Source of the DNA: Macrostomum lignano
Lineage: Eukaryota
DNA: 64,000 bases
Direction: 5' to 3'
Assembly: GCA_002269645.1 (NCBI GenBank)
Contig: NIVC01000441.1
Coordinates: forward strand, 124,001 to 188,000
Both the position numbers and the translations under genes were made by a program. The first letter of the stretch is position 1. Each line of letters starts with the position of its first letter. Positions 1-64,000 of the stretch are shown here, piece after piece. The notes beneath the pieces are model-generated. The model was not told the origin of the DNA and searched no databases. It saw only the letters and a program-made list of their open reading frames with translations.

Positions 1-58
1 AACCTGGAGTTCCTTCTTCATCACACTTTGTCTCAACTGAAGCAAAGGTGACTCCGTC

Positions 59-128
59 TCACAGCCACCTCACTCCGCCTCACAGCCACCTCACTCCACC
101 TCACAGCCACCTCACTCCTCGACACAGC
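59..128 (+). repeat. 21-bp minisatellite CACAGCCACCTCACTCC(A/G)CCT at the end of a CDKL intron
   Basis: Three to four units; shares its core with 53545-54730. Confidence 0.85.
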
Positions 129-177
129 CGCCTACTAAGGATTGTAGCCCAACACCCACCCACCTCCCCAAATGCAG

Positions 178-3100
178 GAAATTTGCCCCAGCGCTACAGG
201 GATATTTTTGCCAAAAATCCCCTATTTTCGGGAATGCGCGCCCCGGAAGCTCGATCGTTCGAACCATTAGAGCGGAAGGTGCCGAAATGCTCGCGACCGG
301 CAATGGATCTCATCAAGGTGAGTGGAGATTGAATGAAAATTCTATCCGTTAATTACTCTAGTTGGGCGATTTCTACTCCTGACAGAAGATGTTAAAAACA
401 GTGACCGGTGTTGCCCTCAAGCTCAATTGACACGCAGTTAATAATTAATAGATCGGCCCCACAGTAAGCAATTAATTATTTATTGCGGATTCAGCCGGCT
501 GTCTTATTGGGCTACTGGGGCAGAATGCGGGTGACATAAATCTCTATTTTTAGACACTAATAAAAGTCCGTCAACACACTGAGGAGCAATCACATTCAGT
601 TCAGCTTTCAAATTGCGGTAATTAGGGGCTAAAACGCAGCTAGTATCACGTGAGCTTCATTACAGGTGCCCATTCCGCCGACTCCTGGCACATACAAGCG
701 CGCCAATACTGTACGCAGGCACGGCACTCACACACGCTCATACAGAGTGTACAGCGGCCCTGACTGTCTAATTCTCAGGGCATATATGTACACTCTCCGT
801 GCCTTGGGGGTGTCACAGCAAAATACTTGAGTAGCTCATCAAGTGATCAAAGCTTCCTGCGACTAACTTCACCGAACAAAAAACGCCCCTTCCCCCCTGC
901 AGCGCTGCCTCCGACTTGAAGCAGACGACCGGCCAAGCTGCTCCGAGCTGCTCCGGCTCGAATATTTCCAAGCAAACGGCTTTGCCAGCAGATTCGCCGA
1001 GGAGCTGAGAGGGAAGATGAAGGCCAGGTCAGACCAGCAGCAGGGATCAACGGCGGCCGCTGAGACCAGACAGAAAAAGCAGCCTCATCATCAGCATCAT
1101 CATCCGCAACAACAGCAATTGCTTGCGCCTGCTACGGCAGCTGCATCAGAGCAGTCCGAAGCGTCACCCAGACCAGCAGCAGTCAGTCCGCCATCTGTGC
1201 AGGAGCGGAGAGGGCAGGACGCTGAACAACAGGGCACCAAGTCTGATGTATGTTGAATTTTGCTTTATTCAACAATTTTTTTAACCTACATGTACAAGAA
1301 ATTTAACAATTTAACGATCTTTTAAAACTACAGAAATAGTGAAGGAATTTGTTAAATAATTTATATAGAAATCACGACTAGAAATTATAACAAATCATTG
1401 CAAGCACTGGTTCTATGGCACACTGAGAAATAAAAAGCGTGTCAGAGCTTCTCCCGCCGAACTTTGCCCTTTTCAATGTCATCTGTCTGGTGTCATCTGC
1501 TGAAGGTGCTGACGGCGTCAGGGTGATAACTGAGTGCTCGAGAGACCAGCTGAAGATGTCCAGCAGCTGAGGCTTGCCCACTGTCGAGGCTTGATCAGCG
1601 AAACTCGAGAAATTTGCAACAGCGTGTCCATAGTCACCTGGATCGAGCCACCTGCTGAAGGTCCAGAAGCTCCGCTTGGGTGAAGGCTAGTGACCAACGA
1701 AGTCAGAGCTGATGCAGACACATGTAGTCGACGTGCTGATGAAATTTGGAGGCTTGGCAAGGCTTCACTGAGGTGCACTGAATACACTGGCGCTTAGGGA
1801 AAAATCCGACCTTCCGGCAGAATCATCGAATATCTTGACGGTCCGGAGGGCTGGCGACTTGATAATTCTTGTTTGAGAAGGCGCGCAACAATAAGTTAGC
1901 CCGTTTTCTTAAATTTCCACCCACCCCCTTGGTAGTTCTAATTCTACTGTTATAATCAGACCATAATTTCTAAAATTATGAAGATTTTTTGAAAAACAAA
2001 ATATTGATTTTAATTACTCTGATTTTAGCTGGTGAAATGTATTTTTTAGAATTAAAAGGAACTCTAAAATATATTACCAAATTTATTAGGCTTATAATCA
2101 ACACTGAAAATATTTTTATATTTGCGAGGCGCTTTTCGGTCGACATGTTTCTTTCACTTTTGAAGCGGAGCACATTATAACAACTTCATTGTTTCAAAAT
2201 TAATTTAAATAAAAACAGAACTCTAAAAGATAACCGAAAAATTTAGCACCAATTTCCAATTTTAAAAGCTCGCGTTAAGCAAAACTGATACCAAACAATT
2301 GACATGCTCACAGCACAAATTAACATGTATTATAAGCATGCATATATAAGAACTAAAAAAACTTTCACAGGTCGTTATCACGGATTACAGACAGTTTTTG
2401 CAGGTGAAGTCCATAAAACATCGAGATTAACTCCTGACTATCTCGATGGATTAATCATGATCAAAATGCACCCGATAAAATTTGTGCCATTGTGTGTCGC
2501 TTTTTGCTATTTTATTTCCCTTTAAAAGCAGCAAAATTTTTGTTTGTATTTACTTTTGTTTTGCATAATGTAACGAGAACAAAAAATCATATTCAGTGAT
2601 ATTAAACAATGAAATACCCAGTTGAAGAGATATGATATAACAAAAAGGATTTTTATTTTAACATACGTGTAATGTGTAATAGCTCACTTGTAAACACCTA
2701 AAATCTCATACTCAAATCGTTTGCTACACGAGGTTTGCGTATAACAAATATAAAATAAATATTTACATAGTAGGCTTTTAAGGCGTCATTTAAATATAAA
2801 AGTGTACAGATTTGAAGGGCAGCATACTTCTTATGGCAAAATTTGCTTTATAAAACAAATTTTATAAACAAATTTACCAAAGCGGGCTGCGAGCACAATT
2901 TTGTTGCAATTATTTTATGTAGATATCCAAGATTTTTTCCTATTTAATTTCCGTTGATTTTTTAGTTTAGGAAGTTATAAAACTGAAAATTCACCTGTAA
3001 GTTTGCTGTGGATTATTTATGGCCCTCTAGGCTTTATTTGCACTTTTGCATAAATAAAGATAAACAAAATTGAATATTTTGCGTTTTCCAGGAATTGCTG

Positions 3101-4494
3101 GACAATCAGGCCGGAGCGGCGACGGCGGCAGGTGCGGAGTCCGAAGATCCGGCCCGAAGAGTGAAGGCCACAAGTCAGCAGCAGCAGCAGCAGCAGCAGC
3201 CACCGTTGCAGATGGACGGCCAGCTGGGTGGCGACACTTTGCAGCAGTTCGCCGCAGCCATGCCGCCTATTGGGCAGTTCGCCCAGATTACAAAGTTCGG
3301 GTGAGCTGGATTGGAATAAATCTGTGGATTACATGGACTGAATTTTAACGGCTGTTCCTAAACCAAAAAGCGGAAATGATCTTTTTGTTTTACTAGAAAC
3401 TTTGCCGAAGGCGACGGCGCTTCGCCGGGCCTGCCGACTCACGGAATTTCCTCCGGCGCGCCTGCCGGACCCTCTGGAGGCATGAGGTGCGAAGAGAACA
3501 TATTGCTGTATTGTGCAGTTAGCGAGAAGTACTTAAAGCAAGTTTGTTAACACAAACTCGATCACTTCAGGCTGACAGAGGCCAAGCATTCTCAGCACCA
3601 GCACCAGCACCACCAGCAGTCAAATAAGAAGAATGGCACCTATCACTCGCCTGCGGCACTAAAGCACCAGCACCAGCACCAGCACCAACACCAGCACCAG
3701 CACCAGCGGAAGCCGCCGCCAGAAGCACGAGGCCTCGGTCCGTTGAGAGACATCGGCGGCGGAGGCCTCATCCTGCCGGAAGTTCGCGGTGCGGGGGCGG
3801 AAAGTGAGCAGGGAATGAATTCATAAACTACTAAAAATGCGTTAAGACTACTATATAGCAGTAGTTTCGATATGAAGCGAAGTAGCCGTTTGACTAGGCT
3901 AGCCTAGTGGGATTGGGTTGTAGCCTAGTGGTTAGAGCATCCGACTCACGACTTGAAGGTCGGTGGTTCGATTCTCGACCCACTCGGAACAATTAGTGTC
4001 CTTGAGCAAGACATCTAACTCTGCATTGCTTCAGTTCACCCAGCTGTAAAATGGGTGCCAGCATTAGCTGGGGTAATTGAGGGTGTGTGTGGCGACCCCC
4101 AGTCCTTGGACTGAACAGCCGTACGCAGCCTTCAGATGCACCGCGCAGTAGCTGCGGCTGAGCTGTCGGTTGCACATCTGGCCCAATTCGGGCAGGTGTA
4201 ATCAATTATTTTTAGATATGAACAAGAAACTCCAAATTTCTATAGTCTATCGAAAAAATCATTTTATAATATTTTAATACGAGAACTGGGATTCGAACCC
4301 CGGAACCTCGGAGAGGTACAAAAGTAGATGTCACTAATAAATGGCTTCAATTTTAAAATTTAATCCAACCCATCTCATTTTCAAAACTCATTTTCTCAAC
4401 AAAAAAAACTTTTTCAGTTCGTCTTGGCACAAAAGCTGGGCTGTACAATCCGAAAGCAAAAAAAGGTCAACAACAGCAGCAGCAGCAGCAGTAG
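178..4494 (+). CDS. CDKL2: CDKL2/3-like cyclin-dependent kinase-like protein, 3' part (5' exons lie before the window)
   Basis: Phase-consistent exons 178-317, 903-1247, 3092-3300, 3397-3486, 3571-3803 and probably 4418-4494. They give GNLPQRYRDIFAKNPLFSGMRAPEARSFEPLERKVPKCSRPAMDLIK|RCLRLEADDRPSCSELLRLEYFQANGFASRFAEELRGKMK, which matches kinase subdomains X-XI of CDKL2/3 as recalled (GNL..RH...F.KNP.F.G...P....EPLERR.PK; CL..DP..RP.C.ELL...FF..DGFAERF..EL), followed by a Gln/His-rich tail. The terminal exon is uncertain and CDKL2 versus CDKL3 is not resolved. Confidence 0.85.
669..811 (-). mobile_element. SINE family B internal fragment in a CDKL intron
   Basis: Reverse complement of ~37445-37580 (GCCCATTCCGCCGACTCC...GAGTGTACAGCGGCCC...GCCTTGGGGG). 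Confidence 0.7.
3915..4207 (+). mobile_element. tRNA-derived CORE-SINE (family A), full-length copy in a CDKL intron
   Basis: A box TAGCCTAGTGG and B box GGTTCGATTC, then GTCCTTGAGCAAGACATCTAACTCTGCATTGCTTCAGTTCACCCAGCTGTAAAATGGG, which resembles the MIR CORE (GACCTTGGGCAAGTCACTTAACCTCTCTGTGCCTCAGTTTCCTCATCTGTAAAATGGG). Two further copies lie in the window. Confidence 0.8.
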
Positions 4495-4961
4495 CAGCAG
4501 TAGCATTGGGTCCAGCTGGCACAACTGGACATTTAACCCTCTAATTTATTGGTTATAATCAAGCATTTTTGTTTGTTTTCTTCTAAAAACAACAGCAATC
4601 ATAGCTGACTAACCAGTCGCGGCAGGAGCTTTCGGTTCTTCTACAACTCGTTGAAGGCTCGAAGGCTGCCACACAACACCATGAGCTGCTTGTGAGTGGC
4701 TGGCAGACAGGCAATTAACCTTGTTTAGTTCAATGCGTTGCGTTCGCAGTGGCTGTGCCACTCCCCTAATCTCTTTTGCATTTATGAACGCTCCTAGTCT
4801 AGGCTGCTTCTAGCCGAAAGCAATGCACTTTTGATTTCTAACTTGCACCAAATATCCCTATATTTTTATAGGACTATAGCACCAGCAGTTGCAGACAACA
4901 TCGACTTTTAAAATGTTGACTTATGTAAACATTTCATCAAGTGACATTAAATTTATTTTAG

Positions 4962-5585
4962 ATTCCCGATCCCTTCCCGCAATTTGAGATCCCATCCTGC
5001 AATCTCGGATCCCATCCTCCAATCCCAGATCCCATCCTTCAATCCCAGATCCCATTCTCTAATCTCAAATCCCATCCCGCAATCTCAGATCTCATTATTC
5101 CATCCCAGATAAACTTATCCAATCCCAGATAAACTTATCCAATCCCAGATCCCATCCTCCAATTCCAGATCCTATCCTGCAATCCCACATCTCATCCTCC
5201 AATCCCAGATCCCATCCTCCAATCTCAGATCCCATCCTCTAATTCCAGATCCCATTCTGCAATTTCAGATCCCATTATCCAATCCCACATCTCATCCTTC
5301 AATCTCAGATCCCATCCTGCAATCTCAGATCCCATCCTCTAATCCCAGATCCCATCCTGCAATTTCAGATCCCATCCTCTAATCCCAGATCCCATCCTGC
5401 AATTTCAGATCCCATCCTCTAATCCCAGATCCCATCCTGCAATTTCAGATCCCATTATCCAATCCCATATCCCATCCTCCAATCTCAGATCCCATCCTGC
5501 AATCCCAAATCTCAGATCCCATCCTCAAATCCCAGATCCCATTATCCAATCCCAGATCCCATCCTCAAATCCCAGATCCCATCTC
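4962..5585 (+). repeat. 20-bp minisatellite AATCCCAGATCCCATCCTCC
   Basis: About 30 diverged tandem units. Confidence 0.95.
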
Positions 5586-6473
5586 TAGTCAGGTGCTATC
5601 AACTACTACTAGTGAAGATCCCATCTATGAAAAATGATCCCAACCATGAAAGTGGCTGTCTATTGTCCTAAAAAAGAGTTGCAGCAACATTTTCCATCTT
5701 CAACACTGCAGAATTCTGGTCGACATTTCCGAGGCGGTGATCGACAAAACTCTTCAACAGAACGGGGGGCGCACAGAAAGGCCGGCTGCTTGCCCACGCA
5801 GACATTTTTAATTAATTAATTTTTAATTTTCTTATGATTTACAGCTCGCTGTCTACTTCTACGGTCTTTGTCCAAGTTGTCTGTCTGTTGTGCAATTAGT
5901 AGCCAGGACCGCTAATTGCAGTAGTTGAGAGGACTCAAGTCGCGCTTCAAATTTGGTCATAAAAAGTATTTTTGAACTGGATAGCTCAGATTGTGTGGAA
6001 ATTGGTCAATTCACTGCTATTTTAATATGGTATTGGGAGCGAACATGGCAGAAAGGGGATTTCAATTTCACAGAAGGGATATCATGTGTCTTCCCCAAAG
6101 GGGTACAAACTGGCTAGTCTAAATGTACTAAATTTGCAAAATCAGTAGGTCAGTAAAAATTTTCTATGAAGGCAGTGTCTTTTGACTACTACTACAGTAG
6201 TAAGGTATGGACAAAATTGCTGTTTTTGGCAGCTGACAAGATGACGGTCACTCATCTACTATGATTTATATTTTGCTTCACGTTTCTTCTGTTCAATGCT
6301 TATCTGCACAGTTTAATGTCCCACTTATGTTGACAAGGATCTGTGTTAAATCTACATGTGCCTTGCTTGCATTGTAACAGTCCGTGCAAATCTATGGAAT
6401 TTGAAATTACTTGAATTATACGGGAGGTGTTCAATTTGAAAGATTTACATTCTTCTAACTTTTGACGTTAAAT

Positions 6474-7293
6474 GTCAGTCAGTCAGTCAGTCAGTCAGTC
6501 AGTCAGTCAGTCAGTCAGTCAGTCAGTCAGTCAGTCAGTCAGTCAGTCAGTCAGTCAGTCAGTCAGTCAGTCAGTCAGTCAGTCAGTCAGTCAGTCAGTC
6601 AGTCAGTCAGTCAGTCAGTCAGTCAGTCAGTCAGTCAGTCAGTCAGTCAGTCAGTCAGTCAGTCAGTCAGTCAGTCAGTCAGTCAGTCAGTCAGTCAGTC
6701 AGTCAGTCAGTCAGTCAGTCAGTCAGTCAGTCAGTCAGTCAGTCAGTCAGTCAGTCAGTCAGTCAGTCAGTCAGTCAGTCAGTCAGTCAGTCAGTCAGTC
6801 AGTCAGTCAGTCAGTCAGTCAGTCAGTCAGTCAGTCAGTCAGTCAGTCAGTCAGTCAGTCAGTCAGTCAGTCAGTCAGTCAGTCAGTCAGTCAGTCAGTC
6901 AGTCAGTCAGTCAGTCAGTCAGTCAGTCAGTCAGTCAGTCAGTCAGTCAGTCAGTCAGTCAGTCAGTCAGTCAGTCAGTCAGTCAGTCAGTCAGTCAGTC
7001 AGTCAGTCAGTCAGTCAGTCAGTCAGTCAGTCAGTCAGTCAGTCAGTCAGTCAGTCAGTCAGTCAGTCAGTCAGTCAGTCAGTCAGTCAGTCAGTCAGTC
7101 AGTCAGTCAGTCAGTCAGTCAGTCAGTCAGTCAGTCAGTCAGTCAGTCAGTCAGTCAGTCAGTCAGTCAGTCAGTCAGTCAGTCAGTCAGTCAGTCAGTC
7201 AGTCAGTCAGTCAGTCAGTCAGTCAGTCAGTCAGTCAGTCAGTCAGTCAGTCAGTCAGTCAGTCAGTCAGTCAGTCAGTCAGTCAGTCAGTCA
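6474..7293 (+). repeat. (GTCA)n microsatellite, ~205 units
   Basis: Uninterrupted tetranucleotide run; source of the SQSV ORFs. Confidence 0.99.
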
Positions 7294-7662
7294 ATGGATT
7301 TCTCAATTGCATCATCAAGTTAACCTGGCTTCTTTTAAAGCAGTTCGGAATTTCCTTACAGATAAAAAACCATTCTGGAACGCAGAATTTATTAAACAGA
7401 CAGGCAGAGGCAGCGGCACTATACTTGGAAATAGGAATTGGTTTGCAAATAGTTTTCAAGTAAAAAAATGGCTCAACTTTGCAGCATAGAAAAGCGAAAC
7501 AAACACAAAAGTTGAAAAAAAACAAAAATTAACAGAAAGGGAAATACAGTGCCTGCGTGTTCGTACTGATTGAATAGATATTTATCGAGAAACAAAATTA
7601 ATGAAAAAATAAAAAGTCGAAACACACAGGAGCATATAAATGATTTTTCCCGGCTTGGAGTC

Positions 7663-8500
7663 CGGCCATAGACTACAAAAACGTATTTATTACCCACTTG
7701 GGGCCCGCCTATAGACTACAGAAACGTAATTATTACCCACTTGGGGCTGGCCATGGACTATAGAAACGTATTTATTATCCCTCTTCAGGTCCGGCCATAG
7801 ACTACAGAAACGTACTTATTACCTACTTCGGGGCCGGCCATAGACTACAGAAACGTATTTATTACCCTACTTGGGGCTGGCCATGGACTATAGAAACGTA
7901 TTTATTATCCCTCTTCGGGTCCGGCTATAGACTACAGAAACGTATTTATTACCCACTTGGGGCCCGGCCATAGACTACAGAAACGTATTTATTACCTACT
8001 TGGGGGCCGGCCATAGACTACAGAAACGTATTTATTACCCTACTTGGGGCTGGCCATGGACTATAGAAACGTACTTATTGTCCCTCTTCGGGTCCGGCTA
8101 TAGACTACAGAAACGTATTTATTACCCACTTGGGGCCCGGCCATAGACTACAGAAAAGTATTTATTACCCACTTGGGGCCCGGCCATAGACTACAGAAAC
8201 GTACTTATTACCCACTTGGGGCCCGGCCAAAGACTACAGAAACGTACTTATTACCTACTTGGGGCCCGGCCATAGACTACAGAAACGTATTTATTACCCA
8301 CTTGGGGCCCGGCCATAGACTACAGAAAAGTATTTATTACCCACTTGGGGCCCGGCCAAAGACTACAGAAACGTACTTATTACCCACTTGGGGCCCGGCC
8401 ATAGACTATAGAAACGTATTTTTTGCCTGGCGCAATAAAAGCTGCAAATAAACGTTTGTTTCTGTAGTCCATGGCCAGGCTCCAAGTGGGTAATAAATAA
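7663..8500 (+). repeat. ~41-bp minisatellite CCATAGACTACAGAAACGTATTTATTACCCACTTGGGGCCCGG with one inverted copy at ~8451-8500
   Basis: About 18 tandem units, then GTTTCTGTAGTCCATGGCCAGGCTCCAAGTGGGTAATAA, the reverse complement of a unit. Confidence 0.9.
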
Positions 8501-9134
8501 AATTATTCCCGTTTATTTCACTTGTCTATATGGCCTCGAGCGGTTTCGGCCACACCCCGACCCCATAAACGAGTCCTCAGCCGTTCGCGACCACAAAAAA
8601 TAAAACAAGAGGGGAATAACTTGCACTAAGGCATTCTAAAAAACACCAGATAGACCAGTTGCAGCAATTATCGCTTAAATAAGCTTTTCGCCATAGACGA
8701 AATATGAAAGCATCGAAATAGCCATAGATTTTCTACTCGTAGCTGTTTAAAATAGTTTAATTATAAAATCGAAACGGGCGACTCCGAGATGACACCTGGT
8801 GTTTTTAGCGTCTCAAAACCTGATAGCATTGCATTCAGGAACAACAGGCTGATAGTAGAAAGACGACACCTTCAAACTTTTAGTTGAAGGTTTAACTTCG
8901 CTTTAAAAAATTAGAATTTTTAGGCTCTACATTCTTTGACCGAAAATAGTCTATGGCAAAACCGAAGTTTTAATGGATTCCATTCTAAAAAAGCAGTGTG
9001 CAGACAGCAAGGACATCAAGCCAAGGACAACTTGATAACTCAGTTATTAAGTTGTCATTTAGTTGAACTTGTTGAACTCTAGAATATAAGCGAAATATAT
9101 AAAATAAATAAAAATTAACTGAGATGCCGTTGAG

Positions 9135-12100
9135 TCACTGGCTGGAGGCCTCCTCGGACGTCAGTCGGGGCACCGACCGAACTAGCAGCACCGCGGCGGA
9201 GCTTCGGCACTGGGCGTGCAGCTCCGACACGGTGGCCGCCTCCCAGGCCTGACCGCGTCCTCGGCCGCCGCCGCCGCCGCCGCCGCCACTGCTGCTAACG
9301 CTGCTACTGCGACTGCTGGCGCTGCTGCGGCTGCCGCCAATGCCGGCCGCCCTGCTGAAACAGCCGTTGGAGACGGCGTCGAAATTCGGACCCATGGAGA
9401 CCGGCTGGCGGGTTGAGGCCACCCTGTAGCCGAGCTCCTGGCACAGGGTCTGCGGGTTGAGTGGGAGAGGAATTTCGGCTTGGGGGAATTTTGAGTTAGG
9501 GGAAGTTTCGGGTTGGGGGAGTTTCGGGTTGGGTGGAATTTTGAGTTAGGGGAAGTTTCGGGTTGGGGGAGTTTCGGGTTGGGGGAGTTTCAGGTTGGGG
9601 GAGTTTCGGGTTGGATGGAATTTTGAGTTAGGGGAAGTTTCGGGTTGGGGGAGTTTCGGGTTGGGGGAGTTTCGGGTTGGGGAGTTTCGGGTTGGGGGAG
9701 TTTCGGGTTGGATGGAATTTTGAGTTAGGGGGATTTCGGGTTGGGGGAGTTTCGGGTTGGATGGAATTTTGAGTTAGGGGAAGTTTCGGGTTGGGGGAGT
9801 TTCGGGTTGGGGATTTCGGGTTGGATGGAATTTTGAGTTAGAGGGATTTCGGGTTCGGGTTTCGGGTTGGGGGGTTTCGGGTTGGGGGAATTTCGGGTTG
9901 GGGGAGTTTAAGGTTGGGGGAGTTTCGGGTTGGGGGATTTCGGGTTGGATGGAATTTTGTGTTAGAGGGATTTCGGGTTCGGGGTTTCCGGTTGGGGGGT
10001 TTCGGGTTGGGGGAATTTCGGGTTGGATGGAATTTTGAGTTAGGGGGATTTCGGGTTGGGGGAGTTTCGGGTTGGGGGAGTTTCGGGTTGGATGGAATTT
10101 TGAGTTAGGGGATTTCGGGTTGGGGGAGTTTCGGGTTGGGGGAGTTTCGGGTTGGGGGAATTTCGGGTTGGATGGAATTTTGAGTTAGGGGGATTTCGGG
10201 TTGGGGGAGTTTCGGGTTGGGGGAGTTTCGGGTTGGATGGAATTTTGAGTTAGGGGATTTCGGGTTGGGGGAGTTTCGGGTTGGGGGAGTTTCGGGTTGG
10301 GGGAATTTCGGGTTGGATGGAATTTTGAGTTAGGGGGGTTTCGGGTTGGGGAGATTTCGGGTTAGGGGAATTTCGGGTTGGGGCATTTTGGGTGAGGAAA
10401 TTCCATCTAAATGTCGAATTTTGAGACAGCTCCCCGGAGACTGACAAGCACATCCCCAAGCACGCCGTGAGCGGATAGGCAGGCAATCGAGAGAATTCCC
10501 AGTCCCAGTTTCTGCCCAACCTGAGTAACCAAATCGTCCGCCACGCGGATCGCCAGGCCGCAGCCAAGCAGCTGGGCGCAGTGCAGTAGCAGGTGCTCCG
10601 CCAGGTCGGCCAGCCGCAGGAAGCGAAGCGCCCTGACGCCGCCGCTGCCGCCGCCGCCAGCGAAGCTCGGAAATCGAACTCGAAGAACCCGGCAGACGGA
10701 GCCGAGCTCCTCCGAGGCCGGCGAAAGCTGCTGCTGCTGCTCAGCCTTCGCGGCAGCAGCGCAGGCGGCGGAGTCGAAGCCGGCCTCGCCAGCGTCGGCG
10801 GCGGCTCCGGCGATGCCGGTCTCGATGACGCGGAATTCCACCAGGGCGGCCACCCGGCCGGAGCCGCCGACGTCCAGCAGGCGAAAGCTGCCGACGCTGC
10901 CGGCGAAGTCCGGGCCCTCCATCCGGTAGGTGGCCTCCGTGTGCAGCAGGTGGCTCTCCCAGGCCGGCCAGCGACTGTCAGCCTGCGGCGGCGGCTCCGG
11001 GCAGCTCAGCAGCCGGCCGAGACCGCCGCCTCCGGCTGGCCGCTTCCCGCCAGCGGGCGTCGCTGCCGCCTCCACCAGCTGCCGAGTTGCCGCCGTCCAG
11101 GCGTCGCTGCCACCGCTGTCCTCAGCTTCTTTGCCGCCTTTGCCGCCGTCACTGCCGCCGCCGCCCAGGTCGTCATCGGCGAAGGCGGGCTGGCGCACGG
11201 CCCGCAGATCCGGCAGCTCCCACAGACGGCGTCGGGGCACCGCGGAACAGTCGGCGAGGACACCGACTGGGCAGGCGGGTTGGACAAGTGAAGGTTGCAA
11301 AAATGACGTAACATTGGAAGTCTACGTATAGGAAGCACACATAAAGGTCACGAGACGCCAAATTAGGAATGTCACAAGGAGCCAAACTGAGGTCACAGAG
11401 CGCCAAACTGAGGTCACAGAGCGCCAAACTGAGGTCACAGAGCGCCAAACTGAGGTCACAGGGTGCCAAACTGAGGTCATAAGAAGCCAAACTGAGGTCA
11501 CAGGGTGCCAAACTGAGGTCACAGGGTGCCAAACAGAGGTCACAGGGTGTCAAACTGAGGTCATAGGACGCCAAACTGAGGTCATAGGACGCCAAACTGA
11601 GGTCATAGGACGCCAAACTGAGGTCACAGGGCGCCAAATTGGAGAGGTCAGGCGATAAAATGAGGAGGTCACGGGGTCACAAAAAGACTACAAAAATTCT
11701 CCCAAACCTTTAATCTCAAATTTCATAGAAATTTCACGCATCAGCGGCGCCGTAGAGAAGCGCCGACACTCCGGCGCTGGTGCCATCGCCAATAGGCGCC
11801 CGGCGCTACCCGGCGCCGCCAGCAGTTGCCAGCCGATGCCGGCGGCGGCTTCAACGGCGGCCAGAGCGGCCGGGTCGGACCGGCCGTAGCAAAGCAGGTG
11901 GCCGGTGGCACCCGGCACCTGTCCGAGATCGCCAGTCCGCAGCGCCGACGCCCAAGCGGCCTCCGACCCGATGTCCCTGCCGTCGTCGGAGTCGACGTCG
12001 TTGAGCAGCAGCAGGCGGATCTCGCCGAGCTGCCCGGCCGGCAGCGGCCTGCCGCGCTGGTCGGTGACGGCCAGCCGGACATTTGGAGCGGCCTCGGACA

Positions 12101-14870
12101 GAGCCAGCAGACTGTCGGACAGCTGTCGGACCTCGGCCACGTCGGCCGGGCAGCGGTAGATGCCGTAGGCGGCGGCTCCGCAGGCCTCCACGCTGGCGTA
12201 CAGGCAGCCGAGGGTGCGGCCGGCGCCCAGCTGCCTGTAGAATTCATCTGCCGTGCGCGGCGACAGCGGCTCGCCGATGACCAGGACGGTCTCTAGCGAG
12301 GCCAGCTGGGCGCGGGCAGCCGGCCGGTTGGCCGTGTGGCTGAGCAGATCCGTCAGGAAGCTGGGGCTGGCCACCAGCCTGGTGGCGTAGCTGCATTTCG
12401 ATGGCGGGCAAACAGATGATGGCAGAATGAACGGCGATGTCACTCTTAGGTAACAGTCAATGACGTCAATGGTCTGACGTTCCCCATCAACTGTCATTCA
12501 TTCCCCATCAACTGTCATTAATTCCCCATTAACTGTCATTAATTCCCCATGAACTGTCATTAATTCCCCATGAACTGTCATTAATTCCCCATCAACTGTC
12601 ATTAATTCCCCATCAACTGTCATTAATTCCCCATCAACTGTCATTAATTCCCCATCAACTGTCATTAATTCCCCATCAACTGTCATTCATTCCCCATCAA
12701 CTGTCATTCATTCCCCATCAACTTTAATTAATTCCCCATCAACTGTCATTAATTCCCCATCAACTGTCATTAATTCCCCATCAGCTTTCATTCATTCCCC
12801 ATCAACTGTTATTCATTCCCCATCAACTTTCATTCATTCCCCATCAACTGTCATTCAATAACTGTAAAATATTGTTTTAAACTATCTGTAGTTTCTCATG
12901 GGCTTTTATAATTCCACATTAGCCAACTGTAATTCCCCCATTAGCTAACTGTAATTCTCCATCAACAGTCAACCACACCGGCCCGCAGGCCTTGCCAAAG
13001 ACTCACTGAGCCCTGACCAGCTTCAGCCAGGCGTCCCAGCGGCCGCAGCCTGGGCACATCAGCAGCGGGATGCCGTTCAGCAGGGCGCTTAGCGCGTGCA
13101 CCCGCCAGTAGGCGCTGTCACAGGAGTCGCCAATCCACAGCACCTCGTGGCACTGCCAGGGCAGGGTGTCCCGCAGCCAGTTGGCCGCAGCCAGCAGCTG
13201 GCCCTGGGTCAGGCTGACCAACCGGCCGCCCATGGATTCAACCACAATGGCCACCGCGCAGCAGGCCGAGTCCGCGTCGGCCACCACCACCGGCCGCTCC
13301 TCGTCCTGCAGGTCGCGGTCGGACAGGCCCAGAGCTTCGCCGGCCTCGGCCAGATCCTCGAACTGGAGCGCCAGGGCCAGCGCGGGCGCCAGGCTGCGAA
13401 GCTCGGGCAGGCGAGCCGCTGCACAGGCCGCTGCCACCAGGGCCACCGGCTTCGCCGCCTTCAACGCTGCCTGCAGGCCGACCAGCATTCGGGCAAAGTC
13501 GCCGTCCTCCGGCTGCTCCAGGCCCAGTAGCGGCAGGCCGAGCTTCAGCGCCGCCAGCTCCAGCGCCAGGCGGTCCGGCCCGCATGGCATGACGACGCAG
13601 AGGGCCGCGCCGCCGCCGCCGCCGCCGCCGCAAACGTCGATGCCGTGCGAGCGCAGGGTGCGCAACAGGCAGCGCGCCAAAAAGTTGGCCCGCTGGCTGA
13701 GCTCACCGAAGGTGACGCAGGAGCCGGCGGCGGCGGCGGGCGGGCACCACCAGAGAGCCGGGTCCTTGGCAGTCGGTGTCAGGTTGTTATTAAAGTGCAC
13801 AAGGTCCTCCAGGATGCGGCTGATTGGGCCGTCGCGGCGTCCGACGCCCGGCTTGCGGGGCCCGCGCAGCACCGAGACGGGTTCGGCGCCCTGCTGCTGC
13901 TGACGGCGAGCTGCTTGGGGGTGAGATTTGGTTGCTTGGGAAGTCAGTCTGCTAGCTCGCTGATTCCCATATTGACTCATTCAGTAGGACGCTTCACCTC
14001 AATCTTGACACCCAGCATGAGATTCCCTCCTGACCACCCTCAGTATCCAGCATGAGACTTCCTCCTGACCAACCTCAGTATCCAGCATGAGACTCCCTCC
14101 TGACCACCCTCAGTATCCAGCATGAGACTTCCTCCTGACCAACCTCAGTATCCAGCATGAGACTCCCTCCTGACCACCCTCAGTATCTAATATGAGATTC
14201 CCTCCTGACCACCCTCAGTATCCAGCATGAGACTCCCTACTGACCGCCCTCAGAATCCAGCATGAGACTCCCTACTGACCGCCCTCAGTATCCAGCATGA
14301 GACTCCCTACTGACCGCCCTCAGTATCCAGCATGAGATTCCCTCCTGACCACCCTCAGTATCCAGAATGAGATTCCCTCCTGACCAACCTCAGTATCCAG
14401 CATGAGACTCCCTCCTGACCACCCTCAGTATCCAGCATGAGACTTCCTCCTGACCAACCTCAGTATCCAGCATGAGACTCCCTCCTGACCACCCTCAGTA
14501 TCTAATATGAGATTCCCTCCTGACCACCCTCAGTATCCAGCATGAGATTCCCTCCTGACCACCCTCAGTATCCAGCATGAGACTCCCTACTGACCGCCCT
14601 CAGTATCCAGCATGAGACTCCCTACTGACCACCCTCAGTATCCAGCATGAGACTCCCTACTGACCGCCCTCAGTATCCAGCATGAGATTCCCTCCTGACC
14701 GCCCTCAGTATCCAGCATGAGATTCCCTCCTGACCCTCAATACCCAGCATCCCTGCTGGAGATAGCATCCTGCATCAAAGTGGCTCACCGTCAGACCTGT
14801 TGAGCATCTCGCCCAGTCCGGCAAACGCCAATCGAAACTTGTCCTCCAACCGGTTTAATCCAGTTGACAT
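9135..14870 (-). CDS. Ebony-like single-module NRPS homologue (degenerate adenylation domain, thiolation remnant, AANAT-fold C-terminal domain), ~900 aa
   Basis: Five phase-consistent exons: 14870-14789, 13913-13007 (or 13910, NAGNAG), 12390-11738, 11266-10521, 9449-9135; 2703 nt. Collinear with Ebony as recalled: VSVLRGP, VTFGELSQRANFLAR (A1), CDS (A4), TRLVASPSFL, IGEPLS, YASVE (A5), GQLGEI (A6), LRTGDLG (A7), YGRSD (A8), and C-terminal EHLLLHCAQ...VTQ|TLCQELGY similar to Ebony EHEVLRVAR...LTQQL...Y. Confidence 0.8.
9480..10400 (+). repeat. G-rich compound minisatellite (GGAGTTTCGGGTTGGG / GGAATTTTGAGTTAGGG) filling pseudo-NRPS intron 4
   Basis: Alternating 16-bp and ~19-bp subunits with dense GGG runs. 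Confidence 0.95.
11375..11640 (+). repeat. 21-bp minisatellite GCCAAACTGAGGTCACAGAGC (pseudo-NRPS intron 3)
   Basis: About 12 units. Confidence 0.95.
12480..12860 (+). repeat. 21-bp minisatellite TTCCCCATCAACTGTCATTAA (pseudo-NRPS intron 2)
   Basis: About 18 units. Confidence 0.95.
14015..14740 (+). repeat. 35-bp minisatellite CCAGCATGAGATTCCCTCCTGACCACCCTCAGTAT (pseudo-NRPS intron 1)
   Basis: About 21 units. Confidence 0.95.
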
Positions 14871-15584
14871 TCGAATGATTTAATGATTTGAGAAATCGGT
14901 TTTAAAGCCTCGGGGCTAACTGCAGAGCCGTGTGAGTGTCGCAGCGAAATTAATAGCCAGTGGGACGGGACCGAGGAGGCAGCGGAGCCCCCCGAGACAG
15001 CAGTAATTACGAGTACGAGGCCTAGACAGGCGACACGAGGGGCCTCAAACAGCGCTCGAAGTCTGACTGCACTGAATAATAACAGACTGGCGCATGGCTC
15101 AAGCGGCTTTTTATTATTAACAAAATACTGCTCAGAAGACTAACTGTATAAGAACTTCAAAGTACGTCGAGGCCTCCCTTATAAACCCCTCACCCCATTC
15201 GCCCACGTCTATAGCTACAGTCAGTCAGCCAGTCTTGCAACACAGTTCCTACTCAGAGCTGGCCAAATAAGGGAAATCAGCTCTCTGCTCTACTCAGGCC
15301 AGAGCACACGTGCACAAACATGCACCCAGACATGCACACTAGTTTTGCTTAGTGCTCATTTTTCTCCAGGCCAGAGCCAGCGCACACACCACTGTATTGG
15401 TGATATATCGATTAATTTGTCCCTTCTGGATTAGACGAAACTTTTCTGCACTACTTTACGTATATTGCCAGTTAGTCATAGCAGCATAAATGATTATGCG
15501 TTGGGCAAGAGAGCCAAGTGGAGTACAGGATAAGAAATGCAATACTGCTAGTTTCACAAGTTGTGCAACGGATAAGAGAGAGGG

Positions 15585-17700
15585 GAAACGGAGAGAGGAA
15601 CAGGGTAGAGGGAAGACTGGAAGAGAAGAGAGGAAAAAAGAAGAGATGGGAGGGGAGAGGGAAAAGGGAGGGGAAGAGAGGGAAAAGGAAGAGATGGGAG
15701 GGGAGAGGGAACAGGGAGGGGAAGAGAGGGGAAAGGAAGAGAGGGAAGGGAAGAGGGAAGAGGGAAGAGGGAGAATTGAAGCAGAGGGGAGGGGGAGAGA
15801 GGAGAGATATGAGAGGGAAAGGGAGAGGGGAGATATGAGAGGGAAAGGGAGAGGGGAGATATGAGAGGGAAAGGGAGAGGAGAGATATGAGAGGGGAAGA
15901 GAGGGGAGATATGAGAGGGAAAGGGAGAGGGGAGATATGAGAGGGAAAGGGAGAGGGGAGATATGAGAGGGAAAGGGAGAGGGGAGATATGAGAGGGAAA
16001 GGGAGAGGGGAGATATGAGAGGGAAAGGGAGAGGGGAGATATGAGAGGGAAAGGGAGAGGGAAGATATGAGAGGGAAAGGGAGAGGGGAGATATGAGAGG
16101 GAAAGGGAGAGGAGAGATATGAGAGGGGAAGAGAGGGGAGATATGAGAGGGGAAGAGAGGAGAGATATGAGAGGGAAAGGGAGAGGGAAGATATGAGAGG
16201 GAAAGGGAGAGGGGAGATATGAGAGGGAAAGGGAGAGGGGAGATATGAGAGGGAAAGGGAGAGGGGAGATATGAGAGGGAAAGGGAGAGGGGAGATATGA
16301 GAGGGAAAGGGAGAGGGGAGATATGAGAGGGAAAGGGAGAGGGGAGATATGAGAGGGAAAGGGAGAGGGGAGATATGAGAGGGAAAGGGAGAGGGGAGAT
16401 ATGAGAGGGAAAGGGAGAGGGGAGATATGAGAGGGAAAGGGAGAGGGGAGATATGAGAGGGAAAGGGAGAGGGAAGATATGAGAGGGAAAGGGAGAGGGG
16501 AGATATGATAGGGAAAGGGAGAGGAGAGATATGAGAGGGGAAGAGAGGGGAGATATGAGAGGGGAAGAGAGGAGAGATATGAGAGGGGAAGAGAGGGAGA
16601 GATATGAGAGGGGAAGGGAGAGGGGAGATATGAGAGGGAAAGGGAGAGGGGAGATATGAGAGGGGAAGAGAGGGGAGATATGAGAGGGGAAGGGAGAGGG
16701 GAGATATGAGAGGGGAAGAGAGCGGAGATATGAGAGGGGAAGAGAGGGGAGATATGAGAGGGGAAGAGAGGGGAGATATGAGAGGGGAAGAGAGGGGAGA
16801 TATGAGAGGGGAAGGGAGGGGAGATATGAGAGGGGAAGGGAGAGGGGAGATATGAGAGGGGAAGAGAGGGGAGATATGAGAGGGGAAGAGAGGGGAGATA
16901 TGAGAGGGGAAGGGAGAGGGGAGATATGAGAGGGGAAGAGAGGGGAGATATGAGAGGGGAAGAGAGGGGAGATATGAGAGGGGAAGAGAGGGGAGATATG
17001 AGAGGGGAAGAGGGGAGATATGAGAGGGGAAGGGAGAGGGGAGATATGAGAGGGGAAGGGAGAGGGGAGATATGAGAGGGGAAGGGAGAGGGGAGACATG
17101 AGAGGGGAAGAGAGGGGAGACATGAGAGGGGAAGAGAGGGGAGATATGAGAGGGGAAGAGAGGGGAGATATGAGAGGGGAAGAGAGGGGAGATATGAGAG
17201 GGGAAGGGAGAGGGGAGATATGAGAGGGGAAGGGAGAGGGGAGACATGAGAGGGGAAGAGAGGGGAGACATGAGAGGGGAAGAGAGGGGAGATATGAGAG
17301 GGGAAGAGAGGGGAGATATGAGAGGGGAAGAGAGGGGAGATATGAGAGGGGAAGAGAGGGGAGATATGAGAGGGGAAGGGAGAGGGGAGATATGAGAGGG
17401 GAAGGGAGAGGGGAGACATGAGAGGGGAAGAGAGGGGAGACATGAGAGGGGAAGAGAGGGGAGATATGAGAGGGGAAGGGAGAGGGGAGATATGAGAGGG
17501 GAAGAGAGGGGAGATATGAGAGGGGAAGGGAGAGGGGAGATATGAGAGGGGAAGAGAGGGGAGATATGAGAGGGGAAGGGAGAGGGGAGATATGAGAGGG
17601 GAAGAGAGGGGAGAGATATGAGAGGGGAAGGGAGAGGGGAGATATGAGAGGGGAAGAGAGGGGAGATATGAGAGGGGAAGGGAGAGGGGAGATGGTAAGG
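15585..17700 (+). repeat. Purine-rich 24/26-bp minisatellite GAGATATGAGAGGGGAAGAGAGGG
   Basis: 2.1-kb nearly pure G/A strand; source of the spurious 600-770-aa PLSS ORFs. Confidence 0.97.
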
Positions 17701-18784
17701 GAAGAAAGCAGGGAGAGGCGAGAGAAAGTGGCCGATATGCAGCGCAAGAAACTAATTCCATAAAAAACCACAAATTTGATTTTTGTTGTTGTTAAAAAGC
17801 AATCACTGACAATGGCATTTGATTTTTTATTTATTTCTTATTTTCTGATCGTGATGACGCATAAAGTGAAGAATTTTGGAACAGCCGGGTACGTGGTCAT
17901 AACAAAAATAATAGATAAGCAATGTTAATAAACAAATTCTAATAAATTTGGATCGAACAGAAGTCTGAGCATTTAGACACGAGCAAACGGGCAAAGATTA
18001 GGGAAAGACAATACAGAGAAAAGTACAACGCAAGCAATAATTAAATCGGAGCCCAAATCGGAAAGAGATTTGTTGGGACTGTCTGTCTGAATAAGGCAGA
18101 TTAATGACAAAATTAATGCATACTCACTATTCAGTAGGCTAAACCACAGAACAGAATAAACAAACACTTTTTCGCTAAGAATGGCTCACTAACTATTTAA
18201 TACTTTTTATAACTTACTACTGAAACAAGTAGCATTGACATTGAATAAAATCAGCGCCAGAAGACAACACAGCGGGGCTGGCAAGCAATTTGAAACAGCC
18301 GGAGGGCCATAGTTTTATACTACTTAGTATCAGTAGCTTACAAAAAATGTTTTTAATATAGTTTTCTCTGGTGCTTCAATTATGGAGCTAGCTGTACGTA
18401 TGTGGGCGTCCGTGCGGTTGCGGACGATTTTAATAATGTAACACTCACACTTTAATAAATTCAATTCCAAGCAGGTGAACAAAGTGTGGCTACAGATTAA
18501 ACACAGTTAATCCAGTTAATCTTCACATCTGGCAAACTAAAGACTAGACTTACAGGGATTAAGTGTAATAAAAGAAAAAATATGAGACGCAGTTAAAATT
18601 ATGATTTCTAAGCAGAAAACAGCATCATGAACTCGATGCGCTTTGATTATTCTGGAATAATTCTGGACACACTACAGTAAATCAAATCTTTAATGAGTCA
18701 TTCTTCTGCATGCATGTAGCATCTAGATAGAACGGCTACTGTAACTGGATACCTGAAAGGTTGGTACCTACGCAGATCTATACA

Positions 18785-19272
18785 TGCGTATGCGTGGATA
18801 TCCGTACATGGGTATGCGTGGATATCCGTACATGGGTATGCGTGGACATCCGTACATGGGTATGCGTAGATATCCGTAGATGGGTATGCGTGGATATCCG
18901 TAGATGGGTACACGCGGATATCCGTAGATGGGTATGCGTGGATATCCGTAGATGGGTATGCGTAGATATCCGTAGATGGGTACACGTGGATATCCGTAGA
19001 TGGGTATGCGTGGATATCCGTAGATGGGTATGCGTGGACATCCGTAGATGGGTACACGTGGATATCCGTAGATGGGTACACGTGGATATCCGTAGATGGG
19101 TATGCGTGGATATCCGTAGATGGGTATGCGTGGATATCCGTACATGGGTATGCGTGGATATCCGTAGATGGGTATGCGTGGATATCCGTAGATGGGTATG
19201 CGTGGATATCCGTAGATGGGTATGCGTGGATATCCGTAGATGGGTATGCGTGGATATCCGTAGATGGGTACC
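18785..19272 (+). repeat. 24-bp minisatellite GTGGATATCCGTAGATGGGTATGC just 3' of the nuclear receptor stop codon
   Basis: About 20 units. Confidence 0.95.
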
Positions 19273-19337
19273 TGTGTAGTGGGCATCTGTATCTGGATAA
19301 CTATAAATAGGTATCAGCGGACAGGAACAGACAAATT

Positions 19338-22300
19338 CTACGGAATCGAATTGATCCCAAGCTGACCGCCGCAGCCAGATGACGAAGCCTCAGTAACAAC
19401 TTGTACATCCTGATTGGCCTGATTTGGCTGGGCAGTATCGGACAGATCTGAGGACACGTGCGGCACATTGCCTAACGAGAAGGTGAGCATCTCGGTTACT
19501 AAGGGTGGCGGAGTGTATGGCGTACGCTGCAGCACTCTCAACCAGTAGCCAACCGTGAGAACTCGGACAGCCTCTAGCAGGCCGTCCAGCGATAGCAGAC
19601 GGGCCCGGCGGGTGGCGCTGGGACAAACGGAACGGAACTCGGCAATGTAGCGCTCCTGTAGCCTATCAATGGCTGGCCGATCCTCCCAGCTATAAGACGG
19701 CGGCGCCTCCAACAAAAAGACAACCTTCAATAGTAGGAACTCAGCCTCGGTGAGGCCTAGGCGAGTCAGCAAATTGGCAAAGCAGCGCAGCAGGCGGCCG
19801 CTTCTAACGGGAATCCGGCCGGCGAACAGGGAGGGCGCATCGTCGCGAATCCAGAAATTGCGGCACAGCTTCAGGTGGCCGTCGTAGGGCGTGGATTGAT
19901 AGACGATCTGGATTGAGGAATGCAGGCGCTAGGCTTTTTGCTTTTTGCTTATAATGCTCACTCTGTTCCATTCTTAATCTTGCTCAGTGCTCACTCTGTT
20001 CCATTCTGAATCTTGCTCAGTGCTCACTCTGTTCCATTCTTAATCTTGCTCAGTGCTCACTCTGTTCCATTCTTAATCTTGCTCAGTGCTCACTCTGTTT
20101 CATTCTTAATCTTGCTCAGTGCTCACTCTGTTCCACTCTTAATCTTGCTCAGTGCTCACTCTGTTCTATTCTTAATCTTGCTCAGTGCTCACTCTGTTCC
20201 ACTCTTAATCTTGCTCAGTGCTCACTCTGTTCTATTCTTAATCTTGCTCAGTGCTCACTCTGTTCCACTCTTAATCTTGCTCAGTGCTCACTCTGTTCCA
20301 TTCTTAATCTTGCTCAGTGCTCACTCTGTTCCATTCTTAATCTTGCTCAGTGCTCACTCTGTTCCATTCTTAATCTTGCTCAGTGCTCACTCTGTTCCAT
20401 TCTTAATCTTGCTCAGTGCTCACTCTGTTCCACTCTTAATCTTGCTCAGTGCTCACTCTGTTCTATTCTTAATCTTGCTCAGTGCTCACTCTGTTCCATT
20501 CTTAATCTTGCTCAGTGCTCACTCTGTTCCATTCTTAATCTTGCTCAGTGCTCACTCTGTTCCATTCTTAATCTTGCTCAGTGCTCACTCTGTTCCACTC
20601 TTAATCTTGCTCAGTGCTCACTCTGTTCTATTCTTAATCTTGCTCAGTGCTCACTCTGTTCCATTCTTAATCTTGCTCAGTGCTCACTCTGTTCCATTCT
20701 TAATCTTGCTCAGTGCTCACTCTGTTCCACTCTTAATCTTGCTCAGTGCTCACTCTGTTCTATTCTTAATCTTGCTCAGTGCTCAGTCTGTTCTATTCTT
20801 AATCTTGCTCAGTGCTCACTCTGTTCCACTCTTAATCTTGCTCAGTGCTCACTCTGTTCTATTCTTAATCTTGCTCAGTGCTCACTCTGTTCCATTCTTA
20901 ATGTTGCTCAGTGGTCACTCTGTTCCATTCTTAATCTTGCTCAGTGCTCACTCTGTTCCATTCTGAATCTTGCTCAGTGCTCACTCTGTTCCATTCTTAA
21001 TCTTGCTCAGTGCTCACTCTGTTCCACTCTTAATCCTGCTCAGTGCTCACTCTGTTCCATTCTTAATCTTGCTCAGTGCTCACTCTGTTCCACTCTTAAT
21101 CTTGCTCAGTGCTCACTCTGTTCCATTCTTAATCTTGCTCAGTGCTCACTCTGTTCCATTCTTTATCTTGCTCAAATCGTGATTCTCGAGACTCAAACTT
21201 GCTCAAGTGTCATTCTAACAGATTCCTAATTTACAGCAGTCCGCAAAGTACTAATCCCCTCCCACGCAGCCAAGGTCTCACCTGCCAAGCGACCAGGTTA
21301 AGCCAGCGCAGCTGCAGCATCTGTACCCGATCTGGCATCGGCAGGGCAGCGAATCCGGTCAAATGCTTGGCAAAAGCCACCAGATCGTTGGCGTGCTTGT
21401 TGAAGCAGATGCCCAACAGCAAGGCGTGCCGCTCTGATTGGCTGGCTACGCCGGCTAGGCTGGAGTCCGACATGTCGATGTCGCTCACCAGCTCGTCGAT
21501 GCAGGTGCAGCGCAGCTGCTGAACAATTTCTCTGCCTAGGCCGGCTTCAGCGGCGGCAGCCAGCGCGGCAGCCGCCTCCGACTCCTTGGCGGCCGACTCG
21601 GCTATCAGCTGCTGGATGTACGCTGGCGGCTGGCGGGAAGCCATTGAAAACGCCGCGTTGCTGGCACTTGAGTTCGCGCCGTTGGAGGCTGCGTTGTCGG
21701 CTGGCGCGGTGATCACTGACGATGGCAGCAAAGGCGGCAGCTGGTTGGTTGACTCGGCGTCTCTCTGGCTGCCGACAACCGGCTGCTGGACGGGCGATGC
21801 AGAGCGGACAAGACGGATCTGCCAATGTTGATTTGGAGTGCCGCATTTGAAATTCTAATACACCGATTTTGAAGTTCTAATACACCGATTTTGAAGTTCT
21901 AATACACCGCTTTTGAAATCCTAATACACCGATTTTGAAATCCTAATACACCGATTTTGAAATCCTAATACACCGATTTTGAAATCCTAATACACCGATT
22001 TTGAAATCCTAATACACCGATTTTGAAATCCTAATACACCGATTTTGAAATCCTAATACACCGATTTTGAAATCCTAATACACCGATTTTGAAATCCTAA
22101 TACACCGATTTTGAAATCCTAATACACCGATTTTGAAATCCTAATACACCGATTTTGAAATCATAATACACCACTAACGAAATCCTAATTCTCGTACACT
22201 ATACGAGAAGTACACTATTGAGAAATATGCCAATAACAGACTCGAACCTGCATAGAAGCCTCGAGACAGCGCTTCCACCGGCAGGCAGGGCACTGCCGCT

Positions 22301-22619
22301 TGTTGCGCACGCGCACCGGGCAGCGGGAGCCGGAGCGCTGCACCGGGCAGAAGTAGGTCAGACAGGAGTTCACAGTGCGCTTAAAGAACGCTTTGCAAGC
22401 TTCGCAGGTCAGCGCGCCATAGTGATGCCCAGATGCGCGCCTATGGCACACTCGGCACTGCTGCTGTTGCTGTTGTTGCTTCTTCTTTCTCTGTTGCTGC
22501 TTTCGATGCTTTTTAACGCTGTTGTTTTTATTATTGATGACGCCGTTGCTAGGGCCGTTGCTATGGCCATTGCCAGAGTGGGCTATGCCGGCTGGTGGCG
22601 TCTGCTCCTCAGTATGCAT
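19338..22619 (-). CDS. ERR: Nuclear receptor, ERR/NR3B-like (C4 zinc-finger DBD plus ligand-binding domain), ~492 aa
   Basis: Exons 22619-22248, 21818-21282, 19907-19338, all phase 0. The DBD is CRVC...HYGALTCEACKAFFKRT...C..C...CPACRWKRC, with the EACKA P-box typical of ERR. LBD signature LVAFAKHLTGFAALPMPDRVQMLQLRW, then IVYQSTPYDGHL (ERR IVYRSLPYDDKL) and an AF-2-like LVTEML. Confidence 0.85.
19955..21175 (+). repeat. 33-bp minisatellite CTCAGTGCTCACTCTGTTCCATTCTTAATCTTG (nuclear receptor intron 2)
   Basis: About 37 units; source of the SAHSVPFLILL ORFs. Confidence 0.97.
21853..22172 (+). repeat. 22-bp minisatellite TTTTGAAATCCTAATACACCGA (nuclear receptor intron 1)
   Basis: About 14 near-identical units. 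Confidence 0.97.
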
Positions 22620-25494
22620 TATGAAACTGCTTCATAAAGAAGAACGAACAGTTGAATGAAGGCGACAAGGTGTGCGAACCAAGCTATTAGCTAAGCACCT
22701 GTCCCTAGCAACTAACTCAATATTTATAAGGCACAGGGGGAGGGAAGAGGAGAGGCATATAAGGAAATCACCGCTGCACAGAGAGCGTGTGCTAAGCTGC
22801 AATTCGAATCCATTTAATTATAATTAGCCAGTGCGTTTCAAATATTCAATTAAAGAGATTGATTATTGTATTTAGCCTTTGAACATTTCTAATCTCACAA
22901 GGAACTTACGAATTCTAATAAAATCAGCTTGTAAGTTAATTAAATTTTTATCAGAATTTTGCATGAGCATTTTGTGAGCTGAGTCATAAATCATCGCGAT
23001 TTAATTAACGTATGCAATCAGTTTTATGGAAAATGAATAATTAAACAGATAGAGTAGACTGATTGACACAACAGTATTAGACAAACTAATATCAATTAGA
23101 CCAGTCACCCACATAGATGTACATCTTCTACTTTTCAATTTGTACTAACATTAGCAAGACTAATTTGAGTTAATTATTAACTTTGATAGGTGCTCACAGC
23201 CCACTGAGGCTTTCACTGTGCCAATTTCAATTTGTTGAGTAGCCAAGTGAAATTTACTCCAGGTTTGAGTAGTGCAAGTGTAAATCGTATAAAAGACTTG
23301 CAAAAATATTCACAAAAACGCATCTGTTGACAGCTGCTGTCTAAAAATGACTTTAAAGATGCGCGTCGACCTACTGCCCTTCTGATTAAAAGTGCCGACA
23401 GCTCTAGCATGATATGGACGCTGGAATACTGAAACGTTTTCTGCCAATCTAGTCACCATTTGCGGACGCTGCCATGCTGAAATCAGCAGAGGAAAAATTC
23501 ACATCTGCAGACAGGCTAATCTTGCTGAGCAGCTGTCGATGGACAAGTGTGCAGCTGAGATTCAGGTGTTAAATACGCTGACAAGACAGTTAAAGCTTCT
23601 AGTGGATACTTTGAAGGCAAGAATGTTCAGCTGACAACTCGTGAAAAATTCTCTTTGACAGTAAGTTTTTGGCAGCACAAAGACCCAGCCTCGAATATTA
23701 GAGAAGCGAATCCCATTTCTACAGAGCAGTTCAGCAAGTTTCAATAGGAGTTAAGGCTAAGTCCAACATGTACTTTCAATCAATGCAGTATAATAGGGTG
23801 GTAAATTACTAAGAAGCTCATTAGTTGGAGCAGCTGAGACCAGATGAACAGCTGATGATCATGATGATCAAGATTAGGATTATCTAGATTATCTAATCAA
23901 TATTATATAATACCACTTTAGGATATTATCAGCCTTGTATAAAAAAGAAAAGGAACTATGATGCTACACAATTTTGTATTTTTGCTTTTACTTTTTACAG
24001 TCTCTTTTAATACAATAATTAAAAGCCATAACCCATATATGCTTGTATATAGTCTATGAAAATATCTGATAATAGTATTTCTATGGTGTACTTTTAACTC
24101 TTTTTATGCAAAACTTATTGTTTGCTATTTTTACTTAATTTGTTTATTAATTGAATACTAATGCAACAAATTTGGCTGCAAAAATATGGATATGGAATAT
24201 GGAATAGGAATAAGAATAAGGAAAGAGCTTGAAGAGCATTTACCTTGGACATTCATACTTGTAGATAAAAATGTATTTTATGCATAATAAATTATACTTT
24301 AGTATATCTACCACTGCTAGATCATATCTGCCAATATCCAAGGATTCATTAAGTTTCAAGTGCATATGAGACCCCAATCACATAGTCTAAATTTTAAAGC
24401 AGGAAGCTTATATATAAGCTTTGATAAGAAAGTTTATTTATAAAAGCTTGAGTACAAAAAGTTTTTAGAAATTTTGGCTAGACCTGGCCAATTTGCAGTC
24501 TATAGCAACAAAAGTGCATTAGCGCAACAAGAAATTTTTGAGGTAGGGCATATTTTTAAAGGAAAAGACCAAAGGTACAAGGGGCAAGCAAAGGGGATAG
24601 CTTTGAAGTTTGGCAAAATATATGCTTGGTTGCACTCCTTAATGTATTATAATAGTTCTACTATATTAATTTGATAGATAAGTCTAGTAAGAACTCAGAA
24701 TGGGATAGCAAATGGGTATTCAAGGTTGGAGCTAGCAACATTCAATTGGCCAAAGGAAGTGAACCCTAGTCTTATATAGCACTAGAATCAAAGCAATTAT
24801 CAATATGAATATTGCCACATATGATTTTTCCAAATATAAGAAAGACAAAATTCCTATATTTCTAGAAAAAGCAACACAATTGCAAAACAGTTGGAACAAA
24901 GAATTTGATATAGAGTAGCCAAATGTCAGGTAGGATAAAGTATGCAATCCAATTTATATAATATAGATTTTTTATAATTTACTTTATTTATCAATCAACT
25001 ATTATGGTTCTACTTGTAGTTTCATTGAATAAGCACATGATATATTTTTTATCAATATAAAAAGACTTAATCAATTTTTATAATAACTAATTCTCAATTT
25101 TTCAAACTAAAACTAAAATATTTGCATATTTTCATTACTAGGGTTTAGACATATGGCTTTGATATTAAGCTCCTTTTCTTGCAAGAGTTGAACAACTCTT
25201 GGAAGACTTGGACTTGTCATGGCTATTGTCAGTAGCTCCAAATTGCTCTATTAGTAAAAGAATATTTGTTATAACAAGTTAGGAAATGGTAAAAGAAGTT
25301 AGGTTTCTTGTTATATTTAACAATGTTTTATTCCATATCTATATAAATAACTAATATAATCAAAGTATAGATTGTAGTCTATCGCTATTTTGACATGTTT
25401 TTAAATTTTGCTTCTATATAATAGGCTACTTAGTGATGTGATGCATGACTAATTATCAAATTTGAAATGCTCTGCCCACTATACTAATGCCTCA

Positions 25495-25790
25495 GCAAGC
25501 TGGCACACTGATGGATATCAATGGAAATGTGATGGAACACACTATCTACCCAAATGAAAAGATGGTGTATCCTAAGCTTTTGCCTATCATTTTTGTACAC
25601 TTTCTGATGGAAATTGGAACCTAAAGTTTGGCAAAGTTGCATTTGTACCATTAAATCTATCAGGCTATGCTGCAATTCAATACGTTGGCATTGCTTCAGT
25701 GGCTAGCCCTATAAAGGTTCCTATTGCCAATGGTAACAATAGAGTCCAAACAAATCTTGTCATGCTGAAAGTGTTCAAAATATAGGTTAG
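25495..25790 (+). pseudogene. Decayed CG-1-like DNA-binding domain, probably a transposase relic
   Basis: Frame from 25495 reads ASWHTDGYQWKCDGTHYLPK*KDGVS*AFAYHFCTLSDGNWNLKFGKVAFVPLNLSGYAAIQYVGIASVA..., resembling CG-1/WRKY-GCM1-type W..DGY.W...LVHY motifs. It contains two stops. Confidence 0.45.
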
Positions 25791-27148
25791 GTTGGGTAGT
25801 GATCCTAAACAATGCTGCTCCAACCAAAATTGGCAAGGGAACAGCTTCTACAAAATCAATAGCAATGCCAAAGGAATTGTAGCTATAGCCTATAGTAGCC
25901 CTTTAGCATTGCTATAGCCATCTACCTAGCCCAAATGGTAGACATTTTGAAATCTGCAAATGGCAATTAATGCCAACTTCATAGCAATATTAGAAAAACT
26001 AGCAGGAACATTTTGAATGTCAGATTAACCAAATAAAAGACAAAAGCAATTTAATTAAGATAGCTATATGCTTACTACATTGAACAGAACTTCACCATAG
26101 CATCATGACTAAGATAAAGTGATTGATACCATTGAGCAACAGTATAATATTTGTGTGTGCAAAGTATTGCTACATGGAAAAGAGCTATCATCTATGTACT
26201 TTAGATTATCTATTAGTCTAGATAGGTCTACCAACAAGAATTATTATGTAATAAGGTTTGTTAGGTAGCTAGTTTGAATGGCCTATATCTTATTGTCAAT
26301 TGACTAAGTTTGTAATAAATTAATAGGGTAAATAATTAAAGTAGTTCATTATAAAGGAATTTAGGCTAAATTCTATAATTGGCTATCAATTCAACAAAGT
26401 ATATTCATAATCATTCCATGCAAAAACTTGGCTCTAAAAATAGAATTTAATAATATTATAGATCATCTTAACATTTTATATGATAGTTCTACTTTTACTA
26501 GATATAGTTATAAGTTTAGTATATATATAGGCTATAAGATAATAGAATACTAGACAATTTGCCAAACCTTTTTGCCAAAAGTCAATTTACCAAGTGTTCA
26601 TTAAATCATTCTTAGATTTTTTAAAGCATTAATCATTTTACTAGTAGGATAACTAAGAGTATTTCAAAGAACTTGCTAGGTTAAGAGACCCTCTAATCTT
26701 GATAATGCCCAGACTGGAAAAAAAGTACATATACCAATAAGACCACTTCGGCCACATAGTATAGGAACGCTACCAGAATGCTATTAAGAACACTAACAGA
26801 ATGCTACCAAGAATGCTACTAAGAATGCTACTAGAATTTTACTAAAATTTAAGATTAATAGGATAATAGGATTTAGTAGGTCTACAGTTTATAGGATATT
26901 TAAAAAGACAGAGGAAAGCACCCTGTCACAGCTAGTAGCATCAGTGGAATTTATAATACAGAGAAGAAAGATGCCTATCACAATGTTTTATCTATATATA
27001 TTTAGGCCTATATTTAAATGATTGTATAAAGAATGTATGATAGGCCTACAATGTACTATAATATAACAACAAGTAAATTTGTACTAGTAGCATGGCCTAG
27101 TCACAGTCAGAGTCAGGTGCCAATAGAATGCTTAAAAGCAGTTGTGGC

Positions 27149-28116
27149 CAGTGTTGGGCACCAATCTATTTATTAAGCATTAATCTGTTAATAAGCATTA
27201 ATAAACAATAAACATCAAGATTTTTTATTAACATTGATGGACTGTCATTAACATTTTTTGAACTAATAGATTAACAAATTTGCATTAATAATTTTGTGAG
27301 TTAATGACAAATTCATTGTTAATGTTAATGACAAAAGACACAAAGAAGGAAGAAACATTTAAGTCTGATAAGATGTTACAACATTACAAATAAATTTAAA
27401 TTTATATAAATGCCTAATTAATCTCATTGTTTATGACAACTGATCATAGAAATATAACAACTTACTAATGAACTTTAATATTAAATTAAAATTGTGAACT
27501 TTATTGCTTGTGCATGAGCATCAATTGCTTTGATTCACTTCTTTGTCAATCTTTCATAACTTTCTACTGCATATGCTAATGCTATTAAAATAATCTTTTT
27601 ATTTCTATTTTATTATTTACCAATTAGCTTTTGAGTTTTAAGTAAAAAAGTTACAGGTATTTCTTTTACTATATGCTTACTTTTAGTAGTATTATAGGCC
27701 TACATACCAGTTTTTACAATTATTATTTACCACTTTTTAACTTATTAATCACTTAGATAACCTCTGTGTTTTGTTAAAAAGATAGAAAAGCTAAGACAAT
27801 GCATATGAAGTCTGTTTTGAAAAAAAAGTAGAAGATTGTGGTATTTTCTATGGCTGTGCTAACTTTAATAGATTAGTACTTATTAATAATTATCAATTAA
27901 TTTTTAGTTAACTAAAAAACCAATGTTAAAATGTATATAGTAGGAATAGGGTGGCTGTATACTGGACAACAAAATTATAGGGTAGCTGACCAAGGGATGA
28001 GGGGTAAGTGAGTCATCATGCAGAATCATACACATGTCTATGTACGTTTTAACATTGGTTTTAATGTCAGTAAAAACTGATTGGCCAAAGTCATTTTCAT
28101 ATGGTGCCCAACACTG
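27149..28116. mobile_element. Non-autonomous hAT-type element (MITE), 968 bp
   Basis: 15-bp TIR CAGTGTTGGGCACCA / TGGTGCCCAACACTG with 8-bp flanks GTTGTGGC (27141-27148) and GCTGTGGC (28117-28124), a 7/8 TSD match. An 8-bp TSD is the hAT hallmark. No internal ORF. Confidence 0.8.
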
Positions 28117-28739
28117 GCTGTGGCCAAAGAAAATCCTTTATATCCTAAAAATGAGTTGTTTGTGTGTATGTATGCAGCTGTGTGATTGATTAGAGAAAAA
28201 TGGCTCAACCAATTTTTTTTTAAACTTGCACCATTTGATCAGAAATTTTTCTGGGATGGTACATGCATCTTGGCTAAGAAATTGCTCAATGTTAAAGGGA
28301 TTAAATATTCAAAAAACATGCTTTTTTGCAAAGGTCAAGCAAATTTTTGTCTTGAAATGCATTGTAAGAATGCTAGATAAAAACCTGATTAACTGAATTT
28401 CAATTCTGATAAAGATTGCATGACAACAAGTTGAAAACAGTGCCAAAGAAATGCATCCACAACTTAATTTAAATTGCGTAACCAATATGGCTTACTTGAT
28501 TTGAGATTAATACTGGCTGACTGAGAAATTGATTGTCATAAATTTTTACTCTAACTGACTTGCTGTAAGAATTGAATTATAAGGGCAACAATTTATGTTC
28601 TCCAATTGAAAAAAAGACAGCCTAGATGCGAACAGACTGGACTGCTAATGTAGCAACTTGGGTTTGAATCTTAGTAGTGCAAAATGCTTTTTTTATTAAA
28701 ACACTTTAAAGCACAAAATGCTAAACATAAGAGAAGCCC

Positions 28740-29560
28740 AATGTCAAACATAAAAGTGGCACCATGTCAAACATTATAGAGCCACCATGTCGAACATTAA
28801 AGAGCCACCATGTTGAACATTAAAGAGCTACCATGTCAACCATTAAAGAGCTACCATGTCAAACATTAAAGAGCCACCATGTCAAGCATAAAAGAGCCAC
28901 CATTTCAAGCATAAAAGAGCCACCATGTCAAACATATACATGACTCCATGCCAAACATATATGTGATTCTATGTCAAACATTAAAGAGCCCACCATGTCA
29001 AACATTAAAGAGCCACCATGTTAAACATTAAAGAGCTACCATGTCAAACATATACATGACTTCATGTCAAACAATAAAAATATACTATGCCAAACATAAA
29101 AGAGCCACCATGTCGAACATAAAAGAGCCACCATGCCAAACATAAAAGAGCCACCATGTCAAGCATAAAAGAGCCACCATGCCAAACATAAAAGAGCCAC
29201 CATGTCAAGCATAAAAGAGCCACCATGTCAAACATTAAAGAGCCACCATATTGAACATTAAAGAGCCACCATACCAAACATAAAAGAACCACCATATTTA
29301 ACATGTCAAACACCATGTCAAACACTAAAGAGCCACCATGTCAAACATAAAGAACCACCATGTTAAACATATACGTGATTCCATGTCAAACATAAAAAAG
29401 CCACCATGTCAAACATTAAAGAGCTACCATTTCAAGCATAAAAGAGCCACCATGTCAACCATTAAAGAGCCACCATGTCAAACATTAAAGAGCCACCATG
29501 CCAAAAATAATAGAGCACCATGTCAAACATAAAAGAGCCACCATGTTGAAAATAAAAGAG
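28740..29560 (+). repeat. ~24-bp degenerate minisatellite AAAGAGCCACCATGTCAAACATT
   Basis: About 33 diverged units. Confidence 0.9.
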
Positions 29561-29698
29561 CCACAGAGAACAGAGATTCTATTTAGATATCCCCTATCGG
29601 GGGGGGCAAAAATTGGGTTTCAACATACTTCGGCAAAAGAATTTTCAGCAAAAGTCAATAATGGCAAAAAATACTTTCACAATGACCATTTTGTCTAA

Positions 29699-29960
29699 GG
29701 GCCTTTTCATATTGTTTGTTCTGGTTCCAGAACCAGAACCAATTTGTGAAGTATAACTTTTTGTCTCCATAACTATAGGGAGATCCATGCTATAAAGTTT
29801 TTATTATTGAATGACAATTGCCAAGAAAAAATTGAAAAATTGTGCTAAGTGAGGTTGTTAAGGCAGTCAAACATTCAACAGAATTAAAAAGTTATACTGC
29901 TGTTTTTCTTGGAAGATCCGAACCAATTCTGATTCTGGAATTGGTAATATGAAAAGCCTT
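29699..29960 (+). mobile_element. 262-bp MITE, copy 1 (PIF/Harbinger-like, 3-bp TSD)
   Basis: Ends GGGCCTTTTCATATT ... AATATGAAAAGCCTT, flanked by TAA/TAA. It is a near reverse complement of 30911-31172. Confidence 0.75.
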
Positions 29961-30910
29961 TAAAGCTGGCCATTTCGGCAAAAAATTTATTCCAAGCTCT
30001 GCTGAAGAGTTTTTTGTTTTAGAAGAAAGTTAAAAAGAAAAATGACAAACTTTATAAGGATTAGGCCTAGGCCCTAATTTTATCGTGACATGTTATTGTT
30101 TTGTCATAGTTTAATTTAGTTGTTTTATTAGATGTCCTTCTGTGCCTGGATGTACTAATCTGAAAAACCATACTGTCATCATCCCCAAATCTTTCGACTA
30201 TATATCGATAGATTGCATGTACAATCTGTACATAACATAGCTTAGCTATGAGCTAAGTCATGAGTTTTTAAATTTTCTAACTGCAAAAAATTTGCAGCAA
30301 TGAACAATTTATTAAAAGCTGCAATCACTAAAGTGGTATATTTACAATATATACATGTACGTAGCCCATCTTTTTGCCGAACTGGTCACTTTCTTTTGCC
30401 GAAATGAACATCTATTGAAACTTAAAATTCACTTTTGCCGAAGCAAGAATTCCTTCGCTGAAATGGGCTTCACTCAAAGATTTCTAGTTGTTGGCTAGGC
30501 CTAAAGATTTTTGGCACCGTTTACTAATAAAAAATTACAAACTGCTGCTCTCCCAGCGTCTCATTGAATAAAGTTATTTTCCATTTTACCTGAATATCAC
30601 CGGAATAATAAATGTAAAAATAGTACTAAGTAGATAGAGTAGAGCCTACTCAAAGGTCATATTCTCTGAAGCTTCTCTCGGAAACGTCTGTCCACAAAAT
30701 GAGTGTGACTATTACAGACCACTCACAATTCCCTGAGCTTTTGAGTGCGATTGTGAGATGCGACACGTGATATTTAATGTTTAGGTGCAATAGGAGCACA
30801 AAAGTTTTTACTTTCTTTATAGCCTACACAAACTATTTAGAGACAATCCGAAATGTAATAGTTTAAATTTCGGAACTGAACTGAGAACGGATCCGGTCAA
30901 TGTTTTTATT

Positions 30911-31172
30911 GAGGCTTTTCATTTTACCAATTCCAGAATCAGAATCGGTTCGGATCTTCCAAGAAAAACAGCAGTATAACTATTTAATTCTGTTGAATGT
31001 TTGACTGCCTTAACAACCTCACTTAGCACAATTTTTCACTTTATTCTTGGCGATTGTCATTCAATAAAAACAACTTTATAGCACGTATCTCCCTGTAGTT
31101 ATGGAGACTTAAAGTTATACTTCACAAATTGGTTCTGGTTCTGGAACCAGAACAAGCAATATGAAAAGGCCC
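30911..31172 (-). mobile_element. 262-bp MITE, copy 2 (inverted relative to copy 1)
   Basis: Same length and internal sequence as 29699-29960 in reverse orientation, flanked by ATT/ATT. Confidence 0.75.
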
Positions 31173-31573
31173 ATTGTCAAATATTAAAGATTGTTAAAAA
31201 GATTTAAAGATTCTTGTTGTCAGCATTTAGAAAGTAAAACAAAACATTCTTTTTTTCTACCGTCTGAGTCATATAGAGATCTTGTTTGTTAGTATTCTTT
31301 AAAACTTATATAAAGTGAGTTTTTCGCTTTTAAAATTTTATCTGAACTTCGTAGACTTAGTCAACTTTTTGGTTCCGATTTAACAAGGAAACAAATTCAC
31401 CGATTTTCCTATACTATGTGTACAGTGTGTACAGTAGGTCATGACAGTTGGTATGTATGGGCTTCTACCTAACAGACATTCAGACAATTGCAAAAGGGAT
31501 AGACTGCAAGCTAAAAAGATCCAGTAGATTATTTTTTAACATCCGTACGAATATATGTCTGGAAACCTACATA

Positions 31574-32492
31574 CGAGGTGTGGCCAAAAAGTAACGAGAA
31601 TTCAGCTACAAAAACTTTCAGAACAAAAAATTGCAAATTCAGTCAACTGCAGCCTTCAAAGTAATTGCCGCCACTCTCAACGCATCGCCTCAATCGCTGG
31701 TGCCAGCTCCTGATGCAGCCCTGGTAGTCCTCCTTCGTGATGCCTCTCAGCACCCCTGTCACGCTCTCCTTGATGGCGTCCAAGTATTCAAATCTGGATC
31801 CTTTGAGTACCTGCTTCACCTTGGGAAAGAGCCAGAAATCGCTCGGCGCCATATCCGGTGAATAAGGTGGGTGGCTCAACTCTGCGACCTGTCTTTTGGC
31901 CAAAAACTATCTCACTGAGAGTGCTTTGAGAGAGCAACTTTGGCACCATCTTCGCACACAGCTTCCTCATGCTAAGATCTTCGACAATAATGTTTCTGAC
32001 TGACTCCTTGGCCATGCCCAACTCAGCAGCGATCATTCTGATGGTAAGACGTCGATCAGCATGAACCAAATCTCGCACCCTGGACACATTCTCATCAGTT
32101 CTTGCAGTCGAGGGTTGTCCAGTCTTCTGAATGTCATCGACACTCTCCCGTCCATCCTGGAATCGCTTGTGCCACTCATACACCCTCGCCTGAGACATAG
32201 CATCATCTCCGTACACCTCACGAAGTAGCTGGAGGCATTCCGATGGCTTCTTGCCAAGTTTCACCAAAAACTTGATGTTGACTCGTTGCTCGTTGTTCAT
32301 TTTGTGACACAGCAGTATGACAGCTATAATTAAAAATAATAAAAAAATTATGAAAAACAAAACAATTTGGCAAAATACTGATTTCTATAAACACTGAGAA
32401 GCTGAGCTTCAAGGAGACATCGTTTGATTTTAGTAAAAGCTCGTATTTTCAGATTTAAACAGTAATTCTCGTTACTTTTTGGCCACACCTCG
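31574..32492 (-). mobile_element. Mariner (Tc1/mariner DD34D) transposon, internally deleted, probably irritans-like subfamily
   Basis: Perfect TIR CGAGGTGTGGCCAAAAAGTAACGAGAATT / AATTCTCGTTACTTTTTGGCCACACCTCG with TA on both sides. The length is 919 bp versus ~1.3 kb typical for full-length mariners. Confidence 0.95.
31643..32300 (-). pseudogene. Mariner transposase pseudogene
   Basis: MNNEQRVNIKFLVKLGK...KLCAKMVPKLLSQ is joined out of frame near 31925 to ALSVR*FLAK...HPPYSPDMAPSDFWLFPKVK...GNYFE. The segment carrying the first two catalytic Asp residues is missing and there is an in-frame TAG. Confidence 0.9.
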
Positions 32493-35400
32493 TACATATA
32501 CTGTTGGTAAAATAATTAAATACCAAATAGTCAATAGCAATTAGCAAAGCGAATCCTATCGTATTATTAGGTCTATGCTAAAAATGTTTTAAATGTTCTG
32601 TTCAATAAAAAATTTCAAATAAAAAACTCCGATCCCTTGGAAGTCAAACCTTGCTACGCCTACACGCAATCACAAGGCAATTGACATATCCACTCAGCCA
32701 CTGTTGGCTTATCAGAGAGCTCTACAGAATACGCATTTTATATCGATGATTATAGCCATGCCTATAAGCTCAAATATTATAGACACGGCCGCCACCAAGG
32801 TTTGCCCTCAATGCTTTTTTCTTGTAGCACATTGAGCCACATAGCAAATTTTGTCTGCCTTGCCTTCCTAGGGCCTAATGCTTAGTAGGCCTAAGTCTTA
32901 ATAAAGAGATTTTTATAATCAAAATGTTTTGATAGTAGCCTAACTGCATAGGCCTATTAAATGCATATTTTTGGGGGTAGGTAATGCAGACAGAATCTAG
33001 CTGCCAAATTTGCTGCAGGAAAAAAGCATTGTAGGCAAAACTTGGCAGGAAAAAAACTTGGCATGCAATTTCATGCATGCATGCTTGGCATGCTTGCAGG
33101 CAATTCACTGGCAAACAAATTGCATTGCAGGCAAATCTCTATGGGCAATTCACTCACAGGAAAAATTCATTGTGGGCAAATCTCATTCCATTCTACTAGT
33201 TATCTTATTATCTATTTTAGGGCCTTTAATTTTGTCATATTTATTGCTATTTCACTATCTACTTTATAATTAGCAAAATGACATTGCTATAATGTTACAT
33301 TGTATAAACATAGCATGATAACCAAAAATGTTATAGGCCTATATGGCTATTTTGACATAGGCCTATATCCAACATGGTTCTTTCTAAGGACTACTGAAAT
33401 AGGATAAAAAGCCTTGTTTCTTAGAAAAATATTAACAATTTTTTCAAAACATATATTACAAAATTAAGACTCATTTTTATTATAAAAACTGTTATTGCTT
33501 TTGTTGATAAGAGACAGACCCAATGTCTATCTTGGGTAGTCCTTGGGTTCCCTTTAGTATTCAACTATACATGTTTTTAAGGACATTTCATTTAAAAATG
33601 TATAGTTCCTTTTTGATAATGACCTATTTTATTAAAAGCTAAAAATACTAGCCTAGAATGTTTATTTTTAATCTAACTTTGAAATCATGCAGATATCTAC
33701 TTTCTACTATTAAATAAAATGATTAAATAACATATAAAAAAGGTTGTTGACTAAATGTAGGCATGCCAAAACAATTTTCAGACTAATGAAAAATCAAAAA
33801 AAGATAAAGCACCACCTGTGAATTATTAAAATCAGTGATTAAAAGTATAAACCTATAATTAGCATTATAAAGAGAGGCAATATTAGTAGAAACATGGCAC
33901 AATAGCTAAATGTTAAAGCTAAGGCCTGTTTGGCTTTGGTTGTGTTTGTGGTTTTAAAGTTGTTCCACATATGCAGTTTTATGCCATAGTGAGGTGGGGG
34001 CAGAGAAGAATTTTTCTTGGAAACTCTCGGGTTTTGAAAATTTGCAGACACCAGTGAGGTGGGGCAGATTCCTTGTTTGAATTGCCACCAATGTTGAGTT
34101 CGCACAAATTAAATCTGGAAAATCACGCAGACGAATCACAACAGATTTTTTCTCCTTTTACTCCGACAGCCAGGTTCTCAAGTCCAGGGGGAGGGTAGTT
34201 GTAATCGTAGCAGAGCGGTCGTTAAGCGGCACGGTTGTTCAGTTGGTAGACACTGGAAATTTTGACACCATAAAATAATGTCTATCAATTTTGTCAAACT
34301 TGTTACTATCAGTAGGGTAGTTGCTGCCACCACCGTAATTTACGTACCTGGTATGGGCTTAATGAACGAACTGTTAAATTTGATTAAGTAGCTGTTTATT
34401 GAAACTGACAATTTGGGATAAATATTAATTATTGACAAGAGTTGGCCCAACAGCGATATGTATCCGGCATGCCAGTGCTAAATATACTAGAGTTTAAATG
34501 TAAACACAAGCAAGTATGAAAAGAGGCAACAAAGGAAATAAAACAAAAAATAGCAATAGAGAAGAGGGTGAAATGCAGGAAAAACAACAACATGAAAAAT
34601 TTAGGCATCAATTTTGCCATATAAATATTCATAAAACCAGCCAGGGGGTAGGGCACCTGGGAAACAGTAGGTGGAAAATGAGTTGCCACTGCCTGATTCC
34701 ACAACTGGCCGTAACTTAAACAATAACAAAAAAGAGGAATTGAGAAGTTTACGTCGCATGGGGCCACAGTTGGGGCAAAACATGGGAGACGAAACATCAG
34801 GTAGGGCAGCGCTTGGGCTATCAAGTGGCATGACGTCAGGAGTAATGAAACAATTCATGCCATAACAAATTCACACAAAAATATTTATAAAATTGTTACA
34901 CAAATATTAAGAACTTCAAGCAAAATGAGCAAAATCAATAGGGGGAGTTCACTGGGGCAAATATTCGATTCACCAGTCAATCATTCGTGGTAGACGCAAC
35001 TACCACAATAGTTTAATTAAATAAAACAAAGACTTCTACTTACTTGTAAATGTACATCTTATATTATTTGTTATTTAATTTAAAGTATATTTATAAAAAT
35101 TACCAATTGGTTTCAACAATGTATTTTAACTCAATATTAAAAAATTAAAAAATATATTAGAATTTAAAGTTTATATAGTTAACCTAGATCAACCTATAGA
35201 TACTTATACAATAAACAAGGTATAAAGTATAATTCAATAATTAAAATATACATAATGACTTTGTATTTCAAGCATAATGACTTGAATTACTAGGATGATA
35301 CAAATCTTATAATTTCACAAGAACTATTCAAAAAACTTTGACCCTGTTTAATGTTTAAGGTATTTCAGTGATTTATTACTCCTGAAACTGCATATTTACA

Positions 35401-35661
35401 TTAAATCAATTGTAAGATTTGGTATTTTTCATAACTTAGTTGTAGATATATCTTCTTTCTTCTAATTTGGTTTTACAGACAGCATTTAGTGTGGCTATTG
35501 AAAAAAGTAAAATTGTAAAAACAGTAAAAATGTATAGTATCTGTGCACTAATTAGATGACGAAGCATTTACTTATCTAAATACTGTTATAGTTACTCCTG
35601 TTGTTTACCCACAACTTGATGATTAATGCTAAATGATATTTGGCGTAATTCATGCTCAGCC

Positions 35662-38293
35662 ATGTCTGAGAGCTCCTGTTTTGTGGCCGAATTCGCCTAT
35701 GATGCAACCGAGTCAGACGAGCTGACAATCGAGCCGGGCGACATCATTCTTGACGCACAGCCGGCCAAAGATGACGGCTGGATGACTGGTCGAAAGGAGT
35801 CTTCGGGCAAGTCTGGCCTGTTCCCTGACAACTTTGTTGTCGAGTGCAGCAAGGCAGCGCTGAAAGTGCCTCACCAGCGGATTCCGGCTGGTAAGGCACT
35901 CATTTTTTCAGTTGCTTTTATTTAGAAAATCTGCTTTGCTAATAACTGATTAGATGGCGAGGCATTTCGTTTTCGGCATTCGTTATAGTTACTCTCGCTG
36001 TTTACCCACTGTGCATCGTAAATAATTTGAACTTTCGATACATATCCGGTTAAAAAACTTTTCAATCTCACAGGCGCGTCTGTGTTTGTTGCCAAGCGCG
36101 GCGATCAGCAGTCGACTGTGTACGCCGGGAAACAATACGGCGGCCGGGTTGTCGTGCCCAACTCCTGTCTGGACTTCAGCGGCAAAGCCGCCGCTGCCGC
36201 CCATCCGGCCAATCCTGGCGGCGGTGTCGGCGCAAAGCAGCGCGCCAGTCACATTGTTGGCGGCGTCGGGCTGGGCAATATCTTCGCTGGCGAGCCCATC
36301 ACTCTGAAGCGAGCCGAGGACCAGCGCGCTGGAGTTGGCAAACCTGCTGCGCCGCCGCCTCAGCAGCCTCAGCAGCCTGAGGACCTCGTTCAAGTCCAGT
36401 TCAAATACGAGGCCACCAGTCGGGACGAGTTAAGCCTGGAGCCCGGCCAGATTGTCCGAGTCTTGAGTCGCCAAGTCGAGGACGAAGGCTGGTGGCGCGG
36501 CGAAATCGACGGCCGGGTCGGCGTCTTCCCGGACAATTTCGTTGTTCCGTACAAGCCGCCGGTGCCTCCGCCCGCTGCGGCCGTCCGCCCTGCGCCTGCC
36601 AACCTCGTTGAGAGGCCGCTGCCGCCTCAGCCTGCCGTCAAGCCCTCGCCGCCGCCGCCTACGCCGCCCAAGGTCGGGATTAAGCCTGGCCTGGTGAGTC
36701 TGCATCCATCTGCGTTATAGAGATCCTTCCCCAATCCCACAGGGAACTGCTGCACATTTCCCAATACCACAAGGAACTGCTGCACATTCCCCAATACCAC
36801 AAGGAACTGCTGCACATTCCCCAATACCACAGGGAACTACTGCACATTCCCCATTACCACAGGGAACTGCTGCACATTCCCCAATACCACAGGGAACTGC
36901 TGCACATTCCCCATTACCACAGGGAACTGCTGCACATTCCCCATTACCACAGGGAACTGCTGCACATTCCCCAATACCACAGGGAACTGCTGCACATTCC
37001 CCATTACCACAGGGAACTGCTGCACATTCCCCAATACCACAGGGAACTGCTGCACATTCCCCAATACCACAGGGAACTGCTGCACATTCGCCAATCCCAC
37101 AAGTATATTAGTCTTAACTATCTACGTAGGTGTTGCAAAACCTAACCCGGTGCCCTCACCCAAAAAATACATCAGCTGCAATTCCAATGCAATTTCCAGC
37201 GCCCCGTGGCTGACCCGGCTCGCAATGGACCTGATATGGTATGTAACAATTGAAAATTAATTTTTTTATTTTTAACCTTTGCGTTAACTAGTGCAGGCAA
37301 AGGGGGGCCGTAGCCCAGCGGTAGCGCAGCTGCTCTGGTGTGCCAGCGACCCAGGCTCGATTCCAAGTGCAGTCACATTAATTTGGGGCTGAATTGGAAT
37401 CTCGGCTTGGCTCTGCTCGATCAATTAACGGCCTTGAGAGCCAACCCCCCAAGGCGCAGTGAAGTGTACATGCCTAACGATAATATAAAGTTAGGGCCGC
37501 TGTACACTCCTGTGTGAGTGTGTGCCTGCGTACGTATCCGCGCGCTTGTATGCCTGCTCAGGGGAGTCGGCGGAATGGGCAGCAATGCCTCTCGCCGGTT
37601 GTGTGCCTATGTCGCTTAAAGTGCGCCCGGGTGCACACAACCCCCCTGCCTCTAATAAAAAAAAATAACTAGTGCAGGCATGGTTACGAAATAGCATACG
37701 TGGTTACGTAATAGCAGGCATGGTTACATAATAACAGGCATTGTTTCGTAATAGCAGCTGTGGTTACGTAATAGCAGGCATGGTTACATAATAACAGGCA
37801 TTGTTTCGTAATAGCAGCTGTGGTTACGTAATAGCAGGCATGGTTACATAATAACAGGCATTGTTTCGTAATAGCAGCTGTGGTTACGTAATAGCAGGCA
37901 TGGTTACGTAGTAACAGGCATGGTTGCGTAATAGCAGACATGGTTACGTAGTAACAGGCATGGTTGCGTAATAGCACTATTATGAATCGACTCTCTCCGC
38001 AGGCGGAGCCCAAGCGTTTACCTCCAGCAGTCCCGCAACCAGCCGACAGCGTCTCGATGTCAGTTGACTATCAAGAGCAGCAGCAGCGCCTCCGCGACGA
38101 GATTGAACAGCTTAAACAGCAGGATGAGGAGCGGCGTCGGGAGCTGCAAGATTTGCAACGGTTCAAACGGACCGCCCAGCAGGACATCGCTCTGCTGAAG
38201 GAGGATCTGGACCAGATGTCTAAGAAATACATGGCCGTGACGGTGGACTTGGACCGGCTTAAAAAGGATCTGCAGGCCCTGGCCGCTAAGTAA
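35662..38293 (+). CDS. CD2AP: CD2AP/CIN85 (SH3KBP1, cindr)-family adaptor: 2 SH3 domains, Pro-rich region, C-terminal coiled coil
   Basis: Exons 35662-35890, 36074-36693, 38003-38293, phase-consistent. Two SH3 domains (AEFAYDATESDEL...DDGWMTG...GLFPDNFV; VQFKYEATSRDEL...DEGWWRGE..GRVGVFPDNFV), the family linker motif GVGLGNIFAGEPITLK (CD2AP GIGFGDIF.EG.VKL), a PxxP-rich segment and a terminal coiled coil. Confidence 0.85.
36727..37100 (+). repeat. 30-bp minisatellite CCCCAATACCACAGGGAACTGCTGCACATT (CD2AP intron 2)
   Basis: About 12 units. Confidence 0.95.
37300..37665 (+). mobile_element. tRNA-derived SINE family B, full length with poly(A) tail and 15-bp TSD, in CD2AP intron 2
   Basis: Head GGGGCCGTAGCCCAGCGGTAGCGC...GGCTCGATTCC, tail CTAATAAAAAAAAAA, exact TSD TAACTAGTGCAGGCA at 37285-37299 and 37666-37680. 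Confidence 0.85.
37681..37975 (+). repeat. 21-bp subunit / 63-bp higher-order minisatellite (TGGTTACGTAATAGCAGGCA) before CD2AP exon 3
   Basis: Repeating 63-bp block visible at 37681-37880. Confidence 0.9.
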
Positions 38294-38489
38294 CTGTGTT
38301 CGAGCCATTTTTTACTGACAGTTGCTTCTTTTAATAACTTTCTTTTTTTCTAAAGTTGCTGTGCTTATTGTGGAGTTTACTAGATTCAGCGCTCAATTAA
38401 TTAGTTGTGACAAAATCTAACTATACTCGATCAGTTTAGTCAAGTAAACAAGCTTATTAAACAACTAATCTTATAAATTTTAGTGCGAT

Positions 38490-39090
38490 CATTTCTAAGA
38501 AATCTGTTATAACAGCAGCTGCCATTGTCAGTCTGTGGGGAAGGGGTTGTTGGTTTCCAAGAAATCTGTTATAACAGCAGCTGCCATTGTCAGTCTGCGG
38601 GGGTTGTTTGTTTCTAAGAAATCTGTTATAACAGCAGCTGCCATTGTCAGTCTGCGGGGGGTTGTTTGTTTCTAAGAAATCTGTTATAACAGCAGCTGCC
38701 ATTGTCAGTCTGCGGGGGGTTGTTTGTTTCTAAGAAATCTGTTATAACAGCAGCTGCCATTGTCAGTCTGCGGGGGGTTGTTGGTTTCTAAGAAATCTGT
38801 TATAACAGCAGCTGCCATTGTCAGTCTGTGGGGGGTTGTTGGTTTCTAAGAAATCTGTTATAACAGCAGCTGCCATTGTCAGTCTCCGGAGGGGGGTTGT
38901 TTGTTTCTAAGAAATCTGTTATAACAGCAGCTGCCATTGTCAGTCTGCGGGGGGGTTGTTTGTTTCTAAGAAATCTGTTATAACAGCAGCTGCCATTGTC
39001 AGTCTCCGGAGGGGGGTTGTTTGTTTCTAAGAAATCTGTTAAAACAGCAGCTGCCATTGTCAGTCTCGGGGGGATTGTTTTATTTCTATG
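38490..39090 (+). repeat. ~59-bp minisatellite TTTCTAAGAAATCTGTTATAACAGCAGCTGCCATTGTCAGTCTGCGGGGGGTTGTTTG
   Basis: About 10 units. Confidence 0.95.
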
Positions 39091-39614
39091 AAATCTGAGT
39101 CCTTTCGGAGCCAAGAACCGTTAGCACCGAGATTTTATTGAAGGCCTGTGTGATTTTTCAAGCCACGGCACCATCCTATTGTGAATTATTTCTTAAAAAT
39201 AGGTACTCGATATTAACTTCGATATTGTAGACTTATTTGTTTTATTATAACTTTGTTAATTGAAGCTGTTAATTCATGTTTAAAGTAATTTGGATTTCCG
39301 ATATCAATTCCTAATGCCAGTTATTAGTTGCACTTGATAACAAAATGCATAGCAAAATGCTCATTCTCGAAATCCTGCACGCCAATCTATTGGTAGGCTT
39401 GATGAATTGGCAGAAAGTTGCTGCTTTTATAATCTTCGCGCTGCCCTTAACCTTATCGAATTGTGCTTTTTTATTTCCCGAATACATAGCATGCCAAATT
39501 GTAATTGACCACATTGATTTTGTCAAAAATCACTTTATTTATATTGTTAGTAGTTATGCTTTTTAATTGTATCTCGAATGTTTTACTCCTCAAATTACCT
39601 CTTTAATTTCTATC

Positions 39615-40650
39615 TACCAATCTATGGGTCTCAGACACCAGTATATGGGTGCTAGACACCAATATATGGGTCTCAGGCACCAATCTATGGGTTCTAGACA
39701 CCAATCTATGGGTGCTAGAGACGAATCTATGGGTGCTAGACACCAATTTATAGGTCTCAGACATCAATCTATGGGTCTCAGGCACTAATCCATGGGTTCT
39801 AGACACCAATCTATGGGTCTCAGGCACCAATCTATGGGTGCTAGACACCAATCTATGGGTCTCAGGCACCAATCTATGGGTTCTAGACACCAATCTATGG
39901 GTCTCAGGCACCAATCTATGGGTGCTAGACACCAATCTATGGGTCTCAGGCACCAATCTATGGGTGCTAGACACCAATCTATGGGTCTCAGGCACCAATC
40001 TATGGGTGCTAGACACCAATCTATGGGTCTCAGGCACCAATCTATGGGTGCTAGACACCAATCTATGGGTCTCAGGCACCAATCTATGGGTGCTAGACAC
40101 CAATCTATGGGTCTCAGGCACCAATCTATGGGTGCTAGACACCAATCTATGGGTGCTAGACACCAATCTATGGGTACTAGACACCAATCTATGGGTCTCA
40201 GGCACCAATCTATGGGTGCTAGACACCAATCTATGGGTCTCAGGCACCAATCTATGGGTGCTAGACACCAATCTATGGGTCTCAGGCACCAATCTATGGG
40301 TGCTAGACACCAATCTATGGGTCTCAGGCACCAATCTATGGGTGCTAGACACCAATCTATGGGTCTCAGGCACCAATCTATGGGTGCTAGACACCAATCT
40401 ATGGGTCTCAGGCACCAATCTATGGGTGCTAGACACCAATCTATGGGTGCTAAACACCAATCTATGGGTTCTAGACACCAATCTATGGGTGCTAGACACC
40501 AATCTATGGGTGCTAGACACCAATCTATGGGTACTAGACACCAATCTATGGGTCTCAGGCACCAATCTATGGGTGCTAGACACCAATCTATGGGTGCTAG
40601 ACACCAATCTATGGGTACTAGACACCAATCTATGGGTCTTAGACACCAAT
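39615..40650 (+). repeat. 21-bp minisatellite with 42-bp higher-order alternation (CACCAATCTATGGGT + GCTAGA / CTCAGG)
   Basis: About 49 units with alternating variants. Confidence 0.97.
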
Positions 40651-41619
40651 CCAGCCAGAATGATATTGTCCCTCACGTTCCCATTAACAGCCAGCGACCC
40701 ACTATATTGTTGGTTAATTAAAATCCAGGTGATGTTCTCATGCCCCAGTTAATGAGCTTTGCGCGTAAATTAACAACCGCCACGCGGCACTATATTCACT
40801 AATTTCTGAGGTTTAAACTGTCGGTGTGTCTAGAATATGTACAGAACCCAATGCCTAATAACGTATTTAATGTTTAAAGTTTCCCGTCCTGCTGTCATTT
40901 GGTACTGCATACTTGTGTGTGCCTGTTTTAATGTTATTTTCATTTTTCAAAAAACACTTTTCCAACAAATCTGTTTTTGGCAGCACCGGCAGAGAAGGGA
41001 CTACCTTTTTTATTTTTGCTTATTTTCCACACGGACCAAACGTCATTTTAGCATCTTTGTATTAATTACCGACCTACTTCCAAGTGTCTGTTGATAGTAA
41101 GTTGATGATATTTATGATACTCAAGTGCCTGCACTGTAATTAGGTAATTAATACGCGTGTGTGTAATTTTATTATAATTCCATTCACACACGGACCCTTT
41201 ACTCTAGCATATTAATTAATGTAGACATGTTTGCTAAAAGCGAAATTTTCCTGCTCACCTTTAATTTACAATAATAATTCTGAATTGTAGAACACCGGAA
41301 CAGACCCTCTATACATTCCCGAAGAAATAAGCCGGCTTATTTATTTCTCATTATCGACACTATTATTCATTTATATACTTGTTACCACTACGACCTTTAA
41401 TATATAAAATAGTTTCGAATAAATCAACGATATGTCGTTTCTCGTATCATTCCTTCAACTGCGTATCTATATAAATTATGCGAGCCTATATATATATATT
41501 TATACAGCAGATCAAGCTTACTAAATTATACAGGCTAATTGTTGCCTCGTCATTTCTTTGTGCGCAAACAGAATGACAGTGGAAGGCAAAACATGAAATC
41601 AGCCTTACTTGACCTCTTC

Positions 41620-42240
41620 CTAGCCAACACCCCACAGTCTCAGCCAATGTACACTGTCTCCTAGCCAACACCCACAAACTAAGCGAATGTACACTCTCTC
41701 CTAGCCAACACCCCACAAACAGCCAATGTACACTGTCTCCTTGCCAACACCCCACAGTCTCAGCCAATGTACACTCTCTCATAGCCAACACCCCACAAAC
41801 TCAGCCAATGTACACTCTCTCCTAGCCAACACCCACAAACTAAGCGAATGTACACTCTCTCCTAGCTAACACCCCACAAACAGCCAATGTACACTGTCTC
41901 CTTGCCAACACCCCACAGTCTCAGCCAATGTACACTCTCTCATAGCCAACACCCCACAAACTCAGCCAATGTACACTCTCTCCTAGCCAACACCCACAAA
42001 CTAAGCGAATGTACACTCTCTCCTAGCTAACACCCCACAAACAGCCAATGTACACTGTCTCCTTGCCAACACCCCACAGTCTCAGCCAATGTACACTCTC
42101 TCATAGCCAACACCCCACAAACTCAGCCAATGTACACTGTCTCCTAGCTAACACCCCACAGTCTCAGCCAATGTACACTCTCTCATAGCCAACACCCCAC
42201 AAACTCAGCCAATGTACACTGTCTCCTAGCTAACACCTCT
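41620..42240 (+). repeat. ~39-bp minisatellite CTAGCCAACACCCCACAAACTCAGCCAATGTACACTCTCTC upstream of TCP11
   Basis: About 16 units, with a recurring four-unit block. Confidence 0.9.
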
Positions 42241-42406
42241 GTATCTCGTGAACATGCAGACGATCACTCCCCCACCGTATAAATTCACTCCCCACAATGT
42301 ACACTAACTTCTTCACAATGTACACCCACTCTCCACAATGTACACTTACTTCCTCACAATGTACATTCAGCTCCCCACAATGACGCTGTTCATGTAAAGC
42401 CGCAGC

Positions 42407-45400
42407 ATGAGCGACAAAGCTTCCAAAGATTCAGCCGGTGACAATCGCGAAGCCTCAGAAGCCAAACCAATCGGCGACGGAAGTGGCGGAGGCGGCAGCG
42501 GCCGCGCCAGAGAGCACAGAGACTCGGAGAGCAGTACAGATCCCCAGCACCGGGATCAGGCGCAGGCAGCAAGTCAACCAGACGATCGGCGGTCGCCCCG
42601 GTCGCCCCGATTTGTCAATCCCGAGCAGCAGTTCGGCCGCTCACCAGACGTTTACGTGACCCTGGAGAAACTCATGGAGGCCCAGGAGGCGTTCAATAAT
42701 CTGGTGCTGGCGCACGAGGTCGCTACTAATGATAATTTTCGATTCGAACCGCCGGCCACCTCCGCCTCTGAGGCATCGTCGGCAGCTTCGTCTGGTGGCG
42801 CGGCGGCGGCGGTGTCGGCAGCGTCACCCGAGGAGGAGCTCGAGCGTCGGGTTCGCGAGACAATGCACCGCGCCTTCTGGGACGTGCTGACCGAGAATTT
42901 GGCCAAGACACCGCCGGATTACAGTCAGGCTGTGACGCTGATCGGCGAGATTAAAACTATTTTGCTATCGCTGTTGCCTAATAATGAACGGGCACGTCAG
43001 CAGATTGAAGAGGTGCTGGATTTGGAGCTTATCAGGCAGAAGGTAAGATTGAGTGAATGTTCGTGCGTATGTTTGTTGTAATTTTATGGTCAGTGCTTGA
43101 AATTCCGGTGGGATTTGGTGGATTTCGGTTACTCATAGCCCAGATTCCGGTTAGTCATATGTGAGATTCCAGTTAGTCATGGATGAGATTCCGGTTATTC
43201 ATAGATGAATTCTAGTCATTCATGGGTGAGATTCCGGTTAGTTATAGATATGAGATTCCATTTAGTCAGATGAATGCTAGTTAGTCATGGATGAGATTCC
43301 AGTTAGTCATGGGTGAGATTCCGGTTAGTTATGGATGAGATTCCGGTTGGTCATGAATGAGATTCCGGTTAGTCATGAATGAGATTCCAGTTAGTCATGG
43401 GTGAGATTCCGGTTAGTTATGGATGAGATTCCGGTTGGTCATGAATGAGATTCCGGTTAGTCATGAATGAGATTCCAGTTAGTCATGGGTGAGATTCCGG
43501 TTAGTTATGGATGAGATTCCGGTTGGTCATGAATGAGATTCCGGTTAGTCATGGGTGAGATTCCGGTTAGTCATGGGTGAGATTCCGGTTAGTCAAAAAT
43601 GAGGTTTCGGTTAGTCATGGGTGAGATTCCAATAATGTGTGAGAGATTCCGGTAAATAGTATTCATTGCTATACTTAGCAACTCGACAAAAACACTCGGG
43701 CTGCAGGTGGAGCACGGTGCATTCGACATCAACTACTATTCGAACTACGTGCTCGACCTGATGGGCAAAATGTGCGCCCCGGCTCGGGACGAGGCCATCC
43801 GAGCGTGCGCCGCCATCCAGGAGCCTGTGGCCCTGTTCAGGGAGCTGTTCCGTCTGCTGGACCTGATGAAGCTGGACATGGCCAACTTCACTATGCAGCA
43901 GATGCGCCCCTATATTCGACAGCAGGCTGTGACTTACGAGAGAGAGAAATTCGAACAGTTATTGGCTTCGCAGGTACAAATATTGCTCATTAAATTGTGA
44001 AATCTAATTAATTAGCTAAGGCTTAGTGCCTTCGGACTTCAAATTCGGAATTTAGCTGTAACAGTACTGCCATCTGGCTGTAACAGTACTGTCATCTAGC
44101 TGTAACAGTACTGTCATCTAGCTGTAACGGTACTGTCATCTAGCTGTAACAGTACTGCCATCTAGCTGTAACAGTACTGTCATCTAGCTGTAACGGTACT
44201 GCCATCTAGCTGTAACAGTACTGTCATCTAGCTGTAACGATACTGTCATCTAGCTGTAACAGTACTGTCATCTAGCTGTAACAGTACTGTCATCTAGCTG
44301 TAACGGTACTGCCATCTAGCTGTAACAGTACTGTCATCTAGCTGTAACGGTACTGTCATCTAGCTGTAACAGTACATTCAATAGCGTGCCTACATCTATT
44401 TTATTATATTCTATCCCACTCAAGGCTGCCGTAGGCGTTGATGGGCTTCGCCGGACTCGAGCTTGGCTGTCCGAGTCGGCCGCTGCCCTGCCAGCCGCTG
44501 AACGAACGCCCAGCCGCGTGGTGTCCGAGGCGCTGCTCCGTCTAGTAGATTGGCGGCAGTCGCGGCCACAGCCGGAGGCGGACTGGTGGCCGGAGACGCT
44601 GGTAATGGACGCGCAGAAGCTGGTGGGCATCCGGGATCGGCTGGCTCAGTTGCACTGCGTCTGCGCCTGCGTGCTGCTGGCCATGGGCGCGCTGGGCCAG
44701 CGGCTGCCCGAAGATCGGAGGCCGGCGTTTAAGGTAGGGGGCTAGGTGTTGCTATGTTAATCGTGCTGTGCTGCCATATTCTACCCATGATGAGGATCGC
44801 CCTAATCCGCTCCGTACTTAAAAGCACCGCCACGCTCCTTAGTCAGTAGCAGTGATTTTTTAGTAACAAATTGCCTTCATGCTTTAGGAATTGCCCTGAT
44901 CCGCCCGCCCCCTTAATATCCGCCCTCATTAGAATCTCCCTAATCCGCCCCATTAGAATCACCCTCATCCGCCCCCATTAGAATCCGCCCCATTAGAATC
45001 TCCCCGATCCGCCCCCATTAGAATCTCCTCGATCCGCCCCATTAGAATCCCCCGATCCGCCCCATTAGAATCGCCCCGATCCGCCCCATTAGACTCCCCC
45101 GATCCGCCCCATTAAAATCGCCCTAATCCCCTAATCATCGCTCTAATCCCCTAATCATCGCTCTAATCCCCTAATCATCGCCCTAATCCCCTAATCATCG
45201 CCCTAATCCCCTAATCATCGCTCTAATCCCCTAATCATCGCTCTAATCCCCTAATCATCGCTCTAATCCCCTAATCATCGCTCTAATCCCCTAATCATCG
45301 CTCTAATCCCCTAATCATCGCTCTAATCCCCTAATCATCGCCCTAATCCCCTAATCATCGCCCTAATCCCCTAATCATCACCCTAATCCCCTAATCATCG

Positions 45401-46000
45401 CTCTAATCCCCTAATCATCGCTCTAATCCCCTAATCATCGCCCTAATCCCCTAATCATCGCTCTAATCCCCTAATCATCGCTCTAATCCCCTAATCATCG
45501 CCCTAATCCCCTAATCATCGCTCTAATCCCTAATCATCGCTCTAATCCACTGTCAGGCCCGCGCCACAGCAGCCGCCGCAGCCGTCCTGGCCGACTGTCC
45601 GGCCGACCGTCTGGACTCGGCGGCCGCCGGCTTGGCCGACACTCTGGCGAAATCGGCAGAATCGGCCGACTACCGAGTCAACGACAAGGAGTGCCAGCTG
45701 CTGACCGCCCAGCTGGCCGACCTGCCGGTGCACGCGGCCGCCCGCCTGCTGCACAGCCGCCTGATGGACTTCCTACGCGAGGGCCTCCAAGACTTGCAGG
45801 CCAGGCAGGTCCGCCTGCCAACCGGCTATTCAGCCGTTGAAGCTGAATTAGCCCAGGTGGCCGGCGCTTTCCTGCGGCTGTGCGCGCACAATCGGGCCGT
45901 GTTCGGCCAGCTGTACGACAAGCTGCTCATGCCGGACGGTCGGGCTGGACAAGCTGCTGAGGGGCAGGAAAGCCGGGGAGAAGAACAGGGCTGCAACTGA
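42407..46000 (+). CDS. TCP11: T-complex protein 11-like (TCP11/TCP11L/SOK1 family), ~551 aa
   Basis: Exons 42407-43042, 43707-43973, 44425-44733, 45557-46000, all phase 0. Motifs LVLAHEVATNDNFRF, VRETMHRAFWDVL, EVLDLELIRQK|VEHGAFD, MGKMCAPARDE, LMKLDMANF, YEREKF, WPETLVMD and HNRAVFG.LY are characteristic of TCP11. Confidence 0.92.
43105..43635 (+). repeat. ~21-bp minisatellite GAGATTCCGGTTAGTCATGGAT (TCP11 intron 1)
   Basis: About 24 units. Confidence 0.9.
44053..44375 (+). repeat. 22-bp minisatellite CTGTAACAGTACTGTCATCTAG (TCP11 intron 2)
   Basis: About 14 units. Confidence 0.95.
44930..45548 (+). repeat. Compound minisatellite: CCGCCCCATTAGAATC.. units, then 20-bp CTAATCCCCTAATCATCGCT (TCP11 intron 3)
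   Basis: Two adjacent arrays running up to the acceptor at 45556. Confidence 0.95.
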
Positions 46001-46840
46001 TATTGCTGCATCTAGTGTTGCTCAGTCGTGGTGTACCGAGACTCTTGGGTAAAAACATTAGCTCTATAAGCGCTTATGCTCTAAGATGCCATATGCGCTG
46101 TATAGTTGTGCTCAGTCACAGACAAACACCCTGCCTCACCTCTGGTGCTGGCGCCTCTTGTGAAATAATACATCGCCCAGTCAAATAATGGCTGTTTTAA
46201 CAATCACTATATTCCTAATTTTCCATATAGAGTGAGAACAAGCAAGTAAGATCTGTCATTGTTGTCATTTTTTGGGCATAAGTATTATATTATGTCAGTC
46301 GAGCGGAAACTTCGGTAAGTAAGCTATAGGCTGAAAATGTATACTACTGAAAATGTACCTTTGAGACGTCTCTTGTCGCTGCAGTTTAATTAAGCGATTA
46401 ACTGTTGTTTATTGTGTTTAATTTAAAGTTGGTCATTAAAAAACCTCAACCATAAAATCTGTGCGCCACTTTGATGCTCTTGGGTTAGTTAAAATTGTAA
46501 CCTTTTTTACCTGCGCTTTTGAAGTAAACACTGGCGCCTTTCCAATTGCTCTTCGCTGGAGTATTAGTGGAACGCGTGCATTATTTGTTCTTTCATCACT
46601 AAGCTTTTTTCCTGCATTAACACTGCCGTTGAAAACGTTACCGTGCTAAAGAGTCGTTGCAAACAACTCACTAGCGACTCTGGCCACTCTTGTGACTTTT
46701 TAACGACTTTTGAGTCATGAGCGCATCACGTGAGTTGCAGAATTGTAAAATAGTCGCGGGAAAAGTCGTCCAAGCGTCGTTGTGTTAGCGCTTATCTTTC
46801 TACTAACTCAAGTAGACTAGCTAGAGTTTTCATAAATACA

Positions 46841-47055
46841 GTTTAGTGGTTAGAACGTCGGACTCACGACTTGAAGGTCAGGGGTTCGATTCCAATCCCA
46901 CTCGGAACAATGTGCGTCCTTGAGCAAGACACTTAACCCTGCATTGCTGCAGTTCACCCAGCTGTAAAATGGGTGCCAGCATTAGCTGGGTTAATTGAGG
47001 CTGTGTGTGGCGACCGCCCAGTCCTTGGACTGAACAGCCGTACGCAGCCTTCAGC
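46841..47055 (+). mobile_element. CORE-SINE family A, 3'-truncated copy
   Basis: Aligns by eye to 3925-4135 (tRNA-like head, CORE, GGCGAC...CCAGTCCTTGGACTGAACAGCCGTACGCAGCCTTCAG). Confidence 0.85.
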
Positions 47056-47664
47056 CGTAAGACTCTTAGGCGAATTTTACCGCGACATCTCGTCGTTTTA
47101 GAGTCGTCTAAAGTCGCTTCTTTCTTATTTTACCTGTGTTATCTGCAACGACTCTGAGATGCTTCTTGGCCTGGATTACCGTTTTCATCGGCACTGCACC
47201 TCTCCCGTCTCTCTGCGCTCTGAGATCACTGTTTGTGCTGTTTTGTCATGCTTTATACCTCTCCAATGCTTTGCAAGGCTGAGAAATGATATAAAACTCC
47301 TCATTGGTTAAAGATTAACTTTTTTGTACAAAGTTTGTGCCGTTGTGTGTTTTTGTAATATCGTAGATCTTGTTTTTATTCTAATGTAATATTTAAATAC
47401 CGCTTTTAATACATTTCTGCTTGACTGTGCTTATTAGGAACTGGGTTTATTTTAGCTTCACTGCTTGGGCTATGAGAGTTTTCTGTATTGAGTTGAAATT
47501 GCTTCTAATAGTAAAATTTAGGTGTTATGTTGACGACTACATTGATGTTTCTTTCTTATACTTTTTGTACCTGTGCTTTCAAACCCTTTCCTGCAGGATT
47601 TCAAATCATGTGTGTTTCAATGTGTGTTAAGGGTGAGACTTTCATATTTTATAGTATAGGTTTC

Positions 47665-48045
47665 CAAAGACTCTCACATTCCAAGGTTGAGATTTCCAAA
47701 GACTCTCACATTCCAAGATTGAGATTTCCAAAGACTCTCACATTCCAAGATTGAGATTTCCAAAGACTCTCACATTCCAAGATTGAGATTTCCAAAGACT
47801 CTCACATTCCAAGGTTGAGATTTTCAAAGACTCTCACATTCCACGGTTGAGATTTCCAAAGACTCTCACATTCCAAGGTTGAGATTTCCATAGACTCTCA
47901 CATTCCAAGATTAAGATTTCCAAGGACTCTCACATTCCAAGATTGAGATTTCCAAAGACTCACATTCCACGGTTGAGATTTCCAAAGACTCTCATATTCC
48001 AGGGTTGAGGTTTCCAAAGACTCACGTTCCAGGTGTGAGAATTCC
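47665..48045 (+). repeat. 32-bp minisatellite CCAAAGACTCTCACATTCCAAGATTGAGATTT
   Basis: About 12 units. Confidence 0.95.
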
Positions 48046-48152
48046 AAAGACAAGATTCTTATTTTAGAGGTGAGAATGAGACAGAAAGACAAATTGAAAG
48101 GCATTCAAATTTATACCATTCAATTTTTTATAGAACTCTGCTATCATCATTA

Positions 48153-48482
48153 ATGATCCGAGTAATTTCAGAAAAGTACACTATGGACTTTGCACTAGAC
48201 AATGGGCGCCAAGTTAATAATAATCGGTGTGAGCAGTGCTCCCAGCAACTTCTGCAGTCGCTGCCCTGGCTGGAGTCGGGAGTTGACGGAAATGATGAAG
48301 ATAATAATAGAGGTCTCGGCCAGCAGCAGACTCACCTGTGCTGCCTGCGGTGCGGCCGGTGCGGCTGCTACCTGAGAGAGAAGTGCCGAGAGACCTACAG
48401 CGACAGCACCGGCCTCATTGTGTACATGCGGGATGGCCAGTTCCTATGCGAACGGTGTTACGAAGGTTCAGCTTCGTCGTAA
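48153..48482 (+). CDS. Small single-LIM-like zinc-finger protein (possibly one exon)
   Basis: Ligand pattern C-x2-C-x31-H-x2-C-x2-C-x2-C-x28-C-x2-C, ending YMRDGQFLCERCY as in LIM domains. The ORF is GC-richer than its AT-rich flanks. Confidence 0.6.
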   Translation: MIRVISEKYTMDFALDNGRQVNNNRCEQCSQQLLQSLPWLESGVDGNDEDNNRGLGQQQTHLCCLRCGRCGCYLREKCRETYSDSTGLIVYMRDGQFLCERCYEGSASS

Positions 48483-49184
48483 TCTTCTTTAAGTATGAGC
48501 TACCTCATATCATCAAATATGAATATGAGCTACTCAAGAAACGTTTTGGAAAGCAGCAAAACATTCGAAAAAAAACTTCGCTCGATACAACTTTAAGTAA
48601 ATCTATCATTTTTATTAGATGCGTCTGTTCAAGCACTGAAAATCCTACTTTCAGTAGATTGTGAAAACATTGACACTAAAGTAGCCGCCTGTGCATTATT
48701 CGCATTTTTAAGTGTCAAACAAAAGAACAGTCCAACAATTTTGTTTACTTTATTTATATGCAGCACATATGCTTGTTTTTGTGAATTAAAGTACCGTTTC
48801 ACTCTTAACAAATAATCTCGTTTTAATAACCATCGCTTAATTATTAAACTCTTAAACTTTATACATTTATTGCTACTTGTAAGTAGTCTGTGTCCAGACC
48901 ATCCACTATACTTTTGTTTCTATGGAAAGAAAGTTATGCTTTAAAACAGAATTTTTGTGTCACCAAGTTTTTATGGATTTAATAAAGCAGATATTTCAGC
49001 AGCTTTGACGATTTCTTTTCAATGTACTGCAGCTGTCACAAATTTTCAAATATTGACGTTTTCGGTGAATTGCGTGTAATTTTTGCTTACTGTACAGAAA
49101 CTGGGTTCACAATGAGCGTCACGTCAGCCCTAATTAGTTTCCATCACGTGTTATATTTATGTCGCAGTCGTGTGTCTGTCTGTC

Positions 49185-50820
49185 CATGTGTGTCTCTGGC
49201 TGTCTCTTTGTGTCTCTTGCTGTCTCTTTGTGTCTCTGGCTGTCCCTGTGTGTCTCTGGCTGTCTCTTTGTGTCTCTGGCTGTCCCTGTGTGTCTCTGGC
49301 TGTCCCTGTGTGTCTCTGGCTGTCCCTTTGTGTCTCTGGCTGTCTCTTTGTATCTCTGGCTGTCTCTTTGTGTCTCTGGCTGTCCCTGTGTGTCTCTGGC
49401 TGTCCCTGTGTGTCTCTGGCTGTCCCTTTGTGTCTCTGGCTGTCTCTTTGTATCTCTTGCTGTCTCTTTGTGTCTCTGGCTGTCTCTTTGTATCTCTGGC
49501 TGTCTCTTTGTGTCTCTGGCTGTCCCTGTGTGTCTCTGGCTGTCTCTTTGTGTCTCTGGCTGTCCCTTTGTGTCTCTGGCTGTCTCTTTGTATCTCTTGC
49601 TGTCTCTTTGTGTCTCTGGCTGTCCCTTTGTGTCTCTGGCTGTCCCTTTGTGTCTCTGGCTGTCTCTTTGTATCTCTTGCTGTCTCTTTGTGTCTCTGGC
49701 TGTCCCTTTGTGTCTCTGGCTGTCTCTTTGTATCTCTGGCTGTCTCTTTGTGTCTCTGGCTGTCCCTGTGTGTCTCTGGCTGTCTCTTTGTGTCTCTGGC
49801 TGTCCCTTTGTGTCTCTGGCTGTCTCTTTGTATCTCTTGCTGTCTCTTTGTGTCTCTGGCTGTCCCTGTGTGTCTCTGGCTGTCCCTGTGTGTCTCTGGC
49901 TGTCCCTGTGTGTCTCTGGCTGTCTCTTTGTGTCTCTGGCTGTCTCTTTGTATCTCTTGCTGTCTCTTTGTGTCTCTGGCTGTCCCTGTGTGTCTCTGGC
50001 TGTCCCTGTGTGTCTCTGGCTGTCCCTTTGTGTCTCTGGCTGTCTCTTTATATCTCTTGCTGTCTCTTTGTGTCTCTGGCTGTCCCTTTGTGTCTCTGGC
50101 TGTCTCTTTGTATCTCTTGCTGTCTCTTTGTGTCTCTGGCTGTCCCTGTGTGTCTCTGGCTGTCCCTGTGTGTCTCTGGCTGTCCCTGTGTGTCTCTGGC
50201 TGTCTCTTTGTGTCTCTGGCTGTCTCTTTGTATCTCTTGCTGTCTCTTTGTGTCTCTGGCTGTCCCTGTGTGTCTCTGGCTGTCCCTGTGTGTCTCTGGC
50301 TGTCCCTTTGTGTCTCTGGCTGTCTCTTTATATCTCTTGCTGTCTCTTTGTGTCTCTGGCTGTCCCTTTGTGTCTCTGGCTGTCTCTTTGTATCTCTTGC
50401 TGTCTCTTTGTGTCTCTGGCTGTCCCTGTGTGTCTCTGGCTGTCTCTTTGTGTCTCTGGCTGTCCCTTTGTGTCTCTGGCTGTCTCTTTGTATCTCTTGC
50501 TGTCTCTTTGTGTCTCTGGCTGTCCCTGTGTGTCTCTGGCTGTCCCTGTGTGTCTCTGGCTGTCCCTGTGTGTCTCTGGCTGTCTCTTTGTATCTCTTGC
50601 TGTCTCTTTGTGTCTCTGGCTGTCTCTGTGTGTCTCTGGCTGTCCCTGACTCCCTGTGTGTCTCTGGCTGTCCCTTGCGTGTCTCTGGCTGTCCCTGTGT
50701 CTCTGGCTGTCCCTGTGTGTCTCTGTCTGTTCCCTGTGTGTCTGGCTGTCCCCTGTGTGTCCCTGGCTGTCCCTGTGTGTCTCTGTCTGTCCCCTGTGTG
50801 TCTGGCTGTCCCTGTGTCCC
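49185..50820 (+). repeat. 20-bp minisatellite GTGTCTCTGGCTGTC(C/T)CT(G/T)T
   Basis: About 80 units; source of the spurious 500-600-aa Cys/Leu ORFs. Confidence 0.97.
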
Positions 50821-51660
50821 TAGCTGTTCGAGTAGTTATTAAACTCTATTCTATAGCCTTTGTAACTTCGTAGACAAGCAAGCATATTGGGGCAGCAGTT
50901 ATTTGATCAGCGTCGTTACGCATAGAGTTTTACGATGTGAAAAATCCGACACCAGCTACACAGCGGGACACTTCGAGTCTTTCGGACACGCGGGCCTGCA
51001 GTTTCCCGTGCCGTCGGCCCTGTTTGCCTTCCTTTCGCGTCAGTGCATTGGCTTCACCTCTGTTCGGGGGACCATTAGAGGGATTCTGATTATGTCCGAG
51101 GCGGCAAGTCGCATCCCTATGCAGTCGCTAGCTATGCAAAAATGAGAAGGAGGACTGAGGAATCTGTAAGGCCGGCGTATTAATGAGACTTATCGATCCG
51201 GAGCACTAGTCCTCAGCGTTAACCAACTGCAGCCGCCCTTTTCGTCAGCTTCCCCAGCGCCTCATCTCTCCGCGCTCTCTATTACTGGGCATTCACAAGG
51301 CCGTGCGGGCCCGTGCGTTGCTGCCTCACCCTCCCTAAGCAGCTCACTGTTGATTAAAGGGCAAGTCTAGCTCTCTCGCGCGTGCGCGAATGTCGCACGG
51401 GGGCGTGATTGTGTTTTCGCGTTTCTCCTTATTCCCCTCTGCCTCTGTCTATCTCCACTCTATTGAGTTCTCCCGTTGCCTCTCCATTTCTCAACTGTGT
51501 ATATACGTGCGTGTATACTCATTAATTTCTGCTGACTTCTGTTCCCTTGACTGCTAGCAGCTTTTATTACTCAGCACTGTCTAATGCGCCACTTTGTCCG
51601 CCGTTGGTTTGTTTGTCTGGCTTCCTGACTTGCTTTATTAACAATTTGCAAAGATTTCGC

Positions 51661-56065
<4,405 letters not shown>

Positions 56066-56189
56066 ATTGGGACACCTTGTTTGGGTCTGGCTAATAATTA
56101 CTGACTGATATTTTATCATTCATCGTATTTTGGCTGTCTAAAACCCGCTGTCTAAATCCAAACTCGCTTCTGTATTCAATAAAAACTCC

Positions 56190-56460
56190 TGCACCCACCT
56201 CACTTCTGCACCCAACTTACTCCAGCACCCACCTCACTCCAGCACCCACCTCACTCCAGCACCCACTTCACTCTAGCAACCACCTCCAGCACCCACCTCA
56301 CTCCAGCACCCACCTCACTCCAGCACCCACTTCACTCTAGCAACCACCTCCAGCACCCACCTCACTCCAGCACCCACCTCACTCCAGCACCCACCTGACT
56401 CCAGCACCCACCTCACTCCAGCACCCACCTCACTCCTGTACACACCTCACTCAAACACCC
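56190..56460 (+). repeat. 17-bp minisatellite CACCCACCTCACTCCAG just 3' of TMEM196
   Basis: About 15 units; related to the 16-bp family. Confidence 0.9.
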
Positions 56461-57284
56461 ACACAGTCACTCATCTACTCACCCCCCCTCCTCAATCCAG
56501 TTCACTCCCAAATCCCTAGAGCGCAGACTGCACATGCCATGTCTGACTACATGTCTAGCAACTGACTATTCGTACGTGTAATTAAATTAGTAACCAACGA
56601 CCCAACTTGCTCTACCAATGACTCCTCAATCCACTCCGATGGCTGTTCAACTTGTACGAAGTAATTTCTCGGACAGCAAAACTTTGTAGAAGTTCGATGT
56701 CCGACGAAAACGTGTGCACGCCCTAGTCTATGTTTTAGGCTTTGGTTAATGTGCTGTCAAATTTTGTTTTGTGCTTCTTTTAGATACTTTGAAAACATCG
56801 TAAGTTTACAAAAACGCAAAGATGTACTTTTCATAATTAATACTTTAATATTTAAGAATAAACGTTATTAATATCTAATTGAGAACCGCTGAATTCGCGG
56901 TACCACGCAGTTTACTCAAAGCCAAGTCAGTAATCCGAGTTCTCACGAACAGATTAAGATTAGCATAACCAGCCTTGCATGGCAGCACTAGCTTTCATTG
57001 GCTTCGGGTGTGCATATACGAAACAGAATCGCCTGACCTGCAGAGTCTGGGGCGGAGCCCCGATATTCACTGGATTGGAAAGATTTTTTACAGCGGCTTC
57101 TTCGCTTCTTCGCAGCATCCACGATTCTAGTCAGGGGTATTTCGCGAAGGTGATTAATCAAATTCTGGTGAACGTAAAATATATTGGACAGGGCGATAAT
57201 GTGGACGCTCCGCTCGGAGTAGGGAGAAAAAGGCGAATAAACAAATAGGGTATAAATAGTGCAGTTCAGTAGAAAGACAGGCAG

Positions 57285-57291
57285 GTAGGCG

Positions 57292-57379
<88 letters not shown>

Positions 57380-57418
57380 GGCACTAAGACACTAAGACAG
57401 ACAGACAGACAGACAGGC

Positions 57419-57475
<57 letters not shown>

Positions 57476-58725
57476 CTAAGACACTAAGACACTAAGACAC
57501 TAAGATAGACAGACACTAAGATAGACAGACACTAAGATAGACAGACACTAAGATAGACAGACACTAAGATAGACAGACACTAAGATAGACAGGCACTAAG
57601 ACACTAAGACACTAAGATAGACAGACACTAAGATAGACAGGCACTAAGACACTAAGATAGACAGACACTAAGATAGACAGACACTAAGACAGACAGACAG
57701 ATACTAAGACAGACAGACAGACACTAAGATAGACAGACACTAAGACACTAAGATAGACAGACACTAAGACAGACAGACAGACAGACAGACAGACACTAAG
57801 ATAGACAGACACTAAGATAGACAGACACTAAGATAGACAGACACTAAGATAGACAGACACTAAGACACTAAGATAGACAGACACTAAGATAGACAGACAC
57901 TAAGACACTAAGATAGACAGACACTAAGATAGACAGATACTAAGATAGACAGACACTAAGACACTAAGATAGACAGACACTAAGATAGACAGACACTAAG
58001 ATAGACAGACACTAAGATAGACAGACACTAAGACAGACAGACAGATACTAAGACAGACAGACAGACACTAAGATAGACAGACACTAAGACACTAAGATAG
58101 ACAGACACTAAGATAGACAGACACTAAGATAGACAGACACTAAGACAGACAGACAGATACTAAGACAGACAGACAGACACTAAGACACTAAGATAGACAG
58201 ACACTAAGATAGACAGACACTAAGACAGACAGACAGATACTAAGACAGACAGACAGACACTAAGATAGACAGACACTAAGACACTAAGATAGACAGACAC
58301 TAAGATAGACAGACACTAAGATAGACAGACACTAAGACAGACAGACAGATACTAAGACAGACAGACAGACACTAAGATAGACAGACACTAAGACAGACAG
58401 ACACTAAGATAGACAGACACTAAGACAGACAGACAGACACTAAGACAGACAGACAGACACTAAGATAGACAGACACTAAGACACTAAGATAGACAGACAC
58501 TAAGACAGACAGACAGACAGACAGACAGACACTAAGATAGACACTAAGACAGACAGACAGACACTAAGACAGACAGACAGACACTAAGACAGACAGACAG
58601 ACACTAAGATAGACAGACACTAAGACACTAAGATAGACAGACACTAAGACAGACAGACACTAAGACAGACAGACAGACACTAAGACAGACAGACAGACAC
58701 TAAGACAGACAGACAGACAGACAAT
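57285..58725 (+). repeat. (GACA)n grading into GACACTAA / AGACACTAAGATAGAC composite repeats
   Basis: Pure GACA at both ends with 8- and 16-bp derived units in the middle. Confidence 0.95.
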
Positions 58726-59598
58726 CAACATCCGTTCAGGGGAGTGTAGGGCATCCGTTGCCAATAATCCAACAATGCAACAGTCCGTTTCAAATGCACC
58801 AATGCTGACGGTGCGGATCCTGAGACACTTTGTGGTTGGATCCGCAGATGCATGAATGAACTGTTATCGCTGCATGTACAGCGTAGGGCTTACGCTCGTA
58901 ATCAAGCCTAAAGAAGGTTTAAAAAACGGTGAGGATAGAATTTGCCACATTTTAAACATTCCCAATGATTGATTTACGAGCTACTACTATTCATTCTGGT
59001 GTATACTGTGGTAAATTGGTGCCTGCTCTTTCCAGCAGGTTTGGCAAGTGCTGACGCCCCTGCAGGTTGCTTTCTCCCTTAAATGAAAAGCTGAGATAGC
59101 GACCATTCGAGTTGATGCGTCCGCGTGCCTCAGCACCGGCACTACAATTTTAAACTCAGCTGAGGCCTCCAAAGCTGAAAGTGCAATCCACCTCCCCTGA
59201 TGCAGTTGCTGCTAAATGAAATAAATGCTTGATACATGAAGCATAACGACCCCCTTCCCCTCCTAGTTGCAAGCTCCCCACTCCCACGGGATTTTGGCGG
59301 CTTGGTCTCTCCTGCCGCAGCAGAGGAGAGAAGGCTAAGAGGGATGCTGCAAAGCCATTAACTGTATGACAGCCAACCCTCAGTCCATCTCTTCATTGTC
59401 GTCCCCTGTTGATAAATAATTTAACTCTTTTATTTTATTGTTTGAAGCTTTTAAATCGCTCGATAGATTTTCCGTCACGCATCCACCCAGGTGCGAATCA
59501 GCCTGAGCTGCTGTTGTGATTGTTACTATAGCGATACAGCATTTTAAGCCCATCAAATACTCAGCATTTTCAAACGGAAAACCAATTTTCAAATCAAG

Positions 59599-60612
59599 AG
59601 AATCATCGCTCTCCACCGGTTGCTGCTTGCCTTTGTTGCGTCTGTTCTGCTCTGCATCTCTACCGCTGGCACCAACTCTGGAACTCGCTACCCGGTAATC
59701 CAAAGCATCTGCCTCAACAAGTCCTTGTCAGACTGGACCCTCCCCAGCCCGGCCGTCTCCATTCTGCAGTGCGTCTTTCTGAGTCGCCAGCAAACTCTGC
59801 CAGGCATAGCGGTGGCCCAATGGAACTCGCGAACTGCCACCTGTTTGCTGTTTCTCTTCAGCCGAGTCTGCCACCTGCTCAACCTGAGCAGCCCCGCTGG
59901 CGGGCCATCGGACGAGACCAACTCGTGCGAGCTCGTGGTGGACTCCGAGCTTGACGTGCTCACCGCCAATCGACACTTTGCGGCCGTGTGGCTCGGAGGC
60001 AGAGGCGAGCAGCTCGAGAACCTCGTGTGCAGCGATGGCGGACAGAAGAACGTGATCGAGCACACCGGAGTGACTTGGACTGACGAGGGCGCCAAGATGG
60101 ACGGCCTGACATCCAGGATGTGGGTAAGCGACACCAGCGGATTCAACTTCAGCAACAGCTTCACGTTTCTGATGGAGCTGAAGAGGCAGCCGAGTTCGAA
60201 CGCGTTCATCGATCTCACAGACTGCAGCTCTTACAATCAAGTCTGGCTCCACTTATGGGAATGGGACCTGCTCGATTCGACTCGCAAGCTCTACATTCAA
60301 ACCGGACACCGGAACTTGATCTCCACTAACCAGGTGCTCCCAATTCGAAGTGACCAGTTCGTCCGAGTCGGCGCCACGTTCGATATTTCGATGATCATGA
60401 ACAGGACCCGACTGTTCGTTGACGGGTCTTTCATTCCCGACAGCCAAGTGTCTCTCTACAACTTCAACCATCCCAAAATCGACAACTTCTGCATGAAGAT
60501 CGGCTGGCGCGCTCTGACTGGCTCCTACTCCAAAATAAACGGCACCGTGAAGATGCTGGCCGTGTCCAACTTCTACCTGACCGCCGACGTCATCAACCGG
60601 CTGTTCAACTGA
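59599..60612 (+). CDS. Secreted protein: signal peptide, PAN/apple-like Cys module, concanavalin/LamG-like domain; start codon not in the genomic frame
   Basis: Open frame of ~1 kb with a hydrophobic N-terminus (RIIALHRLLLAFVASVLLCISTAG), SILQCVFLS...WNSRTATCLLF (PAN-like) and FTFLMELK...FVRVGATFD...RLFVDG...KIG...INGTVKMLAVSNFYLTADVINRLFN (Laminin_G_3-like). There is an in-frame TAA at 59545 and no ATG before the signal peptide. Confidence 0.7.
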   Translation, partial: RIIALHRLLLAFVASVLLCISTAGTNSGTRYPVIQSICLNKSLSDWTLPSPAVSILQCVFLSRQQTLPGIAVAQWNSRTATCLLFLFSRVCHLLNLSSPAGGPSDETNSCELVVDSELDVLTANRHFAAVWLGGRGEQLENLVCSDGGQKNVIEHTGVTWTDEGAKMDGLTSRMWVSDTSGFNFSNSFTFLMELKRQPSSNAFIDLTDCSSYNQVWLHLWEWDLLDSTRKLYIQTGHRNLISTNQVLPIRSDQFVRVGATFDISMIMNRTRLFVDGSFIPDSQVSLYNFNHPKIDNFCMKIGWRALTGSYSKINGTVKMLAVSNFYLTADVINRLFN

Positions 60613-61914
60613 GTGCTCGAGCAGTTTTTCAGACAAGGATGTTGCGAAGTGAAATGGAGTTAGCGATAAAATTTTATCGCGAGATTGCCCAGTTGTTTAG
60701 CTATCAATTGACAATTAATAATCAATTTTTAAGGCTGATGACGAGAGTATGTGCGTTCAAAATACGAAGCTTTTGTTTCGATTTAGCAGTTGATCCGGGA
60801 CATGGAACCGGGATGAAACTCGAATTTTGAGAGAGCTATTTCTCTAAAAATCAATGAAACGATAAAATAATCCCTGCTGAAGCAAAACAGCTGATCCCCA
60901 AAGAGATATCTTGATCGGTCCCTGTGACCCTCAGACCAAAATGATTGCACAGTTGAATTGCTTTAGCAGTCAATTATTTTAGACCTATCCGGAGTGCCTA
61001 AGGTCCCAGGCTTTGAGTAGAAATGACGGATTAGAGAATGTGTGCCTGCATTGTGTCTGGGTCTTGTTATATAACTCCCGAAAAAGGCATATCTCATCTC
61101 TCACGGAACAAAACTATGAATAAAAGCAGCAAACAGTAAGTTATCGCTGTAGTTTCATGTGTCTTACTTTTCCTCCACTACTATAAAGAACTCTCTCACT
61201 CGATAGCCTGTACTTTTATAAATAAGCAAGATTGCTTCACTTATAACTGATAAACTTTCTCAGTCAATATTTGTCTATTTTTTCTCTCTTAATTCTCAAC
61301 CAAAATTTGTTTATTTGACTCTCTTTTTAAAGAGCTCTTTATTAGCTCGAATGCGGTATCGTGTGTTAGATTAGTTGAACAGCTACTGTATTGGATACAT
61401 TTTATTGATTATTTTCTTCGTGAATTTTTATTGTACTCGTGTCTACTATCAGTAGAGCATAAAATAAATTTTCACTATAGTTTATGCTGGCTATTTTGTT
61501 GTATTTTAATTTATCAATTCGTCGGTTTTTTATATTCGCTATTTCGTGCCGGTCTAGCCAAGCACATATAAATATAAATACACTGGAGAGGTCTATACAT
61601 GTACTCGTAGCTCACTACTGACTATAGTGTTGACTAATAATTACTTAGTAACTGCAGTAACCAGCAGTGTAACCACACCACAATGAAAAAAATGCAAGAA
61701 AACTAAAACAGAATTTGTCAGCAAACAACACACGAATAAATCTCACTCTGCTGGCTCGACAGACTGACTGCAAGGTGCCCTGAGCAATCTTAGTATGTGT
61801 TTATTTAAATCCGTTTTATTGTCTGCCTCCAAAACTTGAAAAAATGACTTTGTACTCATATTTGCCGCTTTGACTTAAAATTAGTATATGGGATTTGCAG
61901 GAAATGCATTTGCC

Positions 61915-61943
61915 CAGACTGACAGACACTAAAACAGACACTA

Positions 61944-61992
<49 letters not shown>

Positions 61993-62110
61993 ATCACACA
62001 GACAGGCAGACAGACAGGCAGACAGACAGACAGACAGACAGAGAGACAATCACACAGACAGACAATCACACAGACAAACAGACAGACACAAACGATCGTA
62101 AACAGACAGA
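61915..62110 (+). repeat. Degenerate (GACA)n microsatellite
   Basis: Interrupted GACA run. Confidence 0.9.
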
Positions 62111-62414
62111 CATTACTTATAGCCAGCAGCAGTTTGCAACTGAGAAAGTCCGGAAGCTCCATTGCATGCTTCCCTGAATAAGTTGCACACTCATTTCCCG
62201 CTTTCATATCAGGTAATATTAAAAGCCTCTTTCAAGAATTTTTTTGACTTCTGAATCCCATTTCGAAGTCGCAATCCGAAAGAAAAACTTCTCCATGCTG
62301 TGCTGGGTTGAGTTACTTGAATTATTACGAATTTCCTGGCTTTAAAGTTAACCTGTTGAAACGCAAAAATCGACAGGAAATTAAAATTATTAGCCTTGAT
62401 AAAGTTGAAGGCAG

Positions 62415-62530
62415 TGTCGATGGACTCAATGGCAGCGTCGGTGGAGTCAATGGCAGTGTCGGTGGAGTCAATGGCAGCGTCGGTGGAGTCAATGGCAGTG
62501 TCGGTGAAGTCAATGGCAGCGTCGGTGAAG
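62415..62530 (+). repeat. 24-bp minisatellite CAATGGCAG(C/T)GTCGGTG(G/A)AGT
   Basis: About 5 units. Confidence 0.85.
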
Positions 62531-62859
62531 TCTGGGACAGACAGACAGTCTGGCAAGTCTGAGACAGTCACTTCATGTCTGAGTTGTATTGTCATTAAAA
62601 ATAAAACGAAACTCTTCACCCGCTACTTGTGAGTAGGAAGACAGTACTTGAACGAAAAAAGAAAGAAATAACAAAACAAAATAATCAGTTTGAAGTTTTT
62701 TGTCTCCAAAGACAGGCCGCGCAGATCCAGAGGCCCAGATAGAAGGGTTTCATTGAATTTTTTATTCAGCAGCCATCAAAATGATTGAACAGCGCGCACC
62801 AAACACCAACCAGGCCGATTATAATCAAACGAACGGTCTCTCTTGTATCAATTTGACAA

Positions 62860-63883
62860 TTAGTTGGTGAATCCGCGCGAAGCCCGGCGGCCGCGGGCCT
62901 TCTCAAATTTGCGACCCTTGGACCGGACCACCGGCTTAGTGTGCGAGTGCGGCACTCCCGGCGGCCGGCCGAAATGCCGCTGGGCGGCCCGCTTCCTCGT
63001 GCCCTGCACCAGCAGCGTGTTCTGGCCTTTGGGGGCCCGTCTGGCCAGCTCGTCGAAGGTGATGATCTCGCCGCCGGCAGCTAGCAGCCGGGCGCGGGCC
63101 TTCTCGGTTACGCGGAGCGCGCACAGGGTCACCTGGATTGGGCGGAGAGGAGGCCGGGAGAGTGCAGCGTAAGTGCAGTCTGTAATTTATGCTGCTCTAA
63201 TTAATGCGCCAGAGGCCCAGGCTCGTGCAATTAACGCCTTTGAAGCCCAGTGAAGTGTACATGCCTTTGAACAAAGTTTTCTTGAGCCAAGACACTCAAA
63301 TCTACACTGCTTCAGTTCACCCAGCTGTAAAATGTGTGCCAGCATTAGCTGGGGTAATTGAGGGTGTGTGGCGACCCCACCAGTGCTTGGACTGAACAGC
63401 CGTACGCAGCTTTAGCTGCGGCTGAGCTGTCAGGGACACAACTGGCCCAGTTGGGGCAGGTGTAATCAATATTAATTATTATAAATGCGAAATGCGATTC
63501 AAATTCAGTATTCCGTTATTTGTTGCCTCCCCAACAGGGGGTGCGGCAAACATTACTAGTATAAGCACTGAAGTTAAACAAACAACACAAACCTTCGGCA
63601 CTGTCTGCACCCGGGAATCGTTAGTAACTGTGCCAACTGTGACAACAATGCGACCCTCCCGATTCGGCTTGCGCAGCATGCGGCCAAGGCGGGCCAGAGA
63701 CAGGGGGCCGCGATTGGCCCGGCTCATGAACAGGCGGCGCAGGATGATTTTGTTAAACTTGGCGCCAGTCCGGCGGGCCAGAAAACGGTAGAGTTTCACC
63801 AGCAGGCGCAGATAGACGTCGTCGGATTTTGGATTGGTGCGGCGCACCTTGCGGTCATTCTTGTGGCAGATGTCGACGCCCAT
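62860..63883 (-). CDS. RPL18: 60S ribosomal protein L18 (eL18), 187 aa
   Basis: Exons 63883-63593 and 63132-62860, phase 0. [39 protein letters not shown]... and [26 protein letters not shown] are unmistakable eL18. Confidence 0.98.
63171..63266 (+). mobile_element. SINE family B internal fragment fused upstream of the family A CORE
   Basis: AAGTGCAGTC...CAATTAACG...CAGTGAAGTGTACATGCCT matches ~37362-37475. Confidence 0.6.
63278..63478 (+). mobile_element. CORE-SINE family A, 5'-truncated copy in the RPL18 intron (antisense to the gene)
   Basis: CORE plus 3' body ending GGGCAGGTGTAATCAAT, as at 4190-4207. Confidence 0.8.
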
Positions 63884-64000
63884 GGCATCAAAATTGGGTA
63901 ATTTAGATCTAATGCACTGATGCTAGTCAAGGACCACTGTAATATAGCAGGACATAAGGCTCAAAGATTAAGTTTTTGGAGGCCAATTTCCTGGCAAAAA

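What the first reader, a model, noticed from the sequence alone, without database searches (positions are those of the whole stretch)
9135..14870. Intact but catalytically gutted Ebony/NRPS homologue: a candidate animal pseudo-NRPS
Seen: five clean exons give ~900 aa with no stop or frameshift, collinear with Ebony from the first motif to the last. The A3 P-loop (Ebony YTSGSTGVPKG) reads VVESMGGRLVSL. A5 YGSTE is YASVE. A6 loses its GxNLAxGY half. A8 stops after YGRSD (no QVKIRGHRVDL). There is no A10 NGK lysine (the aligned region is PRRRLWELPDL). After a helix-1 remnant (DAWTAATRQLVEAA), the thiolation domain and its GGxS phosphopantetheine serine appear deleted. The A4 substrate Asp (CDS), A7 RTGD and the AANAT-fold C-terminus are retained. 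Known: Ebony makes beta-alanyl-dopamine and beta-alanyl-histamine, and flatworm Ebony-like NRPSs make beta-alanyl-tryptamine, a sexual-development signal in schistosomes and planarians. Inference: an ORF kept open despite losing every catalytic requirement suggests a repurposed pseudoenzyme, such as an amine or beta-alanyl-amine binder, a dominant-negative regulator of an active paralogue, or a scaffold.
Basis: partly seen in the sequence, partly recalled or inferred. Interest (0 to 1): 0.82.

Follow-up and report, generated by a model that had tools for sequence, protein, structure and literature searches.

The report
Catalytically dead Ebony-like NRPS relic gene
A flatworm (Macrostomum lignano) gene descended from an Ebony-type peptide synthetase has lost every residue needed for catalysis, yet it is still an open, transcribed reading frame that evolves under purifying selection, so it is probably a repurposed "dead enzyme" rather than junk.

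Summary
The finding is real. The window comes from Macrostomum lignano, scaffold NIVC01000441. The interval 9135-14870 (minus strand) is the annotated gene BOX15_Mlig000265g3: five GT-AG exons encoding 909 aa.

**What survives.** Only the N-terminal adenylation core is recognisable (Pfam AMP-binding E 2.5e-19; AF2 pLDDT 70-90; Foldseek E about 1e-24 to NRPS A domains). Its best relatives are Ebony-like A-T-CTD proteins of annelids and nemerteans.

**What is lost.** The A3 P-loop, most of A6, the A8 hairpin, the A10 lysine and a detectable thiolation domain are gone.

- The A4 aspartate aligns to a tyrosine, so it is not retained.
- The "retained AANAT-fold C-terminus" is only a roughly 40-aa relic (p about 0.01). 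The last 400 aa are low-complexity and cannot be modelled.

**Evidence against a plain pseudogene.**
- P(no stop by chance) is about 1e-7.
- dN/dS is 0.17 against a second genomic copy (P = 2e-4).
- The annotation is RNA-seq-guided, and published read counts are low and not gonad-specific.

**Caveats.**
- The second copy carries two frameshifts.
- No orthologue was found.
- A published survey lists Sm-NRPS homologues for the other flatworms it lists but not for M. lignano. This may therefore be the only descendant, not a regulator of an active paralogue.

The parts
14789..14870 (-). Exon 1 (start ATG at 14870; 27 codons + 1 nt). Encodes an N-terminal helix absent from Ebony-like relatives.
   Evidence: GTGAGC donor. 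Conserved in the second copy.
13007..13910 (-). Exon 2. First half of the adenylation core: A1 (13696-13716), A2 (13516-13548), degenerate A3 P-loop AIVVESMGGRLVSL (13210-13251), and the A4 region DSCDSAYW (13105-13128). An in-frame NAGNAG alternative acceptor lies at 13913.
11708..12390 (-). Exon 3. Second half of the adenylation core and the stump of the C-terminal subdomain: A5 YASVE (12177-12203), A6 remnant (11997-12035), A7 LRTGD (11922-11942), and truncated A8 YGRSDPAA (11865-11891). An in-frame alternative donor lies at 11738.
10521..11266 (-). Exon 4. A10 position without lysine, AVPRRRLWEL (11214-11243). Glycine-rich remnant of the thiolation region, DSGGSDAWTAATRQLVEAA (11064-11120). 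Low-complexity middle. Start of the only Ebony-CTD-like stretch (from 10613).
   Evidence: The annotated donor CAG|GTTGGG fits the Ebony alignment better than the longer exon ending at 10446.
9135..9449 (-). Exon 5. End of the CTD-like stretch (TLCQELGYRV), a Ser/Gly-rich tail, and the stop codon at 9135-9137.
13911..14788 (-). Intron 1, mostly a 35-nt minisatellite (14012-14735, about 21 copies).
12391..13006 (-). Intron 2, mostly a 21-nt minisatellite (12480-12855, about 18 copies).
11267..11707 (-). Intron 3, mostly a 21-nt minisatellite (11371-11638, about 13 copies). It sits between the A9 and A10 positions and holds no coding potential for them.
9450..10520 (-). Intron 4, mostly a 16/65/145-nt nested tandem array (9469-10383).

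Best explanation
This is an expressed, selectively maintained but catalytically dead descendant of an Ebony-type (adenylation-thiolation-C-terminal domain) nonribosomal peptide synthetase in the free-living flatworm Macrostomum lignano.

**Shown.**
- The N-terminal subdomain of the adenylation domain (about aa 55-500) still folds like an NRPS A domain.
- The ATP-binding P-loop (A3), the aligned A4 substrate aspartate, most of A6, the A8 hairpin, the A10 catalytic lysine and a recognisable carrier domain with its phosphopantetheine serine are all missing.
- The last 400 residues are alanine/glycine/serine-rich and cannot be modelled, apart from a roughly 40-residue relic of the Ebony C-terminal domain.
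- The reading frame is intact and shows strong codon periodicity.
- The protein sequence has been under purifying selection since a recent duplication.

**Inferred.**
- The protein cannot adenylate beta-alanine, cannot carry a thioester and cannot condense an amine.
- Whatever it does is therefore non-catalytic. Most likely the surviving A-core acts as a folded binding or scaffold module attached to a long disordered tail.
- It may be the only surviving member of this family in M. lignano, rather than a partner of an active paralogue.
For: - **Identity of the locus:**
- **A-core homology:** Pfam AMP-binding 69.8 bits, E 2.5e-19. Ebony-like HMM 97.5 bits over aa 90-454. In a whole-library HMMER search the best non-self hits are Ebony-like A-T-CTD proteins, E 3e-17 to 1e-9.
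- **Fold:** AF2 pLDDT 70-90 for aa 55-500, with Foldseek E about 1e-24 and TM up to 0.8 to NRPS A domains.
- **Motif losses:**. No PP-binding hit. No hidden exon.
- **Constraint:** no stop in 909 codons, P about 1e-7; GC1/2/3 = 0.73/0.56/0.845. Against the second copy there are 13 synonymous and 6 nonsynonymous differences, dN/dS 0.17, binomial P 2e-4, and dS 0.018 is comparable to flank divergence.
- **Expression:** the GenBank gene models derive from a StringTie/TACO RNA-seq assembly (PMC5730564). Mlig000265.g4, with length 2730 nt equal to this CDS, has 65/31/42/39 reads in the positional fragments and baseMean about 30 in the social dataset. It is classed 'Non-Specific' (PMC7336406).
- **Ebony affinity:** the Ebony-like profile beats the other-NRPS profile by 6.4 bits, whereas non-NRPS outgroups prefer the other profile by 74-99 bits. 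The weak CTD similarity is collinear.
Against: - The second copy (scaffold NIVC01000525) has a 1-nt deletion in exon 2 and a 1-nt insertion in exon 3. If these are real, at least one copy is dispensable.
- No orthologue at 50-90% identity was found anywhere, so selection is measured on only 19 substitutions.
- Expression is low.
- Half of the protein is low-complexity, with AF2 pLDDT 20-37.
- Neighbour-joining places the A-core on a long branch with no bootstrap support, so Ebony-clade origin is probable, not proven.
- No biochemical data exist.
Confidence: 0.6

Rival explanations
1. It is a decaying unprocessed pseudogene, or a gene in the process of being lost. The family lost its function in the Macrostomum lineage. 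The window copy is simply the copy that has not yet acquired a disabling mutation, and the residual transcription is noise.
For: - The sister copy carries two frameshifts.
- Read counts are low.
- Divergence from relatives is extreme and homopolymeric amino-acid runs have expanded.
- The C-terminal 400 aa cannot be modelled.
- No orthologues were detected.
Against: - The divergence from intact relatives (18-29% identity, with all motifs gone) implies a long time since catalytic loss. Yet 909 codons remain open, P about 1e-7.
- dN/dS is 0.17, with P = 2e-4 against neutrality.
- Frame-breaking indels are far rarer in exons than in flanks.
- The frameshifts in copy 2 lie in a PacBio/Canu assembly of duplicated sequence and may be assembly errors.
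Confidence: 0.22
2. It is still an enzyme. The A-core catalyses a different reaction with a non-canonical nucleotide site, or the protein works with a separate carrier protein.
For: - A5 Glu, A7 TGD and A8 GRxD survive.
- Purifying selection is present.
Against: - By established knowledge of the ANL superfamily, the P-loop, the A8 hairpin and the A10 lysine are jointly required for adenylate formation. All three are absent here, together with the aligned A4 Asp.
- The C-terminal subdomain that must rotate onto the active site is not recognisable.
Confidence: 0.05
3. It is a dead adenylation protein, but it does not derive from the Ebony/Sm-NRPS lineage. It would instead derive from another NRPS or ANL gene, and the Ebony-like collinearity of the tail would be coincidental.
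For: - The NJ tree is unresolved, and P0001 groups with long-branch outgroups.
- A bacterial-type multimodular NRPS ranks second among non-self hits, at 1.1e-13 against 3.4e-17.
- The T domain and CTD are not significantly detectable by HMMER.
Against: - The top hit and most of the top ten are Ebony-like.
- The Ebony-like profile is preferred by 6.4 bits, while true outgroups prefer the other profile by 74-99 bits.
- The CTD-like stretch lies at the collinear position (p about 0.007-0.018).
- The overall length and single-module layout match.
- Ebony-like NRPSs are the NRPS type reported in flatworms (PMC10531068, PMC11214079).
Confidence: 0.13

Closest known systems
Drosophila Ebony and Ebony-like beta-alanyl-bioamine NRPSs of annelids and nemerteans (A-T-CTD; CTD structure PDB 6DYM)
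   Same: - They are the best database relatives of the A-core.
- They share the single-module layout, a length of about 850-900 aa and collinear order.
- A1, A2, A5 Glu, A7 and GRxD are retained.
- There is weak collinear similarity to the last helix-strand of the CTD.
   Different: - A3, the aligned A4 Asp, A6, the A8 hairpin and the A10 Lys are lost.
- There is no PP-binding domain.
- The CTD is not recognisable by HMMER, AF2 or Foldseek.
- Large low-complexity insertions are present.
- Identity is only 18-22% over the full alignment and 26-29% in the core.
Flatworm NRPSs that make beta-alanyl-tryptamine (Schistosoma mansoni Sm-NRPS; Schmidtea mediterranea NRPS)
   Same: They belong to the same phylum and to the same Ebony-related family according to the literature (PMC11214079, PMC10531068).
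   Different: - Those enzymes are active and are expressed in reproductive niche or male-specific cells.
- This protein lacks all catalytic motifs and is classed as not gonad-specific.
- M. lignano is missing from the published list of Sm-NRPS-like hits.
ANL superfamily / Pfam AMP-binding (PF00501)
   Same: The protein passes the Pfam gathering threshold (69.8 against 29.9 bits), and the predicted fold matches NRPS A domains, luciferases and acyl-CoA synthetases.
   Different: Only profile positions 180-372 of 384 match. The P-loop region is not matched, and there is no AMP-binding_C hit.
Inactive adenylation domain of ubiquitin E1 enzymes (analogy only; different fold)
   Same: It shares the concept: a dead copy of an adenylating module kept as a structural partner (literature hits; established knowledge).
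   Different: It is an unrelated superfamily, and it sits in the same polypeptide as an active domain. No active partner is known here.

Membership tests
ANL superfamily (AMP-binding, PF00501) | Significant match to the family profile and the A-core fold | tested here: met
   - Pfam E 2.5e-19, 69.8 bits against a cut-off of 29.9.
- AF2 pLDDT 70-90 for aa 55-500.
- Foldseek E about 1e-24 to NRPS A domains.
ANL superfamily (AMP-binding, PF00501) | Catalytic core motifs A3 (P-loop), A8 and A10 lysine | tested here: not met
   Alignments show AIVVESMGGRLV in place of the P-loop, an 8-aa deletion at A8, and AVPRRR in place of GKxDR.
Ebony-type NRPS (A-T-CTD) | A-core closest to Ebony-like proteins | tested here: inconclusive
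   - Best hits are Ebony-like.
- The Ebony-like profile is preferred by 6.4 bits.
- The NJ tree is unresolved, with support at or below 0.2.
Ebony-type NRPS (A-T-CTD) | Thiolation domain with a GGxS phosphopantetheine serine | tested here: not met
   - No Pfam PP-binding hit.
- T-domain HMM against shuffles gives p about 0.05, with the alignment off the motif.
- An in-frame GGSD exists only in a glycine-rich run.
Ebony-type NRPS (A-T-CTD) | Ebony C-terminal (AANAT-like) condensation domain | tested here: inconclusive
   - hhalign E 0.018 over 62 collinear columns.
- 15 of 2000 shuffles reach the real HMM score.
- AF2 pLDDT 40.7 and no Foldseek match.
- As a positive control, a relative's CTD hits 6DYM at 1.5e-20.
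Ebony-type NRPS (A-T-CTD) | A4 aspartate that binds the substrate amino group | tested here: not met
   The aspartate aligns to Tyr295 in both MAFFT and HMMER alignments.
Pseudoenzyme | Homologous to an enzyme family, lacking its catalytic residues, yet maintained and expressed | tested here: met
   - Homology and motif loss as above.
- dN/dS 0.17, P 2e-4.
- Open frame, P about 1e-7.
- RNA-seq-based gene model and published read counts.
Pseudoenzyme | Demonstrated lack of catalytic activity and a demonstrated non-catalytic role | not testable with these tools
   This needs biochemistry and RNAi.
Unprocessed pseudogene | Disabling mutations and neutral evolution | tested here: not met
   The window copy has no stop or frameshift, and dN/dS is 0.17. 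The sister copy does have two frameshifts, which are unverified at read level.

The most novel reading that the evidence does not exclude
This dead gene (with its near-identical duplicate) is the only surviving Ebony/Sm-NRPS family member in Macrostomum lignano. On that reading, the beta-alanyl-tryptamine-type NRPS signal used by planarians and schistosomes for sexual development was lost or replaced in Macrostomorpha. The synthetase scaffold was then co-opted for a non-catalytic role, which would make it the first NRPS-derived pseudoenzyme described in an animal.
Probability: 0.3. Interest if true: 0.6.

Novelty: new variant of a known kind. Interest (0 to 1): 0.45.

Why it matters
Ebony-like NRPSs make signalling and pigment dipeptides in insects. 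In flatworms they make a trigger of sexual maturation.

M. lignano is a laboratory model for flatworm reproduction and regeneration. If its only family member is catalytically dead yet conserved, two things follow. First, the NRPS signal is not universal among flatworms. Second, an NRPS adenylation scaffold can be retained for a non-enzymatic job in an animal.

The gene is easy to test in this species by RNAi, in situ hybridisation and LC-MS for beta-alanyl-amines. If it instead turns out to be a decaying gene, it documents lineage-specific loss of the pathway.

Tried and rejected
- **Longer exon models.** My first gene model used a longer exon 4 (ending at 10446) and a shorter exon 3 (925 aa). 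I rejected it in favour of the annotated junctions. These reproduce P0001 exactly, come from RNA-seq-guided assembly and align better to Ebony (VADDLVTQTLCQELGY against VNTHxVTxxxxxxxGY).
- **Word-indexed homologue searches.** Searches with the full protein and with the A-core found only the two M. lignano copies. A search with a CTD profile returned nothing at all, not even the query's own members, so it says nothing either way.
- **In-frame GGSD as a shifted phosphopantetheine site.** Rejected: it is not significant (p about 0.05) and lies in a glycine-rich run.
- **Hidden exons restoring TSGSTG, GKxD or GGxS.** None exists in six frames of 6000-19000. The introns are minisatellites.
- **Structure of the C-terminal half.** AF2 with Ebony-like alignments gave pLDDT 20-41, and Foldseek found no match.
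- **Phylogeny.** A Biopython bootstrap run timed out. My own NJ with 200 bootstraps was unresolved because of long-branch attraction.
- **Intact M. lignano paralogue.** None was found among the 30 relatives whose names could be looked up. The tools cannot scan the M. lignano genome itself.
- **Expression tables.** Three other papers' supplements had no entry for the gene.
- **Chen et al. 2022 (Cell).** The paper is not held.
Full report
**Locus and gene model.**
The region is GC-rich (about 62%) within an AT-richer window, and the coding strand is the minus strand. Six-frame translation shows four long open segments plus a short first exon. Joining them at GT-AG sites gives an uninterrupted ORF.

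A protein search identified the product as Macrostomum lignano BOX15_Mlig000265g3 (P0001, 909 aa), on scaffold NIVC01000441 of assembly GCA_002269645.1. The gene span corresponds exactly to window 9135-14870. P0001 differs from my first model only in three in-frame splice choices.

With the annotated junctions the exons are 14870-14789, 13910-13007, 12390-11708, 11266-10521 and 9449-9135. The CDS is 2730 nt and reproduces P0001 residue for residue. Each of the four introns consists largely of its own minisatellite.

**What the protein is related to.**
Pfam finds only AMP-binding (E 2.5e-19, aa 260-454, profile 180-372 of 384). There is no PP-binding or AMP-binding_C hit. PDB sequence hits are weak and all to adenylation domains.

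An exhaustive HMMER search of 1.84 billion representatives gave only 65 hits at E <= 1e-3. Apart from itself and a second M. lignano copy, the best hit is 3.4e-17 (26% identity over aa 91-459).

The top hits of 750-880 aa come from the annelid Owenia fusiformis and the nemertean Tubulanus polymorphus. The latter are named 'beta-alanyl-bioamine nonribosomal peptide synthetase ebony-like'. These relatives have strong AMP-binding plus PP-binding domains. The C-terminal domain of the one tested (P0014) matches the Ebony structure 6DYM at 1.5e-20.

**Motif-by-motif check.**
I aligned P0001 to nine of these relatives and to an HMM built from them (97.5 bits over aa 90-454).

| Motif | Ebony-like relatives | P0001 |
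|---|---|---|
| A1 | | VTFGELS (kept) |
| A2 | | LKLGLPLLGLE (kept) |
| A3 P-loop | LYTSGSTGxPKG | AIVVESMGGRLV |
| A4 | FVDS | SAYW |
| A5 | YGSTE | YASVE |
| A6 | | only GE kept |
| A7 | | LRTGD (kept) |
| A8 | GRxDxQVKIRGxR | GRSDPAA, with an 8-residue deletion |
| A10 | GKxDR | AVPRRR |

At A4, the substrate aspartate falls opposite Tyr295.

Tests against shuffled sequence show three things. Only the A7-A8 stretch of the C-terminal subdomain is detectable (p about 0.002-0.004). The thiolation region is not detectable (p about 0.05). The Ebony C-terminal domain is represented only by aa 775-815 at the collinear position (15 of 2000 shuffles; hhalign E 0.018).

No frame of 6000-19000 hides a P-loop, GKxD or GGxS exon.

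**Structure.**
AF2 with the Ebony-like alignment folds aa 55-500 with pLDDT 70-90. Residues 500-909 get pLDDT 20-37, and the P-loop position is below 50. The model's core matches NRPS A domains, luciferases and acyl-CoA synthetases (Foldseek E about 1e-24, TM up to 0.8).

The C-terminal part folded alone reaches only pLDDT 40.7 and matches nothing. That half is 54% Ala+Gly+Ser+Pro+Arg, with poly-G, poly-A, poly-Q and poly-S runs.

**Gene or pseudogene?**
- *Open frame.* The stop-codon density in the other five frames of the exons is 1.7%. An open 909-codon frame therefore has P about 1e-7. GC at codon positions 1/2/3 is 0.73/0.56/0.845.
- *Second copy.* A duplicate with the same neighbours lies on scaffold NIVC01000525 (P0002, L002). 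The sequenced DV1 line carries duplicated large chromosomes (PMC5730564).
- *Substitutions.* Exon-by-exon alignment gives 13 synonymous and 6 nonsynonymous differences. dS is 0.018, dN is 0.0031 and dN/dS is 0.17. The binomial P is 2e-4 against neutrality. Flanking non-coding divergence is 0.7-3.7%.
- *Indels in copy 2.* The second copy has a 1-nt deletion in exon 2 and a 1-nt insertion in exon 3, plus two in-frame repeat-length changes. Whether the frameshifts are real or residual errors of a PacBio/Canu assembly of duplicated sequence cannot be decided here.

**Expression.**
The GenBank models of this assembly are derived from a genome-guided RNA-seq assembly. In Brand et al. 2020 (PMC7336406, Table S8), transcript Mlig000265.g4 has length 2730, exactly this CDS. 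It has 65/31/42/39 reads in fragments A-D (D is the whole worm) and sits in the low-expression bin, class 'Non-Specific'. In the social dataset, baseMean is about 30 with no differential expression. Equating g4 (v3 numbering) with g3 (GenBank) is my inference from the shared cluster number and the identical length.

**Origin and paralogues.**
By raw distance the nearest A-cores are Ebony-like. However, an NJ tree puts P0001 on a long branch with outgroups, and no node has support above 0.2.

Profile competition gives 146.4 bits for the Ebony-like profile against 140.0 for other NRPS. True Ebony-likes prefer their own profile by 60-190 bits. Non-NRPS outgroups prefer the other profile by 74-99 bits. 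Ebony-clade origin is therefore probable, not proven.

None of the 30 relatives whose names I could look up is from M. lignano. In Wurlitzer-type survey data (PMC10531068), both M. lignano assemblies are in the genome list (Table S1). The table of Sm-NRPS-like hits (Table S5) has 34 flatworm entries and none from M. lignano. This is indirect, but it suggests that no canonical family member exists in this species.

**Conclusion.**
The sequence observation is essentially right, with two corrections: the A4 Asp and the AANAT-like C-terminus are not demonstrably retained. One nuance applies: the T region was degraded in place rather than deleted.

The best reading is a transcribed, constrained, catalytically dead derivative of an Ebony-type NRPS. 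Its function is unknown. By inference it is non-catalytic, with a folded A-core plus a disordered tail.

The main rival is a gene caught in the act of decay. No paper in the searched library mentions an NRPS in Macrostomum.

Noticed in passing
window 9469-10383, 11371-11638, 12480-12855, 14012-14735: Each of the four introns of this gene is filled by a different minisatellite (periods 16/65/145, 21, 21 and 35 nt). In the duplicate copy, intron 1 is about 2.7 kb instead of 0.88 kb, so the arrays change length quickly.
   Followed up: partly
L002 about 8506 and about 10334 (window equivalents about 13744 and 11915/11914): The second genomic copy (BOX15_Mlig024094g1) has a 1-nt deletion in a CCC run of exon 2 and a 1-nt insertion in exon 3. 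Its annotated 540-aa protein starts in the wrong frame and runs through the insertion into the right frame. These may be real pseudogenisation or assembly error.
   Followed up: partly
window 11080-11094, minus strand, alternative frame inside exon 4: An out-of-frame 'LDGGNSA' lies 6-9 codons downstream of the in-frame GGSD, at the place where relatives have the FFxIGGNSxNA carrier motif. It could be a relic of the original serine motif left in a shifted frame, or chance in a GGC-rich stretch.
   Followed up: no
window 13910/13913, 11708/11738, 10521/10452/10446: There are several in-frame alternative splice sites: a NAGNAG acceptor at exon 2 and alternative donors at exons 3 and 4. These could give 909-925-aa isoforms.
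   Followed up: partly
window 19338-22619, minus strand: A nuclear hormone receptor gene (zf-C4, E 2e-20; ligand-binding exons downstream) is the upstream neighbour. The same neighbour flanks the duplicate copy, so the duplication is segmental or chromosomal.
   Followed up: partly
window 6462-7463, 15456-17773, 18761-19286, 20013-20966, 39603-40752, 49022-50873, 53437-54762, 55288-55836: Many long tandem arrays produce spurious ORFs of 170-770 aa in several frames. The array at 16-18 kb has a GC skew of 0.9.
   Followed up: no
window 31788-32360, minus strand: An ORF with the HTH domain of Mos1/mariner transposases (Pfam HTH_48, E 2.5e-9) sits in the AT-rich middle of the window. It is probably a transposon remnant.
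   Followed up: partly
window 36082-36720 (+), 42407-43081 (+), 63479-63883 (-): Other gene fragments are present: an SH3-domain exon, a Tcp11-family exon (E 1e-25) and the first part of ribosomal protein L18 (E 2e-41).
   Followed up: partly
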